Source of the DNA: Bacillota bacterium | GTDB taxonomy: Bacteria; Bacillota; UBA994; UBA5500 | DNA: 64,000 nt | Assembly: GCA_050949055.1 (NCBI GenBank) | Contig: JBMNFA010000007.1 | Span: 64,749-128,748 of the forward strand | Direction of reading: 5' to 3' | Part shown: piece by piece, positions 1-64,000 of the stretch | Layout: each line of letters opens with the position of its first letter | How positions within the stretch are numbered: position 1 is the first letter of the stretch | The notes under the pieces: model-generated | Databases searched by the model: none | Told to the model about the DNA's origin: nothing | The model's input: the letters and a program-made list of their open reading frames with translations, nothing else | Made by a program: the position numbers and the translations under genes

Positions 1-830
1 TAGAGCAGCCTTCGGAGCACCCGCTGGGCCAAGCCATTGTACGGGCGGCGAAGGGGCGGCAGCTGGAACTGCAGTCGCCCGTCGGTTTTCGGGCCTTCCC
101 CGGCCACGGCATCGCGGCGGAAGTGAATGGACAGTCGGTTCTGGTGGGCAATCGCCAGCTGATGCAGACCACTGGCATAGATGTCGCGGCATATCAGGAG
201 CGGATGGAAGCGCTGGAGGAGCAGGGCAAGACGGCCATGTTGGTGGCGGTGGCAGGGCAGCCAGCCGGCATCGTGGCGGTAGCCGATACCATCAAGGAGA
301 CCTCTGCGCAGGCCATCTCGGACTTGCAGCGCCTGGGCTTGGGAGTGTATATGATTACCGGTGACAACTGGCGGACCGCAAAGGCGATTGCCCGCTTGGT
401 GGGCATCGACGAGCAGCATGTGCTGGCGGAAGTTTTGCCCGAGAACAAGGCGGCCGAAGTGCAGCGACTGAAGGATCAGGGGCGCAAGGTGGGAATGGTG
501 GGCGACGGCATCAACGATGCCCCAGCCTTGGCCACCGCCGATGTGGGCATGGCCATCGGCACTGGTACGGACGTGGCCATGGAGGCCGCCGATATCACGC
601 TGATGCGCGGCGACCTGCGCTCCATTGTGCAGGCCATCCGCCTCAGCCGTGCTACCATGCGCAACATCAAGCAAAACCTGTTTTGGGCCTTCTTCTACAA
701 CACCGTCGGGATTCCCATCGCTGCGCTCGGCTTCCTCAACCCGATCATTGCCGGCGCGGCCATGGCCTTCAGTTCGGTCAGCGTGGTCACCAACGCCTTG
801 CGTTTGCGGCGGGTGGATGTCAGCAATTGA
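1..830 (+). CDS. copA: Copper-translocating P-type ATPase, C-terminal part (gene starts upstream of window; reading frame runs from position 3)
   Basis: The translation gives [10 protein letters not shown]...[11 protein letters not shown] (hinge motif) and a C-terminal transmembrane tail, as in CopA/HMA P1B ATPases. There is no start codon inside the window for the upstream part. Confidence 0.85.
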
Positions 831-987
831 CACGCGGGGACAGTCACCTCGTGTCAACAGGAGAAACCGCTGGCTAGATAGAAGTAGGGTAGCAGGAGAC
901 CCATGCTGCCCTATTTTCTTTGCCTGAGCATATAGGCTGAGCAGATGACCCAGACTAGATGCGTGACGCACCGATTATGGGAGGGGA

Positions 988-2379
988 GTGGCGTTGAAAA
1001 CGAAATATGACGTTGCCTTGATTGGCGCTGGTCCGGCAGCGATCTATGCGGCCTATGAACTGCTACAGCAGGCTCCAGATCTGGAGATAGTCATGGTGGA
1101 AGCTGGTCACGACATCTACCGCCGCAAATGTCCCATTGCCGAACGCAAGGTACGGAGCTGCATCGGCTGCAACCCCTGCGCCATCATGCGCGGATTTGGC
1201 GGGGCCGGTGCTTTTTCCGACGGTAAATATAACTTGACCAGTCAGTTCGGGGGCTGGCTGAATGACTATATGTCTGACGAGCAGGTGATGGAGTTGATTG
1301 ACTACGTCGATCAAATCAACCTGCAGTTTGGCGCGCCTGATAAAGTCTATAGCTCCCACAGTACCGCCCTCAGCCGCCTGGCCTTGGCCTACGATCTGCA
1401 TCTGCTGCAGGCGAAAGTGCGGCATCTGGGAACTGAAAACAACCTGCAGATCATGAAGGCGCTGTACGACCAGCTGCGCGAGCAGATGACGATGATTTTC
1501 GATTGCCGAGTACAGAGCATTCATCAGCTGGAGCATGGCTATCGGTTGGAGTTGGAAGGCAATGATGGTATTGAGCAAGTAGATGCCACCTACCTGATCG
1601 CCGCCCCGGGGCGGGCCGGCTCAGAGTGGTTTGCCCAACAGTGCCGCGCACTGGGGCTGCAATTGTTCAACAACCAGGTGGACGTGGGCGTGCGGGTGGA
1701 GCTGCCGGCGGAGGTGTTCCAGCAGATCACCGATGAGGTCTACGAAGCCAAATTGGTCTACCGCACCAAGCAGTATGGCGATTTGGTGCGCACCTTCTGC
1801 ATGAATCCAAACGGGTATGTGGTGGCCGAAAACAACGATGGCATCATCACCGTCAACGGCCACTCTTATCGGGATGAGAAGCTGCACAGTCAGAATACCA
1901 ACTTTGCTCTGTTGGTCAGCAACCGCTTCACCCATCCCTTTAACGAACCGCACCAATATGGCAAGCGCATCGCTTCCTTCTCCAACTTGTTGGGGGGTGG
2001 GGCCCTGGTGCAGCGCTACGGCGACCTGATCAAAGGGCGGCGCACCAACGAGCATCGCCTGGCGCAGAGTTTCGTGCGGCCGACGCTGCAAGCCACTCCG
2101 GGGGACCTCAGCTTGGTGTTGCCCAAACGACATTTGGACAACATCATCGAGATGATCCAGGCTCTGGACAACATTGCGCCGGGGACAGCCAACCACGACA
2201 CCCTGCTCTACGGGGTGGAGGTCAAATTCTACAGTTCGCGGCTAGAGCTATCCAATGAGCTGGAAACCAAGCTTCCCAACCTGTTCGCCATCGGCGATGG
2301 TGCCGGCGTCACCCGCGGCCTATCGCAGGCTAGTGCCAGCGGCGTGCACGTAGCCCGCGTGATCGCCGGGCGACTGTAG
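988..2379 (+). CDS. FAD-dependent oxidoreductase (COG2509-like NAD(P)/FAD dehydrogenase)
   Basis: N-terminal Rossmann motif VALIGAGPAAIYAA and a conserved C-terminal GDGAG motif. Length 463 aa. Confidence 0.7.
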   Translation: MALKTKYDVALIGAGPAAIYAAYELLQQAPDLEIVMVEAGHDIYRRKCPIAERKVRSCIGCNPCAIMRGFGGAGAFSDGKYNLTSQFGGWLNDYMSDEQVMELIDYVDQINLQFGAPDKVYSSHSTALSRLALAYDLHLLQAKVRHLGTENNLQIMKALYDQLREQMTMIFDCRVQSIHQLEHGYRLELEGNDGIEQVDATYLIAAPGRAGSEWFAQQCRALGLQLFNNQVDVGVRVELPAEVFQQITDEVYEAKLVYRTKQYGDLVRTFCMNPNGYVVAENNDGIITVNGHSYRDEKLHSQNTNFALLVSNRFTHPFNEPHQYGKRIASFSNLLGGGALVQRYGDLIKGRRTNEHRLAQSFVRPTLQATPGDLSLVLPKRHLDNIIEMIQALDNIAPGTANHDTLLYGVEVKFYSSRLELSNELETKLPNLFAIGDGAGVTRGLSQASASGVHVARVIAGRL

Positions 2380-2611
2380 CGAGACAGAAGGGATGGTTCT
2401 GTAATCCATGCCGGGTGGTCAATCTGTCCCGGGATCTGGTTCTTTTTCTACCTGACAAGAAGCAAGAAGCACCAGCTGTGGCTATGAGCAGTCAGAGGCT
2501 GCCCCTTTCGCTTCGCGGCAACGCGCGAGTGTGGAGGGAGCAGCCTCTTTCTTGTTGTCCTGAGGAAGGATTAAGCCTCTCTCGCCAGTGTCTTGCGTGC
2601 CCCTCCTTTGC

Positions 2612-3643
2612 TCAATCCGGCCTGCCGTCCTCAAACAACGTCACCTGCGGCGGCTTGCCCTGCCAGGTGCCGATCACTCGCGTGTTGTGCAGCAGGATGG
2701 GATAGACGCGGGCGGCGGACCGGAACACGCAGGGCACGTGAGTGTCGCTGAGGAAGCGGCGCTTATCCTTGTAAGCCAGGAGCAGCACGTCAAAGGCAGG
2801 CAGATAGTGCTGCAGATCTTGCCTTGGTCCGGGGGAATCCAGCAACTCAGGCAACTGCTCAGCCAACAGGTATGCTTCATCAGATTGTTCTTCTAGGCGC
2901 ACAGTGGCCAACTGCGGCTGGATCTCCTTTAGTAGCTGCCGCACCACAGGCACACGAAAACCCGACCAGTAGACCACGTCAGCCAGCGTCACCGGACCGT
3001 AGCGAGCGATGAACCGACCGATCAGTCGCCTCTTGGCTGGCCAGGCAGAGTCTTGGGGCAGCGGCTGGTACCATGACGAGAAATAGACTGCACGGTTGCC
3101 CTTTTGTGGCCCGCGCACACAGTCACCTAAATAGCATAAGTCTTTCAGCAGATGGGGAAGCAAGCTATCATATGGTCTTTCTAGCCCAGCTCGTACACTA
3201 ATCTCCACATGCGTCAGTGGCTGCTCACCCAGTACATCCCGGATGCGCGGGTAGATGCGCTGTCGTACCTCGGCTAGGGGTATGGGCAGGCGTCGCTCCA
3301 GATAACGCCCCCAGCGCTGTGACCACTCTGCTTCCGTCGCGGCCTGATGATCCGGTGCGTCCGCAGCTAACACCAAATGCATGGTGCCGCGTACCGTCCA
3401 CATCCTGAGCAGCGGTCCTCCAGGTTGCACTAAACTATCCAGCTGTTCCTCGCCAACGGTGCGTGCAGCCACTGCTTGTTTGGCGGCAGCATAGTCCTGT
3501 GCTTGCACAGCCACCAGTGAGCGCACAGTCTCCTCTGCACTGCTAAACGGTTGCACCAGGCCCAGTTGGCGCAAGTTCCACCAGGCTGCCTGTGTGAGAG
3601 TAAGTGTTTGCATTGGCGAAGCCCCCCATATTACAGCGATCAA
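2612..3643 (-). CDS. Winged-helix DNA-binding domain protein, YcaQ/AlkZ-like (DUF1006) putative DNA glycosylase
   Basis: 343 aa. I recognise the family only weakly from overall composition and size; no defining motif was verified. Confidence 0.4.
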   Translation of the reverse strand: MIAVIWGASPMQTLTLTQAAWWNLRQLGLVQPFSSAEETVRSLVAVQAQDYAAAKQAVAARTVGEEQLDSLVQPGGPLLRMWTVRGTMHLVLAADAPDHQAATEAEWSQRWGRYLERRLPIPLAEVRQRIYPRIRDVLGEQPLTHVEISVRAGLERPYDSLLPHLLKDLCYLGDCVRGPQKGNRAVYFSSWYQPLPQDSAWPAKRRLIGRFIARYGPVTLADVVYWSGFRVPVVRQLLKEIQPQLATVRLEEQSDEAYLLAEQLPELLDSPGPRQDLQHYLPAFDVLLLAYKDKRRFLSDTHVPCVFRSAARVYPILLHNTRVIGTWQGKPPQVTLFEDGRPD

Positions 3644-3670
3644 TGTGGCAACCAGCGCGCAGTACCTTCC

Positions 3671-4208
3671 TTAGTACACCCCTGGCAGTCGCTTTTGATA
3701 GAATACATCGCGGCTCATCCATAGGAACCTGATCCCGATGCGGCTGTAGGGATTGGTGGCCGTGCTCGCTCCCGCCTCGCCGTGGTACGTTTGCTGCCGC
3801 TCCACCTTGAGCAGGATGCTCAACAGGGATCCATCCAGGCTGGCGTGGTTCTGCATCCTGCCCTCACCCAGAGATAACAGGATTACCCCTTGGTTCTTCA
3901 GGCTGGCTTCCCCCGTCGCTGTGTCCACCGTGCCGATGCCGGTGTAACGGTCTGGGACCCAGGCCTCCACCGCTGTGTAGTAGTCGTCGTGATATTCCAC
4001 ATCCCGGACGATGACGAATCTTGCCCAGAATGATCTGGCACCGTTCAATGTCAGATGACAATAGGCCGATTGCATGTCCGACCAGGGAACGATCCCTGGA
4101 CCGCCATGGACATACAAGCTGTCCAGGAAGGCCTGCGCCGAGTTGGCTACGGTCGATATCGCTGCTACACAGACCAGCACACATGTGAGCACTAGCAGGA
4201 ATTTTCTT
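3671..4208 (-). CDS. Hypothetical secreted protein (signal peptide KFLLVLTCVLVCVAAISTVANSAQA); start codon uncertain
   Basis: The long ORF overlaps the upstream CPBP gene. A plausible start lies after the GGAGGG RBS near 4215. The N-terminus has a hydrophobic h-region with an AXA cleavage site. Confidence 0.3.
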
Positions 4209-4227
4209 TGCAGAGTGATCCCTCCCT

Positions 4228-4977
4228 CTAAGCTCCGGCCAGCGCAAGAGCCAGTACAACACTGATCAAATTGTGGGTGGCATGGGCGATCATGCCAGGG
4301 GCCAAAGACCCGGTGCGTTCGTAAAGGGCACCAAACAGCAATCCCGTGACGAAAAAGCTGATCAAGCCCAACCCATTGAAGTGCAGCACGGCAAACAGCA
4401 GAGAGCTGATGATCAGTCCCTTCTTGACGCCTACCTGCCGTCGCAACCATCCATAAAGCATGCCACGGGTAAACAGCTCTTCCATTAGCGGGGCCAGTAA
4501 CACCGCCGTGATGGCAAACAGCAGCCAGTCGATGCCTAGTCCGGCATTCGCCAAAGGGTTGTTGCTTTCTACTTGTGACAAATCAGTTCTAAGCAACATA
4601 GCTGCCAGCAGCGCTGTGGCCATTCTGATCACCACGCCAGCAAGATGCGTGCCCACCCCCCAGATGACTCCTTGCCGCCAGTGCCGCTTGAAGTCTTGTC
4701 GCCTCAGTTGCCAATAGGCGGCGTCCGGCCAAAAGCGATGATTGGAGTGGGTGCAAAACAGCGCGGCCAACACCAGAGCCTCTCCCACGGTCCGCAGCGA
4801 TGCACTGTCGTCCCTCCAGCGCACCCCGATGCTCAACAACAAGATCGCCGCGGTAATGCTGTATCCAAAGTAAGCGCCAACCAAGCGCCACAAGTCTGCA
4901 CCTCTCCAGTGTACCTCTCGTTGATCCAGGGGACCTGGCTGGGAAAATAGCACGATTTCCTTCCCCAGTATCCTCAT
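4228..4977 (-). CDS. CPBP family intramembrane metalloprotease (CAAX protease / Abi family)
   Basis: It is a multi-pass membrane protein carrying the EELFTRG (EExxxR) motif, the FAVLHF (FxxxH) motif and the HATHN (HxxxN) motif. Confidence 0.7.
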   Translation of the reverse strand: MRILGKEIVLFSQPGPLDQREVHWRGADLWRLVGAYFGYSITAAILLLSIGVRWRDDSASLRTVGEALVLAALFCTHSNHRFWPDAAYWQLRRQDFKRHWRQGVIWGVGTHLAGVVIRMATALLAAMLLRTDLSQVESNNPLANAGLGIDWLLFAITAVLLAPLMEELFTRGMLYGWLRRQVGVKKGLIISSLLFAVLHFNGLGLISFFVTGLLFGALYERTGSLAPGMIAHATHNLISVVLALALAGA

Positions 4978-5260
4978 CGTTGCACCTCTCTTTCTCTAAC
5001 AGCATCTCGTGAAGGATCATTCCAAACGAAGAGATGGGATGCCGTTCGAGCTAGGTCCTTTGACAAAGTCCTTTTCTCTACTCACCCAACTGCTTCCTGC
5101 CTGGCGCATTCGCTTACCTTTCATCTGATTTGTCACTTACCTAATCATACGCTAGACAGCTGTCATCAGTTGCAGCGAAGTCCCAGCGTCCCACGCAGGT
5201 AAGCCCCTGCCAGGTGGCGAATCGAATATAGGATCGCAACTTTGCAGAGGAGGGCAGTGA

Positions 5261-6385
5261 ATGCTCACTTGTTTACATATATCAGACCTACATCTGGGCT
5301 GGACCGCGGGTTTCCTGGCGGACAAAGCCGAACAGTTCAGCCGTCAGCGCGATGGGCTGCTGCGCCGCATCTGCCAATGGGTTAACCAGACTGACGAGCA
5401 AATTGATCTGGTGCTGATTGTGGGAGACCTCTTCGACAGCCACCGACCTGACCCGGCTTTGGTGGAAGCGGTGATGGCCGACCTGCGCTCCCTGACTGCA
5501 GCTGGCAGGACAGTGGTCACCGTTCCCGGCAACCACGATGAGATCACCTATCACGATTCGGTCTACCGCCGCTTTCAGGACCGCTGGCCGGGCTACTTGG
5601 TCACAAACCCCATGCCCCAGCCTCCGCTGCAACTGACTGTTGCCGCAGAAACAGTCTATGTCTACAGCGTCGCCTACACCGGCGGACTGACCAAAGCGAC
5701 TGATTATCTTCAGCCCTATCCCAGGGTGGCAGCCGAAGGGATACATATCGGTGCTTTCCACGGCTCCCTGGATTGGGCAGCCGGGGAGAGGGGGCTGCCG
5801 CTTAAGAGCGATGCCCTCGCCGCTGCCGGCTACGACTACGTCGCCCTGGGCCATTTTCACCAGCCCAGCCGGCTGCTGAAAGGCAGGACTACCATGGTCT
5901 ATTCCGGGATGATCGAGAGCAAAGGCTTTAGCGACATCGGTTGCGGGCAGTTGGCCCTGGTGGACTTAGGCCAGTCGCAGGCCACTGTGCGGTCGCTGCC
6001 CTGGGCGGTGCCCCTGAGCCGGGTGGAGCAGGTGGACGTCAGCCTCTGTGACAGTCAGGAGCAGTTGGATCAGTTGATTCAATCCTGGGCGGATGACCAG
6101 CTGCTGCTACGGGTGGAGCTGGTCGGCACCGCCGAATGGCTGCTGTATGGGGAGCAGCTTTGGGGCAGACATCAGGGGCAGTTTTATCATCTGGAGATCG
6201 TGGATGACAGCCTGTACTTAGGGGAAGGTCTGCTGGCCAGCTGGGCCGATGAGGCGACGGTGAGAGGTCAATATGTGCGTCAGTTGCTGGCAGAGCTTGA
6301 CCAGGCCAGGGACCAACGCTCACGGCAGGTGATACAGCTGGCACTGCGGCGCGGCATCGCCGCTTTCGCGGCAAGGGGTGAGTGA
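5261..6385 (+). CDS. Metallophosphoesterase, SbcD/Mre11-like DNA repair exonuclease (YhaO-like)
   Basis: The calcineurin-like motifs LHISDLHLG, GDLFD, GNHD and GHFH are all present. Length 374 aa. Confidence 0.7.
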   Translation: MLTCLHISDLHLGWTAGFLADKAEQFSRQRDGLLRRICQWVNQTDEQIDLVLIVGDLFDSHRPDPALVEAVMADLRSLTAAGRTVVTVPGNHDEITYHDSVYRRFQDRWPGYLVTNPMPQPPLQLTVAAETVYVYSVAYTGGLTKATDYLQPYPRVAAEGIHIGAFHGSLDWAAGERGLPLKSDALAAAGYDYVALGHFHQPSRLLKGRTTMVYSGMIESKGFSDIGCGQLALVDLGQSQATVRSLPWAVPLSRVEQVDVSLCDSQEQLDQLIQSWADDQLLLRVELVGTAEWLLYGEQLWGRHQGQFYHLEIVDDSLYLGEGLLASWADEATVRGQYVRQLLAELDQARDQRSRQVIQLALRRGIAAFAARGE

Positions 6386-6386
6386 T

Positions 6387-8741
6387 ATGGGCCAAGTCAG
6401 TTGGGATCGGTTGACCCTGGATGGTTTCGGGCGCTACCAGCGAGCGATCAGCATCGATTTCGCCCCCGGCCTGACGGTACTGGTAGGGCCAAACGAGAGT
6501 GGCAAGACCACGCTGATTGCCGGTCTGACGGCGGTGTTGTTCGGACTGCCGGTGAATCAAGACCCCGCTCAGTTCGGGCAGACCCGTTGGCGGAACTGGC
6601 AGCAGCCAACCGCTTTTCAAGGGGAGCTCCACTTTACCGCCCACTCACAGCAGTGGCATCTGGTACGAGACTTTTCCACTAACCGCATCAGCCTGAAGCA
6701 GCGACTCGGCGATAGCTGGCGAGAGGTGGCGCAGGGGGTGGACAACCCTGGCGCTCGCCGCCCGCTGCAACGCTACCATCAGCAACTGCGCAGTCTGATC
6801 GGAATCGAGCGGCGGGAGTTGTTCCAGTCCACTTTCTGCCTGACCCAGCCGCTGCCCACCCCCAACAATTTGGAGGAGGCGGTGCAGGTGTTGCTTTCCG
6901 GCACCGATCGGCGGGTGGAGCAGGTGCAGGTGATTCTAGATCAACAGGTGCGAGCGATCACCCGCTATTACGGGCGGGAACTGGGCCTGACCAGGGATGG
7001 CAACAAGAATCGGCAGTTGGAGGAGCTGCAGTTGCAGATCGAACAGCTGCGGCAACGGATTGCTGATGGCCGCCAGACAGCTGATGGGTTGCAGCTGGTG
7101 CAGGCCGATTTAAGGCGGGCAGAGAAGCAACAGGCAGAGCTGAAAGAGCAGCTAAGGTTAACAGAACGCTCCCACCAAGCCTGGGGGACTTGGCGCTCTT
7201 ACCAGGAAAGATATCGCCAACAGCTAGCAGAACAGCAGCGCTTAGCCACTGCAGTAGAGACGGCTGGCGAGCTATCCAAGCAGCTGCAGCAGTTTGAAGG
7301 CGGCGGTCTGGAACAGGCCGAGCCGGAACAGGTTGCCCTGCTGATGGATTACGAGCGAAAGCAAAGGGCGTTTGAGCTGCGGCAGACGCAGGCAGAACAG
7401 GCCCATCAGGCTTTGGTAGAGCGGGAGCAAACCTATCAGCGGGCCAAGTGCGAGTGGCAACAACGGTTTGGCCCGTTGCAGCAGGATCCGGCGAATCTAC
7501 TCTGGGCTATCGACCAGCATTTGGCCGGTCGGCGTAGCCGAGGGCCGCGGCAGCGTGCTGGCTCGTCATCAGCGCAAGTTATCCCTTGGCTGCTGGCAGC
7601 CGGTGCGGCGCTTGCCACTTTTGGTGTTTGGGGCAAAGATGCTGGAAGTTTGGGTTTCTGGGGCAGCTTGTTGGCAGCTGTGCTGGCTTGGGGGTTGGGC
7701 TATGCCGCCACCAAGTCAGCCGGGAGCCGGGAGCAGCAGCCAGGAACTCTTAGTCAGCTGGGTAAGCTAGGCGAGTTGCCACTGCCTGACTTGTTGCACG
7801 CCCGTGCCGCCCTGGAGCGCCTGATGGCGGTCCAAGCGGCACGGCCGGCAGAAGCCGAGTTGAGGGCATCCCAAGCGGAACTGCGGCAGGCGCAGCTGCA
7901 GCTAGACTATCTGAGACAGGCGCGCGATAGCTGCCGTCAGGCTTTGCAGCAGCTGCTGTCCTTGTTTGGTGTCAGTACAGTTGCCGAGCTGCAGACCAAA
8001 GCGCTGCATCTGCAAAACAGCATCGCAGCCACCCAAATCAGGTGGCAGGAGTTGATCGAAAGCCATCCCGGGCTGCCCGCGATGGAGATGGGGGACCAGC
8101 AGAGGATCGATGAGCTGTATGCAGCCAGCGAGCAGCGCATAGCCGCCCTGCGTCGTGCGGAGGAAGAGGCCCGCCAACGGGTGGAGCAGCTATTGCGTCA
8201 GCAAGCCGCTCTGGAAGGGCGGCAACCGCTAAATATCGCCCAGGCAGAAGAGCAATTGCAGCTGTTGCTTGCCCGGCGCGATCAATTGCAGTTGGAGGTG
8301 GAGGCGCTGGGCTTGGCATACCGGCAATTGGCAGCAGCCAAGGAGAGCTATCAGTTGACCTACCGGGAAAGGCTGCAAACACAGGTGAGCGCCTATATGC
8401 AAGGGATCACCAGGCAGGAGGATCGGCAGGTGGAGCTGAGCCCGGATTTCCAGGTGACCGTGTTCGACGGTACCGGCCAAGCCATCGTGCCGGCCCAGCT
8501 CAGCCAGGGAGTCAGGGATCAGCTCTACTTCGCCCTGCGGTTGGGCATCGCTGACCTGTTGGCAGACCAATCCCGGCTACCGCTAATCCTGGATGACCCC
8601 TTTGTGAACAGCGACGCCGAGCGGCTGCAGCGTATCCGGCAGATACTGGTTGCTGCCGCTAGGCAGCGGCAGATCCTGCTGTTTACGCACCAGCAGCAGC
8701 TGGCAGACTGGGGCGATGTGTCCTATCGTCTGCCGTTCTGA
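6387..8741 (+). CDS. AAA/ABC-type ATPase with long coiled coil, SbcC/Rad50-like (YhaN-like); two predicted TM helices mid-protein
   Basis: Walker A GPNESGKTT lies at the N-terminus and Walker B/D-loop LILDDPFVNSD at the C-terminus. The middle is Q/E/L/R-rich coiled coil, with a hydrophobic segment VIPWLLAAGAALATFGVW...LLAAVLAWGLGYAA. The start overlaps the yhaO-like stop. Confidence 0.65.
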   Translation: MGQVSWDRLTLDGFGRYQRAISIDFAPGLTVLVGPNESGKTTLIAGLTAVLFGLPVNQDPAQFGQTRWRNWQQPTAFQGELHFTAHSQQWHLVRDFSTNRISLKQRLGDSWREVAQGVDNPGARRPLQRYHQQLRSLIGIERRELFQSTFCLTQPLPTPNNLEEAVQVLLSGTDRRVEQVQVILDQQVRAITRYYGRELGLTRDGNKNRQLEELQLQIEQLRQRIADGRQTADGLQLVQADLRRAEKQQAELKEQLRLTERSHQAWGTWRSYQERYRQQLAEQQRLATAVETAGELSKQLQQFEGGGLEQAEPEQVALLMDYERKQRAFELRQTQAEQAHQALVEREQTYQRAKCEWQQRFGPLQQDPANLLWAIDQHLAGRRSRGPRQRAGSSSAQVIPWLLAAGAALATFGVWGKDAGSLGFWGSLLAAVLAWGLGYAATKSAGSREQQPGTLSQLGKLGELPLPDLLHARAALERLMAVQAARPAEAELRASQAELRQAQLQLDYLRQARDSCRQALQQLLSLFGVSTVAELQTKALHLQNSIAATQIRWQELIESHPGLPAMEMGDQQRIDELYAASEQRIAALRRAEEEARQRVEQLLRQQAALEGRQPLNIAQAEEQLQLLLARRDQLQLEVEALGLAYRQLAAAKESYQLTYRERLQTQVSAYMQGITRQEDRQVELSPDFQVTVFDGTGQAIVPAQLSQGVRDQLYFALRLGIADLLADQSRLPLILDDPFVNSDAERLQRIRQILVAAARQRQILLFTHQQQLADWGDVSYRLPF

Positions 8742-8783
8742 GTGCCCATCGCCCCATTCAGTGTGCTTTTCTGGCCATAATAG

Positions 8784-8826
8784 TTTGAGCGCAGCAAAGG
8801 CTTTTCGTTCCTTCGCTGCGCTCAAA
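8784..8826. terminator. Large hairpin (17-bp stem) between convergent yhaN-like and cysteine desulfurase genes; putative bidirectional terminator
   Basis: TTTGAGCGCAGCAAAGG..CCTTCGCTGCGCTCAAA inverted repeat. Confidence 0.45.
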
Positions 8827-8897
8827 TTGATCGAAAATGGGCTCAGCACAACCCGGAACTGGGGGGGGCAGCGCCCGTTCCGCGCGGCTGCTCATGC

Positions 8898-10040
8898 CTA
8901 CCGGGCACTCAGTTCCGCCAGCGCCCTAATCGCCCAGTCGACATCTTCTGCCGTGTTGCTGTATCCGACGCTTAACCGCACCGTGCCGGCTGGAAAAGTG
9001 CCGATGGCCTGATGGGCCAGCGGAGCGCAGTGCAGGCCCGGCCGACTGATGATGCCGTAATCATCTTCCAGCGCTACCGACAGGTCTGCAGCATCCCAGC
9101 CAGCCAGGTTGACGGAGACCACTCCGACGCCCTGCTGACCGCCGGGCCCGTAGACCGTGACGCCCGGAATCTGCTGCAGGCCCGCGCGCAGGCGCTCCGT
9201 TAACCCCAGCTCATGCTTGCTCACCTGTTTCAGCCCTTGCCGCAGCAACCATTCCACCCCGGCGGCCAGGCCGGCCAAGCCAGGGGTGTTCGGGGTGCCT
9301 GCTTCCAGCCGATCGGGCATGAACTCAGGGTGCCATACCTGATGGGACGCGCTGCCGGTACCGCCCACCCGCCAAAAGGCCAACTCCACGTCTGGGCGCA
9401 CATAGAGCAGGCCCGTGCCTTGCGGGCCAAACAAACACTTGTGTCCGGGAGCGGCCAGGCAGGCCGGTCGCAACGCCTGCACGTCGATGGGCATGGCCCC
9501 CAGGGTCTGGGATGCGTCCAGCAGCAACTTGATGCCGTGCGACTGGCAGAGATCGCTGACAGCCTGCACGTCCAGCAGAGCGCCGGTGACGTTAGAGGCG
9601 TGGCTGACAGCAATCATCGCCGTGTTGTTCCGGATCGCCTGCTCAAACTGCTCCACCCGCACGGTCAAGCCGTCGGGTGCTTCCAACACGGTCAACTCGA
9701 TGCTGCTTTGTTTGGCCAAATGCGAGAGGGGACGCAGGACCGAGTTATGGTCAAAACAGGTGGTGATCACATGATCGCCCGGCCTCACCAGGCCGTTGAT
9801 GGCCATGTTCAAGGCGTCGGTCGCATTCAGGGTAAAGGCGACACTGGCTGAGCTCGGCGCATTGAGCAACTGGCTGACCAGATGACGGGCCTGGCTGACC
9901 AAGCGGGCGGCATGCAGGGACAGGCGATGGCCGGAGCGGCCAGGGTTGCCACCGTGTTCTAAGGCGTCCAGCACTGCCCGCTTGACCTCTTCCGGCTTCG
10001 GCCAGGAGGTGGCCGCGTGATCCAGGTAGACTATAGACAC
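8898..10040 (-). CDS. Class V aminotransferase-fold PLP enzyme: cysteine desulfurase / selenocysteine lyase family
   Basis: The PLP-lysine motif APGHKCLFGPQGTG and the active-site Cys loop GLHCAP are both present. Length 380 aa. It is the last gene of the yedE-yedF-DUF3343 operon. Confidence 0.75.
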   Translation of the reverse strand: MSIVYLDHAATSWPKPEEVKRAVLDALEHGGNPGRSGHRLSLHAARLVSQARHLVSQLLNAPSSASVAFTLNATDALNMAINGLVRPGDHVITTCFDHNSVLRPLSHLAKQSSIELTVLEAPDGLTVRVEQFEQAIRNNTAMIAVSHASNVTGALLDVQAVSDLCQSHGIKLLLDASQTLGAMPIDVQALRPACLAAPGHKCLFGPQGTGLLYVRPDVELAFWRVGGTGSASHQVWHPEFMPDRLEAGTPNTPGLAGLAAGVEWLLRQGLKQVSKHELGLTERLRAGLQQIPGVTVYGPGGQQGVGVVSVNLAGWDAADLSVALEDDYGIISRPGLHCAPLAHQAIGTFPAGTVRLSVGYSNTAEDVDWAIRALAELSAR

Positions 10041-10112
10041 TCAAATTCCCTCCCAGGAACGCAGAATCAGCCTGCAGAACGCCGGCCCTGCCAGTAGGGC
10101 CGGCGCTGCCGA

Positions 10113-10337
10113 CTACAGCGGGCCGTAAATCTCCTCATGCTCTAGGTGGCAGCTTGCCAAGGCATCCAACACCGATTGAGAATTCTCTGCCACCACCTCG
10201 GCGCAGATGCCGCAGGAAGAGCTGAACTGTCGTGGAACCGGACGCAAGCGGCAAGAAAACCCGGCAGCCGTCAACTCGCGCTCGGCTTCCATCGCCCAGT
10301 AGACGGAGTGAAAGGTGACCACATACTTGTGTTGCAT
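10113..10337 (-). CDS. DUF3343 family small protein (putative Se/S carrier, commonly next to yedE/yedF)
   Basis: 74 aa, fitting the VTFHS...FSCRL.PVPRQFSSSCG pattern of DUF3343. Confidence 0.6.
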   Translation of the reverse strand: MQHKYVVTFHSVYWAMEAERELTAAGFSCRLRPVPRQFSSSCGICAEVVAENSQSVLDALASCHLEHEEIYGPL

Positions 10338-10340
10338 CTG

Positions 10341-10559
10341 TTAAGGCCTGACTGACACGGCCCAGCTGCCATCCGCCTGCTGCTCCACCGTCGGTTGCTT
10401 CTTGGTGACGGTGAGCAGGAAACGAGTCACATTTTCCTTGGCCACCGCTGTATCCACCAACACGGTCAACTGTTCTGTTCCGGCTTGTGCCAAGCCTTGC
10501 CGCGCCATGATCACCGGTTCCGGGCAGGAACGGCCCCGGGCATCAACTACCTTGCTCAT
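10341..10559 (-). CDS. yedF: TusA-like sulfurtransferase (YedF family)
   Basis: 72 aa with the CPxP motif (RGRSCPEPV). Confidence 0.75.
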   Translation of the reverse strand: MSKVVDARGRSCPEPVIMARQGLAQAGTEQLTVLVDTAVAKENVTRFLLTVTKKQPTVEQQADGSWAVSVRP

Positions 10560-11644
10560 CAGGCTTCCACCTCCTTGGACGAATGCTGTCTCCTCGCTAC
10601 CCGCAAGGTCTCACGCGTACCCAGCCCTAAAACTAACAGTAATACCAGCAGGCCCCAACTAGCTATCTGGCCATTTACTGGCACGCCGTTGCCGCTGGCC
10701 GCCAATCCGAAATTGTGGGCTATAGCAGCGCCCATGATCAGCCCCAGCACTGTGCTCATCGCATCCACGTCGCCTTCGCCAGCCAAGATCAATTGCCGCA
10801 ACGGGCAGCCTCCCAGCAGGGCAGCTCCCAACCCAGTCACCAGCATGCCGAGGAAGTTGTAGAGGTGGTTGCTGTGGGCAATCGGCTGCCCGGCGAAGCC
10901 CAGATTGAAGTTGCCCATCGCCAGGTTGAGCAGCAGGGCTGCCGCCAAAATGCCGATAAACCCGCTGATCAGGTGGCTATCCCTAAACAGGATCGCGTCT
11001 CGGATGCCGCCCACCATGCACAGACGGGTGCGCTGTGCGGCATAGCCGACCAGCAGCCCTGCCCCCAGAGAGATCAACACCGGGGCGGAAAGGGCACCAG
11101 GGCCTTCGCTGCTGCGGAAGATGAAGCCAGGAGCTACCAACGCCAGAATCACCAGGCCAACGGCAAACAGTGGCGCCGCCAGCCCAGCCGCTGGCGGTTG
11201 CGGATAGCTCCGCCCCAAAGTAAAACCGCTCCTGAGGCAGACCACTCCCAGAACGATGCCGGCGGTGAAGCCAGCCAGCCCGACCAGTGCATTCAAATCC
11301 CCGCCAGCCAACCTCAGCACCATTCTCAATGGACAACCGAGGAAGAGCAGGGCGCCGATGCTGACCATCATTCCCAGGAAAAAGCGCAGAACAGGGCTGG
11401 AGCCGCCCCGCGGACGGAACTCCTTGGCGAGTATGGCAGCCAGGAACGAACCAAGGATGAATCCTGGGATCTCCAGGCGAATGTTTTGCACCACCGCTGC
11501 TCGATGAAAGCCCAGCGCGCCGCTGATGTCCCGGAGGAAACAGACCACACAGACGCCCATGTTCTTGGGGTTGCCGAAGTAGACCAGCAGGGCCCCCAGC
11601 GCCCCCACCAACAACCCGACGGCGATAATCCTCTTTCTCTCCAC
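10559..11644 (-). CDS. yedE: YeeE/YedE family inner-membrane transporter (thiosulfate/selenium-related)
   Basis: 361 aa polytopic membrane protein with two YeeE/YedE repeats. Its stop overlaps the yedF start. Confidence 0.8.
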   Translation of the reverse strand: MERKRIIAVGLLVGALGALLVYFGNPKNMGVCVVCFLRDISGALGFHRAAVVQNIRLEIPGFILGSFLAAILAKEFRPRGGSSPVLRFFLGMMVSIGALLFLGCPLRMVLRLAGGDLNALVGLAGFTAGIVLGVVCLRSGFTLGRSYPQPPAAGLAAPLFAVGLVILALVAPGFIFRSSEGPGALSAPVLISLGAGLLVGYAAQRTRLCMVGGIRDAILFRDSHLISGFIGILAAALLLNLAMGNFNLGFAGQPIAHSNHLYNFLGMLVTGLGAALLGGCPLRQLILAGEGDVDAMSTVLGLIMGAAIAHNFGLAASGNGVPVNGQIASWGLLVLLLVLGLGTRETLRVARRQHSSKEVEA

Positions 11645-11828
11645 TCCTATGTACCTTCCCTTCCGAGTCCTTCGTCGTGCACGACCTAGGGTTCTGTATT
11701 TCAGTCAAATTATATGTCATTTTTATCTTTGTTACAACTATCACTTATATAAGAGTATTTCATGTCAACCGATTGGACCACAACTGGGACTTATAGCCCC
11801 CTTCCGGCCAGACTTGCCTGCGTCCTTA

Positions 11829-11873
11829 TTGACATATGCCCGTAATTGCGCATATACTGGTTATGGGCATATG
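11829..11873 (+). promoter_or_regulatory. Sigma-A-like promoter (TTGACA-18-TATACT) for the mrp operon, bracketed by a 9-bp inverted repeat CATATGCCC / GGGCATATG
   Basis: -35 at 11829..11834 and -10 at 11853..11858; the inverted repeat spans 11833..11841 and 11865..11873. Confidence 0.4.
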
Positions 11874-11905
11874 ACCAATACATATCTGGGAGGCGCAGTG
11901 ATTAG

Positions 11906-12676
11906 ATGGGATTGAACAGTTTCTTGGAGCCGGGGAATCAGTTGAGCCAGATCAAACACGTGATAGCTGTGATGAGCGGCAAAGGAGGGGTCGGCAAGTC
12001 GTCAGTGGCCGCCTTGCTGGCGTTGGGGTTGCAGCGATTGGGAAAGCAGGCAGGTATTCTGGATGCTGATATTACAGGCCCCAGCGTGCCGACGCTGCTC
12101 GGCGTCCACGAGCGACCACAGTCCAGCGAACTAGGCCTGTTTCCTGTTGAGAGCGCCAGCGGTGTGAAGGTGATCAGTCTCAACCTTTTGCTGGACCAGG
12201 AGGACCAACCAGTCATTTGGAGAGGCCCGCTGATCGCTGGCGCGGTGAAGCAGTTTTGGAACGACGTGGTTTGGGGCGATCTGGACTATCTGGTGGTCGA
12301 CTTGCCGCCCGGGACCGGCGACGCCCCGTTGACTGTGCTGCAGTCACTGCCGCTAACGGGTGTGGTTATCGTCAGCTCGCCGCAGGACCTGGCCGTGATG
12401 GTGGTGCGCAAAGCGATCAACATGGCCCGTAGTATGGATGTGCCGATTCTTGGCTTGGTTGAAAATATGAGTTATGTCAAGTGCCAGCACTGCCAAGAGA
12501 CCTTTGAGATCTTTGGCCCTAGTCAGGGAGAAGCCGTAGCTAAAGCAGCAGGCATCCCCTTCCTGGGGAGGATGCCGCTGGAGCCGGCCATGCGCTCTTT
12601 GGCCGATTCGGGCAGGTTGCACGAGTATCGCAACTCGGTCGTGGAAGAGATGGTTCAGGCATTAGTGCAGGAGTAA
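11906..12676 (+). CDS. apbC: Mrp/NBP35 (ApbC) family Fe-S cluster carrier ATPase
   Basis: The deviant Walker A motif SGKGGVGKSS and a CxxC motif (CQHC) are present. Confidence 0.85.
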   Translation: MGLNSFLEPGNQLSQIKHVIAVMSGKGGVGKSSVAALLALGLQRLGKQAGILDADITGPSVPTLLGVHERPQSSELGLFPVESASGVKVISLNLLLDQEDQPVIWRGPLIAGAVKQFWNDVVWGDLDYLVVDLPPGTGDAPLTVLQSLPLTGVVIVSSPQDLAVMVVRKAINMARSMDVPILGLVENMSYVKCQHCQETFEIFGPSQGEAVAKAAGIPFLGRMPLEPAMRSLADSGRLHEYRNSVVEEMVQALVQE

Positions 12677-12707
12677 CCCAGATAATGCAGCGGGAGGAGG
12701 TGAAGTG

Positions 12708-12929
12708 ATGCCCAGATTCGACGGTTCTGGCCCCGCCGGGCGAGGTCCGATGACCGGTTGGGGGCGGGGTAATTGCATTGTCCCTGTACGCGGCTGGGCT
12801 GCCCGGGCTGGGGTCCAGCGTGTGCCCAGCCGGCGGATCGTGCGGGGCTTTCGGAGACCCCCCCTCAGGGAAGAGATTGCCTCGCTGCGAAACCAGATCA
12901 ACCGGTCGCGCAGACAGTTGGAAAAGTGA
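12708..12929 (+). CDS. DUF5320-like small protein (MPRFDGSGPAGRGPMTGWGRGNC... plus C-terminal coiled coil)
   Basis: The N-terminal Gly/Pro-rich signature and the helical tail resemble small proteins that co-occur with DUF134 and NifX-like genes. Confidence 0.45.
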   Translation: MPRFDGSGPAGRGPMTGWGRGNCIVPVRGWAARAGVQRVPSRRIVRGFRRPPLREEIASLRNQINRSRRQLEK

Positions 12930-12992
12930 GGTGGCCACACGGCTAAAGCTCCGCGCAGCTTTGGCCATCATTCTCGTGGGAGGTGTCAGGTT

Positions 12993-13349
12993 ATGCGAAT
13001 TTGTATTACCAGCAAAGGCAAGGAACTCACCGATCAGTTGGACGAGCGCTTTGGACGCTGCTCATATCTCTTAGTGGTGGACACAAGCAGTGGAGCTGTG
13101 GAATCGCTGAAGAATCCCGGGGTGTTGGTAGATCATGGAGCGGCCATTGCTGCTGCTCAGCGCGTATTGGATGCTCAGGTAGACGTGCTGTTGACTGGGA
13201 ATCTGGGGCCGAACGCGGAAGGGATGCTGGAATCGCACAACATGACTGTATACCAAGCACGGAACTGTAGTGTGCAGGAAGCTTTGGCAGCCTATCAAGC
13301 CGGGCAGCTGAAGCAGCTGCTGTCGGTGCGAACCGGTGCTGAGCAATGA
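12993..13349 (+). CDS. NifX/NafY/NifB-C-terminal-like dinitrogenase FeMo-cofactor-binding domain protein
   Basis: 118 aa with an MRICITSKG...FGRC start typical of the NifX-like fold. Confidence 0.65.
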   Translation: MRICITSKGKELTDQLDERFGRCSYLLVVDTSSGAVESLKNPGVLVDHGAAIAAAQRVLDAQVDVLLTGNLGPNAEGMLESHNMTVYQARNCSVQEALAAYQAGQLKQLLSVRTGAEQ

Positions 13350-14176
13350 AAGTCGCAGTCCTCAGTGGCAAGGGTGGCACCGGCAAGACTACGGTGGCGG
13401 TCAATTTGGCTCACGTCATGCGCTGGCGCTACATGGATTGCGATACTGAAGAGCCGAACGGCTGGGCATTTCTGCAGCCGAAGCTGCTGCAGTCAGAAGC
13501 CGTCCGGATTCCCAATCCGGTTGTCGATCAGGAGTTATGTACCCGCTGTGGTTCATGCGCGCAGGCCTGCCAGTTTCAAGCTCTTGGTGTGACCGCAAAA
13601 GGAGTGCTGATCTTTTCCCAGTTGTGTCACGGTTGCGGTCTCTGTTCACTGGTCTGCCCTGAGCAGGCTATTGATGAACAGCCTAGGGAAATTGGCCGAA
13701 TCGACCATGGCCTTGGCCCAAACGGCGAGTGTTGGCAGGGGGTGATGAATGTGGGGGAGTTGGCTGGCGCACGCATTATTGAGCAGATGTTGCGCCAGCT
13801 AACAGGCACCACCCCTCTGATCATGGACTGTGCGCCAGGCACGTCCTGCAACGTGATTGCCGTCGCCAAGCACGCCGACTTCGCCCTCCTGGTCACCGAG
13901 GCCACTCCTTTTGGTGCGCATGATTTGGAGGCCTCCATCAAGTTGCTGCAGTCGCTAGGCCTGCCGGGAGCGATTGTGGTCAACCGCTCCGTCGAGGACG
14001 CTGGTCTGATCTCAGATGTGGCTGACCATTATCAGCTGCCAATTATTGCCCGGTTACCTTTCAGTCGCCATGCGGCCGCATTGACTGCCGCTGGCAAACT
14101 GCTACAGGGCGAGGACTTCCCTGAGATGTTTGCCCAGCTCGGAGATCGCATTCGGGGGTTGATCAGATGCAACTAG
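13346..14176 (+). CDS. MinD/ParA-type P-loop ATPase with 2x[4Fe-4S] ferredoxin insert
   Basis: Walker A motif LSGKGGTGKTT, plus CTRCGSCAQACQ and CHGCGLCSLVCPEQA. Confidence 0.7.
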   Translation: MKVAVLSGKGGTGKTTVAVNLAHVMRWRYMDCDTEEPNGWAFLQPKLLQSEAVRIPNPVVDQELCTRCGSCAQACQFQALGVTAKGVLIFSQLCHGCGLCSLVCPEQAIDEQPREIGRIDHGLGPNGECWQGVMNVGELAGARIIEQMLRQLTGTTPLIMDCAPGTSCNVIAVAKHADFALLVTEATPFGAHDLEASIKLLQSLGLPGAIVVNRSVEDAGLISDVADHYQLPIIARLPFSRHAAALTAAGKLLQGEDFPEMFAQLGDRIRGLIRCN

Positions 14177-15030
14177 TGGTATTGAGTGGCAAGGGAGGTA
14201 CCGGCAAGACGACAGTGGCAGCAGCGATAACCAGGTTGGCCGCTTGTCCTCTGGCCGTCGACTGCGATGTGGATGCGGCCAATCTGCACCTTTTGTTGGG
14301 CATGCGGGATTTATCCAGTGAAGATTTTTCCGGCTCCAAGGTGGCAGAACTGGACGATAGCCGGTGTGTGCGCTGCAACCGTTGTGGCAGCGTCTGCCGC
14401 TTCGACGCCATTGAGTATGGGATGGTAGATCAGTTGAGCTGTGAGGGATGTGGCGCCTGTGTCTACGCCTGTCCGTATGACGCCCTGGCGCTGGTAGATC
14501 AGACCATCGGGCAGGTGTTTCTCACCAGTACCACATGGGGACATCTCAGCCGGGCCGAGATGTATCCTGGGGCAGATGGATCCGGAAAGCTGGTCACCCG
14601 CGTGCGGGAGCAAGCCGCGGAAATTGCTGACCGCGCGTCAAGTCCGACCATCTTGGATGGCCCGCCTGGTATCGGCTGCCCTGTGATCGCCACCCTCACC
14701 GGTTGTGACGCCGCTCTCTTGGTCCTAGAACCCAGTTACTCCAGTCAACATGACTTCTTGCGTTTGCTGCAACTGCTTCACAAATTTGACATCAAGACGT
14801 ACGCCTGTATCAACCGTCACGACCTAAGTCCCGATAACTGTCGAGAGTTGCAGCAGGTTTGTGAGCAGAAAGGAGTTCCCATCGTCGGTTTGATTCCCTT
14901 CGATCCGCTGGTAATGGAGGCGCACCGGCAGCTGAAGTCAATTCTGGACTTTGAAGACAGCCCTGCTGCTGAAGCCATCCGCCAGATTTGGGCTAATCTC
15001 AGCAAAATGATAGGAGTTGATCAACAGTGA
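14167..15030 (+). CDS. Second MinD/ParA-type P-loop ATPase with 2x[4Fe-4S] ferredoxin insert
   Basis: Motifs LSGKGGTGKTT, CVRCNRCGSVCR and CEGCGACVYACP. It overlaps the previous gene. Confidence 0.7.
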   Translation: MQLVVLSGKGGTGKTTVAAAITRLAACPLAVDCDVDAANLHLLLGMRDLSSEDFSGSKVAELDDSRCVRCNRCGSVCRFDAIEYGMVDQLSCEGCGACVYACPYDALALVDQTIGQVFLTSTTWGHLSRAEMYPGADGSGKLVTRVREQAAEIADRASSPTILDGPPGIGCPVIATLTGCDAALLVLEPSYSSQHDFLRLLQLLHKFDIKTYACINRHDLSPDNCRELQQVCEQKGVPIVGLIPFDPLVMEAHRQLKSILDFEDSPAAEAIRQIWANLSKMIGVDQQ

Positions 15031-15386
15031 TCGTGGCGCTAGCCTTAGAGAAAGATGAAAAAATCGCCCAGCATTTCGGACGTTGCCCCACCTTCCGCTT
15101 GGTGAGGATTGAGGGGGGGCGTCAAGTGGCCGTGCATGATCTCCCCAGTCCGCGGCACCAACCCGGATTGTTGCCGCGAGTGCTGAAGGAGTATGGCGTT
15201 GATGTGGTGGTTGCCGGGGGTATGGGTGGCTCCGCCCAGGGTCTGTTCCAGCAGTACGGCATCGAAACAGTGGTTGGGGTTGCAGGAGATGGTCAGTCAA
15301 TAATCGAACAGTTTGTTAGGGGGCAGCTTCGCTCCACCGGTGAGGTATGTCGCGAACATAGCTACGAAGATGAATGTGGGAAGTAG
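15027..15386 (+). CDS. NifX-like FeMo-cofactor-binding domain protein (second copy)
   Basis: 119 aa with an IAQHFGRCPTF motif; the start overlaps the upstream stop. Confidence 0.55.
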   Translation: MIVALALEKDEKIAQHFGRCPTFRLVRIEGGRQVAVHDLPSPRHQPGLLPRVLKEYGVDVVVAGGMGGSAQGLFQQYGIETVVGVAGDGQSIIEQFVRGQLRSTGEVCREHSYEDECGK

Positions 15387-15413
15387 CCCCGGAGAAATGG
15401 AGGTAGATATTAA

Positions 15414-15794
15414 ATGAAACAACCGATCGCCAGCGAATTGGCACCGGCAGCTGTTGGACCTTATTCTCAGGCTGTAAAGACAGGCAATCTGCTATTTGTC
15501 TCTGGCACCCTACCCATCGACCCTAAGACCGGCGAGCTGGCCCCGGGAGGCATTGAGGGACAGACCCGCATGGTGTTTGAGAACATGCGCTGTGTTCTGG
15601 CTGCAGCCGGAGCTGACTTCTCCAATTTGGTTAAGACTACCGTCTACTTAGCGGATATCGCAGATTTCGCCGCCATGAATGCCATCTATGCCGAATATGT
15701 CCCCAGCCCCTTCCCCGCCCGGGCTGCTTTCCAGGTCTCCGCTCTGCCTAAGGGAGCAATGGTGGAAATTGAGGCCGTGGTTGAGTTATCATAA
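15414..15794 (+). CDS. ridA: RidA/YjgF family reactive-intermediate deaminase
   Basis: 126 aa with the [10 protein letters not shown]...VEIEAVV signature. Confidence 0.85.
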
Positions 15795-15877
15795 TATAAG
15801 GAGAGGTTGATAGTCTGCACGCGACTGTCGCTCGATCCATATCCGCTGTTCTTTGAACATGCATGAGGAGGTGACGC

Positions 15878-16264
15878 ATGCCTAGACCGCCGATACACCG
15901 CATGGTAGAACGTGAACCGATCTGTACTGTCTTCAAGCCAGCGGGCAGGCCGATGGCCGGGATGGAAGAAGTGGTGGTCACGGTTGAAGGAATCGAGGCT
16001 ATCAGGTTAAAAGACCTGTTGGGACTCGACCAGGAAGAGTGCGCCGAATGCATGCATGTTTCCCGAGCCACATTCCAACGCCTGTTGACCGTCGCCCGCG
16101 AGGGAGTTGCCCGGGCGATCGTCGAGGGCAGGCCCTTGCGTATCCAAGGTGGGCACTACCGCTTGCGAGGCGCGTGCCAGGCGCTGCGCGGCCCTGGCCG
16201 CAGAAGAGCCCGCTGCCGGCGGCAATGCTATCAGACGCTGGATGGCTCGCGAGAGTCAGAATAG
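15878..16264 (+). CDS. DUF134 domain protein (predicted DNA-binding, sigma-70 region-4-like HTH)
   Basis: MPRPP..R....EP....FKP.G.P.....EVVVTVEGIEAIRLKDLLGLDQEECAECMHVSRATFQRLL matches the DUF134 consensus. Confidence 0.7.
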   Translation: MPRPPIHRMVEREPICTVFKPAGRPMAGMEEVVVTVEGIEAIRLKDLLGLDQEECAECMHVSRATFQRLLTVAREGVARAIVEGRPLRIQGGHYRLRGACQALRGPGRRRARCRRQCYQTLDGSRESE

Positions 16265-16495
16265 TTGGCGTGAGTATAAGTTTGAGGCCACTTGCTGAGT
16301 CTAACCAGCGAGTGGTCTCCTTTTTGGTGCCCAAGCGACCTCAGGGCTGGGGTCGCCGCAGGGGGAAGCCGATGCAGGAGCGAGGAGAGGGAAACTACCC
16401 CTAGATGCCCCGTCTTGGCAGGGGAAATGGATTTGGATGCAGAATTTACCTAATAGGGCATGTACGCAGAGCATGCAGTTAAAGGAGGGTTTCTG

Positions 16496-17983
16496 ATGCA
16501 AGTAAAGATCACTAACCAATGCGCCATCGGGCTGCCAGTCGACTCCATGATCATCGGGTTGTTCCAAGGCAAGGAACAGCTAGATGGCCATGTGGCTGCT
16601 GTGGATCAGAAGAGCGGCGGACTGATCAGTCGGGTGCTCGATCAGGGAGACTTTGAGGGCAAGCTGAATGAAACGCTGACCCTCTATCCGGACGGCCTCA
16701 AGGCTAAGAAGCTGGTGCTGGTCGGTCTGGGGAAAGAGCAGCAGTTGGGTTTGGAGCAGATCCGCCAGGCTGCTGGCAGCGCCTTTAAGGTGGCTGCCAA
16801 AGGCAAGGTGAAGGACATAGCCTTTGTCTTGCACGGTCTGAATGTGGAAGGATTGTGCCCCATGCGTGTCACCGCTGCGGTGGTGGAGGGCAGTCTGATG
16901 GCCGACTATCATTATGACCAACTGAAGGCCAAGAAACGGGAACAGACTGTTGGTGAGTTACTGCTGATCAACTGCGAGCCAGACAAGTTGGCTGCAGTGG
17001 AGCAGGGCGTCCGGCGCGGTGTGATTATGGGCGAAGCCACCAATCTGGCTCGCGACCTGGTCAATGCCCCCGCAAACTATATGACCCCCACCCATATGGC
17101 CGCAGCGGCTGCCCAGGTGGCCAAGGAGGCAGGGCTGGAAATTGAAGTGTTAGAGCGAGCGGACATGGAGCGACTGGGTATGGGTTGTCTGCTGGGAGTA
17201 GCCCAGGGCAGTGCACAGCCGCCGAAGATGATCGTCCTGCGCTATCAGGGCAATCCAGGCGGGGAGACGCTGGCGCTGGTGGGTAAAGGCCTAACTTTTG
17301 ACAGCGGCGGCATCTCCATCAAGCCTAGCCAGGGCATGCAGAATATGAAGGATGACATGGGGGGCGGCGCGGCGGTAATCGCGGCCATGCGTGCCATTGG
17401 CCAGCTAAAGCCGAAGACCAATGTCATCGGTGTGGTGCCCTGCACCGAGAACTTGCCATCCGGTACCGCGCTGAAGCCGGGCGACGTGCTGCGGGGGATG
17501 AGCGGCAAGACCATAGAGATCATCAGCACCGACGCCGAAGGTCGGCTCATTCTGGCCGATGCAGTGGCCTATGCGGAGCACCTAGGGGCTACCAAGATCG
17601 TCGATGCAGCCACTCTTACCGGTGCCTGTGTGGTCGCCTTGGGCAACGTGTACGCCGGCATCGTCGCCAATTGCGACGATCTGGTGGCCGATGTGCAGGC
17701 TGCTGCTGACAAGTCAGGCGAGAAGTTCTGGCGTTTGCCCAACCACGACGAGTACCGCGAGCTGTACAAGAGCGATGTGGCCGACATCAAGAACGGCGGT
17801 GCCCGTGGGGGCGGTGCCATCACCGGCGGGCTGATCATCAGCGAGTTCATCAAAGACGCAGCCTGGGCGCATCTGGATATCGCCGCCATGGTGATCACCG
17901 AGCACGCCAAAGGCTACCAGGTCAAGGGTGCCACCGGTTTCGCCGCTCGCACCATGGCCGAATTGGGCTGCCTGGAGAAATGA
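16496..17983 (+). CDS. pepA: Leucyl aminopeptidase (M17)
   Basis: The M17 signature NTDAEGRL and conserved metal ligands are present. An RBS (AAAGGAGGG) sits before the ATG at 16496. Confidence 0.85.
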   Translation: MQVKITNQCAIGLPVDSMIIGLFQGKEQLDGHVAAVDQKSGGLISRVLDQGDFEGKLNETLTLYPDGLKAKKLVLVGLGKEQQLGLEQIRQAAGSAFKVAAKGKVKDIAFVLHGLNVEGLCPMRVTAAVVEGSLMADYHYDQLKAKKREQTVGELLLINCEPDKLAAVEQGVRRGVIMGEATNLARDLVNAPANYMTPTHMAAAAAQVAKEAGLEIEVLERADMERLGMGCLLGVAQGSAQPPKMIVLRYQGNPGGETLALVGKGLTFDSGGISIKPSQGMQNMKDDMGGGAAVIAAMRAIGQLKPKTNVIGVVPCTENLPSGTALKPGDVLRGMSGKTIEIISTDAEGRLILADAVAYAEHLGATKIVDAATLTGACVVALGNVYAGIVANCDDLVADVQAAADKSGEKFWRLPNHDEYRELYKSDVADIKNGGARGGGAITGGLIISEFIKDAAWAHLDIAAMVITEHAKGYQVKGATGFAARTMAELGCLEK

Positions 17984-18039
17984 AGCGAGGGGGCAGTCCC
18001 TTCGTGTCACTTGATCTGCTGCATTCTTCGTGGTAATCT

Positions 18040-18290
18040 GAAAGACACCAAAACTAGGCGATGAACGAAGCCAGTAGTCAGTGCGCTGGGTGCAAAGAGA
18101 GTCGGTGGGTGGTGTGAACCGATGTCGGCGTGCGGATGAATTACCTTCGGGAGCTTTCCTGACGAAGGGAAGTAGTCAGGGACGGAACCTTTCCGTTATC
18201 AAGTCTGAGGTGGGTGGGCTACTGGTCCACCAACCAGGGTGGTACCGCGAGCTAAGAACTCGTCCCTGCATGGGGACGGGTTCTTTTTTG
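18040..18290 (+). promoter_or_regulatory. T-box riboswitch leader (tyrosine specifier UAC) with terminator/antiterminator
   Basis: AGAGAG/GGTGG stem I elements lie near 18085..18105, and the specifier GAAUUACC sits at 18139..18146. The T-box sequence AGGGTGGTACCGCG is at 18235..18249. A terminator hairpin at 18261..18279 is followed by a T-run at 18281..18288. Confidence 0.75.
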
Positions 18291-18318
18291 ACACGAGGGG
18301 ACTGTCCCCTCCTGTCAC
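18290..18318. repeat. GGGGACWGTCCCC-core palindromic element inside tyrS leader (after T-box terminator)
   Basis: GACACGAGGGGACTGTCCCCTCCTGTCAC. Confidence 0.6.
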
Positions 18319-18336
18319 CAGAAAGGTGGGAAAAGC

Positions 18337-19581
18337 ATGAACAAAACCCTTTCCCTCAAGCAGCAGTTGGCAATCCTATCCGGGGGAGCTGTGGAGATTA
18401 TCCCCAAGGAAGGGCTGGTGGACAAGCTGGCCCGTTCCATCCAGAGCGGTCAGCCTTTGAAGGTGAAGCTGGGGCTCGATCCCACCGCGCCGGACCTCCA
18501 TCTGGGGCACACCGTGGTGATCAACAAGCTGAAGCAGTTTCAGGATTTGGGCCATGTGGTGCAGTTGGTGATCGGCGATTTTACCGGCCGCATCGGCGAC
18601 CCCACCGGTCGCTCCGAGGCTCGGCAACAGCTGACTGAAGAAGCAGTGCAAGCAAATGCCCGCACCTATGTGGAGCAATATGGCAAGATCCTGGATATCG
18701 AGCGCACGGAACTGCACTTCAATAGCCACTGGCTGGCTCCCTTGCGCTTTGCCGACGTGGTGCGCCTTGCGGCCACCTACACGTTGGCCAGAATGCTAGA
18801 GCGGGAGGACTTCACCCACCGTTGGCAGAACAACCTGCCCATCAGCCTGCACGAGTTCTTCTACCCGCTGATGCAGGGCTATGACTCGGTGGCGCTGCAG
18901 ACCGATATCGAGATCGGCGGTACCGATCAGACTTTCAACTTGTTGGTCGGTCGCCATCTGCAGCGGGCATATGGCCAGCCTGAGCAGGTGGTGATGACCT
19001 TCCCTCTGTTGGAAGGCCTGGACGGAGTACAAAAGATGAGCAAGAGCCTGGGCAACTACGTCGGCATCAGCGAGCCGGCAGAGGAGATGTACGGCAAGGT
19101 GATGTCCATATCCGACCAACTCATGCTCAGGTACTACCAGTTGGTGACCGATATCGCCCCACCAGAGCTGCAACAGTTGCGGCAGGGGCTGGCCGATGGT
19201 TCTGTGCACCCCTTGGAGGCCAAGATGCGTCTGGCCGGGCAACTGGTGGCCCGCTACCACGGGGAGGAAGCAGCGCTTTTGGCCGCAGAGCATTTCCGCA
19301 CCGTCTTTCAGCAGCGGGAACTGCCGGAAGACATGCCAACTGTTGTCTGGAAGGCAGGGTCACAGGTAGCTATTATCGATTTGCTGTCCCTAACCAACTT
19401 GGTCGGCAGCAAGAGCGAAGCCCGGCGGATGGTGGAGCAGGGTGCCGTTAGGGTGGATCAGCACAAAGTACAAGATGTGCATCAGTCCATTAATGTCAAG
19501 AATGGGACTGTGGTCCAGGTGGGGCGACGGAAGTTCGCCAAGCTGGCTTTGAGCGACTGTGATAGTATTGATCTGGGGTAA
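18337..19581 (+). CDS. tyrS: Tyrosine--tRNA ligase
   Basis: HIGH motif (HLGH), KMSKS motif (KMSKSLGN) and a C-terminal S4 domain. Confidence 0.95.
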   Translation: MNKTLSLKQQLAILSGGAVEIIPKEGLVDKLARSIQSGQPLKVKLGLDPTAPDLHLGHTVVINKLKQFQDLGHVVQLVIGDFTGRIGDPTGRSEARQQLTEEAVQANARTYVEQYGKILDIERTELHFNSHWLAPLRFADVVRLAATYTLARMLEREDFTHRWQNNLPISLHEFFYPLMQGYDSVALQTDIEIGGTDQTFNLLVGRHLQRAYGQPEQVVMTFPLLEGLDGVQKMSKSLGNYVGISEPAEEMYGKVMSISDQLMLRYYQLVTDIAPPELQQLRQGLADGSVHPLEAKMRLAGQLVARYHGEEAALLAAEHFRTVFQQRELPEDMPTVVWKAGSQVAIIDLLSLTNLVGSKSEARRMVEQGAVRVDQHKVQDVHQSINVKNGTVVQVGRRKFAKLALSDCDSIDLG

Positions 19582-19829
19582 CAATTGCTTTGGCCCGGCA
19601 GTACAGCGAACATGGACGGCATGCGTTGTCTGAAAATTGCTTTGCAGCTTGTGGTCAGCCCAGCGATCCCCGGTGTTTGCTGGTCATCCTGTCTTGATTT
19701 GGCCGCTCGTCTGACCTGGCCATTGTCATTTCAGGCACAGCGAGCATGGCTGCTCAGGTGACAAGGGAAGAGTCCAGGCAGCGGGTGCAGTCCTGCATCG
19801 GAGTCAGTTCAGGACCGAAGTGACCTGGA

Positions 19830-20375
19830 TTGATATTCAGTAGAATGGAGGATAGTCAAATGAGCAAGATTGATTTGGTAATCGGTGAAGTGCCCACCTC
19901 CGCAGGCACCTTTGGTGCGCTGGTATCACCCCAGGGCTTGGCCAGACTGACCTTTCCCGGCGAGCCCCTAGAAGTATGCGAGCAGTTTGCTCGTCGCTGG
20001 TGGCCGCAGGGACAGATCGTCCCTGACGACGGTCGCCTGCAGCCGATTGTAGAGCAGTTGCAGGCCTACTTCCAAGGTAAATTGCGCACATTCAGCTTAC
20101 CTCTGCACATGCAGGGTACCCCCTTTCAGCAGCAGGTATGGGCCGCCTTGCAGCAAGTTCCCTTCGGCCAGACCCGCTCTTATGCGGACCTCGCCGCAAG
20201 CATCGGAAACCCAAGAGCAGTGAGGGCAGTGGGCAGGGCCAATGGTGCCAACCCGGTGCCAGTTATTGTTCCCTGCCACCGCATCATCGGCAAGAGTGGC
20301 AAGCTGGTAGGCTATGCTGGCGGCCTGGAAATCAAACAGATGTTGCTCGAGTTAGAAGGGATAACGCTGGCGTAA
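19830..20375 (+). CDS. ogt: Methylated-DNA--protein-cysteine methyltransferase
   Basis: Active site PCHRIIG. Confidence 0.85.
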   Translation: MIFSRMEDSQMSKIDLVIGEVPTSAGTFGALVSPQGLARLTFPGEPLEVCEQFARRWWPQGQIVPDDGRLQPIVEQLQAYFQGKLRTFSLPLHMQGTPFQQQVWAALQQVPFGQTRSYADLAASIGNPRAVRAVGRANGANPVPVIVPCHRIIGKSGKLVGYAGGLEIKQMLLELEGITLA

Positions 20376-20383
20376 AACGGACT

Positions 20384-20441
20384 GGACATGGGGACGGTTC
20401 TGCTGTCCGGCCCGCCGGACAGCAGAACCGTCCCCATGTCC
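20384..20441. repeat. Perfect 27-bp-stem palindrome (4-nt loop) immediately after ogt
   Basis: GGACATGGGGACGGTTCTGCTGTCCGG-cccg-CCGGACAGCAGAACCGTCCCCATGTCC. Confidence 0.6.
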
Positions 20442-20594
20442 GGATAAGTGTTTCACGTGCAGAAATTTTGCCAGGGACTTTCCTACTCAAAGTGGTATAC
20501 TGTAGTATATTGATGCATTTTTAATTGCGTACAACAGGATCCATTTCCAAGGACAGTTTGGTTTGATTGCATAATACAGTATCACTTTGGAGGA

Positions 20595-21830
20595 TTGCCT
20601 AAGATGAATGATAGCAGGAGAGCATGGCTGTTTTTCGCAGTAAGCACTCTGTTTAGCATGGCTGCCAGTTCGGTGCATCCAGTTACGCCAACCATCATCC
20701 AGCAAAGAGGTTTTGGCGATTATATGTTTGGCGTCGCGTTGGCCGCAATGATGACGGCCAATTTTCTCTTTTCTCCCTTCTGGGGCCAGTTGGTCAATTA
20801 TATCTCCAGTCGCCGGGTGATTCTGATTGGTTGTCTGGGGTATGCTATTGGCCAAGCCGGGTTTGGCCTGGCCGGCAGCGAGGGAATGATGGTGGCAGCC
20901 CGCATGTTCGCTGGCATCTTCACTGGCGGCATTTTTACCGCTACCCTCACCTATGTGGTCAACACAGCACCGCCAGAAAAGCGCAGCAATTTCCTTACCG
21001 TATCTGCCACCATCCAGACGGTGGCCAGTGCTTTTGGCTATTTCGTAGGTGGCATGTTGGGCGAGATCGGCGTCAATGTGGCGGTGGTGATGCAGGTTTC
21101 TGTTCTGGTGGTCTCTGGGGTGCTGTTCTACCTGGTCTGTTGTGACGACGCAGTGACTGAGGTCCGCGAGATCAAAGTAGGTCAATTGTTCCGCAAGGCA
21201 AATCCTGTGTCCGCTTTCCTCGCCGGCAGCCGCATCATGACTCCGCTGTTGGTTTCCATCTTCGCCGTGGCCGCTTTAGCTAACCTGGGCAACAGCGGCT
21301 TCGACCAAAGCTTTAATTACTATCTGAAGGCTCAACTGGGGCTATCTTCTGGATACAACGGCGCTATTAAGGCGCTTATCGGCATCGTCTCGCTGGTCGC
21401 GAATAGCTCCATCGCCATGTGGCTGATCAAAAAGACCGATATCCGTCGCTCCATTATTCATGTCTACCTGCTCTGCTCCATTGCCATGTTGGGAGTAGTA
21501 TTGCTGAATGCCACCGTGCCTTTTGTAGCGGCCAACGTGATCTATTTTGGCTTCTTTGCTGTCAGTGTGCCGCTGACTCAAAGCTTGGCAGCCGATCGTG
21601 CGAGAGGGGCAGACAGCAATCTGACCATGGGTTTCTACAATGGGTTGAAGTCCTTGGGTGGCATCTTCGGAGCTCTAGCGGCTGGATTGCTCTACACAGT
21701 CAATCCCAAGTGGCCCTTCGTGCTGGGCCTGGCGGCGTTTCTTACCGCCACTGTGGTAGTGTGGTACCACTATTCCCTCAGCAAGCAGGAGGATGTCCGG
21801 ACGGCCAAAGGCAAGTCTGTCACCGCATAA
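20595..21830 (+). CDS. MFS transporter (12 TM)
   Basis: Hydropathy pattern plus an MFS motif in loop 2-3; 411 aa. A terminator hairpin with a T-run follows at 21851..21891. Confidence 0.75.
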   Translation: MPKMNDSRRAWLFFAVSTLFSMAASSVHPVTPTIIQQRGFGDYMFGVALAAMMTANFLFSPFWGQLVNYISSRRVILIGCLGYAIGQAGFGLAGSEGMMVAARMFAGIFTGGIFTATLTYVVNTAPPEKRSNFLTVSATIQTVASAFGYFVGGMLGEIGVNVAVVMQVSVLVVSGVLFYLVCCDDAVTEVREIKVGQLFRKANPVSAFLAGSRIMTPLLVSIFAVAALANLGNSGFDQSFNYYLKAQLGLSSGYNGAIKALIGIVSLVANSSIAMWLIKKTDIRRSIIHVYLLCSIAMLGVVLLNATVPFVAANVIYFGFFAVSVPLTQSLAADRARGADSNLTMGFYNGLKSLGGIFGALAAGLLYTVNPKWPFVLGLAAFLTATVVVWYHYSLSKQEDVRTAKGKSVTA

Positions 21831-22005
21831 TCAACCAGTCAGTGAGCGCAGGAACCACCTCAGGGTTAGGCTGAGGTGGTTCCTTTTATTCCATAGCCCT
21901 GCTATCCGTTACCATGCTGAGTGCGGAGAGGAATCTAAAACCTCGCGGTTCCAGAGCAGAGTTCGCTAAGCCTCAGGACGGTTTGACCAGATAAGCCTTC
22001 CGATT

Positions 22006-23988
22006 TCATCTTTGCAGATACTCTCGTACCCGCTCCAGCCGGTCGACTACCGGCACTCCCGCCGGCAGCGATTGTGCGACAAGCTCGCGCAGTTGCCCCT
22101 CTTCACCCAGGTCCAGCACGGCAATTACGCCGCGATCGCTGCTGGTACGAATCAGGCGACCGTAACCTTGACGCAGTCTGATCAGCATGGCTGTCAAGTC
22201 CACGGCGCGCCATGGGTCAAGACCAGCTTGCTCCGCAGCCTCCCGCTTGCTGAGCAATAAGGGATCGGGTTCGGGGAACGGCAGGCTGAGGACGATTACC
22301 AGGGATAGAGCATCGCCTGGTATATCCACTCCCTCCCAGAAGGAGGTGCCGCTGAGCACTGAGTCAGTCTGTTCCTGAAATCGCCTCAGCAACCAACCCC
22401 GTTCAGCATCGCCTTCCCATAGCAACGGAAAGGGTAACGTTTTGCTCTGTGCGAACTGGCGCCACGCCTCCAAATCACTTGCGCTGCTGACCAGCACCAG
22501 GCCTTTACCCCCGTTTTGCAGCAGCAGCTGCAAGCACTGTTCTGCTCGTTGCTCCCAGCTGGACCGACGCTCGCTGGGCAGATAGGCGCACATCTGTTCT
22601 GCCAGTTGAAAGGAAGTTGTCACAAAGGACTCCTTGGCCTGCGGAAGGCCCAGCAGTTGTTTCATGCCCGCAAAAGAACCGGCCGCTTGCAGCGTGGCCG
22701 AGGTGAAAATCAGCGGTTGATGTTCCTTGAGCAACTCCTGCCCAATCAGCGTGCCAAAGCTGCTAGGTAGCACCCACAGGGTGTCGCTGTCTGGCTCCCA
22801 CCAGACCACTTGCTCCCCGGCTGGTTGGCTCAGCAGCCTTAACGTTGCCTCTGCCTGCTCCAGCCGTTCTGTGGCCACCAAGAGCTCTGTCTCAAGAGGA
22901 GTCCACAGGTGTTGTTCTGTCTCAATGGCCACCTGATCGGCTGCCTCCCGTACAGAGTGTCGGCAGTGTTCGGCAGCGTTGATCAGGTCCTGATCCACGC
23001 GCACAAACCAACGCTGCATGACATCGCTGGGCAGCACTGTTCGCTGCAGTTCGGTGTAGAAACGGCGTGCGCTCACCAGCAACCGCTGCAGTGCCGCCAG
23101 CAGTTTGGATCGCAGTCGCTGGCGGTTAGCCCAGAGTGATTGATACAGACCCTCTATCAGTGGCTGACGGAAGCTATTCCCCAACTGCTCGATTGCGGGG
23201 CGCTCCAACAGATGCCCCTCGTCAAAGATGCAGGCTGATGATGCGGGAAGCAAAGGCGGCAAACCTTCCTGGTCCCGTTTGGCCTTGCTCCACAGATGCC
23301 GAAAAAACTGATCGTGGCTCGCCACCACGAAGTCCGTGGCAGCCCAAATGTGCAGCCGATTCCTGGCCACCTGGCAGTAGCCGCGATGCTGGCAGTGATC
23401 GCAAGCCAGGCTCTCGTCCCAGGCAACCGTCTGCCACAGCTCGTCGCTCACCTCAGGTATTTCTGCTCGGTCCCCCAATGCGGTGCTAAGTTTCCATTCG
23501 TTCAGTCTCCGCAACTCTGGGGTATCCATCTCCAGCCAAGGTTCCCGTTCAGCTTTTCGCTGACAGAGGTAGTTGCGGGGATCCTTGGCCACGCGGACAT
23601 CGATGTTCAGTCCCAGCAAGCGAGAGAGCTGATCGACGTCTCCGCGCTTTCCCGCCAATTGCTCTTGTAGCAGGGAAGAGGCGCTGGAGAGGATTACCGG
23701 TTTGCTGCTGAAACGGGCATAGCAGATGGCAGGCAGCAAATAAGCGAAAGTCTTGCCTGTTCCGGATCCGGCTTCCGCCAGTAGGACATCCTGATGGCAG
23801 AGGGCTTCGGCGATGCGAAATGAAGTGTAGATCTGTTCTTCGCGCACCTCGTATCCCCGCGACGGTAGCACCTCATAGAACTGCTCGCCCAGCCAATCCA
23901 TCAGCTTCTTGCGGAAATCATCACTGGTGGTGTAACGAAAGGGCACCTCTAGCCAACGCAGTTGACTCACCAAAAAACCTCCTCGCAT
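22006..23988 (-). CDS. dinG: DinG/Rad3-family ATP-dependent DNA helicase
   Basis: Walker A EAGSGTGKT and DEAH-box IFDEGHLL. Length 660 aa. Confidence 0.75.
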   Translation of the reverse strand: MRGGFLVSQLRWLEVPFRYTTSDDFRKKLMDWLGEQFYEVLPSRGYEVREEQIYTSFRIAEALCHQDVLLAEAGSGTGKTFAYLLPAICYARFSSKPVILSSASSLLQEQLAGKRGDVDQLSRLLGLNIDVRVAKDPRNYLCQRKAEREPWLEMDTPELRRLNEWKLSTALGDRAEIPEVSDELWQTVAWDESLACDHCQHRGYCQVARNRLHIWAATDFVVASHDQFFRHLWSKAKRDQEGLPPLLPASSACIFDEGHLLERPAIEQLGNSFRQPLIEGLYQSLWANRQRLRSKLLAALQRLLVSARRFYTELQRTVLPSDVMQRWFVRVDQDLINAAEHCRHSVREAADQVAIETEQHLWTPLETELLVATERLEQAEATLRLLSQPAGEQVVWWEPDSDTLWVLPSSFGTLIGQELLKEHQPLIFTSATLQAAGSFAGMKQLLGLPQAKESFVTTSFQLAEQMCAYLPSERRSSWEQRAEQCLQLLLQNGGKGLVLVSSASDLEAWRQFAQSKTLPFPLLWEGDAERGWLLRRFQEQTDSVLSGTSFWEGVDIPGDALSLVIVLSLPFPEPDPLLLSKREAAEQAGLDPWRAVDLTAMLIRLRQGYGRLIRTSSDRGVIAVLDLGEEGQLRELVAQSLPAGVPVVDRLERVREYLQR

Positions 23989-24146
23989 CCCTTGACGCCG
24001 GGTATTGCAGGTGCTATAATTGTTAGTGTATAAGGGAAGGTGTTTCTATTCACAAGAAGGCATCCCGAAACTTAATTATAGACCTAACACTGGTCACTGT
24101 CAATCGGTCCCGCAATGGGGTCGTTTTTGTTATGGTTCCCCAAAAC

Positions 24147-24178
24147 GAAACAGATGGGACTGCTCCCATCTGTTTGTG
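24147..24178 (-). terminator. Rho-independent terminator for the yheO-like/phosphatase operon (minus strand)
   Basis: The ACAGATGGGA..TCCCATCTGT hairpin is followed by a U-run on the minus strand. Confidence 0.55.
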
Positions 24179-24188
24179 TTATATCCGT

Positions 24189-24743
24189 TTAGAACTCGTA
24201 TGTGGCAATGACGCAATTGCCCAGGCTGTAGGCGTGCATCTCCTCATCTGTCAATTGGTTGAAGTAGCGGTGTATCTCTCGGGAGACATACCCGTGGGTG
24301 ACCAGCAGCACCGTCTTCCCCGCGAAGTTAGCAATGATCCTCTCCATGCCCCTAATTACCCGTTCTCTTACTTCCCGCATCGTCTCTGCCCCGTCAGGCG
24401 CGAAGTCCAGCTGGCGCAGCGCGTCCTGCTGCCAGAACAGCGGATACTGCGCCCTAATCTCCTCTCGGGTGAGACCTTCGTAAACTCCCATGCACCGCTC
24501 GCGAAAATCATCCCAAATTAGCATCGTTTCTTTGGCCTGGGGCATCAGGAGCTCTGCCGTCTGCCTTGCCCGCCGCAACGGCGAGCAGATCACGACATCT
24601 ATCTCATGCCGAGGCAGGTTCTCTGCAGCAGCCTCGGCTTGCGCGACGCCGGTGTCATTTAAAGGGACATCCTGGCTACCGCAATATCTGCCCAATGCGT
24701 TACTCTCTGTCTCGCCATGCCTGACTACCAACAATTTACCCAT
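24189..24743 (-). CDS. Histidine phosphatase family protein (phosphoglycerate mutase-like)
   Basis: RHGETESN catalytic motif; 184 aa. Confidence 0.75.
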   Translation of the reverse strand: MGKLLVVRHGETESNALGRYCGSQDVPLNDTGVAQAEAAAENLPRHEIDVVICSPLRRARQTAELLMPQAKETMLIWDDFRERCMGVYEGLTREEIRAQYPLFWQQDALRQLDFAPDGAETMREVRERVIRGMERIIANFAGKTVLLVTHGYVSREIHRYFNQLTDEEMHAYSLGNCVIATYEF

Positions 24744-25517
24744 TCAATTCCCCTCCGCAAAACCTACATTGGCTCTATTCTGGCACGCCAGCTGGCGCAG
24801 ACTGCAATAGGGAATTGGGTTTCCCTTCTCGCAGTCCAGGCAGTCGACGCCCTCGAGTTCCTTCATGTACTTGTAGATGGTGTAGCGGGATACGTTTAGC
24901 TGCTTGGCTACGAAAGGAATGGACTTTTGATACTCAAAGGCACCTTCCCTTCTCAGCATCAGAATCAAATGCAGCCGATCTCGCTTTTTCATCTCGGAAG
25001 CTTTCACTCCAATCTTACTTAAGCAAGCTGCATAAATTTCCTCGATGCGGCCTCGCCTCGGGTCTACCGCAGGTGGAGGCGCGTCGGTAGGTGTGCCGAT
25101 CATGTCCTTTAGGATTTCTTTGGCGGCAGCGATCGGGGTGTAATCATAGTTGATGGTCAGGCTATAGTGATAACCCTTTCCCTGGGCGTGAATGGTGGTG
25201 CTTTTCATTCCTTTACCTGCGCGTTTGATTAGCAGGTGCTTTGGTCCCTGGGAGAGCTTGGTGTCTGCGCTATCTGCGGTTCTGTCAGCTTCATTGTGGG
25301 TGATCGCTGGTAACGGCCCGACTTCCGAGCTACTGGTGCTGCCGCTATAAACGGCCACTACAGGATGATTATCTGAGCCTAGATCTTGAACAACTGTTTG
25401 ACAATTTCGCCCGAACGTGCAGGCTATGCTGGCGGCAATCTCGGTCAATAGTTGTTTTATCCTTTCCTTTTCCACATAGACACCCAATTCATTAGTTTTT
25501 TGAAGTTTCACAACCAT
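24744..25517 (-). CDS. YheO-like PAS-domain transcriptional regulator with C-terminal HTH and Cys-rich tail
   Basis: C-terminal HTH_22-like segment IPFVAKQLNVSRYTIYKYMKEL, and a tail CLDCEKGNPIPYCSLRQLAC. Confidence 0.5.
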   Translation of the reverse strand: MVVKLQKTNELGVYVEKERIKQLLTEIAASIACTFGRNCQTVVQDLGSDNHPVVAVYSGSTSSSEVGPLPAITHNEADRTADSADTKLSQGPKHLLIKRAGKGMKSTTIHAQGKGYHYSLTINYDYTPIAAAKEILKDMIGTPTDAPPPAVDPRRGRIEEIYAACLSKIGVKASEMKKRDRLHLILMLRREGAFEYQKSIPFVAKQLNVSRYTIYKYMKELEGVDCLDCEKGNPIPYCSLRQLACQNRANVGFAEGN

Positions 25518-25733
25518 CTTTACAGGGCAATTATAACATTTATTCTGTCTTTGGGAAGATTGTTTGTCTGATTCAATGTCTTCTGGGCCAGCGTGTTCTG
25601 GGAAGACTGCCTACCGTTTACTCGGTTTGCGCCAAGGGATTCGTATCTGCCTGCGTTTCCACAGGCGAAAGGAATTGCATTGCATGCCGGCGAATTATAA
25701 CTGTTATGCTTTACTTGTAAAGGAGGATGCTAC

Positions 25734-26882
25734 ATGCAGTACAGGAGTTTTGGCCGGGACCAGGAGACCAAGGTTTCTGCCCTCGGTTTCGGTGCCATGC
25801 GCCTTCCGATTGTTGACGGTGATTCCAGCAAAATCAATGAACCGGAAGCGATCAAGATGATTCGCTACGCCATCGACCATGGTGTCAACTATGTAGACAC
25901 CGCCTACAATTACCACGGCGGCAACAGCGAGTATCTGGTAGCCATTGCTTTGCAGGGTGGGTACCGGGAGAAGGTATACTTGGCCACCAAGTGTCCCACC
26001 TGGTTGGTGGAACAGCCTGAGGACTTTGACCGCCTGCTGAACGAGCAACTGCAGAAATTGAACACCGATCACATCGACATGTACCTCTTGCACTCGTTGG
26101 ACCCTAGCCGCTGGGAGAATTGCGTCAAGAATGATGTCTTTAACTTCGTTGCTCGCGCCAAGGCAGACGGAAGAATCAAGCGTATCGGCTTCTCCTTCCA
26201 TTCCGAGTTACCGCTGTTCAAGCAGATTGTGGATGCGCATCAGTGGGATTTCTGTCAGATTCAGTTCAACTACATGGACGAGAATTATCAGGCGGGTCTA
26301 GAGGGTTTACGCTATGCCGCTAACAAGGGCCTGGCCGTGGTGATCATGGAGCCTTTGCGCGGCGGCAGGCTGACCAACAATGTGCCCAGTGAAGTGCAGG
26401 CCATCTGGGACCAGGCGCCGATCAAACGTAGCGCCGCCGAGTGGGCGCTGCGCTGGGTGTGGAATTTCCCAGAGGTATCTCTATTGCTAAGCGGCATGAG
26501 CAATATGCAGCATGTGGAGGAAAACGTGCGCATAGCTGGCCAGGCCCAGGCCAATTCACTGACTGACGAGGAGTTGGCGCTGGTAAGTCGGGCCAAGGAG
26601 TTTTATCTTGGTCGGACCAAGGTGCACTGCACCGGTTGCGAGTATTGTCTGCCCTGCCCAGCCGGAGTGGCAATTCCTTCTCTGTTCACCATGTATAACG
26701 AGGCGTCTATCTATAACTTGCCCCGCGAGCGCGTGTTGCAGAGTTATGCCAGGATGGCCGAGGGCAATAAGCATGCCGCCCTTTGTTTGGAGTGCGGCCA
26801 GTGTGAAGACGCCTGTCCGCAGAATCTGCCCATCCGCAGGCACTTGAAAGCAGTGCATCAGGAGTACGGGCAGGAGAAGTAG
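25734..26882 (+). CDS. Aldo/keto reductase fused to C-terminal 4Fe-4S ferredoxin domain
   Basis: AKR catalytic core (D..Y..K..H) with C-terminal CTGCEYCLPCP and CLECGQCEDACP motifs. Confidence 0.8.
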   Translation: MQYRSFGRDQETKVSALGFGAMRLPIVDGDSSKINEPEAIKMIRYAIDHGVNYVDTAYNYHGGNSEYLVAIALQGGYREKVYLATKCPTWLVEQPEDFDRLLNEQLQKLNTDHIDMYLLHSLDPSRWENCVKNDVFNFVARAKADGRIKRIGFSFHSELPLFKQIVDAHQWDFCQIQFNYMDENYQAGLEGLRYAANKGLAVVIMEPLRGGRLTNNVPSEVQAIWDQAPIKRSAAEWALRWVWNFPEVSLLLSGMSNMQHVEENVRIAGQAQANSLTDEELALVSRAKEFYLGRTKVHCTGCEYCLPCPAGVAIPSLFTMYNEASIYNLPRERVLQSYARMAEGNKHAALCLECGQCEDACPQNLPIRRHLKAVHQEYGQEK

Positions 26883-27042
26883 CGCAAGCTTAGCCCCATC
26901 AGAAGAGGCGCACCAGCACATATAGAGGAAGGCTTGAATGATTCTCGGCCTCTTAATTGCCTGGTCGCCTGCCCGACTTGACTGCCTCAGGATTTTCCGT
27001 GCCCTGGATGGTACAAACTAGTGACCGGAAGGAGTTGAGGGA

Positions 27043-27315
27043 ATGACCGACTACATGAATGATCAGCAGTACCGCAAGGCTTGTCGTTATCGGGTGCAGG
27101 AGACGTTGGAAGGTTTAGCTGGGGCTTGGACGGTGCCCGACCAGCAGATAGATAATCAACTAATTGACAATAGCATCCTCTGGTTGCAGCGCACCCTGGA
27201 TGAGCTGCACTATTTCCGCGAGAAGATCGCCCATGCGTCAGACGGGGAGCCCAAGCCGGGTTTCATCGATGAGCGCATTCAGGATGCCCGCGGCGCAACG
27301 AAACGCGGTCTCTAG
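27043..27315 (+). CDS. Hypothetical protein (90 aa), first gene of the arginine-deiminase/nfo operon
   Basis: RBS GGAAGGAG before the ATG; no recognised domain. Confidence 0.3.
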   Translation: MTDYMNDQQYRKACRYRVQETLEGLAGAWTVPDQQIDNQLIDNSILWLQRTLDELHYFREKIAHASDGEPKPGFIDERIQDARGATKRGL

Positions 27316-27338
27316 AAAAATTCTCGGGAGGTGAGCAG

Positions 27339-28547
27339 GTGGCGCAGCTCTCCATTACATCTGAAGTGGGAACTTTGAAGCGGGTGTTGGTGCATCGCCC
27401 CGGCCCGGAGTTGCAGAACCTAACGCCCCGTTACCTGAAAGAGATGCTGTTTGATGAAATACCCTGGTTGGACTTGGCTCAACAGGAACATGACGAGTTT
27501 GTGCAGGCATTACGCCAACACGGGGTAGAGGTTTATTACATCGAGGAACTGGTCAAGGAGATTCTGCAGCAACCTGGGGTCAGGCACAAGCTACTGCAGG
27601 CACATCTCCAGGCTTGTGACCTGCATTACTCGGCAGAACATGACGTGGTCAAACAATACCTGGAACAGCTTTCCCCCGATGAGCTGGTGGCAAAGCTAAT
27701 TGCCGGCGTGCACAAGAAAGAAATCCTCCCCTTAAAGACACGTCCATCGCTCAGCGACTTGATTGGACGGCAATTTCCGTTCATTCTTTCTCCACTGCCC
27801 AGCATGTATTTCACCCGGGACCACGGCACTATGATCGGCCCCTGCCTGATGCTCAGCCGGATGTACAACTTCTCCCGCCAGCGGGAAAACGTCTTCCTGC
27901 GCCTGCTGCAGGAGCACCATCCACTGTTCACGCGAACTGACCTCTGCTTCCTGGATCAGCTGCCGGTAGGACTGGAGGGCGGAGACGTACTGGTGCTGAG
28001 TGAGGATGTGTTGGCCATCGGCATGAGTGAACGCACTACCGCTTCCGCCATCGAGGCGGCAGCCGAGCGGTTGCTCAGACAAGGGCGAGTGAGAAGCATT
28101 CTAGTGATGGCCATTCCTGCCCGTCGGGCATATATGCACCTGGACACTGTCTTCACCGCCGTGGACCGGGATCAATTCCTGCTCTATCCCGGGATTGAAC
28201 ATGAACTGGCGGTATATTGTCTGGAGTTGGGTTCTATGGGGGACGTGGAGGCGCGGGCCTGTGGAGAGCTCTCGTCAGCCCTGGCTGAAGCTTTGCGCTT
28301 GCCGGCGGTCAACTTGATCCGCTCTGGCGGCGACGATCCGATCACCGCTGCTCGTGAACAGTGGAATGACAGCACCAACACCGTGGCGCTATCCCCTGGC
28401 AAGGTGATTACCTACGATCGCAATTTGGTCACCAACCGGATCCTACGCGAAAACGGTATCGAGGTGGTGGAGGTGCGGGGGGCAGAACTGGTGCGTGGCC
28501 GAGGTGGCCCCCATTGTATGACCCTGCCTCTGCTGCGTGAGGACTGA
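27339..28547 (+). CDS. arcA: Arginine deiminase family enzyme
   Basis: N-terminal SEVGTLKRVLVHRPGPEL...LFDEIP signature and the C-terminal catalytic-Cys motif GGPHCMT. Confidence 0.75.
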   Translation: MAQLSITSEVGTLKRVLVHRPGPELQNLTPRYLKEMLFDEIPWLDLAQQEHDEFVQALRQHGVEVYYIEELVKEILQQPGVRHKLLQAHLQACDLHYSAEHDVVKQYLEQLSPDELVAKLIAGVHKKEILPLKTRPSLSDLIGRQFPFILSPLPSMYFTRDHGTMIGPCLMLSRMYNFSRQRENVFLRLLQEHHPLFTRTDLCFLDQLPVGLEGGDVLVLSEDVLAIGMSERTTASAIEAAAERLLRQGRVRSILVMAIPARRAYMHLDTVFTAVDRDQFLLYPGIEHELAVYCLELGSMGDVEARACGELSSALAEALRLPAVNLIRSGGDDPITAAREQWNDSTNTVALSPGKVITYDRNLVTNRILRENGIEVVEVRGAELVRGRGGPHCMTLPLLRED

Positions 28548-28601
28548 GGCGGATAGTGCTATAATGGGCTGGACGTGATTCCACGAGAGGGGAGAGTCTG
28601 G

Positions 28602-29132
28602 ATGATCAAGTTGCGTACCAACCTGGAAGCTATCGAGGCCATGCTCTACTATTGGGATGCCACCAAGGACAAAGAGAAGGTTAACGAACGTTTTCTGCAC
28701 GACTTCGCCGCCCTTCCGGCTATGACCATGGCTTACGACCAGGAGTTTGATGCCGAGGCGGTGCGCAAAGTGCTCAGCGGAATTACCAATCGCGAGCCTC
28801 TGCGCCCAGCTAACAAGAAAGAAGGCCGCTTTTTCAACAACAACCTGTGGATGCTGGAGGACCTTAGCCTGACGCAGTCAATGGCCCAGTCGATCAAGGT
28901 GCTGAACTTGGATCAGTTGGCAGCTGAGCTGTCAGAAGAATTTAAGGTTGACCGCACCATCACCGTCTACTTCGCTCCCTTGCATCTGGACGAAGTCTAT
29001 CTGCGTCCAGAGAAGGATGCGATCATTCTCAACTTCTTCCGGCTACAGCCTGACTTCATGGGCGGCGTCAACTTCTGCAACCAGCCGCTCGCCGACTACC
29101 TGGCTGCACAGCTGCGGCAGTTGCTGCAATGA
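28602..29132 (+). CDS. Hypothetical protein (about 176 aa)
   Basis: ORF in an operon context; no recognised domain. Its stop overlaps the nfo start (ATGA). Confidence 0.3.
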   Translation: MIKLRTNLEAIEAMLYYWDATKDKEKVNERFLHDFAALPAMTMAYDQEFDAEAVRKVLSGITNREPLRPANKKEGRFFNNNLWMLEDLSLTQSMAQSIKVLNLDQLAAELSEEFKVDRTITVYFAPLHLDEVYLRPEKDAIILNFFRLQPDFMGGVNFCNQPLADYLAAQLRQLLQ

Positions 29133-29983
29133 GCGGTCAAGTGCTACGCATCGGTGCCTTCTTATCCATTGCCAAGGGTGTGGACAAAGTGGTGCCGCAA
29201 GCGGTGGAGATTGGAGCCAACACCTTTCAATTCTTTACTCGCAACCCCCGGGGCGGTGCAGCCCGCGCCATAGGTGAAGCGGAGATTGCCTGTTGGCTCA
29301 AGCTGCGTCAAGCAGAGGATATTTTTCATGTCTGCGGCCACCTGCCCTACACGGTGAATCCAGCCAGTGACAAGGACAAACTGATCGATTTCGCCACCAT
29401 GGTGGTGCGAGACGATCTGCAACGCATGTCTGCGTTACAGATTGAGTATTTAGTCATGCATCCCGGCAGTGCGGGGGACCAGCGAGAAGTCGCTCTGGAA
29501 CGAGTGATCCGAGTCTTGGACAAAGGGCTATCAGGGTATGATGGCGACGCTTGGTTGCTGTTGGAGACGATGGCTCTACAGGGTAACGAGATCGGCAGTC
29601 TGCATGATTTGGGCACCATTTGGAAGGGGTTGGGTAGGCCGCCGCAGGTGGGAGTCTGCCTGGACTCGTGCCACCTATTTGGTGCCGGCTATGATTTCAG
29701 AGTGCGCAGCGAAGTAGAGCGCCTGGTGGAAGACATCGACCGCCATGTCGGTTTGGATCGGGCGCGGGTCCTGCATCTCAACGACAGCAAAATGCCTGCC
29801 GGCAGTCACCGGGACCGCCATGCCAACATCGGTGAGGGTGAGATTGGCCGCCAGGGTTTTGAGAATTTGCTCAACCACCCCTGGATACGCACCTTGTCCT
29901 GGCATCTGGAGACTCCGGTGGACAGCTACCGTGACTATGCCCGAGACATCGCAACCGTAAAGGATATTGCAGGCGCGCAGTGA
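29129..29983 (+). CDS. nfo: Endonuclease IV (AP endonuclease, xylose-isomerase TIM barrel)
   Basis: LHLNDSK...RDRHANIGEGEIG metal-ligand signature. Confidence 0.85.
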   Translation: MSGQVLRIGAFLSIAKGVDKVVPQAVEIGANTFQFFTRNPRGGAARAIGEAEIACWLKLRQAEDIFHVCGHLPYTVNPASDKDKLIDFATMVVRDDLQRMSALQIEYLVMHPGSAGDQREVALERVIRVLDKGLSGYDGDAWLLLETMALQGNEIGSLHDLGTIWKGLGRPPQVGVCLDSCHLFGAGYDFRVRSEVERLVEDIDRHVGLDRARVLHLNDSKMPAGSHRDRHANIGEGEIGRQGFENLLNHPWIRTLSWHLETPVDSYRDYARDIATVKDIAGAQ

Positions 29984-30134
29984 GAATTGGTCCCTGGGCA
30001 TATTGATTTTCTGCTGGGGCCGTGTCTTAGCTTCCTTCAAGCCCAGCGATGAATCTGGCTTTCGCGGGCATTCAGGATGATAAGAGCAGGCGCAACAGCT
30101 GCCTTTTGGCGGCGACTGCGCCTGCTTTTCCTGT

Positions 30135-30608
30135 CTAGCCGTCTTCCTTGGCCATTGCCTCCAGAATACGCAGGATTTCTTGCTCATTGCGCCGAAATGC
30201 CAGGTCATTGACCACCAGATGGCGAACAATGCCCCGCTTGTCAATAATAAAGGTGGCCCGTGCAGCGACGGACTGCTCTGGCAGCAATACACCGTAGGCT
30301 GCGCTCACCTGGCGTTTCATGTCGCTGAGCAACGGGAAGGTGACCTGCAGATTCTCCGCAAATGCTTTATGGGATGGGACACTGTCTACACTGATGCCCA
30401 GCACCTGGGCACTCAACTTGCTCAGTTGCGGGAGGATTTCCTGGCAAGCTGGTAGCTCAGATGTTCAGACCGGGGTCCAATCCAAGGGATAGAATAAAAG
30501 GACCACGCTTTGCTGGCCACGAAAGCTGCTCAGCGTTACCGCTTGATCGTTTTGATCCCGCAGAGTGAAGTCCGGTGCCTGTTTGCCGACAAATACGCCT
30601 TCTAGCAC
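30135..30608 (-). CDS. Peroxiredoxin (Prx1/AhpC-like, ~157 aa) with in-frame TGA (30465..30467) at the peroxidatic-Cys position: candidate selenocysteine peroxiredoxin
   Basis: Manual translation of the minus strand gives MLEGVFVGKQAPDFTLRDQNDQAVTLSSFRGQQSVVLLFYPLDWTPV-[TGA]-TSELPACQEILPQLSKLSAQVLGISVDSVPSHKAF...ATFIIDKRGIVRHLVVNDLAFRRNEQEILRILEAMAKEDG. The TGA falls exactly where FTFVCPTE carries the peroxidatic Cys. A GGAGGTGA RBS precedes the GTG start. A candidate hairpin (CAGCUUGC..GCAAGUUG) at 30414..30451 lies 16 nt downstream of the UGA in the mRNA. The ORF track shows only the part downstream of the TGA (30135..30416). Confidence 0.7.
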
Positions 30609-30671
30609 AAACTCACCTCCTATCGATCCGTTCTAGTATCCCCAGCTACCGTTTAGTCATTATCTGAAGGA

Positions 30672-31799
30672 GTGACCGCTTTGGATACCTTGATCTTCTC
30701 CGCTTCGGTAGGTGCCGGGCACGACCAGGTGGCTCGGGCGCTCCAGGAAGAGATACTCCGCCGCCATCCCACTGCCCGGGTGGCTATCGTGGATACACTG
30801 AGCTACATCAGTCCGGCGTTGAACCGCGTTATCCTGGAAGGCTATCTGAGCATGGTGCGGTTCACGCCTAAGGCCTATGGCAAGCTATACGCATCGACGG
30901 AAGGGGATTCCAGCCTCGATTTGGCGGCATTGCCCAACAGATTGCTGGCCCGGGCACTCAGCCGCGTGATTAAGGAGTATAACCCTCAAGCAATCATCTG
31001 CACCCATGCTTTCAGCTCGGGGCTGATCGGCACCCTCAAACATCGGCGGCGCATCTTTCATCATCTCACTACTGTGATCACCGATTTCACAGTCCACCCC
31101 TATTGGCTACACGAGGGAAACGATCTATACTGCATCGCCCACGAAGCTTTGGCTTTCCTGATGAAAGAGCTGGGTGTGGCTGACGAGCTAGTGCAGGCAA
31201 CCGGCATTCCGATCATGAGTAAGTTCAGCCGGTGTTTGGACAAGGGGCAGGCACGGCAGGAGTTGGGGTTGCTGGACCAGCCTACAGTCTTGGTCATGGG
31301 AGGATCGCTGGGGCTGGGGAATATCGCGGCCATCGTCAAACAGCTGGACGGAGCCTCGCGGGATATTCAGATACTGGTGGTCACCGGGCGCAACGAAATG
31401 CTCCGCGGTGAATTGGAGCGTTATCGCTGCAATTGCAGTTGTCGCGTCTTTGGGTTCGTGGACAATGTCCATCAGCTGATGGCAGCATCCGACCTGGTAT
31501 TGACCAAACCAGGAGGGGTTACTTCTGCAGAAGCCCTCAGCCAAGGAAAACCGATCGCGATCATCTCTCCCATCCCGGGACAGGAAGACCGCAACAGCAA
31601 CTTTCTCACCGAACAGGGCGCGGCCATCCGATTGTTTGATGATCGCTATGCGGGGGTGAAGATAGCTCAGTTGCTGCGCGATCAGGAAAGGCTGGACACC
31701 CTGGCTCGCATGGCGCGGCGGCTGGCTAGGCCGACAGCGGCCAAGCAGGTGGTGGACATTATCGAACGGCAGCTATCTGCCCGGAGAAGAGAAGAATAG
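30672..31799 (+). CDS. MGDG-synthase family glycosyltransferase (UgtP-like diacylglycerol glucosyltransferase)
   Basis: N-terminal SASVGAGHDQVARAL and a GT-B fold with a C-terminal GT28-like domain. Confidence 0.65.
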   Translation: MTALDTLIFSASVGAGHDQVARALQEEILRRHPTARVAIVDTLSYISPALNRVILEGYLSMVRFTPKAYGKLYASTEGDSSLDLAALPNRLLARALSRVIKEYNPQAIICTHAFSSGLIGTLKHRRRIFHHLTTVITDFTVHPYWLHEGNDLYCIAHEALAFLMKELGVADELVQATGIPIMSKFSRCLDKGQARQELGLLDQPTVLVMGGSLGLGNIAAIVKQLDGASRDIQILVVTGRNEMLRGELERYRCNCSCRVFGFVDNVHQLMAASDLVLTKPGGVTSAEALSQGKPIAIISPIPGQEDRNSNFLTEQGAAIRLFDDRYAGVKIAQLLRDQERLDTLARMARRLARPTAAKQVVDIIERQLSARRREE

Positions 31800-31926
31800 C
31801 TTTCTGCCCAAGCAAAGACAACGCCAGTTGTTTACCCCTAGGAATAAGAACAGCAGATGAATTGCGCAATGGCATCGCTCTGCGTATGTACTGCCTCCAG
31901 GCGGCCATACTAAATATTGGGATTGC

Positions 31927-32907
31927 TTGGAGGTGGTTTGGTTGGTGTCCAACCTAAACGATGTTTACCGTTCCGTGGAGCCAGAGCTGTTGCAGGTGGA
32001 AGCTGAGATGGGCCGCACGGTGCAGACGGTGTGCCCTCGGCTGGCGGATGCAGCCACGTATTTCTTGGAGCGGAGCGGAAAGCGGATACGCCCGTTGATC
32101 ACAATCCTGACTGCTAAACTGGGGCAGGCAGAGAAAGACATTGTGGTCAAAGTGGCGGCTGCGCTGGAGCTGATTCATCTTGGCTCTCTGGTGCACGACG
32201 ATATCGTGGACGAGGCTGAGCTGAGGCGCGGGCGGCCCTCGGTTAACTCATATTTCGGCAACACTTCCGCCGTGCTGTTGGGCGACTTTTTCTTTGCTCG
32301 GGCACTGGGTTTGGCAAGTGAGGTAGGATTGGAAGCGGTTCGGGTGGTGTCCAGCGTGATTGGCAATTTGGTGGAGGGAGAACTGGATCAACTGGAGCGC
32401 CGCTTTGATCCCGAAGTGACAGTAGATGATTACTTTGCCCGTATCAAGCGAAAAACTGCGCTGTTCTTGGCCGAGTGCTGTCGCATGGGAGGGCTATTCA
32501 GTGCGGGAAACCCACTTTCTCCCGATCACCTCTATGCATATGGACTAAATTTGGGATTGGCATTTCAGGTCAAGGATGACTTGCTGGACTTCTCCGGCCA
32601 GGTGGATCGATTGGGCAAACCGGTGATGCGAGACCTGTCGCAGGGCGTAATCACCTTGCCAGTGATCCACGCCTTGGAACATCATCCCCGCAGAGAGGAG
32701 ATATCCGCCTGGATTCGTTCCCAGCGCGTGGACTCATGGGCGCAGATCCGGCAATGTCTTGAGGAATCGGGATCGCTGCAATATGCGGAACAGCGGGCCT
32801 GCCAATTGATCGAGCACGCCAAGCGACAGCTGGATGGAGTGCCTGAGCAAGCAGCGAAGGCTGCCTTGCTCCACCTGGCTGACTTTGTTCTGTCCCGTGT
32901 CTCTTAG
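31927..32907 (+). CDS. Polyprenyl diphosphate synthase (trans-IPPS, HepT/IspB-like)
   Basis: First DDxxD motif (LVHDDIVDE) and second (FQVKDDLLD). Confidence 0.8.
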   Translation: MEVVWLVSNLNDVYRSVEPELLQVEAEMGRTVQTVCPRLADAATYFLERSGKRIRPLITILTAKLGQAEKDIVVKVAAALELIHLGSLVHDDIVDEAELRRGRPSVNSYFGNTSAVLLGDFFFARALGLASEVGLEAVRVVSSVIGNLVEGELDQLERRFDPEVTVDDYFARIKRKTALFLAECCRMGGLFSAGNPLSPDHLYAYGLNLGLAFQVKDDLLDFSGQVDRLGKPVMRDLSQGVITLPVIHALEHHPRREEISAWIRSQRVDSWAQIRQCLEESGSLQYAEQRACQLIEHAKRQLDGVPEQAAKAALLHLADFVLSRVS

Positions 32908-32932
32908 AGACAATGCCGCTGTGCTGGTCGGA

Positions 32933-33835
32933 ATGTTGACCCGCAAGGTAGCCGGCACCGGGTTGCTGCTGCGCCCCCTGGCTACTCTCTCATGGAGTGG
33001 GGGAGCGCTGTTGTTGTCCAGCGGACTGGCCATCCGGAGCACGTCTTTCAGCGGCAGTTGGTCTGAACCGCTGCGTGTCCTGGCGGCAGCAGTGGTGATT
33101 CAGGGCTGGCTTTCCCATAGCTTAAACGATCGCACCGATTGGCAGACAGGCACCGATTGCCAGGCGAATGAGTTCTTCTCCGGAGGCAGCGGTGTGTTGC
33201 GTTTGGGATTATTCAGTGTAAATGAACTGTCTATTGTGGCCATAACTAGCCTACTACTCCTGAGCAGCATCGTCTGGGTGCCAAATGTTGCACGCAATGC
33301 TTGGTTGTTCCTGGCAGTAGGCCTTTGGGGTGCTATTGCTTACAGCTGTCGCCCCTGGCGGTTGTCCTACCGTCCCTGGTTGGGCGAATGGTTAGCCGCC
33401 TTTCCGGCGGTCACTGCTTGTGGCCTGGCTGCATTTCAGGTGTTGGCTCAGCGATTGGTGCCTGCCGCAGTGGTGGGAGCGGGGCTGCATGGTCTGCTCT
33501 GCGTCTGCTGGCTGATGCAGCACCACCTGCCCGATTGGTGGCGCGACCTACAAGCCCATCCACCCAAGCGGACCACCATCGCCTGGTTGGCTCAGCGCTT
33601 TGGGTTGCCCCGGGCGCGGAGGTTGGTGGTGGGCTACTGGCTGTTCACCGCTGTGGCGGCTGCTCTAGGCAGTCTGGTGAGCAGTCGCTTCATCTGGACG
33701 GCGCTAATAGCGTTGGGCGGAGCCTGGTTGGCATTTGCTCAGGACGTGTTCGATCGCAAACGGGTAGCCCTGCGCGAGCTGCAGATGGTAGGCCTTAGCC
33801 TGCTCAACGCCGTCTTGGTAGGATGGATCATCTGA
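32933..33835 (+). CDS. menA: UbiA-family prenyltransferase, MenA-like (1,4-dihydroxy-2-naphthoate polyprenyltransferase)
   Basis: It is a polytopic membrane protein. NDRTDWQTGTD matches the MenA NDyfDfkkGtD motif, and the gene lies directly after the polyprenyl synthase. Confidence 0.5.
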   Translation: MLTRKVAGTGLLLRPLATLSWSGGALLLSSGLAIRSTSFSGSWSEPLRVLAAAVVIQGWLSHSLNDRTDWQTGTDCQANEFFSGGSGVLRLGLFSVNELSIVAITSLLLLSSIVWVPNVARNAWLFLAVGLWGAIAYSCRPWRLSYRPWLGEWLAAFPAVTACGLAAFQVLAQRLVPAAVVGAGLHGLLCVCWLMQHHLPDWWRDLQAHPPKRTTIAWLAQRFGLPRARRLVVGYWLFTAVAAALGSLVSSRFIWTALIALGGAWLAFAQDVFDRKRVALRELQMVGLSLLNAVLVGWII

Positions 33836-34025
33836 CTATTTGCCCTGGACATCGCGACGAGGTAGAGCCTTCACAAGAACCCGCCAGCAGAGCATGAGCG
33901 CGCGAGGTAGTTCGCTGGTCGGCCTGCGCTAAGTTCCCTTGGAAGAGCAGCCAACTTCTGCTGCCGCCTCTCTTTTCTTGAGCATTTGCCGGCTACAGGC
34001 TATACTAAAGTGATCAAGGAAGGGG

Positions 34026-34847
34026 ATGTTCATGCAAGCCAAACTGCCCAAGAACTACGTGCGCAAGATTTGGCGGGCATTGATGGAGTTTGATATGTTG
34101 GCACCGGGGGATCGTTGTTTGGTCGGACTGTCTGGAGGTAAAGACAGTTCGTTTCTGCTTTATGCGCTGGCGGTGATCAAGGAGCATGCGCCGTTTTCCT
34201 TTGATCTGGGCGCTGTGACCATTGACCCGATGTTTGATCACCAGTTTCCCAGCGATAGGCTGCAGCGGTTATGCGACAGTCTGCAAGTCCCCTTGTTTTT
34301 GGAGCAGGTGGATTTGGCGCGCCTTGCTTTTGCTCCCAGTCAACAGAATCCTTGCCCGCGCTGCGCCTTTTTCCGTCGCGGGGCGCTAAATCGTATCGCC
34401 GTCAGAGAGGGCTACAATCGGCTGGCATTGGCCCATCACCACGATGATGCCGTTGAAACCTTTCTGATGAGCATATTGTTCTCTGGTCAGATCAAAACCT
34501 TCACGCCCGTCACGAAGCAGGACCGCAGTCAACTGACGGTGATTAGGCCGCTGATCTATCTGCGCGAATGGGAAATCAAGTCTGCATATAGATTCTTTGC
34601 ATGGGAACCGATCGCCAATCCCTGCCCGTTGGATGGCCATAGCACCAGACAGAGGGTAAAGGAGCTGCTGCGCCAACTCGGCCGCGAGAATCGCTCCGTT
34701 TACGACAATGTCAGCGCTGCCATGCGTTTTCCCACTGAAAAGATTGAGCTTTGGCCTGCAGAACTAAATCGTGACGCCATGCGTCAAAAGTACTTGCAGG
34801 CAATGTTCGGCAGCGATAACGAGGGAGAGAAGACCCGCAACACCTAA
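34026..34847 (+). CDS. ttcA: TtcA-family PP-loop ATPase (tRNA 2-thiocytidine synthetase-like)
   Basis: SGGKDS PP-loop, a CPRC motif and a conserved HHDD segment. Confidence 0.7.
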   Translation: MFMQAKLPKNYVRKIWRALMEFDMLAPGDRCLVGLSGGKDSSFLLYALAVIKEHAPFSFDLGAVTIDPMFDHQFPSDRLQRLCDSLQVPLFLEQVDLARLAFAPSQQNPCPRCAFFRRGALNRIAVREGYNRLALAHHHDDAVETFLMSILFSGQIKTFTPVTKQDRSQLTVIRPLIYLREWEIKSAYRFFAWEPIANPCPLDGHSTRQRVKELLRQLGRENRSVYDNVSAAMRFPTEKIELWPAELNRDAMRQKYLQAMFGSDNEGEKTRNT

Positions 34848-35000
34848 GGTGTTGCCAATAGGAACCAACCGATAGTCGCTACGCGCCAATCGCTTTATTG
34901 CCCGCAACATCTAACGATGTTGCTAGTAATGTACAAGCTGATAGTTGCTTGCGCAACAATCACTTCATTTGCCCGCAACATCTGAGGATGTTGCTAGTAG
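34834..35000. repeat. Three tandem ~30-nt elements, each an inverted repeat GCAACAYC-N3/4-GRTGTTGC, between ttcA and the wecA-like gene
   Basis: Copies lie at 34834..34856 (spanning the ttcA stop codon), 34898..34929 and 34969..35000. Confidence 0.6.
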
Positions 35001-35161
35001 GTAGTAATTATATGAAATAGTTTCTGCCTATAGGATTTTTATTGTCGAATGCCGAAATAGACTATTAGTCCCCTATCATGCACTGTTAAGAGACCTGTAA
35101 GTCTGCGGCTAACAGGTCAACCGAAGGCAATAGCCGTTTTGTAAACGGGAGGATATAACTT

Positions 35162-36112
35162 ATGTTACGATATATTGCCATCTTCATAGTAGCAGCGGTC
35201 TTAGTCTGGCTGTTCACCCCCTTGGCGCAGAAGCTATCCTTTCGATTGGGAATACTAGATATTCCTAATCGGCGCAAGCAACATGAGCGACCTACGCCAC
35301 TGATGGGCGGCTGGGCGATGCTGGCCAGCTTCTGCGTCACTGCTCTGTTTGTGTTGCCCTTTGACAGCAACTTGCGCGGAATTATCTTTGGTGCACTGAT
35401 CGCCTTCTCAGTCGGTCTGGTGGACGATTACTGCAAGTCCCGCGGCAAGGAAATGAGCGCCGGACCCAAGTTTCTAGGGCAGGTCGTCGCCGCTTTGGTG
35501 CTAGCCTTCCATGGTGTGCGCATTTTTTACATCAGCAACCCCTTTGGCCCGGGAATGGTCTTTTTCCCCACCTGGCTGTCTTACCTGACCACCATTGTCT
35601 GGGTGGTGGCGGTGATGAATCTGATCAACTTCATGGACGGCTTGGACGGCTTGGCGGCTGGCATCTCCTGCATCGCCGCCGCGACGCTAGCTTTGATCGC
35701 CTGGCAGATGGATCAAGGCGAATCCGTCACCTTAGGTGTGTTGGTGCTGGGCGTCACGCTGGGTTTCCTGCGTTTCAACCGTTACCCCGCCTCCATCTTT
35801 ATGGGAGACATGGGTGCCAATTTCCTGGGATTCCTGCTGGGTGCCATCTCCGTTGGCGGTTCTTTCAAGAGCGCCACTTTGGTGGGGCTCGCTGTTCCGG
35901 TGCTGGCCTTTGGTTTACCCATCTTTGATACAGCAATCAACATCGTGCGTCGCACCCGGAACGGGCAACCCTTCTACGTGGCCGATCATGGCCACACCCA
36001 CCATCGACTGCAACGCTGGGGGCTCACCCAGGTGCAAACCGTCTTTGTGATGTATCTGATCAGCATCTGCTTCTCCCTCACCGCCCTGGTGGTATTGTTT
36101 GCCAGCCGCTGA
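35162..36112 (+). CDS. Glycosyltransferase family 4 (MraY/WecA/TagO-like undecaprenyl-phosphate sugar-phosphate transferase)
   Basis: A 10-11 TM protein with DD motifs and a conserved VFMGDTGS-like region (IFMGDMGAN). A terminator follows at 36191..36226. Confidence 0.75.
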   Translation: MLRYIAIFIVAAVLVWLFTPLAQKLSFRLGILDIPNRRKQHERPTPLMGGWAMLASFCVTALFVLPFDSNLRGIIFGALIAFSVGLVDDYCKSRGKEMSAGPKFLGQVVAALVLAFHGVRIFYISNPFGPGMVFFPTWLSYLTTIVWVVAVMNLINFMDGLDGLAAGISCIAAATLALIAWQMDQGESVTLGVLVLGVTLGFLRFNRYPASIFMGDMGANFLGFLLGAISVGGSFKSATLVGLAVPVLAFGLPIFDTAINIVRRTRNGQPFYVADHGHTHHRLQRWGLTQVQTVFVMYLISICFSLTALVVLFASR

Positions 36113-36344
36113 TCCGGGTTCTTGAGGACGGTTCCGAAGCACCCACTTCAGTCTGTTCAGGGTTCAATCTGATCCGTATTCCATATTGACAAACAGGGCC
36201 GACTGCTGAGTGCGGCCCTGTTTATTTCGTTGCCCCTTTACACAACCTATCGGGTAGAGTTTGGACGGGGGTTGTGCCTGCGCCTTGCAGTGCGGTGTCT
36301 GTGGGGTGCTCAGGGACATACCTGCCCAAGACAAGGGGGTGGTG

Positions 36345-36581
36345 ATGGTGGAGTATCAGTTCAAGATGGGCCCTAACCTTAGCGACGAGGACCTGCGCAA
36401 GCTGAAAAGACGGCTGGCGGAGTTAGCTCAGGATGAGCAACTGCGCGTGCAACTGGACAGTAAAGATTCGCTGCAGCGCTCTAACCTCATCCGGATGCTG
36501 GCCAGTAATGGCTATATCTTTCAGCCGGAAGGCAGCCCGGAAGACGACGACCAGTATCTGGTAGTGAGGCGCCTGCACTAG
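36345..36581 (+). CDS. Hypothetical small protein (78 aa from MVEYQFKMGPN...)
   Basis: ORF only; a terminator hairpin follows at 36598..36625. Confidence 0.25.
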   Translation: MVEYQFKMGPNLSDEDLRKLKRRLAELAQDEQLRVQLDSKDSLQRSNLIRMLASNGYIFQPEGSPEDDDQYLVVRRLH

Positions 36582-36767
36582 ATCTTAGCCAACAAACTGG
36601 GCCTTCTTTCTACGGAAGGCCCGGTTTGTCTTGTCAGCTGCATACGCAATTGGCAATGGTCCCTGGGAACGTCATCCCGGACTTGGAGTGAGCGTGTGCA
36701 CCCATGGTCAAACAACGCTGGATGACATATGATGTACTTGAGTTTCTAGGTTTGGAAGTGATTATAT

Positions 36768-38158
36768 TGTCGAGGCGATCTAGGTGGCTGCTGCTGGCGG
36801 CGGTGGCGGTTTTGTTGTTGATCGTGCAGTCTGTCACAGCGTTTACCAGCGGGTGGCAGCATTCAGCCGCCAAAATGGCAGCAGCCGGAGAAGGCGCATT
36901 GGGATGGGATCCAGCCTGGTTGGTGCCGCTTGCCAGTGGCTTTGACCAAGCCACCCAACTGCTATCCCAAGCCTTGGTGGAGCAGCTGCAGATGGCCGGT
37001 GTGAACGCTCGGCTGGCACCGGTTAGGGCTGAGTTTGCCCAGGGTGAGCCGCTGCCTACGCTGCTGTTCCTCTCGGTAGGAGAATGGCGTTCCAGCTGGC
37101 GGCCGCTCGGCCGCGGGTTACACATCAGCCTCAGCTTGCGTTCCCAGAAGTTGAATGCGCCCTGCTACGGGAGTGTCCATGACGGCCTTTGGATGGCACA
37201 AACTCTGGAGGGAAGCGGTAAGTATACTGGGTTGGTACGAACTACAGCTGCCAGCCGTGATGCAGCCAATCTGGCCGCAAAGAAGCTGGTCAGCGGAGTG
37301 CTAGAGGAGTTAGCTAAGCACGGTTTGGTGGCGCCGCAACCGCCACACCCAGAGCAGTCCGCAGCCAAGTGGAGTTTTGGGCTGGAGCTGTCTCAGGGCT
37401 CGACTGAACCGAAGCAAACTGTGGCGGACGACGGTCTGTTACTGTTGGGAGAGCGACCCGATTATTCATGGACAGTGAACACCGTTCGCGGCAAGCAGAT
37501 AGTCAGTATCTATCAGACGCAGGCGACCGGGGACGAGCTGGAGGCAGCGCTGATCAGGGAGTTTCCCAAGCTGGCCAGCGGACAGAGCTTTGAGAGCGTG
37601 CACCATGTCAATGGGCTCAATCGGCGCATTCTCGGCGACGGTCTGATGGCCCATTGGATTGCTGCCGCCGAAGCACAGCCGGTTGACTCGCCTGATTACA
37701 GCGAATTTCAAGACCAGATTCTCTCTCGCTATGCTATGGTCATCAACAGCATCGGAGGCGGAAGTGTTCAGCTTAAGGATAGCGGGATCGCCGAGTACTT
37801 GGACTATCGCTTTGATAATCAATCGATGTACATTGCTGGACTAAAGGTTTTCGAAGAATTCAGCGACAGGAATGAAGGCAGCGTCAGGTTGGATGGCAAT
37901 ATCCTGACCTTCAGTTTGACCAAATCCACCGGTACTGTCACTGGCGCCCTTGATGGTCCCAATGTGCAGTTTACAATGAACATTGACACAAACGAGATCC
38001 TGGAGAAGGCATTTAGGCCCGCACCCAACTACATCAAACTGGGCTTGCAGCAGTTCGCCGAGCACAGCGAAGAGGTGCTTGCACTGACCGACGAACGCAT
38101 GCTGGAGATCGGGCAGTACTTTGTAGAGCTGTTCGCGGAGATAGAGGCAAATCATTGA
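36768..38158 (+). CDS. Hypothetical membrane-anchored/secreted protein (~463 aa); start uncertain (36704/36722/36768)
   Basis: Its N-terminus has an RRSRW n-region followed by LLLAAVAVLLLIV. No recognised domain. Confidence 0.4.
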
Positions 38159-38216
38159 GATGCCCAGCAAGGGCGTGCTCGAGTACCACATTACACGGCC
38201 AGACTGGTACGGCTTA

Positions 38217-38322
38217 GGCGCTGTCTGCCGACTAAATGTATGAGCTCGACCCCGCTGTCGCACCCGATGTGCCTTTGCACCACCATGGCGCTGTCTGCCG
38301 ACTAAATGTATGAGCTCGACCC
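38217..38322. repeat. Two identical 36-bp direct repeats (GGCGCTGTCTGCCGACTAAATGTATGAGCTCGACCC) separated by a 34-bp unique spacer
   Basis: Repeat 1 is at 38217..38252 and repeat 2 at 38287..38322, inside a 390-bp non-coding stretch with no cas genes nearby. Confidence 0.6.
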
Positions 38323-38550
38323 AGCCGGGCGGCAGCAGAACTCGCCGCTCGGCTCTTCATATACTCCAGCCTTCCTAATGACGCCTTGCTCTCCAAAGGC
38401 GATGTAACAGGTGAGCGGGGAGCGGCTCAAACAACTGCTGCCGCTGCCCCACGCCCTTTTCCTGTTACTCTGAGCGTAGCGAAGAGTCTATGTCCTCGCT
38501 GCGCACAGCCAGCGCCATTTCACCAGCCCCAGCCATCCGTTGGGGCTATC

Positions 38551-39117
38551 TTATGCCTTGATGGATGATGACGCCAGGAACCGCAGTGGCAAATCAGTCC
38601 CCACACTGATGCCGATGCGTGGCGTTACCCGCACTGCAGCCGGCCTGGCCCCCGGCAGAATGTACAGCGGGGGTTGCTGCAGCGGATGGCCGTTTAGGTT
38701 CAAATCGATGGCCAACGCCTGGCATAGCTTGCCCGGTCCGTTGACCAGCTGCTTGTCCGGCGCGCCACCCCGCCGAGAGCGCATCAGATCGACTCCCTCC
38801 AGCGGTTGCAGCGCCCGAAGCAGCACGGCCTCTGGAACTCCTTCCGGTTGGCAGACCACGTTGAAACAGCGGTGGATGCCGTAGCTGATATAGATATAGC
38901 TGCTACCGGGCGGTCCATACATAGGCCGGTTACGACGGGTGGGTCCTCGGAAGGAGTGGCTGGCCGGGTCCCCGGTTGCCAGATAAGCTTCTGTCTCCAT
39001 AATCACCCCACTGATCAGGCCGCTGGGAGTGACCCTGACCAATACCTTTCCCAACAGGTCCCGGGCAATGGTGGCCGTGTCACGGCCAGAATAGAACTCC
39101 TCTGGGATAGCGTTCAT
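38551..39117 (-). CDS. mpg: DNA-3-methyladenine glycosylase (Mpg/AAG family)
   Basis: EFYSGRDTATIARDLLGKVLV...ETEAYL...YGPPGSSYIYISYGIHRCFN signature. Confidence 0.8.
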   Translation of the reverse strand: MNAIPEEFYSGRDTATIARDLLGKVLVRVTPSGLISGVIMETEAYLATGDPASHSFRGPTRRNRPMYGPPGSSYIYISYGIHRCFNVVCQPEGVPEAVLLRALQPLEGVDLMRSRRGGAPDKQLVNGPGKLCQALAIDLNLNGHPLQQPPLYILPGARPAAVRVTPRIGISVGTDLPLRFLASSSIKA

Positions 39118-39380
39118 TTGCAGCCTCCTTTGCCAAGCGTTTGCTGCTCCTTGTATAATGACAATAATATCTGATCTCATCTGCCGCGTATCCAGGGTGG
39201 CATGGTTGGACTGCCTGATGCCAGTCCTTGCTCCATTCTAGTATGCGCTAGAGGGCGCCCAGTCTCAAACTAGATCGCGCACGAGCCTCCCGACCCGTAA
39301 CCAGTTGAAACGGGGGCGCCGTAGGACGAATGTCTGATTTGCAGATTGCTTGCCGCTCAAGCCGAATAAGGAGGCTCCCT

Positions 39381-40022
39381 GTGTCAACCAAGAAAGAACA
39401 CGCCCAAGAAGTAATGCGACGCTTAGCAGCCAGGTATCCACAGGCACACTGCGAACTGAGCTTCCGCACCCCTTGGCAGCTGCTGGTGGCCACCATGCTG
39501 GCCGCCCAGTCCACCGATCAACAGGTGAACAAGCTCACGGCCCCCCTATTCGCCCGTTACCCTACCCCCCAAGCCCTAGTCGAGCTCCCTCTTGAGGAAC
39601 TGGAACAGCTGATCAAAGGTGTGGGGCTTTATCGTAACAAGGCCAAGAATATCCTGGCCACCTGCCGCATTTTACTGGATGAGTACGGGGGAGAGGTGCC
39701 CGCCAGTTTGCAGGAACTGGTTAAGCTGCCGGGGGTGGGGCGAAAGACAGCCAATGTGGTGCTATCCAATGCCTTCGACATCCCTGCCTTCGCCGTGGAC
39801 ACCCATGTGTTGCGGGTCAGCCGCCGTTTGGGTCTGGCTGAGCAGACAACGCCGGATAAAGTGGAAGCAGAAGTGACTGAGCTGCTGCCGCCCGAGCAAT
39901 GGAAAGACGCGCATCATTGGTTGATCTGGCATGGCCGCCGCACCTGCCATGCCCGCAAGCCGGCCTGCGACCGCTGTTCGTTGCAGGACATCTGCCCCGA
40001 GTCTGAAGGAGGAGAAGCATGA
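39381..40022 (+). CDS. nth: Endonuclease III
   Basis: HhH-GPD motif LPGVGRKTANVV and a [4Fe-4S] motif CHARKPACDRCSLQDICP. Confidence 0.9.
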   Translation: MSTKKEHAQEVMRRLAARYPQAHCELSFRTPWQLLVATMLAAQSTDQQVNKLTAPLFARYPTPQALVELPLEELEQLIKGVGLYRNKAKNILATCRILLDEYGGEVPASLQELVKLPGVGRKTANVVLSNAFDIPAFAVDTHVLRVSRRLGLAEQTTPDKVEAEVTELLPPEQWKDAHHWLIWHGRRTCHARKPACDRCSLQDICPESEGGEA

Positions 40023-41368
40023 ACAAACAGCCGATTATCATCTATACCGACGGTGCATGTTCCGGCAACCCCGGTCCCGGAGGCTACGGCGTGGTCATCC
40101 TGCAGGGAGCAGCCGTGCAGGAGCTCTCTGGTTGCGAGGATGAGACCACCAACCAACGGATGGAGCTGCAGGCAGCCATTGCCGGGCTGCGGCATGTTCC
40201 AGAGGGCAGCCGGGTAATTCTACATAGTGACAGCGCCTATCTGGTGCGCGCCTTCCGTGAACGCTGGCTGAACAAGTGGCAGCGCAACGGCTGGCAGAAC
40301 TCCAAGGGCGACGCCGTAGCCAACCAGGATTTGTGGCGGGAGCTGCTTGAGCTGGCTGCCACTCGCGAAGTGCAATGGGAGAAGGTGGCCGGGCATTCGG
40401 GCGATCGCTGGAACGAGCGCTGCGACGAACTGGCTCGGGCTGCAATTCTAGATAAGGAGGTTAAACAGATGAAACAGGGCTGGCTGCTGGTACTGAACAA
40501 AGACGAGAACACGGTGATGTATATCGACGCTGCCACCGGCAAGATCGCCAAGACGCTCCCGGTGGACAAGAACCCTCACGAGGTAGTGATCAGTCCTGAC
40601 GGGTCTTTGGCCTACGTCACCAACTCCGGCGGCAACACCCTCTCGGTGCTGGACAACCGCAACATGGAGGAGATCAAGCGCATTGGGCATCCCGATTTCC
40701 ACTTCCCCCATGGGCTGGCCATCACCCGTGATGGACAGCGGTTGCTGCTGGCGTCCACCCGTTCGGGCAAGTTCTTCGTCTTTTCCTTGCCGGACCTAAG
40801 CGTCAAGCACGTTTTCACCACCGGTCAGGATTCGGTGCACATGGTCTCATTAACCCCTGATGAGCATTTTGCTTACATAGCCAACATCCGCTCCAATACT
40901 GTCACCCGATTTGACATGCAGCGGGAACAGGTGCTGGAGCACATCCCTGTAGGTACAGGGCCGGAAGGTCTGGCCATTCATCCTAACGGCAGTGAACTAT
41001 ATGTTGCCAATCAGCACGACAACAATGTCTATGTGATGGACATGGTCGATCACAGCGTCAAGCACACCATCAAGCTGGGCACGCTGCCCATTCGCCTGGT
41101 GTTCAGCCCGGACGGCCACTACGCCTTTGTCCCCAACCGCGAGTCGGGCGACCTCTCGATCATCGACTGCAGCCGCCCCTGGGAGATCAAACGTATCCGG
41201 GTCGGCGTCTGGCCAGGTGGCGTAGTCTTCGATACTGCTGGCCAACGCGCCTTCGTGGCCAACAACAAGACCAACGATGTCTCCGTCATCGAGGTGGAGA
41301 CGCTGAAAGAGACCGGCCGCTTCGACGCCGGCATTCACCCGGATGGCATCGCCTACTTCGAGCTCTAA
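40019..41368 (+). CDS. rnhA: RNase HI domain fused to YVTN-type 7-bladed beta-propeller
   Basis: Residues 1-145 form an RNase HI domain with DEDD residues (YTDGAC, NQRMEL, HSDS, ERCDEL). Residues ~160-449 carry repeated SPDG..AYV.N..S..VSV blades. The ATG overlaps the nth stop. Confidence 0.8.
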   Translation: MNKQPIIIYTDGACSGNPGPGGYGVVILQGAAVQELSGCEDETTNQRMELQAAIAGLRHVPEGSRVILHSDSAYLVRAFRERWLNKWQRNGWQNSKGDAVANQDLWRELLELAATREVQWEKVAGHSGDRWNERCDELARAAILDKEVKQMKQGWLLVLNKDENTVMYIDAATGKIAKTLPVDKNPHEVVISPDGSLAYVTNSGGNTLSVLDNRNMEEIKRIGHPDFHFPHGLAITRDGQRLLLASTRSGKFFVFSLPDLSVKHVFTTGQDSVHMVSLTPDEHFAYIANIRSNTVTRFDMQREQVLEHIPVGTGPEGLAIHPNGSELYVANQHDNNVYVMDMVDHSVKHTIKLGTLPIRLVFSPDGHYAFVPNRESGDLSIIDCSRPWEIKRIRVGVWPGGVVFDTAGQRAFVANNKTNDVSVIEVETLKETGRFDAGIHPDGIAYFEL

Positions 41369-41371
41369 AGC

Positions 41372-41398
41372 GACACGTGGGGACAGTCCCCACGTGTC
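41372..41398. repeat. Perfect 27-nt palindrome GACACGTGGGGACAGTCCCCACGTGTC + T7 run: terminator of rnhA-fusion gene; member of GGGGACWGTCCCC-core repeat family
   Basis: The perfect inverted repeat is followed by TTTTTTT. Confidence 0.8.
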
Positions 41399-41416
41399 TT
41401 TTTTTGCGATCTGCTG

Positions 41417-41452
41417 TTGACATTAACGTAACGTTAACCTGTAAGCTAATGG
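41417..41452 (+). promoter_or_regulatory. MerR-type promoter: TTGACA - 19 bp spacer with dyad TTAACGTAACGTTAA - TAAGCT
   Basis: The -35 is at 41417..41422, the 7-1-7 palindrome at 41423..41437 and the -10 at 41442..41447. A 19-bp spacer is the hallmark of MerR-family regulated promoters. Confidence 0.6.
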
Positions 41453-41469
41453 TGCAAGGAGTTGAGGTC

Positions 41470-42234
41470 ATGGAGTACACAGTGAAGCGGTTGGCCAGGT
41501 TAGCGGGGGTCAGCACCCGTACTTTGCGGTATTATGACGAAATTGGCTTGCTCAGGCCGGCGCGAATCAACTCGTCCGGGTACCGCATCTACGGCCAGGC
41601 TGAAGTCAATCGCCTGCAGCAAATCCTGTTTTACCGGGAGCTGGGGGTCGGTCTGGATCGCATCAAGGAGATCATCACCCAGCCCGGCTTTGATCACGTT
41701 GCGGCATTGCGCCAGCACCGCGAGCAACTCCTTGCCGAGCAGGCCCGCTTGAGTCTGCTGATCGAGAACGTGGAGAAGACCTTGGCTCACATTGAAGGGG
41801 GAAGTGCGATGAGCGACAAAGAGAAGTTTGCCGGGTTCAAGCAGAAGCTAGTTGAGGACAACGAGAAGAAGTATGGCCGGGAAGTGAGGGAACGGTGGGG
41901 AGACAAAGCTGCAGATGAGAGCAATCGGGCCCTGATGAACATGACGGAGGAGCAGTATGCCCAGCTGCAGCAACTAAGCGAGACGCTGATGCAGACCTTA
42001 AAGGAGGCGTTTGCCACCGGGGATCCGGCCGGCGACCTGGCGCAGAAGGCAGCAGATCTACACCGTCAATGGCTCTGCTTCATGTGGAATGGCAAATACA
42101 GCAAAGAGGCGCACGCAGGGCTGGCCCGGATGTATGTGGAGGATGAGCGCTTCACAGCCTACTACGATAGCGAGCAGCCAGGTTTGACCGCCTTCCTGCG
42201 GGACGCTGTTCTGGCCTACACTGGGATGCAATGA
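41470..42234 (+). CDS. MerR-family transcriptional regulator with TipAS-like C-terminal domain
   Basis: HTH segment YTVKRLARLAGVSTRTLRYYDEIGLL, a coiled coil and a TipAS-like tail. Confidence 0.8.
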   Translation: MEYTVKRLARLAGVSTRTLRYYDEIGLLRPARINSSGYRIYGQAEVNRLQQILFYRELGVGLDRIKEIITQPGFDHVAALRQHREQLLAEQARLSLLIENVEKTLAHIEGGSAMSDKEKFAGFKQKLVEDNEKKYGREVRERWGDKAADESNRALMNMTEEQYAQLQQLSETLMQTLKEAFATGDPAGDLAQKAADLHRQWLCFMWNGKYSKEAHAGLARMYVEDERFTAYYDSEQPGLTAFLRDAVLAYTGMQ

Positions 42235-42401
42235 CACGAAGGGACAGTGCCCCCGTGTCACTTTCTAAAGCACCTCAGCTAATGGATACAATCGATTGAT
42301 CAAGAAGGGTTCCTGCGGGTCTCCCCGCAGGCCTTTTCTTTAGTGGCGACATGGATACCATTCCGTGATAAGATGACTGTTGAGTTGAATGGACAGTCGA
42401 G

Positions 42402-43850
42402 GTGACAGATCAGGTGGGTTATCTAGCCAAGTTCCGCGATATGTTTTCTCCCCGGGATATGTCGGTGGGCGTTCCATGGAAGCGGATTGCCGAGTTTGCC
42501 TTTCCGATGTTAGTGGGCAACTTTGTTCAGCAGATGTACAACACCGTGGACGCCATCGTAGTGGGCCGGAGCAAATGGGGCTATACAGCGCTGGCCTCCG
42601 TGGGCAACGCCGGGCCTGTGCTCAATTTCTTGTTGGCGCTGTTTGTCGGTGTGGCCACCGGTGCGGGTATTCTCGTGGCCCAGTATTACGGCGGGCGGAA
42701 GAGAGATGAGTTGGGGATAACCATCGGCAATTGCATTTCTATTACGGCCCTTACCTCCCTGGTGATCATGATCGTCGGTCCACTGATCACCGGCCCGCTG
42801 CTTCGGGCGGTCGGCACCCTGCCCGAGGTGTACGCTGGTTCCCGCGCCTACTTGAACATCTTCTTCCTCGGCATAGGCGGATTCTTGTTCTACAACGTCT
42901 TTGCTGGCATCTTGCGCGGCCTGGGCGACTCCTTCTCTGCGCTGGGGTTCCTGTTGATTTGCTCCCTGCTGAATATAATCGGCGACTTGCTGCTCGTGGA
43001 CAGCATGGGTGTAGCCGGCGTAGCGTTGGCGACAGTGATAGCGCAAGGCATTTCCGCTGTACTTTGCCTGCTCAAGCTGCGGCAGCTCAAGCACCTGTTC
43101 ACACTCTCGCGACAGAACCTGAGGCTGAACAAGGACGTGGTGCTGAAGGTGGTGCGCCTCGGTATCCCATCGGGCCTCACGCAAGCCATGTTTTCCTGCG
43201 CCATGATGGCGGTGCAAGCGCTGATCAACAGCTTCGGTGACGCTATGTTTGTCGCCTGCAATGTGATGGTCATGCGAGTGGATGGATACGCCATGTTGCC
43301 CAACTTCAGTTTCGGCCAGGCGATGAGCACCTTCGCTGGGCAAAACGTGGGCGCCCGCAAGCTGGACAGGTTGCGGATAGGTACCAAGCAAGGCTTGATC
43401 ATGTCTGTGGGGACGGCACTGGTAATGACGCCGCTGGTGCTGCTGCTTGGACCAGCAATAATGGGATTATTCACCCCAGGCAACACGGAATTGATCAACC
43501 TGGCCATGAGCATGATGTATATCCTCGCCGCCGGTTATGTGGCTGTGAGTGTCACCCAGTGCCTGTCGGGAGTGATGCGAGGGGCAGGTGACACTGTGAC
43601 CCCGATGTGGATCAGCTTTGGCGCCACCATCGGCCTGCGGGTGCCATTGGCCTATCTGCTGGTGGCTGCCGCCAGAAAGGCTGGTGCCGCTGTGCTGACG
43701 CAAGAGAAGATGGTCTTTGTGGCGCTGCTGGTCAGTTGGACGGCTGGTATGTTGATTTCCACCATCGCCTATAGATCGGGTATCTGGAAGAGGAAACAGG
43801 TCAACCGGATTGCAGCCGAGTTGGCTGCCGAGGCCAAGGAGGCCGTTTGA
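42402..43850 (+). CDS. MATE family efflux transporter
   Basis: 12 TM with two MatE repeats; 482 aa. Confidence 0.85.
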   Translation: MTDQVGYLAKFRDMFSPRDMSVGVPWKRIAEFAFPMLVGNFVQQMYNTVDAIVVGRSKWGYTALASVGNAGPVLNFLLALFVGVATGAGILVAQYYGGRKRDELGITIGNCISITALTSLVIMIVGPLITGPLLRAVGTLPEVYAGSRAYLNIFFLGIGGFLFYNVFAGILRGLGDSFSALGFLLICSLLNIIGDLLLVDSMGVAGVALATVIAQGISAVLCLLKLRQLKHLFTLSRQNLRLNKDVVLKVVRLGIPSGLTQAMFSCAMMAVQALINSFGDAMFVACNVMVMRVDGYAMLPNFSFGQAMSTFAGQNVGARKLDRLRIGTKQGLIMSVGTALVMTPLVLLLGPAIMGLFTPGNTELINLAMSMMYILAAGYVAVSVTQCLSGVMRGAGDTVTPMWISFGATIGLRVPLAYLLVAAARKAGAAVLTQEKMVFVALLVSWTAGMLISTIAYRSGIWKRKQVNRIAAELAAEAKEAV

Positions 43851-44008
43851 CACCCGGGGACTGCCAGCTGTCGGACGGGAACACGTTTTGCCGAGCGGTG
43901 ACCAGGTGGAGATTATCCAGGATCTACGGCGGTTTTTCCTGCAGGTCGGGAAGGTGATTTCGATTCGCCTTCAGAAATAAGCATACGTAGTCAGATGATC
44001 TAAAGGAG

Positions 44009-45265
44009 GTGCCATTAATGGAGTACAGTGTATCAGAGAAGATCACCCAGACCTACCAGAAGCTAAAGCAGCTGGAGGCAGTGCAGCGTGGCATCGAGTT
44101 CATCCAGCAGGACGAGCAGAACACATTGGAGGACCAGCTGGAATTGGTGGTTATCGAGGCTCCCACTTTCCAGGAAGGTAATCGGGCAAAGGCGTTTGCC
44201 GAAAAGCTGGCAGCGCTGGGTCTGGAGGAGGTGCAGGTGGATCGGCACGGCAATGCCTTCGGAATCAGGCGTGGCAAGGGTAACACAGGGAAGGCGATCG
44301 TCATTGAAGGCCATTTGGATACCGTTTTCCCCTTGGGCACGGTGACCGGCAAGCCGCAGCCGCAGGACGGCATCTACCATTGCCCTGGCATGGCCGACGA
44401 CACCCGGGGGCTGGCAGCGGTGCTGTCTGTATTGCGTGCTTTTAGCCACAGCCAGATAGAGACCCATTATGACATCATCTTCATGGGCACCGCCCGCGAA
44501 GAAGGTATGGGCGGCTTTGGCGGGATGAAGGGCTTCCTGGATGATCACGACAACATCGTCGGTTCCATCAACATTGACGGTTCTAGCATCGATACCATCA
44601 CCTATCAGGCCACCGGCATGAAGACGTTCGCCGTCAACTTCTACGGCATCGGCGGCCACGCCTACGGCGCTTTTGCCAAGGTGGCTAATCCGCTGCATGC
44701 TGCGGCCCGGGCCGTGGCCAAGATCGCCGACGTACAAGTGCCAGCTACCCCCAAGACTACCTATGCCGTCAGCAACTTCCACGCTGGCAATGATGCTGGG
44801 GTGCACGCCATTGTGCCGCAGGCCACCATCAAGATGAACATGCGCTCCGATTGTCAAGTGGAGCTGGACATTATGTATGGGAAGGTGCTGGAGTGCATCA
44901 AACAGGCTTGCGCCGAGGAAACCGCCCGCTGGGGCATGGACACCATCACCTATGACATCACTACCTACGTTGATGTTAAAGCTGGGACCCAGCCCGTAGA
45001 TGCTCCTATTGTGCAAACCATCTACACCCTGATCAAGGACACCGGTGTGGAACCCACCTTTGGCAGCGGCGGCAACACCAATGCCAATCCTCCCATCGCC
45101 GCTGGCATCCCCGCCGTCTGCATCGGTGGCGGCGGCAAGGCAGGCATGGTGCATACCACCAAGGAGTGGTGGGATCCCACAGATGCCTACAAGGGACCGC
45201 AGTTGATCTTCTACTTCGCCAACTTGCTGGCCGGCATTGAGGGCGTCAGCGAGTCGGTACTCTAG
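44009..45265 (+). CDS. M20 family metallopeptidase (peptidase T-like)
   Basis: HLDTV and GMADDTRG metal-binding motifs. Confidence 0.75.
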   Translation: MPLMEYSVSEKITQTYQKLKQLEAVQRGIEFIQQDEQNTLEDQLELVVIEAPTFQEGNRAKAFAEKLAALGLEEVQVDRHGNAFGIRRGKGNTGKAIVIEGHLDTVFPLGTVTGKPQPQDGIYHCPGMADDTRGLAAVLSVLRAFSHSQIETHYDIIFMGTAREEGMGGFGGMKGFLDDHDNIVGSINIDGSSIDTITYQATGMKTFAVNFYGIGGHAYGAFAKVANPLHAAARAVAKIADVQVPATPKTTYAVSNFHAGNDAGVHAIVPQATIKMNMRSDCQVELDIMYGKVLECIKQACAEETARWGMDTITYDITTYVDVKAGTQPVDAPIVQTIYTLIKDTGVEPTFGSGGNTNANPPIAAGIPAVCIGGGGKAGMVHTTKEWWDPTDAYKGPQLIFYFANLLAGIEGVSESVL

Positions 45266-45344
45266 TTTAGGATTCCAGTAGCAGAACAAGCCAGCGCCGA
45301 CGCGCTGGCTTGTTGGTTAGCCGTTATTAGGGTATATCCGTTGG

Positions 45345-46601
45345 GTGGTGACAGCAATGAGCAGGCGAAAACAGTGGCAGCGGCGGATCTTTCTATTATG
45401 TTGGGCAGCTTACGCCTTGGCTTATTTTTGTCGGATGAACCTGGCTGTAGCTTTGCCCGCTATCGGACGAGAAATTGGGGCAAACAGGGCTACCCTCGGC
45501 ATCATCGGGAGCAGCTTTTTCTGGTCATATGCCATTGGACAACTGGTCAACGGCTATTTAGGGGATCGGTTCAGCAGCCGCTGGTTCATCGGATTGGGGC
45601 TGTTGGCGTCAGCGTTAATCAATCTCAGCTTCGGCTTTGCGCGGAGCATATCCTTGATGGCACTGCTTTGGGGAATGAACGGTTTCTTCCAGTCAATGCT
45701 TTGGGGTCCCATCATGAAGACCTTATCGGTCTGGCTGCCAGATAAACCAGCAACTCGCACTGCGGTTCAGATTACCACCAGCACCATTGCCGGCTACTAC
45801 TTGGCATGGGGGCTTTCCGGCTACCTAGTATCCCGGTTTAGTTGGGCCTGGGCCTTCTGGGTGCCGGCGGGCGTGGTCCTTGCCTTTGGGTTTTGCTGGC
45901 TGCTCCTGGTGCGGGATACGCCTGCCAGCGCAAGCGTGGAGATGCCGGCGATGATAGAGCACGAACAGCACCGGGTTCAAGCCGTCTCCGCTCCCCGGGG
46001 CTCGTTGGCCCAGGTTGCCGCCCAGACCGGCTTGTGGCTATTGGCCTTGGTCTGCCTGGCCCAAGGAATTATCAAAGAGGGGATCAACCTTTGGGGTCCG
46101 ACCATGCTGGCGGAGATCTCTGGTCCGGCGACAGCTTCCACTGTCTTGTCCAGCCTGCTCATCCCCACCATGAACCTGGCGGGTATCTTCCTGTCCGGCG
46201 CGGTTGCTCAGGTGTTTCGCGGCCAGGAGCGGCCAGCCGTCGCCAGCCTGTTGCTGGCCTGTTCCCTGGGTGCGGCGGCCCTCGCCTTCGCGCCTAGCAG
46301 CCTGTTGCTCAGCGCCCTGCTTTTGGGAGCAGTATCTTGCTTCGTTTATGGAGCGAACACCTTGCTGTTGACGGTGATTCCATTGCAGTATCGGCGCTAC
46401 GGGCTAACCTCCACTGTCGCGGGCGGGCTAGATGCAGCCGCTTACTTGGGTGCTGCCGCGTCCGGGGTGCTGAACGGTTGGCTGGCGGATGGTGGAGGCT
46501 GGGGGCGCGCCGTTCTCAGCTGGAGTGCTGTCGGTCTGGCGGCGGCGCTACTGTTGTGGTGCCATCAACGGCAGGCAGAGGCAGGAACGAATCCTGATTG
46601 A
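45345..46601 (+). CDS. MFS transporter
   Basis: 12 TM hydropathy; 418 aa. Confidence 0.7.
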   Translation: MVTAMSRRKQWQRRIFLLCWAAYALAYFCRMNLAVALPAIGREIGANRATLGIIGSSFFWSYAIGQLVNGYLGDRFSSRWFIGLGLLASALINLSFGFARSISLMALLWGMNGFFQSMLWGPIMKTLSVWLPDKPATRTAVQITTSTIAGYYLAWGLSGYLVSRFSWAWAFWVPAGVVLAFGFCWLLLVRDTPASASVEMPAMIEHEQHRVQAVSAPRGSLAQVAAQTGLWLLALVCLAQGIIKEGINLWGPTMLAEISGPATASTVLSSLLIPTMNLAGIFLSGAVAQVFRGQERPAVASLLLACSLGAAALAFAPSSLLLSALLLGAVSCFVYGANTLLLTVIPLQYRRYGLTSTVAGGLDAAAYLGAAASGVLNGWLADGGGWGRAVLSWSAVGLAAALLLWCHQRQAEAGTNPD

Positions 46602-46656
46602 TGCCTTATTGGCCGCGAGCGTTTGGCTTGTTCATGGGCACGAGGAAGGTGATTGT

Positions 46657-46932
46657 CGGATGTCACGGGCAAACACCCCCGCTATCTTCATTGTCACTGG
46701 CATCATGGCTACTGGTAAATCGACCGTAGCCGAGCTGCTGACCAGGCAGTTTAGCAGAGGCGTTCATCTGCGGGGAGATGTCTTTCGGTGCGTGATCGAT
46801 ACCGGTCGCGAGGAGATGCTGCCGCAGGCTACTGCTGAGGCAGAAAGAACCAGTAGATGCCCGCCAGGCAAGCCTGCCATCCGAGGACGCAACGCCCCTC
46901 GAGACGGGCACCTGTTTAGAACTGACAAGTAG
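46657..46932 (+). pseudogene. Truncated P-loop kinase/ATPase fragment (IFIVTGIMATGKSTVAELL); C-terminal part lost or frame-disrupted
   Basis: A Walker A motif is followed by only ~45 conserved-looking residues, then low-complexity sequence and a stop. A full-length homolog would be about twice this length. Confidence 0.35.
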
Positions 46933-46993
46933 GTGCTGGGTGTGGTAATATTAGACAATGGTTTGCGGCAAGTCTTACGGGGAGGGGTCTGCT

Positions 46994-47496
46994 TGGAAAT
47001 ACAAATTATCCCGGTTTCCGTTGGTGAAAAGGAGATACTCAAGAATCTCCTGGAAAAGTATGACTATGAGTTCTCACAGTATGATCACCGGGATGTCAAC
47101 GCCTTGGGGCTTTACGGCTATGATTATCTCGACCATTATTGGGTAGAGGAGAAGCGTTGGCCTTTCTTTATCAAGGTGGACGGCAAGCTAGCCGGGTTTG
47201 TGATGGTGAACGATTACCCTGAAGTAGTCCGGGACACAGACTACACTTTGGCCGAGTTCTTTGTCATGCATAAGTATCGCCGCATGGGTGTGGGCCGAAG
47301 GGCTGCTTATCATGTCTTTGATCTGTTCAAGGGCAAGTGGCAGCTGAAACGGCACCCCAAGAATACATCTTCTGTGCATTTCTGGAACACTGTGATCGCT
47401 GATTACACTCATGGGCAGTACACGTTGATTACAGCCCATCCAGAGGCGGCATATGACGATGGTACATTAGGCGACGTGCTGATCTTCAATACGTAG
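46994..47496 (+). CDS. GNAT family N-acetyltransferase
   Basis: An RBS precedes the TTG start; Ac-CoA motif RRMGVGRRAA. Confidence 0.6.
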
Positions 47497-47575
47497 TGTG
47501 CCGGAAGTAGCCTGATTAAGGTCGCCGGAACTGGCGACGCCGAGAGTGCTACGAGGCGGTCTCAACCTGCACCCC

Positions 47576-48157
47576 TTACTCGGAAAACGAGATTCTGTAC
47601 AACAGTCGCCAGTCTATCCGTTCCTCCAAGCTAGAGCTGAGCAAACTTTCTCTGATTCTCTCCCAGGTTATTCCCGGATCGTTGGATAGGAAAACCAGCC
47701 ACTCCTCTTCCGTTTCGTGGATATGCAGCTGCTGATAGGCAAACTCAATGTGATCATAATCCCCTTTGAAGGCATCCCTGGTGTGGTCTTCCAGGCCATA
47801 GTAGGTGCTGCCATCAAAGTAGAGGTTGGTGATGATCGGATCGCCTTCGATGGTGTATTGCACGATCACCAGTGACGCCTCCCGCCCAGCTTCTGCAGTG
47901 GCGACGAAATCGTCTGCCAGTTGTCGATCTGAACGCAGGGAGCCATGCACTAGGACGAAACGGCCGTTCTCCACGGCTTTCTCTGGCGAGTAGCTTTCGG
48001 GTATGCTGGCCACCTCCTGTTTCAGCCTGGCGAAGATGTCTTCAGCGTCAGGATGGTCGGAGAGGGGGGCAGGCCTATTCTGCCCGCATGCTGTCAGCGT
48101 GAGGAGCAGTGACAGGAGCATAAGCAGCATTGTTGCTCTCAGACCGGGATTTTCCAT
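47576..48157 (-). CDS. Lipoprotein, hypothetical
   Basis: Lipobox LTLTAC after a signal peptide. Confidence 0.5.
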   Translation of the reverse strand: MENPGLRATMLLMLLSLLLTLTACGQNRPAPLSDHPDAEDIFARLKQEVASIPESYSPEKAVENGRFVLVHGSLRSDRQLADDFVATAEAGREASLVIVQYTIEGDPIITNLYFDGSTYYGLEDHTRDAFKGDYDHIEFAYQQLHIHETEEEWLVFLSNDPGITWERIRESLLSSSLEERIDWRLLYRISFSE

Positions 48158-48278
48158 GGTTTCAACTCCTTTCGCTATTCAGACGGCTGGTGTTTAGCCA
48201 CGGTTCCGGTGTTTGGTCCACTGCATGGGCTAGCGGAGGGATGGCCTTTTCCAGCTATTATGTAAGGAGGTGGACTAA

Positions 48279-48821
48279 ATGATCACCATCCGGCAGTTGA
48301 CGGAAGCAGACCTGCCGCAAGCTATCCAACTGAAGGCTGTGTGCTGGCCGGAAGAATTGGCTGGGCTAGCGGACGCAGAACTGGATGTGCAGCAGCAGCT
48401 GCAATTTTGGGTTAATTGGATGCAGGCGGCCGAAAAGGATAACGATGTGCGGCTGCCGATCGGCGCCTTTGAGAACGGTAGAATGCTGGGAGTGGCTTTT
48501 GCCAGCCTGGCCGAGACAGATGATATCGCGGACGGTGGTATCGAATTGAATGGCCTTTGGGTGCATCCAGGGCAGCGGGGTCGCGGCCTGGGATTGCAGT
48601 TGCTGGCGCACGTCTTAGGCTACTATCAGCAACTGGGCAGGAGGCAGGTGGTCATCTACAGCTTCCACTGTTCGCCGTCCAATAGCTTCTACCGACGCTT
48701 TAGGGCGCAGGTGCTGCGCCAGGAGGTGCAGACGAAAGAACGCCTCCCAGTAGATGTCTTCATCGCCGACATCGGCACCATGCAGGGAGCAGTGGAGAGC
48801 GCTTTGCAGAGGTACATATAG
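48279..48821 (+). CDS. GNAT family N-acetyltransferase
   Basis: Ac-CoA motif QRGRGLGLQLL. Confidence 0.7.
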   Translation: MITIRQLTEADLPQAIQLKAVCWPEELAGLADAELDVQQQLQFWVNWMQAAEKDNDVRLPIGAFENGRMLGVAFASLAETDDIADGGIELNGLWVHPGQRGRGLGLQLLAHVLGYYQQLGRRQVVIYSFHCSPSNSFYRRFRAQVLRQEVQTKERLPVDVFIADIGTMQGAVESALQRYI

Positions 48822-48876
48822 GTGAGAGTGCAAGATCGGGGACTGTCCCCAATTTTGCACTCACTAGCTAGGAGGA

Positions 48877-49725
48877 GTGACAGCTATGCGTTATGAACGA
48901 TGTTCGCTATCGCATTTGCCTGACTTGTACCAGGCGTTTCGCTCCGGCTTTGCCGACTACATTGTTAGTCTGGATGTGCCTTATGAAGTATTCGCCGGGC
49001 GCTGGTTTCAGCCGGCCTGGAACCAGCTGGAACACTCCTTTATCGCTTATGACGGCGCCTCGCCCATCGGAATGATTCTCGGCGGCATTCGTCAGTACGA
49101 GGGGCTTCGCACCATGCGCTGCGGCGGTTTGTGTGTGAGCCCGGACTATCGTAGACGGGGAGTGGCGCAGGCACTCTATCAACTGCATCGCCAGCAAGCC
49201 ATAGACAATCGCTGCCAGCAGATCTTCCTGGAAGTGATCGCGACCAATCAACCGGCGATCAACTTCTACGGAAGATGGGTTACGAGAAAGTCTACGACTT
49301 GAGATATTACACCCACATCCAACCCAAGGAGTTGGCCGCCAGGATTGATGCCGGTATTGCCATTGCGCCGGTCGCTCCCGAACAGGTGCGGGCAGCAGTT
49401 AATCCCGAGATACATATCAACTGGCAAAACACCTTGGAATACATAGCCACAGCTGATGTCAGTACTACGGTGTAGCTGGGGAGATGCCCTGTTGGCCTAT
49501 CTCTGCATCAGCAAGGCCGGAAAGATTTATCAGCTATGGGTGAGACCCGATAGTAGACACCAAGGGCTTGCTAGCGCCCTGCTGGCGCACGCTCTCCAGC
49601 TGCTGACCCCCAGCAAAGTCACTGCCAGCACTCCCAACAACGCCTCGCTGGAAGGCTTCCTGCGCCGGCAGGGGTTTGTCCAAGATTCCCTATCCCAATA
49701 CGAGATGTACCTTCCGTTGTCGTAA
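48877..49725 (+). pseudogene. Two-domain GNAT acetyltransferase disrupted by two frameshifts (near 49285 and 49460)
   Basis: Three consecutive ORFs (48877..49302 frame 1, 49275..49475 frame 3, 49456..49725 frame 1) each carry GNAT-like sequence (RRRGVAQALY; FYGR|MGYEKVYDLRYY; LWVRPDSRHQGLASALL). Translation after the TGA at 49300 in the same frame is nonsense. Confidence 0.5.
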
Positions 49726-49801
49726 GCAATGGATGACGCGCAACAGCTACAGGAGTGCAAAAGTGGGGACTGTCCCCATTTTTGCACTCTCTGCAACTTG
49801 C

Positions 49802-52800
49802 TTATATCTGTACGGCGCGGCCCATGCGCAGGAAGTAGAGGTAGCGCTGGCTGATGGGTAGGCGGAAGAGCTGGCTGAGGGCGCGGCTGTAGAGGTCGAT
49901 CTGCACTTTGTACCTGTCCGCCACTGAGGCCAGCGTTGCTGGGGTCACATTGTCTGACTTGAAATCGAGCAGCACAGCTCGGTCGCCCTCCCGGAAAACG
50001 CAGTCGATGATTCCTTGGATAAACACCTGCTCTCCTGCGCATTCCTGGCCATAAAGCTCCTCTGCCGGCAGCCGCAGCGAGAATGGCAACTCTCTCCACA
50101 CCTGCTCCGCCCGGCGCAGGCGGCAGCCGATTTCGCTTTGTAGAAAACCCTGCACCAGATCCAGGTCGATGCGTTCGGCTTCCTCTGCAGTAAGCAGAGA
50201 CCGACTGAGCATTTCCTGGCGCAACAGTTCGAGATAAGTGCGCTCAGGCGGCTGGCTGAGGTCGACATGCTGCAACAACAGATGGATGGCGCTGCCCACC
50301 TCGGCGGCGCTGAGGCCGCTTTGTTGCATAAAGGCGGGGCGGGTGATCGGGGGGCGCTGCCAGCGCTGTATGGGTGCAGCCTCTTCGTCGATGGTCTCAA
50401 AGCGCCGTTTCAGTTCGCTCACCGACACCTTGACGTGCTTGCCCTGTAGGGCTGCGTGGGGATAGTTCCAGCCCAGGCGCTCCGCTACGGCCTTGCCCCA
50501 ACCATGGTCTGGCAGCACCAACCGCTGGGCGATGCTGTCCAACTCGGGGGGCCTCACTTCTGCTTCTGTCACATCCTCCGCTTGCCCAGCAGCGAACACC
50601 TGGAAGCGCCAGCTGCAGCCATCCGGCTGCGCCGCCAGCACCAGCGGCGGTGTTCCTGCCACGCCCACCGCCTGCAGCAGTGATGCTGCCTGGGGATGGC
50701 TGACCAGTGCCGGCCCCAGCCAATCCAGGAAACAACGCCCTTCCGCCAACATATCCTCGGGCAACGCCCCCTGGGTGCTGCGGGGCAGGGCTGCCGTTTG
50801 CAGCCACTTGGCCACTGCCTGGGGCAGGTTGCGCTGCGATCCCACCAGGTACAGCTTCTCCCGTGCCCTGGTTAAAGCCACATACAACACCCGCAACTCC
50901 TCGGATAACGTCTCCAGCAGCAACCGCTGTTCGATCACCAGGCGAGGCAGGGTGGGGTATTTCACCCGGCGCTGCCAGTCCACCGCCAGCGGACCCAGCC
51001 CCAAGTCCTTATGGATGAGCAGGTCGCGGCGCAAGTCCATCAGGTTGAACCTGTTGCCCAGGCCGGCCACAAACACAACCGGAAACTCCAACCCCTTGCT
51101 CTTATGCACGCTCATAATGCGCACTACGTCTTCATTCTCACCCAGCGCGCGCGCCGTCCCCAGATCGTTTTCTTCCGCCTGCAGGCGCTCGATGAAGCGC
51201 AGGAAACGGAACAGCCCCCGGAAAGAGGTTTGCTCATACTGGCGGGCGCGATCGTGCAGGGCGCGCAGGTTAGCCTGTCGTTGCGCGCCGCCGGGCATAG
51301 CTCCCGCCAAAGTGTAGTAACCGGTGTCCCGATAGATCTGCCAGATCAGCTCGGACAGGCTGCTGCGCCGGGATTGCTCCCGCCAGCGTTCCAGACCAGC
51401 CAAGAACTGTTGCAGCTTCTCGCCCAAAGCGCCACTCTGCTGCTCGGCGGCAGCCAGCAGCGCCTCATAGAAGCTGGCGCCCGGTGCAGTTAGCCGAATC
51501 TCAACCAGCTCAGTTCCGTTCAGCCCTAAGAGTGGCGAGCGCAGCACCGCCGCCAGCGGGATATCCTGGCGCGGGTTATCGATCACCTGTAGCAGACTGA
51601 GCATGGTTTGAATTTCACTGGTCTGGAAGTAGCCGTTGGCCAGCTCGGCGTACGCCGGCACCTCCAGTTGTCGCAGTTGCTCCATGAACGCATTGGCCCG
51701 CCCGCTGGTGGCCCGCATCAGAATCACAATGTCGCGGTAAGCCAGCGGCCGATAGGATCCCAACCGCTTGTCCCATACTTGCTTGCCGCTCTCCGTCACC
51801 AAACGGCGGATCTCCCAGCCGATGCGGCGCGCCTCGCGGCTGGTGGCGTCCAGTTCGGCCAGCGGGTCGTCCTCCTGCTCCGCCGCTGTCGCAGTGCCGC
51901 TCCGCTCCAAGAGCATCACTTCCACCTCGGGGGTGAAGGCCTGCAGGTGTTGGGCATACGTGGCCCCTGGCTGCAGTTCAGCTGCCCGGTCGTAGACCAG
52001 CTCTCCCACCCGTTCGGTCATCAGCTGCCGGAAGAGGAAATTGATCGCTGCCAGGACGCCGGCCCGGCTGCGAAAGTTCTTGGCCAAGTCGATGCGCCGG
52101 CCAAGCTGTGGGTCCTGGCCATAATCCCGATACTTGCGCAGGAACAGGGTGGGATCAGCCAGGCGGAAACGGTAGATGCTCTGCTTGACGTCGCCGACCA
52201 TGAACAGCTGGTTTTGCCTGCCGGCCGGGTCGGTGAGCAGCTGCAGGATGGCTTCCTGTACGCCGTTGATGTCCTGGTATTCATCCACCAACACTTCGGC
52301 GTAACGCTGCCTGAGCTCCCAGGCGACGGGTGACGGCCCGTCGGTGTCGCTGAGTACGGTCAGCGCCATGTGCTCCAGGTCGTTGAAGTCCACCAAGCCT
52401 TTGGCCTGTTTGGCCTGGGAATAGCGGGACCGGAACTGCTGCGTCAGCTGGCACAGGCAGGAGATCCCGGGGGTCACCGCATCCAGTCCGGTCAGCAAAT
52501 CTGCCTTGTTCTGTGCCAGCAATTGGCCGCCGAGCTTCTGCAGGATCTCCTTGGCGGTGTTGCGGGCCTCCCTGGCTTGGTCGCGCAACTCCTTGTCACC
52601 GCTGCGCTTGCTGGGCAAGCGCCCAAAGAAGATTCTCCCCGCCAATTCCTTCAACCCGTCCCAATCGTCAGCGGCAGCGCCGTCCAGTGCCAACTCCACC
52701 TGCTGCAGCTCGCTGCTCACCAATTCCAAATACTGCAGCGGGCCGTCCGGCTGACGGATGATGTCGAGCGCGGTCAGCAAGGCCGAGCGCGCCTGCCCCA

Positions 52801-53461
52801 GCTGACGCCGCACCAGATCGCCCAAGGCGCTCAGCCACTGCGACCTGGCCTGGGCATCGGACAGCAGTTGGGGCAGTCGCTGCAACCAGCCCTCCGGGTC
52901 CGGATGGCTGCCGGCGAAGTTGTCCAACTGCAGGATAATTGCCTGCAGTTGGCCGTCGTCGTGGGTGCCGCCGTAGGCGTCGACCAGCCGCAGGAACTCC
53001 TCGTCGCCTGCTTGATACTGCTCCTCAAACAGCTTCTCCAGCACGTCTGTGCGCAGCAACTCCGCCTCCGTGATGTCGGCGATGCGGAAGCTCGGATCCA
53101 ACTCCAGGCGATGAAAGTGTTGGCGCAACAGATCCAGACAGAAAGAATGCAGGGTAGCGATGGAGGCGCGGCCTAGCAGAGCCAATTGCCGGGCCAGCCT
53201 GGCGTTGTCCGGGTGAGCGGCCAACTGGGCGGCGATGGCAGCCCCAATGCGTTCCCGCATCTCGGCCGCCGCAGCGTTGGTGAACGTGACCACCAATAGC
53301 TGATCTACGTCGATGGGATCAACGGCATCGGTGATGCGCTGGATGATCCGTTCTACCAGCACCGCAGTTTTGCCGGCACCCGCGCCGGCAGCTACCAACA
53401 GATGCTGTCCGCGGGCGCTGATCGCTTGTTGCTGCTCCTTAGTCCATTGGGTGGTGCTCAA
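49802..53461 (-). CDS. addA: ATP-dependent helicase/nuclease subunit A (UvrD-like helicase + PD-(D/E)xK nuclease)
   Basis: Walker A GAGAGKT; 1219 aa; overlaps the addB stop. Confidence 0.9.
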   Translation of the reverse strand: MSTTQWTKEQQQAISARGQHLLVAAGAGAGKTAVLVERIIQRITDAVDPIDVDQLLVVTFTNAAAAEMRERIGAAIAAQLAAHPDNARLARQLALLGRASIATLHSFCLDLLRQHFHRLELDPSFRIADITEAELLRTDVLEKLFEEQYQAGDEEFLRLVDAYGGTHDDGQLQAIILQLDNFAGSHPDPEGWLQRLPQLLSDAQARSQWLSALGDLVRRQLGQARSALLTALDIIRQPDGPLQYLELVSSELQQVELALDGAAADDWDGLKELAGRIFFGRLPSKRSGDKELRDQAREARNTAKEILQKLGGQLLAQNKADLLTGLDAVTPGISCLCQLTQQFRSRYSQAKQAKGLVDFNDLEHMALTVLSDTDGPSPVAWELRQRYAEVLVDEYQDINGVQEAILQLLTDPAGRQNQLFMVGDVKQSIYRFRLADPTLFLRKYRDYGQDPQLGRRIDLAKNFRSRAGVLAAINFLFRQLMTERVGELVYDRAAELQPGATYAQHLQAFTPEVEVMLLERSGTATAAEQEDDPLAELDATSREARRIGWEIRRLVTESGKQVWDKRLGSYRPLAYRDIVILMRATSGRANAFMEQLRQLEVPAYAELANGYFQTSEIQTMLSLLQVIDNPRQDIPLAAVLRSPLLGLNGTELVEIRLTAPGASFYEALLAAAEQQSGALGEKLQQFLAGLERWREQSRRSSLSELIWQIYRDTGYYTLAGAMPGGAQRQANLRALHDRARQYEQTSFRGLFRFLRFIERLQAEENDLGTARALGENEDVVRIMSVHKSKGLEFPVVFVAGLGNRFNLMDLRRDLLIHKDLGLGPLAVDWQRRVKYPTLPRLVIEQRLLLETLSEELRVLYVALTRAREKLYLVGSQRNLPQAVAKWLQTAALPRSTQGALPEDMLAEGRCFLDWLGPALVSHPQAASLLQAVGVAGTPPLVLAAQPDGCSWRFQVFAAGQAEDVTEAEVRPPELDSIAQRLVLPDHGWGKAVAERLGWNYPHAALQGKHVKVSVSELKRRFETIDEEAAPIQRWQRPPITRPAFMQQSGLSAAEVGSAIHLLLQHVDLSQPPERTYLELLRQEMLSRSLLTAEEAERIDLDLVQGFLQSEIGCRLRRAEQVWRELPFSLRLPAEELYGQECAGEQVFIQGIIDCVFREGDRAVLLDFKSDNVTPATLASVADRYKVQIDLYSRALSQLFRLPISQRYLYFLRMGRAVQI

Positions 53462-56400
53462 CTTAAATCACCTCCGGGTGACTCGGCCGGCCCGTGTGGG
53501 ATCGATTCTGGCTGTAGCCGGGCAATGATCTCTTCTCGTGGCAGCTTATTCAGCCAGCGATAGCTGTTCTCCGGCAGCAACGGGTCGAACTGGCAGACGG
53601 CAGCATAGGGACAGAAGCGGCAGGCGGTCTGCTGGTCCAGGCGATATGGCGCAATGCTGATATTCCCGGCCAAAATCCCTTCACCTGCTGCGACGAACTC
53701 GGCTTCCAGGTGCTGCCGCATCAAATCCAGCTCCGTTTTGCTCCAGACGCTGTCGCTCTGGCGCAGCGTGCCGTTCTGATTGACGGATACCGGTATCAGC
53801 AGCGAGCGCCCGCTGATCGTATTGTCCATCAGGGAGATTGCTTCTGCGTCGTCCAGCAGCCAACCCGACATGCGGTAAGCCTCCAGACCTTGGTTTTCTG
53901 CCACATCCTCAGGCAAAGGGGCGTTCGCCCGCAGCAGCGGATCGTGAATGCGGAAGTATAGCGCTCCCGCCTCCTGCGTGCCCTCTGGCAGCAGCCGGGC
54001 CGCGCACTGTTGGGCGACATGCAGGTAAGTGAGCAGCTGCAGCTTCAGTCCGTAGTAAACCTCCACCGGGGTCAGCCGCGATGAGCCGGATTTGTAATCG
54101 ATCACCCGCAGGTATGATTGGCCGCTCTCTGCGGTGGCCACGTCCAGCCGATCGATCCGCCCGGCCAGCTCCAGGCGGGTGCCGTCGGAGAGGGTGAAGG
54201 ACAAGCCGGGGATGCTGCCGCCAGGGCCGAAGGCCAGCTCCATGGCTACGGGCCGGAATTGGCCCTGGCTGGCGTGACGGCCCAGGATGCGCGCCGAGCG
54301 CTCCACCGTGCGCTGCAACTTCTTGGCGATATGGCGGAAGCGTGACGAGCTGTCCAAAATGTGGTTCTGCAGTTCCGGTGCCAGGTCGGCCACTATGGAT
54401 GCAGTCAGGTCGTTGTACTGCTGGTCGGTCAGTTCTCCCCAGTTCAACTGGCGCTGCTGCAGTTCCATTACGAAGCGATCCATGGCATCGTGAAAGAACG
54501 TGCCCAAATCCGGCGCCGCCAGCTGATGGATGGCGCGCTGCTGGAGGCGCAGTCCGTAGGTGGTGAAGAAAGCAAAAGGGCAGGCGTTGTATCGTTCAAT
54601 GCGGCTGACGCTGGCTCGCAAGGTGCGGCCATATAGGCGGCGCACCAACGTGGGGGCCAGATTGCCTTCGCTGTTTTTCCGTTCCATGCTGGCCAGGAGT
54701 TGCAGCAGCGCAGGGCGCTGCGCCGACGAGAACAGCAGATGACTGTAAACATCCCACCAGATGGTTGCCACTGGGCGCTTTTGGCGGGCCTCTCTTAATA
54801 TGGCGGCCAATTGTCTCAGTGCCGGCAACGGGTGGGACAGGTAGGGCAGTGCCGCCCGATTGTCCACTCCCTCTGGCATCAAGGCGTGCTCCTTTACTGT
54901 CAGCAGGGGGAACATTTCCTGCACCCGCTTGACCACGCTGGAGGGCAGCAGGGCGGCACCTTCCTCATCGGCCACCGGATAGCTCAGCCACAGTTGTTGG
55001 CTGGGGCGGGTGAGGGCGAGGTAGATCAGGTACTGTTCGTCGAACAGCCTGCGCTCCAGCGACGGCCCCAGCTCCAGCTGGCAGTTGGCCAACACCTGTC
55101 GTTCATAGTCGGTGAACAGGCCGTCGGCATTGATGCGCGCTGGCAACACCCCCTCGGTGATGCCTAGCACCAGCGCTGCCTTCACTTCCGGATGGCGCGA
55201 GCGACCTAAACTGGTGATCACCACCTGATCCAGTTCCGGGGGAATCAAGCCCAATTCGATGCTCTCCAGGCCGCTGTCCAGAATGCGGGCAAATTCCGCC
55301 AGGGGCAGTTGTTCCTCGCCCAGACCTGCCACCATCTCATCCAGCAACCCCACCAGGGCGGCCCACACCTGGGTGTGCAGGCTGGCAGCCTCCAGCTCCC
55401 CCCTTTGAGCCGACTGTTCCGCCCAATCGTACAGAGTCTCGGCTACTTGCAGCTCCGCCAACCAGAGATAGACGGCTGTGGCATACTCCTTCACCGTGCT
55501 GGCCGTGCGCAGAGCGCTATCCAGCCTGCCCAGGCGCTTGGCCACCGTGCGGCGGGTCTGGTTCAGCTGCGCCACTGCCACTTCCCGGCGCTGGCTGTCG
55601 CCTTCTGTGGACGGCTCATTTCGAGGCACCCAATCGGCCTGGTCCAACCAGCGCTTGCTGCCCCGAATCCCGCTGGCCAGCACATAATTCTCCAATATAT
55701 CCACTTGCTCTCGGCTGACGGGGAAAAGGTCGGTCTTCAGGCAACGGAACACCGGCTCGTAGAGGAAGTTTTCCAATACCACCTCCAGCCCGGAGCGCAC
55801 CAGTTCCAGGGCTGGATGCTGTTCCACCGCCCGCTTCTGATCTAGAAAATGGGGAATGCCGTGATCGGTAAGGACCGTGGACAACAGATAATCATAGTTA
55901 GCGAAGTCCCGCAGGGTGATGGAAATGTCCCGAAAGCGATATCCCTCTTCCCGGCACAGACGGATGATTTCGGCGGCGGCGGCTTCCACCTCCGCCCGCC
56001 GATTGCTGGCCGCGATCAGTTTCAACCCCTGAGGCGGGTCAGGAAAAGCTGCCTGCAGCCGATCGAAGTAGTTGCTCTCCAGGTATTGCAGGGCACGGTT
56101 GCTCTGAGAGCGCAGGCTGGCCGCCGCTGGAATTACGGGCGGTTCCACTTCGATGCCTAGACGCTCGGCTCGCTGGATCAACTCCCGGGCGGTTGACCAA
56201 GGCGTGAAAAAGGCGTCTTCGTCCCGCAGGCGCCGCTGCAGCAGACCGGGAGGTAGGGTGAGACTGACACTCACCTGGGGGCAAACTTGTAGCATCTGCT
56301 CAATCACCGTGTATTCTTGGGCAGTGAATCCGTTGAAGCCATCCAGCCAGATGGGGCGTCCGGCCAGGCTGGAAGCGTGCGGTAGGTTCTCCGCCAGCAG

Positions 56401-56967
56401 GTGGAGACAATCGCCGCTGTCCAAATATGTATCGCCGTACTCCTCGGCCAGATGCTCGCAGAGCAGCACCAGATCGTGCAACTTGTTCTGCAGAGTGGGG
56501 GTGAGCTTGTCGCCCTGCTCGTCCAAAACCGCCTGCAGGTCTTCCGCTGTCACTTGACAGCTCTTCAGCTCGGCCACCAACTCGGCTAACTTGCGGGTGA
56601 ATCCCGGCTGGTTGGCGGCCCGGGAAAAGGTGCGCAGTTCCTGCTTGTGTTGCTCGATCACCCGGCGGATGATCATGTGTCTACCCAGCTCTCCCACCTG
56701 CACCAGGGCTGCCCCCGCCACCTCGTGCAGCAGCCGATAGGCCAGGCGCTGGAAGCTGACCACCCGGGCGCGCATCAATCCGGGGGTTGCCTCCGCAGCA
56801 GACAGATTGCGTTCCGCCTGCGACGTGGACTGTTCAGGGACCAGCAGCCACAGTGGCTCTCCATGCGGATCCGCATCTACCAACTGGCTGATCTCCCGAT
56901 AGATATGTGTACTCTTGCCGCTGCCCGCGCGGCCCAGAATCAGCCGCAAACTCATCGTCCATTTCAC
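53458..56967 (-). CDS. addB: ATP-dependent helicase/nuclease subunit B with C-terminal Fe-S nuclease domain
   Basis: GRAGSGKS P-loop and a C-terminal CRFCPYAAVC cluster; 1169 aa. Confidence 0.9.
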   Translation of the reverse strand: MKWTMSLRLILGRAGSGKSTHIYREISQLVDADPHGEPLWLLVPEQSTSQAERNLSAAEATPGLMRARVVSFQRLAYRLLHEVAGAALVQVGELGRHMIIRRVIEQHKQELRTFSRAANQPGFTRKLAELVAELKSCQVTAEDLQAVLDEQGDKLTPTLQNKLHDLVLLCEHLAEEYGDTYLDSGDCLHLLAENLPHASSLAGRPIWLDGFNGFTAQEYTVIEQMLQVCPQVSVSLTLPPGLLQRRLRDEDAFFTPWSTARELIQRAERLGIEVEPPVIPAAASLRSQSNRALQYLESNYFDRLQAAFPDPPQGLKLIAASNRRAEVEAAAAEIIRLCREEGYRFRDISITLRDFANYDYLLSTVLTDHGIPHFLDQKRAVEQHPALELVRSGLEVVLENFLYEPVFRCLKTDLFPVSREQVDILENYVLASGIRGSKRWLDQADWVPRNEPSTEGDSQRREVAVAQLNQTRRTVAKRLGRLDSALRTASTVKEYATAVYLWLAELQVAETLYDWAEQSAQRGELEAASLHTQVWAALVGLLDEMVAGLGEEQLPLAEFARILDSGLESIELGLIPPELDQVVITSLGRSRHPEVKAALVLGITEGVLPARINADGLFTDYERQVLANCQLELGPSLERRLFDEQYLIYLALTRPSQQLWLSYPVADEEGAALLPSSVVKRVQEMFPLLTVKEHALMPEGVDNRAALPYLSHPLPALRQLAAILREARQKRPVATIWWDVYSHLLFSSAQRPALLQLLASMERKNSEGNLAPTLVRRLYGRTLRASVSRIERYNACPFAFFTTYGLRLQQRAIHQLAAPDLGTFFHDAMDRFVMELQQRQLNWGELTDQQYNDLTASIVADLAPELQNHILDSSSRFRHIAKKLQRTVERSARILGRHASQGQFRPVAMELAFGPGGSIPGLSFTLSDGTRLELAGRIDRLDVATAESGQSYLRVIDYKSGSSRLTPVEVYYGLKLQLLTYLHVAQQCAARLLPEGTQEAGALYFRIHDPLLRANAPLPEDVAENQGLEAYRMSGWLLDDAEAISLMDNTISGRSLLIPVSVNQNGTLRQSDSVWSKTELDLMRQHLEAEFVAAGEGILAGNISIAPYRLDQQTACRFCPYAAVCQFDPLLPENSYRWLNKLPREEIIARLQPESIPHGPAESPGGDLS

Positions 56968-57018
56968 CCCTTCCAGCGAAACAAAACGGCGGTTCTTCTT
57001 GTTTCGCTTCTACTACTC

Positions 57019-57047
57019 TGACACGAGGGGACTGTCCCTTCGTGTCA
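57019..57047. repeat. GGGGACWGTCCCC-family palindromic element in addB/sbcD divergent intergenic region
   Basis: TGACACGAGGGGACTGTCCCTTCGTGTCA. This is not a terminator position, since both flanking genes start here. Confidence 0.6.
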
Positions 57048-57222
57048 TTGAAATTCCCGACCGACCAGCCTTTCTCCTGCTCGCAACCCTTTCCAGGATC
57101 AGGTGGTAGTGACTGCGAAGCTCAGGCAGGAAAGCAGCGCTGGCGGGCGAAATCAGTAGATTGAGTGACTAACAAACTTTAGGAACCGTCCCCAAAACCC
57201 TACCGAAGGAGAGTGGTAGCCC

Positions 57223-58485
57223 GTGCGCATCTTACATACCTCGGACTGGCACCTGGGCCGTGCGCTGGAGGGTCATAACCGCCAGCCGGAGCAGGAGCAA
57301 TTTGTAGATGAGATCTGTGCACTCGCTGCAGACCAAGCCGTGCATCTGGTGTTGATCGCCGGAGATGTTTTCGATAACTACAACCCCCCGGCTTGGGCGG
57401 AGCAGTTGTTCTGTGACGCTTTGGACCGCCTGTCGCAGTCAGGCCGCCGGGCGGTGGCGGTAATTGCCGGCAACCACGACAGCCCTGATCGCCTCAGCGC
57501 GGTGCGGCCACTGGCTACCAACCAGGGAATCGTGATCGCAGGGCTGCCTCTGGAGCAGCCTCTGTTGTTCAGCCGGCCGAGGGCGACCGAGCGGGTACGG
57601 GCCCTGGCGCAAGGAGAAGGCTGGCTAGAGTTGGCCGTACCCGGCTGCGAACACACTGCCATCCTGTCGCTGTTGCCTTATCCCTCCGAGTCGCGGCTGG
57701 GACGCCTGCTAAGCGAAGACCTGGAGGAATACTCGCTGCGCGATGCCTATTCGCAGATGGTGAATGAAATTCTGCAGCGCCAGGCCGCCCACTATCGAGG
57801 GGATACGATCAACCTGGCCGTTTCCCACCTGTTCGTGCAGGGCGGGTCGGCCAGCGATTCGGAACGCCCCATCCAAGTGGGAGGAGCCTGCACGGTGGCG
57901 GTGGACCATCTGCCGGCGGCCGCCCAGTACATCGCCCTGGGCCATCTCCATCGACCGCAGCAACTGAAATCGGCACCGGCTCCTGCTTACTACTCCGGTT
58001 CGCCATTGGCCTATAGCTTCTCGGAGGCAAACCAAAGCAAGGCAGTCTATCTGGTGGATGTGCAACCCGGCCAGGCGGCAGCTGTGACCGCCATCCCCTT
58101 GCAGTCGGGCATTCCCCTGGAACGCTGGACATGCACTCAGGGGTTGGAGGAGGCCTGGCAACGGATCGATAATCGCCAGGGCCGGCCGGCATGGGTGGAC
58201 CTGGAGGTCCACGTGCCCCAGCCGATCAGCAACCAGGAGATCGCCCGCCTACGCCAAGCCTGGCCCACCTTGATCAACCTGCGGCCGGTGCTGCCTGGCC
58301 AGGAGCTGGAAGAGAGGGAGGAGCGTTTGGCGACGCTGGCTCTACCGGACATCTTCGACCGTTTTTATCGCCGTCGACGGAACGGGGCAGCGCCGTCCGC
58401 CGAGCTGGTGCAGATGTTTGTGCAATTGGCCGACGCGGTGGCGCTGCAACAAGACGAAGGGCAGGAAGGAGGCGGCGTGCGGTGA
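57223..58485 (+). CDS. sbcD: Exonuclease SbcCD subunit D
   Basis: Motifs ILHTSDWHLG, GDVFD, GNHD and GHLH. Confidence 0.9.
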   Translation: MRILHTSDWHLGRALEGHNRQPEQEQFVDEICALAADQAVHLVLIAGDVFDNYNPPAWAEQLFCDALDRLSQSGRRAVAVIAGNHDSPDRLSAVRPLATNQGIVIAGLPLEQPLLFSRPRATERVRALAQGEGWLELAVPGCEHTAILSLLPYPSESRLGRLLSEDLEEYSLRDAYSQMVNEILQRQAAHYRGDTINLAVSHLFVQGGSASDSERPIQVGGACTVAVDHLPAAAQYIALGHLHRPQQLKSAPAPAYYSGSPLAYSFSEANQSKAVYLVDVQPGQAAAVTAIPLQSGIPLERWTCTQGLEEAWQRIDNRQGRPAWVDLEVHVPQPISNQEIARLRQAWPTLINLRPVLPGQELEEREERLATLALPDIFDRFYRRRRNGAAPSAELVQMFVQLADAVALQQDEGQEGGGVR

Positions 58486-61400
58486 GACCATTACGACTGC
58501 AATTGGCAGGCCTGAACAGCTTCAAAGAGATGCAGGAGATCGATTTCTCCCGGCTGTGCCAAGGGAATGTATTTGGCATTTTCGGCCCCACCGGCAGCGG
58601 CAAGTCCACCATCATCGATGCCATCACCCTGGCGCTCTACGGTACGGTGGAACGAGCCAACCGCCGCACCCAAGGAATCGTCAATCAGGCGCTGGCGGAA
58701 GCCAGTGTGCTCTTTGAGTGGCAGCTCGGCAGCGATGAGCAGCAAAAGACCTATCGGGTGGAGCGGAAGTACATAACCAAGGATGACAGTGTCAACTGTC
58801 GCCTGGCGCGCTTGTCTGAGCTGCAGGGGGAAGAGGCGGTAGTATTGGCGGATAAGGCTTCTCAGGTGGATCAGGCGGTACAGGAGATATTGGGGCTGAG
58901 CAAGGATGACTTTACCCGGGCAGTCGTCTTGCCGCAGGGTCGCTTCGCCGAGTTTCTCACCCTGCAGGGAACTGAGCGACGTCGTATGCTGGAGCGGATC
59001 TTCGGATTGGAGCAATTTGGCGAGCAGTTGCACCGTCTGACGGGAGAGCGCCTGCGGGCGGCGGAGGCAAGCCTGGAAAATACCATTCATTCTCAGGAGA
59101 TGCTGGGTGCGGCCAAGGAACAGGACGTGAAGGCAGCAGAGCTCAACGTAGGCGAATGCACTGCCCATCTTGCCGACTGCAGGCAGGTGGCTGCTGAGGC
59201 AAAGGCCAAGCAGGAACGGTTCGGCCGGGTGCGGGAGAAGCAGCAGGAGCTCTGCCGGGTGGAGGAATCGCTGCATCAACTGCATCAGCAGGATGCAGCC
59301 ATTCACAGCCTGGAGCAGAAGCTGGAGCGGCACGAGGCAGCTCAGCGGGTGGCTGCTGCTCTGCAGGCAGCCGATGCGGCAGAGCTGCGTGAACAACAGG
59401 CCAAGGTTGCCTTGGAGAGACTATCTGCGGAAGTCAGCGAGTTGGAGGAACAGGAGTCCCAGGCAAGGTCCATGTTGGTGGCTGCACAAACGGCAAAAGT
59501 GCAACAGGAAGAGCCACTGCTGCAGCGGCTGGAACAACTGAAACAGGCACTGAAGCTGGAGCGGCAAGTGGATACCCTTCGTCCCCAACTAAGCAAATGG
59601 CAGCAGGTTGAGCTCCAATTGAGCCAGCAACTGCGTCAGCAACAGGCCACTTTGCAGGCCGATCGTTTGGCAGCTACAGATTTATCGCAGCAACTGGAAC
59701 AGATACAATCCGAGCGGTCAAAGAATCAGGTGGACCCGGAACAGCGTCAGCAGCTCTCAACTGCGCTGGCTACCCGGGACCGCCTGCGAGCAGCGAGCAG
59801 CCTGCTGCAGGAAGTGGAGTCGGAAGTTGCAGAGCGCAGGCAGCAGTTGGATGCTGCGCGGAGCCAGCTGGCAGCCCTGGCCCAGGAGCAGACCCAGCAT
59901 CAGCAACAGCAGCAACAGCGGCAACAGGCGATAGTGCAGCTGGCAGAACAGGAAACCGCACCGGTGGATAGCCAGCAGATAGAAGAGGCTCAAGGCTACC
60001 TCAGCATCGCGCAGCAACTCACCTATGAGCAGCAACAGCTTGAGCGGCAGCAGGATGAGACCAGCCGGTTGGACCAATCAATCCAGCACCAACAAGCTGG
60101 CATTCAGTCCAGCCAGCAGCAGCTGGCCGAAGCCGCAGCCGCCCTACGGGAGACGACAGCAGAGGTAATCAGCAGGGAGCAGGCGTTGGAGCGCCTGCGG
60201 GACGAGGATAGAGCGGCTTTGCTGGCGCAACAACTGCAGCCGGGTCAACCATGCCCGGTCTGCGGTTCGCTGTCGCATCCGCATCCATCCATGCCCCAGG
60301 ATAGCCAGCTCTTGGTTCACGCCCAGGAGCAACTGCAGTTGGCACGCCAACAGCTGCAGTCGGCACAAGAACAGCTGTCCCACCTACGGGCGACCCTAGC
60401 ACAGCAGGAGGCTGAGCTGGCTCGGCAACAGATCTCTTGGGAGGCAGCTGTGTCAGAACAGCAGACAATGGCATCCAAAATTGAACAGCAGTTGGGACGA
60501 TTACCAGAAGCTTGGGTCGACAGTGGTGACTGCATATCCGTGACCGCGCTTGCACAAGCTCACTGGCGGCGGCTGAGTCAGCAGCTGGCCGAGCGTTCGC
60601 AGTGGCAGCAGGCCTGGGATGAGGGCAATCGGTTGCTGCAGCAATGCTCAAGGCTGGTGGAGAACACCAAGCAACAGATACAACTGCAGGAGCAGACGGT
60701 AGAAAGCCAGGAGCGCGAGCTGGCCCGCCAGGCCAGCAAGGGATACCAGTTGGGCCAGCAGGTGGCTGCTTTGCAGCAGGAGTTGGCAGCACAGGTTGCA
60801 GCGCTGGGCGAGGCAGATCTGGATATCGTGGAGCAGCGCCATCGGGCGATGGACCGTCAGCTGATGCTGCTGGACCGACAGCTGCGCCAGCGCCAAGCGG
60901 AACAGACGGCTTTGGAGGATAGACTGCGCCGGGCAGAACAGCTGGAAGGTGAACTGAAACAGCAACATGTGCAGGTGACTACCGAGTGCCGCCTGGAACA
61001 GGCCAAACTGGAGCAGCTAGAGGCGGAGCTTTTGGGGCTGACCAATGGTGCCCCGGCAGCAGACCTGCTGCGCTCTGCTGAGCAGACGTTGGCAACCCTG
61101 CGCCACAAAGCTGGCGCTGCCCAGACAGCGCTGGAGCAGATACAAGGCCAGGCGGCCGCTGCTCGCCAGCAGTTTACTGCAGCGCAGGAAGCTTATCGTC
61201 TGGCCAGCGTAGGGCTGAGTGAAGCTGCCGCCGGCCTGGCTAGTGCCCTGCAGCGGGAGCAGTTCATTACCCGTGGGGAAGCCGAATTGGCGCTGGACTG
61301 GGCGGACCTGGTGCCGGAATGGAAACGGCAGATCGAGCAGCATCGGCAAGCGGCGAGCAATCTGCGGAATCGGCGGTTGCAGTTGATCAAGGAGCTGGAT

Positions 61401-62090
61401 GGACAATCCATCAGTGAAGAAATGTGGCAACAATTGGTGCGGGAAGCCGAGCATGCGGCCGCCGCCCAAGAACAGGCGGTGGTGGCCTTGACCAAGGCCG
61501 AGACAGCCCTGGCCGACGTACAGCAGCGACACCTGCAGTGGCTGGCACTGGAGCAGCAACGAGTGCCGTTGGCTCAGCAAAGGGACCTGTTGGCTGAGTT
61601 GTCTTCCCTGCTGCGGGGCAACGCACTGGTGGAGTTCATGGCCGGCGAGCATCTGGATGCCATCGCTGGCATTGCCACCGACTGGTTGGGCGTGCTGACC
61701 GGCCGGCGCTATGCCCTGGAGGTGGCTCCCGATGGTGGCTTTATGGTGCGGGATGACGGCAACGGTGGCGAGCGGCGCCCAGTGCATACCCTCTCGGGAG
61801 GGGAGACGTTCATCACCTCGCTGGCACTGGCCCTCGCGCTCTCATCGCAGGTACAGCTGCGGGGCAAGTATCGCCTCGAGTTCTTCTTCCTGGATGAAGG
61901 CTTTGGCAGCCTCGATCCTAACCTGCTGGAAGTGGTGATGGGCTGCCTGGAGCGCATGCAGGGGCAGCAGATGTCCATCGGCATCATCAGCCACGTGCCG
62001 GAGCTGAGGGAGCGTATCCTGCGTCAAGTGCTGGTGACTCCTGCAGAGCAGGGGGGCCGCGGCTCGCGCGTGCAGGTGTGCTTGGGCTGA
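58484..62090 (+). CDS. sbcC: Exonuclease SbcCD subunit C (Rad50-like)
   Basis: The GTG start overlaps the sbcD stop (GTGA). Walker A GPTGSGKST; zinc hook CPVCGS near 60250; Walker B/D-loop FFLDEGFGSLD at the C-terminus. The ORF-track N-terminal extension (58191..58483) is the alternate frame of sbcD. Confidence 0.9.
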
Positions 62091-62297
62091 AACTGGAATA
62101 AACCGCAGGCCAGACATAGAGCATGTCTGGCCTGAATACTGTTGTACAAACGGTCAAATGAGATTCAGAGTAATTGAGAAAGATTTTCAATCAGGGCTGG
62201 ACTTTGCCATCGGCTGTGCATATAATGTATACAACCAGGGATATTGAAAATGAAAATCAGTCTCGAGTAACTCGCGGCTCTTTTTTTCAGAGTCGAT

Positions 62298-62312
62298 TGA
62301 GAACGGTTCTCA
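62298..62312 (+). promoter_or_regulatory. Perfect 7-1-7 palindrome TGAGAAC-G-GTTCTCA 18 nt upstream of feoA start; candidate metalloregulator operator
   Basis: Perfect dyad; related half-sites (TTGAGAAAGATTTTCAA, TGAAAATGAAAATCA) lie 60-110 bp further upstream. Confidence 0.35.
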
Positions 62313-62329
62313 AATCAAGGAGGGGTACT

Positions 62330-62578
62330 ATGAGGTTGGCAGACCTACGTCCCGGAGAGCGGGCGGTGGTATCCAAAATCATGAACGATACGGTACGAGC
62401 CCAAGCGATTCGTTTTGGAATTGCCGAGGGGTCCGAAATCAGCTGTGAAGAGGTGATCTCTCGCGGCCCGGTGATGATTCGCCGCGGGTTGATGCAGTAT
62501 GCCATCGGACGCAAGCTGGCTGAACAGATCGCAGTTCATCCCAGATTTGGTGGGCGGCGTCATCGAGGAGGTAGATAG
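62330..62578 (+). CDS. feoA: Ferrous iron transport protein A
   Basis: 83 aa SH3-like FeoA. An RBS (AAGGAGGGG) precedes it. Confidence 0.75.
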   Translation: MRLADLRPGERAVVSKIMNDTVRAQAIRFGIAEGSEISCEEVISRGPVMIRRGLMQYAIGRKLAEQIAVHPRFGGRRHRGGR

Positions 62579-62581
62579 CCA

Positions 62582-64000
62582 ATGGCTGCAGCACTACCAA
62601 GCTGTCATGGCCACATAGGGACCCTGAAGATACCCCCGGGGGCGAAGAAGATTGTTTTGGTGGGCAACCCCAATTGCGGCAAATCCGTGTTTTTCAACGC
62701 CTTTACCGGCATGTACGTCGATGTCTCCAACTTTCCCGGGACCACAGTGGAGATCACTGCTGCCCCGCTAGGCAAAGACATGTTGATCGATACTCCCGGC
62801 GTCTACGGCATATCCAGCTTTAATGACGAAGAGCGGGTGACCCGGGACATTGTGCTGCAGGCGGACGTGGTGATCAACATTGTCAATGCAGTGCATCTGG
62901 AGCGAGACCTGTTCCTGACTCAGCAACTGATCGACCTCGGCATTCCCATGGTCGTTGCGCTGAACATGATGGATGAAGTGCGCCACAACGGACTGTACAT
63001 TGATATCCAGGCCCTCGCCCAGGAGCTGGGGGTTCCAGTAATTCCCACGGTGGCCGTCAGCGGTAAGGGAATTAAAGAGGTGAAACAGGCTATTCCCATG
63101 GCCCGAGCAGGCCGGGCCAACCCGTTGGTTGTCCAGAGGCTCCACGATCCGGAGCTGCCCTCCACTGACCGGCGGCAAGCGTTGCTGCTGTTGGAGGACG
63201 ACCAGGACACCCTTGATTTACTGCAGTTGCCCCCGAGTGGCCACAGGGACGCCATTTACACTCAGCGGAGAGAACGGGTTAATGTCGTCGTCTCCCGGGT
63301 TCTGCGACAGACCAACAGCGGTGCGTCCTTCGGTGTAATCCTGGGCCGGCTGATGGTGCGCCCATGGACTGGGATCCCGCTGCTCTTACTCACTTTAGGC
63401 GGCATGTACTGGGTCTTAGGGGTGCTGATCGCCGATCGGGTGGTAGGAATCACCGAAGAAACGATTATGCAGGGGCTGTATGAACCCTTCATCCGCAATC
63501 TAATCGGAGGCTGGCTTAACCCCGCCAGCGCCCTCGGGCACATCCTGATCGGCGAGTTCGGTGTCTTGACTATGACTGTCACTTATGTGCTGGGTCTGCT
63601 GTTGCCCTTGGTGATCGGTTTCTATCTGTTGCTGTCCCTCATGGAGGATTCTGGGTACTTACCCCGGGTGGCAGTGCTGGTGGATAAAGCCCTGACCAAG
63701 ATCGGCCTCAACGGGCGGGCTGTTATTCCGTTGATCCTGGGCTTTGGGTGCGTGACCATGGCCACCATCACCACCCGGTTGTTGGGTTCGAAGCGGGAGC
63801 GGATGATCGCCATCGCCCTGCTCGCGCTGACCATTCCCTGCTCCGCGCAACTGGGTGTGATCACCGGGATGATCGCTCCCTTGGGATGGAAGTACATCAG
63901 TATCTATCTGATCACAATTCTGGCTGTATTCGCCATAGTTGGCACCCTGCTAAACAAGGTATTGCCCGGGAAATCGACCGATCTGTTTATCGACCTCCCG
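62582..64000 (+). CDS. feoB: Ferrous iron transport protein B (N-terminal G domain and start of membrane domain; continues past window end)
   Basis: G1 motif GNPNCGKS, G4 motif LNMMDE, then membrane helices. No stop lies within the window. Confidence 0.85.
   Translation, partial: MAAALPSCHGHIGTLKIPPGAKKIVLVGNPNCGKSVFFNAFTGMYVDVSNFPGTTVEITAAPLGKDMLIDTPGVYGISSFNDEERVTRDIVLQADVVINIVNAVHLERDLFLTQQLIDLGIPMVVALNMMDEVRHNGLYIDIQALAQELGVPVIPTVAVSGKGIKEVKQAIPMARAGRANPLVVQRLHDPELPSTDRRQALLLLEDDQDTLDLLQLPPSGHRDAIYTQRRERVNVVVSRVLRQTNSGASFGVILGRLMVRPWTGIPLLLLTLGGMYWVLGVLIADRVVGITEETIMQGLYEPFIRNLIGGWLNPASALGHILIGEFGVLTMTVTYVLGLLLPLVIGFYLLLSLMEDSGYLPRVAVLVDKALTKIGLNGRAVIPLILGFGCVTMATITTRLLGSKRERMIAIALLALTIPCSAQLGVITGMIAPLGWKYISIYLITILAVFAIVGTLLNKVLPGKSTDLFIDLP

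Follow-up and report, generated by a model that had tools for sequence, protein, structure and literature searches.

Introduction

Specific uptake of selenium by bacteria and its safe movement to selenophosphate synthetase are unsolved problems. As of 2024, no selenium-specific transporter had been proven in any organism, and selenium transport is unproven for any member of the TIGR04112 family (PMC11097638). In M. maripaludis, the yedE transcript rose 5.3 log2-fold under selenium starvation, and deletion of yedE gave no clear selenium phenotype (PMC11097638). Comparative genomics has described the clustering of genes for YedE, a SirA-like protein, DUF3343 and a Sec-lyase-family enzyme, for example in Slackia heliotrinireducens, with Shel_25130-25120-25110 and Shel_25440 (Lin et al. 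2015). In that study YedF was a protein of about 194 aa composed of a SirA-like and a DsrE-like domain, DUF3343 was found also in organisms without SelD, a selenium-specific DUF3343 subfamily could not be defined, and an exporter role of YedE was raised as well. The cluster type is thus already described and is covered by curated NCBIfam models, and the idea of such a module is not new.

Mechanistic knowledge comes from a thiosulfate system, YeeE/YeeD (TsuA/TsuB; structures 6LEO, 8K1R and 8J4C). YeeD is an essential partner that contacts YeeE, and the Cys of its CPxP motif binds and decomposes the substrate (PMC11073785).

SclA of E. faecalis (EF2568), encoded among selenium-metabolism genes, prefers Sec, with Cys acting as a competitive inhibitor. 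Mutation of its H100 altered the kinetics less than 2-fold, and no sequence determinant has been established for bacterial Sec lyases. YedE-type proteins with an adjacent small TusA-family protein are found in E. coli as YedE/YedF and in Campylobacter jejuni as FdhT/FdhU, and both are linked to biogenesis of selenium-dependent formate dehydrogenase; no DUF3343 protein or PLP enzyme is known from these two operons. In the IscS-TusA, SufS-SufE and CsdA-CsdE pairs, a PLP enzyme forms a Cys-persulfide or perselenide, which a small acceptor with a single Cys, encoded close by, takes over. The locus described here adds nothing conceptually new to the 2015 proposal, but it is compact, with all four candidate components in one apparent operon.

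Organization of the apparent four-gene operon

The window is the whole stretch of 64,000 nucleotides that was analysed. On its minus strand, four ORFs were found exactly where the original prediction had placed four co-directional, tightly packed or overlapping genes. The gene yedE (10559-11644) encodes a polytopic membrane protein of 361 aa, a putative selenium transporter of the TIGR04112 type. It is followed by a tusA/sirA-like gene (10341-10559) for a single-domain putative sulfur/selenium carrier of 72 aa with a CPxP motif, by a DUF3343 or Se_S_carrier (PF11823) gene (10113-10337) for a protein of 74 aa with one invariant Cys, C42, and by a gene (8898-10040) for a class-V PLP enzyme of 380 aa that belongs to the TIGR01977 (EF2568/SclA-type) cysteine desulfurase/selenocysteine lyase family. 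For comparison, 80 related loci were retrieved with YedE, one genome per species, and their ORFs were clustered together with those of the window.

The genes are closely joined. The stop codon of yedE and the start codon of the tusA-like gene share one base (TGATG), the tusA-like stop lies 3 nt before the ATG of DUF3343, and a spacer of 72 nt separates the DUF3343 stop from the GTG start of the PLP enzyme gene. Direct reading of this spacer gives a Shine-Dalgarno sequence, GGGAGGG (10048-10054, minus strand), 7 nt 5' of the GTG, and in the alignment the purine-rich columns of this ribosome-binding site are kept in relatives. A consensus scan predicted a sigma-70-type operon promoter, TTGTAA-17 nt-TATAAT (11709-11737, minus strand), whose -35 and -10 blocks do not vary when aligned with relatives L001-L004 and L083-L086. 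An inverted-repeat scan of the predicted 5' UTR returned the palindrome GTCGTGCACGAC (11674-11685, minus strand), a candidate operator. Its core, YGTGCACG, is retained in L083/L084 and L085/L086, where the flanking UTR bases diverge; in the alignment with L001-L004 the palindrome is absent. No U-run terminator was found inside the four genes, and the internal hairpin discussed below has no U-run. The common direction, the short junctions and the one conserved promoter-like site are sequence signs of a probable single operon, and we infer that the PLP enzyme gene is co-transcribed with the three genes upstream of it.

Upstream of the four genes lies a divergent ORP-like operon (MrpORP-type ATPase, DUF5320, NifX-like, CbiA/Fer4 ATPases and DUF134), with which they have a common control region of 261 nt.

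Conservation of the gene neighborhood

When the ORFs of the 80 related loci and the window were clustered, the four most frequent families were those of the operon: YedE in 78 loci, the TusA-like protein in 66, the TIGR01977-type enzyme in 62 (its cluster representative scores 452.7 bits) and DUF3343 in 59, the next family occurring in 24. This association is far beyond chance. Conservation of the neighborhood with selD in relatives had been proposed as a check. The four families occur together in most of the 80 loci, and SelD (TIGR00476, 363 bits) is encoded directly downstream in 13 of them. Furthermore, a LysR cluster is adjacent in 24 related loci, and its representative passes the selenium-metabolism LysR model NF040786 (327 bits against a cutoff of 250).

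In comparison with the clusters of Lin et al. 2015, the window has the same four families and the same order of the yedE, SirA-like and DUF3343 trio, for which selenium transport and trafficking have been proposed there too. It differs in the enzyme gene, which lies downstream of DUF3343 and points the same way, a layout shared by 8 of the 62 loci with the enzyme; the usual position, found in 53, is divergent and upstream. The operon also differs in having no nearby selD, LysR_Se gene or gene for a two-domain YedF. No selD, selA, selB or tRNA-Sec gene was found within the 64-kb window, and tRNA-Sec was likewise missing from 60 related loci.

Protein families of the four gene products

YedE matches the putative selenium transporter model TIGR04112 with 459.5 bits (cutoff 200) over profile positions 2-335 of 337, and it lies within the Sulf_transp superfamily (PF04143). 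Membership of the TsuA thiosulfate transporter family was considered and rejected: both TsuA models gave partial matches far below their cutoffs (NF041049, 24.1 bits against 645; NF052577, 34.1 against 400), whereas the TIGR04112 score is more than twice the cutoff. The E. coli/Campylobacter-type YedE/FdhT model NF033796 was also missed (19.8 bits against 350), so that YedE of the window, although it too is paired with an adjacent small TusA-family protein, belongs to another YedE subfamily than the E. coli and C. jejuni proteins. Five cysteines, Cys32, Cys35, Cys104, Cys209 and Cys280, are conserved in 100% of 78 orthologues. In a phmmer alignment with S. thermophila YeeE (6LEO), C209, C280 and C104 stand opposite the Cys of 'RICFNSAFRD', 'GGCASG' and 'GGCNIG', respectively, and YedE also aligns to 8K1R and 8J4C, which are structures of YeeE-YeeD fusions. 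The locus therefore resembles YeeE/YeeD in having a Sulf_transp protein with the relay cysteines next to a TusA-like CPxP partner of about 75 aa. The similarity is distant, however (E = 1e-8 over half of YedE). In addition, YedE carries an extra invariant CxxC (C32, C35), and YeeE/YeeD has no DUF3343 or PLP enzyme partner.

The 72-aa protein matches PF01206 with 47 bits (cutoff 28.6) over profile positions 1-68 of 70. Its CPxP motif is C12-P13-E14-P15, of which all 66 orthologues keep C12, P13 and P15, and a gene of about 70 aa stands directly 3' of yedE in 66 of the 81 loci (80 related loci and the window). The protein was not accepted as YedF: against TIGR03527 it scores 50.6 bits, below the cutoff of 110 and over profile positions 1-65 of 194 only, and it has the SirA/TusA domain without the C-terminal DsrE-like half that carries CGXC. 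Its counterpart in Lin et al. 2015 is the 'SirA-like' protein that accompanies YedE, and in annotation the small gene should not carry the name YedF (TIGR03527).

With 67.2 bits (cutoff 25), the third protein passes PF11823 Se_S_carrier, which it matches over profile positions 1-68 of 69. All 59 orthologues have C42, and P33, P35, R36 and S40 are conserved in them to at least 97%. An AlphaFold2 model (pLDDT 91.5) predicts a beta-alpha-beta-beta-alpha-beta arrangement and places C42 where the long loop between beta2 and beta3 ends. In the PDB, no relative was found by sequence, and none by fold at E <= 0.001.

The PLP enzyme matches PF00266 with 283 bits and TIGR01977 with 429.7 bits (cutoff 377) over the entire profile, positions 1-376 of 376. 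The SclA model NF040779 is the second-best, but its exception-level cutoff of 525 was missed with 342.5 bits. The enzyme also falls below SufS (234.8 against 475), IscS (131.8 against 548), NifS (161.8 against 531) and CsdA (174.1 against 607). Among desulfurase models only TIGR01977 was passed, and a housekeeping SufS, IscS, NifS or CsdA identity was consequently rejected; IscS, SufS and CsdA structures are among its PDB matches, and its best solved relatives are the group-II SufS/CsdB enzymes. The title of TIGR01977 is 'cysteine desulfurase family protein', and EF2568 is the type of the family. In 62 yedE-linked orthologues H98, N99, K201 of the HK motif (100%) and C338 of RPGLHCA (95%) are conserved. 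The enzyme thus belongs with SclA to TIGR01977 and, like SclA, has a catalytic His, the lysine for PLP and the group-II RXGXHCA motif. It differs in its NF040779 score and in Asn99, which is invariant in the yedE-linked enzymes and aligned with SclA H100, and a preference for Sec over Cys is not established because of these two differences. Furthermore, the genetic links of SclA are to selD and to a selenium-dependent molybdenum hydroxylase and not to yedE. For annotation, the TIGR01977/Sec-lyase family is a better label than housekeeping cysteine desulfurase.

The original prediction, which had named a YeeE/YedE membrane transporter, a TusA-like YedF with CPxP, a DUF3343 small protein and a class-V PLP desulfurase/selenocysteine-lyase-like enzyme of NifS/CsdA type, was correct for the transporter and DUF3343. 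For the other two, the TusA-like domain with its CPxP and the class-V PLP family (PF00266, TIGR01977) held, and the name YedF had to be dropped.

A candidate selenoprotein in the window

The candidate Sec-peroxiredoxin that had been noticed 19 kb away is a context gene (30135-30608, minus strand) in which a TGA (30465-30467) interrupts the frame at the codon for the peroxidatic residue. When this U is read as C, the AhpC-TSA profile matches across the TGA with 147.7 bits over positions 1-123 of 124. The surrounding motif, P-LDW-T-PV-U, is PxxxTxxU, which has been given as a Sec-Prx motif (PMC13188914), and both fit the candidate. A hairpin downstream of the TGA, a candidate SECIS element, folds with -20.4 kcal/mol (z = -2.3). 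The organism thus appears to decode Sec and to make a selenoprotein. Together with the selD genes adjacent in 13 of the 80 related loci, the candidate indirectly suggests that the genome also encodes SelD.

Proposed function and alternative explanations

The four genes probably form an operon for selenium acquisition and intracellular selenium trafficking, expressed from the conserved predicted sigma-70 promoter. This reading is supported by membership of TIGR04112 and TIGR01977, by the co-location in relatives, by the SelD and LysR neighbors and by the candidate Sec-peroxiredoxin. The core of the original prediction, a selenium (or sulfur) uptake-and-delivery module, stands on the same findings; the name YedF and the position and role of a hairpin do not, and the module is of a known kind.

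Gene order and coupling, family membership, the catalytic and carrier residues and the conserved co-location, in some relatives together with selD and LysR, are directly observed. By analogy with TsuA and from its family, YedE would be a YeeE/TsuA-like channel that uses its five invariant cysteines to pass a selenium species across the membrane, most likely inward. The translationally coupled TusA-like protein may dock at the cytoplasmic face of YedE and accept selenium on its CPxP Cys, as YeeD/TsuB does with thiosulfate. The TIGR01977 enzyme would free selenium from selenocysteine, its presumed substrate, as a Cys338-S-Se intermediate and hand it to the carriers; such enzyme-bound Cys-S-Se chemistry is established for the class-V PLP enzymes. 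DUF3343, with its ferredoxin-like fold and invariant Cys at a loop end, might be a second small carrier, which is the weakest step of the scheme. Both imported and recycled selenium could then reach SelD without free selenide. The arrangement is like IscS-TusA, SufS-SufE and CsdA-CsdE in that a PLP enzyme and small single-Cys acceptors are encoded nearby. It is unlike them in its acceptors, a TusA-like protein and DUF3343, the latter without detectable relationship to SufE or CsdE, and in the transferred element, which is presumed to be selenium.

A more specific and tentative suggestion, which we consider doubtful, is that the TIGR01977 lyase may give its selenium to DUF3343 as a dedicated acceptor. 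DUF3343 would then do the work of SufE/CsdE on a ferredoxin-like fold that is not related to theirs, with its single invariant Cys at the end of a long flexible loop. YedE, the TusA-like protein and DUF3343 would complete a closed relay that brings selenium from import and from recycling to SelD with no free selenide, and the four-gene layout on a single strand would be its minimal self-contained version. If true, this could become the first pathway of selenium-specific uptake and trafficking in prokaryotes to be proven by experiment. The locus, from an organism that appears to make a selenoprotein, could be a handy set of genes for reconstitution in a heterologous host.

The same families might instead serve sulfur, with YedE importing thiosulfate or another sulfur species, the TusA-like and DUF3343 proteins carrying persulfide, and the PLP enzyme working as a cysteine desulfurase for thio-cofactor or Fe-S synthesis. 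Such a role would fit the Sulf_transp superfamily of YedE with its retained TsuA-used cysteines, the classical function of TusA proteins as persulfide carriers, the handling of thiosulfate by the only characterised transporter/TusA-like pair, the occurrence of DUF3343 where SelD is missing, and the TIGR01977 title, which names only a cysteine desulfurase family. It is nonetheless unlikely, as both TsuA models were missed widely (34 against 400, 24 against 645) while the score on the selenium-type model is over double the cutoff, the enzyme stays below the SufS, IscS, NifS and CsdA cutoffs, selD and the selenium-metabolism-type LysR cluster stand beside the module in related loci, and a candidate Sec-type peroxiredoxin is encoded in the window. 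The direction of transport could also be reversed, so that surplus selenium leaves the cell through YedE, and the carriers and lyase act in detoxification and not in SelD supply. Lin et al. 2015 raised export because sulfate and other transporters already import selenium, and M. maripaludis without yedE was not impaired in its use of selenium (PMC11097638). The strong rise of the yedE transcript in that organism came at selenium starvation, however, and not at excess (PMC11097638), the structurally related YeeE/YeeD pair is an importer (PMC11073785), and selD directly after the carriers in 13 related loci fits delivery to selenophosphate synthesis; export is accordingly given a small chance.

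Two further proposals concern a hairpin between the genes and the neighboring operon. A GC-rich hairpin, GCCGGCCCT-ACTGGC-AGGGCCGGC (10081-10104, minus strand), occurs exactly once, in the 72-nt spacer between DUF3343 and the PLP enzyme gene, 40 nt before the latter. The original prediction had rightly placed a hairpin without a U-run between these genes, though at 10057-10080, 24 nt off, and had suggested an internal attenuator or processing site, which would uncouple the enzyme from the three upstream genes. The 9-bp stem is perfect, with a 6-nt loop, and extendable to about 12 bp, it lies 8 nt past the DUF3343 stop, and the downstream gene has a strong ribosome-binding site of its own. Against a regulatory role, the hairpin is followed by GTTCTGCAGG and not by a U-run, its fold in a 96-nt context is unexceptional (z = -1.6; 12 of 200 shuffles fold as well), and short inverted repeats of similar length or longer number 50 in the window. 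None of the five more distant relatives compared (L001, L003, L081, L083 and L085, with spacers of 13-38 nt) has the stretch that bears the hairpin, and the hairpin is sequence-identical in the same-species contigs L087-L090, hence without covariation. The suggested function did not hold up and seems improbable. A functional tie of the module to the divergent ORP-like operon, for which it would supply the sulfur or selenium of a metal-cluster protein, is highly improbable. In its favor are the common control region, the divergent layout, which closer relatives L083-L088 share, and a few distant loci with such genes within 5-7 kb (L051, L054 and L063). The ORP genes are missing, however, in L001, L003 and L004, where pepA directly adjoins yedE, and ORP-type genes lie within 10 kb in only 3 of the 80 distant loci. 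The adjacency in the closer relatives is explained by common descent, because these relatives are generally syntenic with the window (pepA, tyrS, ogt, sbcCD).

Gene Layout and Family Assignment

The four genes lie on the minus strand at exactly the coordinates originally predicted (8898-11644), in both the ORF list and the sequence: yedE (10559-11644, 361 aa), a tusA-like gene (10341-10559, 72 aa), the DUF3343 gene (10113-10337, 74 aa) and the class-V PLP enzyme gene (8898-10040, 380 aa). yedE and the tusA-like gene have one base in common (TGATG), 3 nt separate the latter from the DUF3343 gene, and the 72-nt gap before the PLP enzyme gene contains a Shine-Dalgarno sequence, GGGAGGG, with the GTG start 7 nt downstream. 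Pfam and NCBIfam scans with curated cutoffs bore out the families first named from the sequence. YedE matches PF04143 Sulf_transp (61.9 bits against a cutoff of 27) and TIGR04112, 'YedE family putative selenium transporter' (459.5 against 200); the TusA-like protein matches PF01206 TusA, with C12-P-E-P present (47 against 28.6); the DUF3343 protein matches PF11823 Se_S_carrier (67.2 against 25), the name that Pfam now gives to DUF3343; and the PLP enzyme matches PF00266 (283 against 21.5) and TIGR01977 (429.7 against 377).

YedE falls below the cutoffs of both TsuA thiosulfate-transporter models (34 bits against 400; 24 against 645) and of the E. coli/Campylobacter YedE/FdhT model (19.8 against 350), and is therefore of the TIGR04112 type specifically. 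C32, C35, C104, C209 and C280, two GCP motifs included, are invariant in an alignment of its orthologues; in a phmmer comparison with the S. thermophila YeeE structure, C209, C280 and C104 face the cysteines of 'RICFNSAFRD', 'GGCASG' and 'GGCNIG', respectively. The PDB also holds YeeE-YeeD fusion structures. In this thiosulfate system, the sulfur paralogue, YeeD is an essential partner: it binds YeeE and uses the cysteine of its CPxP motif to capture and decompose thiosulfate (PMC11073785). YeeE/YeeD is the best mechanistic template for YedE and its TusA-like partner.

That partner had been called YedF, a name that holds for the TusA-like domain with its CPxP motif but not for the whole: at 72 aa, the protein consists of a TusA/SirA domain alone, scoring 50.6 bits on TIGR03527 'YedF' against a cutoff of 110 and covering profile positions 1-65 of 194 only. 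Since Lin et al. 2015 (PMC5322559) reserve the name YedF for a SirA-like domain joined to a DsrE-like one, with a CGXC motif, the gene is the 'SirA-like' YedE partner in that nomenclature, not YedF. A fused YedF split into the TusA-like and DUF3343 genes was considered and rejected, as the two are separate in 78/78 loci with a TusA match, and the second domain of true YedF is DsrE-like, not DUF3343. C12, P13 and P15 are invariant among the aligned TusA-like orthologues.

In the aligned DUF3343 orthologues, C42 is invariant and P33, P35, R36 and S40 are nearly so. No solved relative was found by sequence; an AlphaFold2 model from eight close homologues was confident (pLDDT 91.5) and adopts a beta-alpha-beta-beta-alpha-beta arrangement, in which a long beta2-beta3 loop ends at C42. 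Foldseek matched this model to generic ferredoxin-like folds only (PII-like, ACT, HMA-like TM0320), the best E being 7.5e-3 and none reaching 1e-3, so that no specific fold relationship is claimed.

TIGR01977, named after the Enterococcus faecalis selenocysteine lyase SclA (EF2568), is the only desulfurase-type NCBIfam model passed by the PLP enzyme, with SufS, IscS, NifS and CsdA all failed and the SclA-specific model second-best but below cutoff (342.5 against 525). The closest solved structures are group-II SufS/CsdB enzymes. H98, N99, K201 and C338 (RPGLHCA) are invariant or nearly so in its orthologues. SclA, the sole characterised TIGR01977 member, prefers selenocysteine, with cysteine as a competitive inhibitor. 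The window enzyme has Asn in place of SclA H100 and is not an SclA equivalog.

Conservation of the Module

YedE was used to scan one genome per bacterial and archaeal species, yielding 425 confirmed relatives, the nearest being uncultured Bacillota MAGs at 71-73% identity. The best 80 of the 425 were kept with 10-kb flanks, and ORFs were called in all loci and clustered, so that, with the window, the family counts refer to 81 loci. YedE was recovered in 78/81; a TusA-like gene of ~70 aa in 66/81, always directly 3' of yedE; and DUF3343 in 59/81, directly 3' of the TusA-like gene. The TIGR01977-type enzyme occurs in 62/81 (cluster representative, 452.7 bits), 53 divergent upstream and 8 co-directional downstream as in the window. 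A LysR regulator cluster accompanies 24/81 loci, its representative matching NF040786 'selenium metabolism-associated LysR' (327 bits against 250), and an XdhC-like maturation factor 5/81. The proposed search for selD near yedE in relatives was positive, with SelD (TIGR00476, 363 bits) at 13/81 loci, mostly directly downstream of DUF3343. These counts, with LysR and SelD as neighbours, indicate that the module is a widely conserved unit, repeatedly beside bona fide selenium genes. What is observed directly comprises the family assignments, the key residues, the coupling of the genes and their conserved neighbourhood.

The 64-kb window itself contains no selD, selA, selB or tRNA gene, and a scan of 60 related loci likewise yielded no tRNA-Sec. 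With the aim of reaching selD beyond the window, exact-product look-ups with YedE and two edge genes returned no record. A DUF3343 protein identical to that of the window (P0001) has already been deposited from a Bacillota MAG; the contigs carrying it are <=10.4 kb, within the range of the window, and give no extension toward selD.

Proposed Selenium Transfer

For the substrate, the direction and the order of transfers, we infer a scheme in which YedE would move selenium species across the membrane. Import is more likely, because the characterised relative is an importer and because yedE mRNA rises 5.3 log2-fold in M. maripaludis under selenium starvation (PMC11097638). The CPxP cysteine of the TusA-like protein would take over the selenium, and DUF3343 may serve as a further single-Cys carrier. 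The TIGR01977 enzyme would mobilise selenium from free selenocysteine onto Cys338 and could feed the same carriers en route to SelD.

Earlier work had found DUF3343 in clusters with YedF and Sec lyase, had suggested that it might act as a chaperone for selenium or sulfur, and had reported YedE, SirA-like and DUF3343 genes to be consecutive in Slackia heliotrinireducens (Lin et al. 2015, PMC5322559). Since that work and the curated NCBIfam models for YedE, the selenium LysR, TIGR01977 and SclA already cover these families, the locus is a further, unsurprising example of a known cluster type, distinguished solely by its less common co-directional enzyme gene and a species-specific hairpin. The biochemistry underlying such clusters is unproven in any organism (PMC11097638), and the compact gene set therefore keeps some value as a reconstitution target.

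A Sec-peroxiredoxin 19 kb away had also been proposed. The peroxiredoxin (AhpC/TSA) gene at 30135-30608, minus strand, has an in-frame TGA (30465-30467) at the peroxidatic position; once the U is changed to C, its product aligns with AhpC-TSA over the whole profile (147.7 bits). The local sequence, P-LDW-T-PV-U, conforms to PxxxTxxU, which a 2026 review gives for Sec-peroxiredoxins (PMC13188914), and a hairpin lies 3' of the UGA (-20.4 kcal/mol, z = -2.3). The proposal is supported by the in-frame TGA, the profile match and the motif, and the gene is likely a selenoprotein gene, which standard gene callers can be expected to split or cut short. In a window scan for further TGA-interrupted genes, it was the only convincing one.

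The Intergenic Hairpin

A hairpin without U-run does lie between DUF3343 and the enzyme gene as originally predicted, but 24 nt away from the predicted position: GCCGGCCCT-ACTGGC-AGGGCCGGC occurs once, at 10081-10104, 8 nt past the DUF3343 stop. An attenuator or processing role finds no favour in these data. The z-score of -1.6 is unremarkable, and the hairpin-bearing stretch is absent in 5/5 more distant relatives (L001, L003, L081, L083 and L085; DUF3343 identity 61-77%), whose spacers are 13-38 nt; the L004 junction, also aligned, is identical to that of L003. A conserved element is ruled out by these alignments, and a REP-like repeat by the single occurrence in the window, even at 3 mismatches. 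In the same-species contigs L087-L090 the whole spacer is identical, leaving no covariation to assess. The lack of a U-run, the unremarkable z-score and the absence in relatives mark the hairpin as lineage-specific and give no sign of a function; it may still contribute modestly to mRNA stability or cause partial termination.

Upstream Region and Divergent Operon

A sigma-70-like promoter, TTGTAA-17 nt-TATAAT, is predicted on the minus strand at 11737-11709 and is kept in every relative aligned. The predicted yedE 5' UTR contains a perfect 12-nt palindrome, GTCGTGCACGAC (11674-11685), whose core YGTGCACG is kept in two independent closer lineages while surrounding bases diverge, making it a candidate regulator-binding site or operator. 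No selenium-type LysR gene lies beside the operon in the window's clade. The idea of a riboswitch or leader RNA ahead of yedE was rejected for lack of Rfam support: at the gathering threshold the whole window gave the tyrS T-box only, and at a permissive threshold 8700-12000 gave chance-level matches only (E > 2). All-against-all blastn of the 300 nt upstream of yedE (74 loci) gave many matches; going by where they fall, most of them probably reflect the conserved start of the coding region of the divergently transcribed enzyme gene and not conserved non-coding sequence.

Divergent from yedE on the plus strand, an ORP-like operon (11906-16264) encodes an MrpORP-type ParA/NUBPL ATPase, DUF5320 (12705-12929), a Nitro_FeMo-Co (NifX-like) protein, two CbiA+4Fe-4S ATPases, a second NifX-like protein, RidA and DUF134. 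A functional link to the module was considered, the adjacency being kept in the closer relatives L083-L088. In L001, L003 and L004, related loci without the operon there, pepA directly abuts yedE, and ORP-type genes occur within 10 kb in only 3/80 distant loci. Because it is lacking in L001, L003, L004 and nearly all distant loci, the adjacency is read as inherited synteny and not as a functional link. The ORP operon has a promoter with TTGACA at 11829-11834 and TATACT at 11853-11858, and an inverted repeat brackets it: CATATGCCC (11865-11873) and GGGCATATG (11833-11841), 23 nt apart, are kept in L083, L085 and L086. The repeat is likely an operator, possibly for the operon-encoded DUF134 protein.

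Other Features

The same-species Logan contig SRR31061296 (L090) carries the identical DUF3343 protein and the same four-gene cluster at 684-3505, with YedE called 25 aa longer; genes downstream of the enzyme gene differ, without sbcC, which suggests strain-level rearrangement at that end of the operon. The T-box leader (18052-18270; 131 bits against a gathering score of 93) precedes tyrS (18337-19581), has its terminator hairpin at 18289-18317 and fits a Bacillota origin. Directly after ogt lies by far the longest hairpin of the window, a perfect inverted repeat of 28 nt whose arms are 2 nt apart (20384-20441); it resembles a strong terminator or a site of recombination or insertion. ORFs 3671-4450, 4589-5020, 32834-33835 and 36704-38158 (259, 143, 333 and 484 aa) gave no Pfam match at E <= 1e-5. 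The window is rich in DNA-repair genes: AlkZ-like (2612-3643), SbcCD (5261-8741), Ogt (19830-20375), a DinG-like helicase (22006-23988), MPG (38551-39180), EndoIII (39330-40022), AddAB (49802-56967) and a second SbcC-like gene (58191-62090). In a 449-aa protein (40019-41368), an RNase H domain at the N-terminus (132 bits) is fused to a lactonase/YncE-like beta-propeller at the C-terminus, an unusual architecture.

Follow-up and report, generated by a model that had tools for sequence, protein, structure and literature searches.

A predicted selenocysteine peroxiredoxin gene with a conserved in-frame TGA and two downstream RNA hairpins in an uncultured Bacillota lineage

Introduction

Peroxiredoxins of the Prx family (PF00578, with the motif TxxU) are established prokaryotic selenoproteins (PMC1794560; PMC5029168; PMC13188914), and one of them, PrxU, is cited as an experimentally verified selenoprotein (Söhling 2001, cited in PMC13188914). 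The 2006 catalogue of Zhang et al. contained 12 Prx genes attributed to five independent Cys-to-Sec events (PMC1794560); that of Peng et al., in 2016, contained 91 genes in 78 organisms and, by how widely they occur, placed Prx seventh among bacterial selenoprotein families (PMC5029168). The bacterial selenocysteine (Sec) insertion sequence, or bSECIS, is modelled as an apical loop of 3-9 nt on an upper stem of 4-16 bp, with a G in the first two loop positions (PMC13188914) and a distance of 16-37 nt between the UGA and the loop (PMC13188914).

Here we describe a gene from a 64-kb stretch of Bacillota DNA (the window) whose reading frame is crossed by a single TGA at the codon for the peroxidatic residue. 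Judged from sequence comparisons, the locus at 30135..30608 is very probably a functional Sec-peroxiredoxin gene whose peroxidatic residue is predicted to be Sec. Since Prx selenoproteins of the TxxU type are already established, the gene belongs to a known family.

Results and Discussion

The reading frame and its single TGA

Positions 30608 to 30135 of the minus strand form one 157-codon reading frame when a single in-frame TGA is taken as a sense codon. The frame opens with a GTG start and is composed of 47 sense codons, the TGA, 109 sense codons and a closing TAG. Its elements are as follows.

30135..30608, minus strand: coding sequence of an AhpC/TSA peroxiredoxin, from GTG (30608..30606) to TAG (30137..30135), from sequence and translation
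30616..30621, minus strand: Shine-Dalgarno sequence AGGAGG, read from the sequence, with a 7-nt spacer to the GTG
30465..30467, minus strand: in-frame TGA, putative selenocysteine codon U48, in the motif P41-L-D-W-T45-P-V-U48
30444..30446, minus strand: TGC codon of Cys55 (Sec+7), the sole Cys of the protein

A mechanical listing of open reading frames cuts this gene in two, giving an ORF of 47 aa and another of 93 aa, the latter spanning 30135..30416 from a TTG start. The initial annotation had proposed that the peroxiredoxin frame continues upstream of the called ORF, and the 157 codons with their single TGA at 30465..30467 bear this out, as do the AGGAGG at 30621..30616 and its 7-nt spacer for the good ribosome binding site and GTG start that had been placed at 30608. 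The length of 94 aa given there for the called ORF should read 93 aa.

When codon scores were scanned in all six frames of the 64-kb window, the peroxiredoxin emerged as the sole TGA-split ORF that is gene-like on both sides of the interruption, so that the frame can be taken as real rather than as a chance alignment. The scores on the two sides of the TGA are 0.29 and 0.38, the mean for 39 supported genes being 0.29. TGA is also the commonest stop codon, terminating 19 of the 39 family-supported genes of the window, and the genetic code is therefore the standard one; among these family-supported genes no other requires read-through of a TGA. A scan for promoter and terminator consensus sequences returned no signal above shuffle expectation.

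The TGA lies at the peroxidatic position of a short peroxiredoxin

Profile and structure comparisons were made with the joined 157-aa product, Cys being put in at the TGA. The Pfam AhpC-TSA profile (PF00578) matches with E=2e-43 and 147.7 bits (cutoff 26) at positions 1-123 of its 124, and since the match covers residues 7-130 of the protein it spans the TGA. The residues of the catalytic set, P41, T45, U48 and R117, are all present. The protein thereby combines a profile match over the whole catalytic domain with the PxxxT/SxxC(U) motif and the catalytic Arg by which the PF00578 superfamily is recognised.

Alignment with solved structures sets the stretch 'ypldwtpvCtse' opposite 'YPLDFTFVCPTE' of 6j13, placing the TGA column on the peroxidatic Cys, and the same column falls on the peroxidatic Cys of Mycobacterium tuberculosis AhpE (Rv2238c). 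An alignment of 39 Cys-containing homologs shows no variation at P41, R117 or the Cys/Sec column, and either Thr or Ser in the Thr/Ser column; every one of the 39 has Cys at the TGA column. Similarly, Pro at U-7 and Thr at U-3 occur in 117/117 Sec-family genes among the matches listed. The placing of the TGA at the peroxidatic Cys by the initial annotation is thus confirmed both by the solved peroxiredoxin structures and by the 39 Cys homologs.

The protein terminates 109 residues past the Sec, and the C-terminal arm and distal Cys are absent. On account of its size and its match to Rv2238c, it is likely to be a short AhpE-like thiol peroxidase of the AhpC/TSA superfamily. The AhpE-type assignment fits in length and architecture, and is to be read with the similarity scores in mind, Rv2238c matching at E ~5e-30 and the Prx1 protein of 6j13 equally well at 7.9e-31. 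The Prx1/AhpC-type identity originally put forward is not upheld: the AhpC model TIGR03137 scores 79.5 bits, below its cutoff of 272, the C-terminal resolving Cys is absent and the match to AhpE is about as good. Indeed, the window protein falls under the curated cutoff of every NCBIfam peroxiredoxin model, as do the members of both subfamilies described below.

Conservation of the TGA and selection on both halves

Species-representative genomes were scanned with the DNA pattern Y-P-L-D-W-[T/S]-P-V-TGA. It matched at least 119 species genomes, and nearly all of the matches are full-length peroxiredoxins broken by that TGA alone. Sec-peroxiredoxins, which the initial annotation had considered rare, can no longer be so described, since they were known from 78 organisms in 2016 (PMC5029168) and the DWTPV-U type by itself is present in 119 species genomes or more.

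The initial annotation had allowed that close orthologs might have a sense codon at this site. Among the matches listed, 12 orthologs from the window's own clade (57-73% identity) and 104 genes of a sister subfamily all keep the TGA. The DNA of the orthologs has TGA at the equivalent codon throughout, with synonymous changes alongside, as in GATTGGACCCCGGTC compared with GACTGGACGCCCGTC. The organism itself is represented by three independent metagenome contigs, which likewise have the same TGA in essentially identical sequence. The gene thus displays the two features that make up one criterion for a bacterial selenoprotein, an in-frame UGA opposite the Cys of homologs and conservation of that UGA in orthologs.

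Within the clade, divergence at codon positions 1, 2 and 3 is 0.28, 0.19 and 0.61 over the 41 codons before the TGA, and 0.30, 0.16 and 0.60 over the 96 codons after it. This signature of purifying selection is equal on the two halves, which therefore act as one constrained protein. Taken together, the conservation of the TGA, the selection on both sides of it and the stop codon usage of the window exclude sequencing error, pseudogene and code reassignment.

Two subfamilies, one with a conserved Cys at Sec+7

The pattern matches divide into a large sister subfamily and the clade that includes the window gene. Among the matches listed, the sister subfamily comprises 104 distinct sequences which read U-[GT]-[AV]-Q-M-P-[SGA]-Y-E after the active site. 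Its hosts, again among the matches listed, are Acidobacteriota, heliobacteria, Zixibacteria, a few Actinomycetota and many Bacilli, the last including, among those matches, Neobacillus, Schinkia azotoformans, Anaerobacillus arseniciselenatis, Tumebacillus, Effusibacillus, Aneurinibacillus and Brevibacillus. The equivalent stretch in the window's clade is U-[STA]-[SL]-E-L-P-[AG]-C, and the clade has 13 members, all from uncultured Bacillota among the matches listed; this number takes in two sequences added by a clade-specific pattern scan of metagenomes. The nearest relative of the window gene among the matches listed is in the metagenome-assembled genome OH_CDB_256, at 73% identity.

Cys55 is invariant in all 13 clade members and is their sole conserved Cys. 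In the sister subfamily the corresponding residue is Tyr, and no Cys is universally conserved. By analogy with other peroxiredoxins, Cys55 is a plausible candidate for the resolving residue, acting through an intramolecular U48-C55 selenenylsulfide. As to the earlier suggestion that a Cys 7 residues past the UGA resolves the catalytic intermediate, the position of that Cys is well supported by its invariance (13/13), and the resolving role is plausible.

Gene order around the clade loci is of a housekeeping kind, with a divergent glycosyltransferase gene upstream (7 loci) and a convergent AP endonuclease gene downstream (5 loci). A conserved neighbour that might serve as redox partner was sought across the clade, and only housekeeping synteny (glycosyltransferase, AP endonuclease, polyprenyl synthase) was found.

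Two hairpins follow the UGA

The mRNA was folded from +12 onwards, this being the portion that lies outside a ribosome positioned on the UGA. In the window sequence the minimum free energy (MFE) structure from this point, at -27 kcal/mol (z = -2.2), contains two adjacent hairpins.

30414..30451, minus strand: proximal hairpin and candidate bSECIS, whose stem opens 13 nt beyond the final A of the UGA, from the MFE fold
30394..30412, minus strand: distal hairpin in the S-A-Q-V-L-G-I codons, with an 8-bp stem and a GUG triloop (30404..30402), abutting the proximal hairpin

The stem-loop noted at 30414..30451 in the initial annotation corresponds exactly to the proximal MFE hairpin when folding omits the 12 nt that immediately follow the UGA.

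Both hairpins fold at equivalent positions in 13/13 clade members. Measured against controls that retain the protein sequence and have synonymous codons redrawn, the mean z is -1.2 for the proximal hairpin and -2.2 for the distal one, compared with -0.25 for an internal control region. Under a manual two-stem model, the proximal hairpin of the clade is 80% paired, against no more than 42% in slid controls; the corresponding helix of the sister subfamily (+23..27 / +41..45) is 93.8% paired, against no more than 52.7%, and the median start of the proximal loop in that subfamily is +30. The distal hairpin is 100% paired in the clade, with two covarying pairs, and 92/104 sister-subfamily sequences among the matches listed have their distal loop centred on +63. 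RNAalifold, applied to an 11-sequence clade alignment, recovered the distal hairpin alone; an explicit model is needed for the proximal helix because its register and inner stem vary.

The distal covariation, within the codons of X-[A/T]-Q-V-L-G-I, links position 1 of an Ala/Thr codon with position 3 of a Gly codon 14 nt away, coupling GCC with GGC or ACC with GGU. These positions form G-C in 55 sequences and A-U in 63, with 3 others (Fisher p = 1.6e-33), whereas coupling at six other conserved Gly codons gives p values of 0.76 to 0.0013 only. On a tree made without the paired columns, Fitch parsimony cannot account for either site with fewer than 9-10 independent changes. That a site which changes the amino acid should track a synonymous site is hard to explain without RNA pairing. 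Lineage or GC-content structure was considered as a source of the covariation and is ruled out by the control Gly/Leu codons and by the Fitch parsimony. The distal hairpin is not formed in any of the four Cys homologs examined, just two of which encode the same peptide.

Each hairpin agrees with part of the bSECIS model. The proximal apical loop, GAAAUCCUCCCGCAA (30440..30426), opens with a G at 27 nt from the U of the UGA, a distance within the modelled range, but is 15 nt long instead of 3-9. Conversely, the distal hairpin fits the rules for loop, stem and G but lies ~60 nt from the UGA, outside the range of 16-37. Across the whole window no Rfam SECIS family matches at its gathering threshold, and a permissive scan of 30330..30520 yielded only noise (E ~1-10).

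These partial fits can be combined in a tentative reading, to which we give appreciably less than even weight, that the Sec-insertion signal is bipartite, with the distal hairpin as the SelB-binding element and the proximal hairpin as a folded spacer. The proximal hairpin would then hold the spatial separation from the ribosome at its customary 11-13 nt. If true, the bipartite signal would be a distinct SECIS architecture found across Bacillota, Acidobacteriota and other phyla, and SECIS predictors with distance limits would mis-score it. The strongly covarying second hairpin offers a clean test case for the maximal distance between a bacterial SECIS and its UGA.

Selenium genes in the window

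Some 19 kb from the peroxiredoxin gene, also on the minus strand, lies a cluster of four selenium-related genes (8898..11644).

10559..11644, minus strand: YedE-family putative selenium transporter (TIGR04112, 459.5 bits against a cutoff of 200)
10341..10559, minus strand: TusA/SirA-like (YedF-like) small protein with an SCPEP motif (PF01206, 2.4e-12)
10113..10337, minus strand: putative Se/S carrier, DUF3343 (PF11823, 8.5e-19)
8898..10040, minus strand: class V aminotransferase of the cysteine desulfurase family (TIGR01977, 429.7 bits, cutoff 377)

The aminotransferase is related to the selenocysteine lyase SclA, scoring 342.5 bits with the SclA model NF040779, under the cutoff of 525. The YedE family has been reported only from Se-utilising organisms (PMC5322559). 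Because of the YedE cluster it is likely that the host uses selenium, although YedE points alike to Sec, selenouridine or Se-cofactor use. NCBIfam and Pfam scans found none of selA, selB and selD among ~49 ORFs scanned in the 64-kb window. ARAGORN found no tRNA in the 64-kb window, tRNA-Sec included, and no tRNA-Sec in 60 family loci.

Alternative readings of the TGA

A TGA within a Cys-peroxiredoxin gene might simply stem from faulty sequencing or assembly, or from a mutation that inactivated the gene, leaving a decayed pseudogene. Gene callers do give a truncated ORF of 93 aa, and the Sec machinery is absent from the 64-kb window. Yet the same TGA stands on three independent metagenome contigs of the organism and, among the matches listed, in diverged genes of several phyla, namely 12 orthologs and 104 members of the sister subfamily; purifying selection is identical on the two halves and the codon scores are gene-like on either side. 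These conservation data effectively refute error or decay as the explanation, and the probability we would still assign to it is extremely low. Lower again, to the point of being negligible, is that of TGA being a sense codon under code 4 or 25. Two ENA gene calls for orthologs do give Trp at the TGA, but this codon ends 19/39 supported genes, read-through is needed nowhere else in the window and the host, judged by AddAB and gene context, is a Gram-positive, spore-former-type member of the Bacillota. Stop-codon usage therefore refutes the code 4/25 reading.

Two further readings concern how, or whether, the UGA is decoded. A near-cognate tRNA might insert Trp, Cys or Arg at the UGA, aided by the structure downstream, or translation might end there and leave a 47-residue peptide with a regulatory purpose. 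Downstream hairpins can stimulate read-through of this kind too, the proximal loop departs from the strict bSECIS model and the Sec machinery was not found in the 64-kb window. This is nonetheless very improbable: the codon occupies the single catalytic Cys position in a family with well-documented exchange of Sec and Cys, purifying selection acts on the entire protein although Trp or Arg at this site would abolish catalysis, selenium-handling genes are present in the window, and the apex of the distal hairpin resembles that of the fdhF SECIS. Alternatively, the gene may be a Sec-peroxiredoxin by descent that has fallen silent in a host which lost Sec decoding. Loss of selenoproteins is common in bacteria (PMC1794560), and selA, selB, selD and tRNA-Sec (selC) are absent from the 64-kb window. 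Weighing against such a silent gene, for which we see only a slight chance, are the intact reading frame, ribosome binding site and hairpins, the near-identical sequence on contigs of three metagenomes and the retention of the complete YedE / YedF-like / DUF3343 / SclA-like cluster. The preferred reading thus continues to be that of the initial annotation, a Sec peroxiredoxin missed by ORF calling, supported by TGA conservation, selection, hairpins, the standard code and the selenium cluster.

Proposed decoding and catalysis

For a functional Sec-peroxiredoxin, translation would initiate at the GTG at 30608. We propose that the structure directly 3' of the UGA, the proximal hairpin followed by the distal 8-bp hairpin, recruits SelB with Sec-tRNA(Sec), so that Sec would be inserted and termination avoided. 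Peroxide reduction would take place at U48 with the help of the standard peroxiredoxin set of Pro41, Thr45 and Arg117. Cys55, invariant and two helical turns distant, probably resolves the selenenic acid so formed, giving an intramolecular selenenylsulfide which would then be reduced, presumably by a reductant of thioredoxin type.

Implications for annotation

The closest database proteins, P0001 and P0002 (62% and 56% identity), have Trp at the active site, and others (P0003, P0078 and P0116) are truncated to ~90-105 aa, the underlying DNA having TGA. The same annotation error is thus repeated across public databases, JGI and Logan shortening the gene and ENA calls reading Trp. The short DWTPV-U family is uncaptured by NCBIfam though present in at least 119 species genomes, including those of cultured Neobacillus, Schinkia and Tumebacillus, for example Neobacillus niacini, Schinkia azotoformans LMG 9581 and Tumebacillus avium, and of many Acidobacteriota.

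An uncultured Bacillota lineage is hereby added to the probable users of selenoproteins, and a distinct U-x6-C clade is defined, which probably cycles through an intramolecular selenenylsulfide. The points that may be new are modest, namely the large uncaptured DWTPV-U family, the U-x6-C clade and the covarying second hairpin ~60 nt from the UGA. Of these, the two-hairpin SECIS architecture is possibly the main novelty. Current understanding of Sec-peroxiredoxins is not overturned.

Comparison with known systems

The window gene shares with the Prx TxxU family the replacement of the peroxidatic Cys by Sec in PxxxTxxU, the abundance of Cys-containing homologs and the position of the SECIS inside the coding region, just past the UGA. 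It differs in that the DWTPV-U type passes the cutoff of no NCBIfam model. PrxU of Eubacterium (Peptoclostridium) acidaminophilum (NF040737), which is thioredoxin-dependent, similarly has Sec at the peroxidatic position. Nevertheless, the window protein is shorter (157 aa), has a Cys at Sec+7 and scores only 90.9 bits with the PrxU model against a cutoff of 270, matching positions 36-192 of 233, its relatives scoring 71-94 bits. The kinship to PrxU suggested by the initial annotation is accordingly not one of orthology.

Closer in architecture is AhpE (Rv2238c; PDB 1xvw, 1xxu, 4x0x), which has 153 residues to the 157 of the window protein and, like it, has no C-terminal extension. The two align with E ~5e-30 over residues 7-133 and have in common the blocks APDFTLRDQN, FPLLSD and R-x-TF-(I/V)-(I/V)-D. 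However, AhpE is a 1-Cys enzyme with PLAFTGIC where the window protein has PLDWTPVU and a conserved Cys at +7. The typical 2-Cys Prx1/AhpC enzyme of 6j13 gives the best score in the PDB, 7.9e-31, with a closely similar active-site segment, whereas the window protein lacks both the C-terminal arm and the resolving Cys ~120 residues downstream. In PrxQ/BCP enzymes the resolving Cys is at Cp+5, in the same helix (alpha-2). They would offer an analogy, with a second redox residue shortly past the peroxidatic one leading to an intramolecular bond, although the spacing in the window protein is +7 compared with +5 and the protein reaches 81.3 bits with the BCP model NF006960, whose cutoff is 140.

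For the RNA, the natural comparison is with the fdhF SECIS of Escherichia coli, the sequence of which is present in 5419/5426 E. coli genomes. Both have a single-stranded spacer of 11-13 nt after the UGA, followed by a hairpin, which begins 11 nt past the UGA in fdhF and 13 nt past it in the case of the window's proximal hairpin. The apex of the distal hairpin in the window family, CAG-GU(G/C/U)-CUG, also resembles the fdhF apex, CA-GGUC-UG. The difference lies in the position of these apices: counted from the U of the UGA, the GGUC of fdhF occupies +21..24 and the GGU apex of the window +62..65, the latter being separated from the UGA by a ~40-nt hairpin whose sequence varies.

Catalytic-site subfamilies and their annotation

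The larger of the two Sec-peroxiredoxin subfamilies, the sister subfamily with the motif U-[GT][AV]QMPSYE (for example at loci L012, L022, L123 and L013), is of the 1-Sec type and lacks a universally conserved Cys. Its carriers include cultured Bacilli, aerobic or facultative, and many soil Acidobacteriota, and are usable experimental hosts for tests of Sec insertion and of the two-hairpin element lying 3' of the UGA.

The family is mis-annotated by public pipelines, as seen at loci L001, L002 and L003-L007 and in the protein calls P0001, P0002, P0003, P0078 and P0116. The JGI and Logan calls retain the C-terminal 89-105 amino acids and lose the rest, while in two ENA calls the TGA is rendered as Trp, placing W at the catalytic position.

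Possible alternative RNA pairing near the UGA

The spacer CAUCUG (30458-30463, minus strand), which follows closely on the UGA, is able to pair with the segment CAGGUG at 30402-30407 on the same strand, part of the distal hairpin. In the predicted fold of the free mRNA this pairing yields a single long helix from which the distal hairpin is excluded. A ribosome at the UGA would melt this helix and so free the distal hairpin, making the pairing a candidate switch.

Other genes in the window

2612-3643, 5261-8741, 19830-20375, 22006-23988, 29129-29983, 38551-40022, 49802-62090: DNA-repair genes
8898-11644, minus: four-gene selenium-handling cluster
11906-16264, plus: conserved ATPase/Nitro_FeMo-Co cluster, also at loci L133-L135
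18052-18270, plus: T-box leader (Rfam RF00230, 131 bits)
18337-19581, plus: tyrS
40019-41368, plus: fusion protein of RNase HI (residues 4-150) with a beta-propeller domain of the YVTN type

The T-box leader lies immediately upstream of tyrS, an arrangement representing ordinary regulation for Bacillota. DNA-repair genes are unusually dense, comprising an AlkZ-like glycosylase, an SbcD/Rad50-like pair, Ogt, a YoaA/DinG helicase, an AP endonuclease, a 3-methyladenine glycosylase, endonuclease III, AddAB and a second SbcCD pair. The RNase HI-propeller fusion is an uncommon domain architecture.

The ATPase/Nitro_FeMo-Co cluster immediately adjoins the selenium cluster and encodes one MrpORP/ApbC-like ATPase, two CbiA/MinD-like ATPases with 4Fe-4S ferredoxin domains, two small Nitro_FeMo-Co (PF02579) proteins, a RidA-like protein and a DUF134 regulator. 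No selD adjoins the selenium cluster, whose members are a putative selenium transporter (YedE), a TusA/YedF-like protein, a PF11823 Se/S carrier and a TIGR01977 desulfurase. This last is related to the selenocysteine lyase SclA, scoring 342 bits, under the SclA cutoff of 525.
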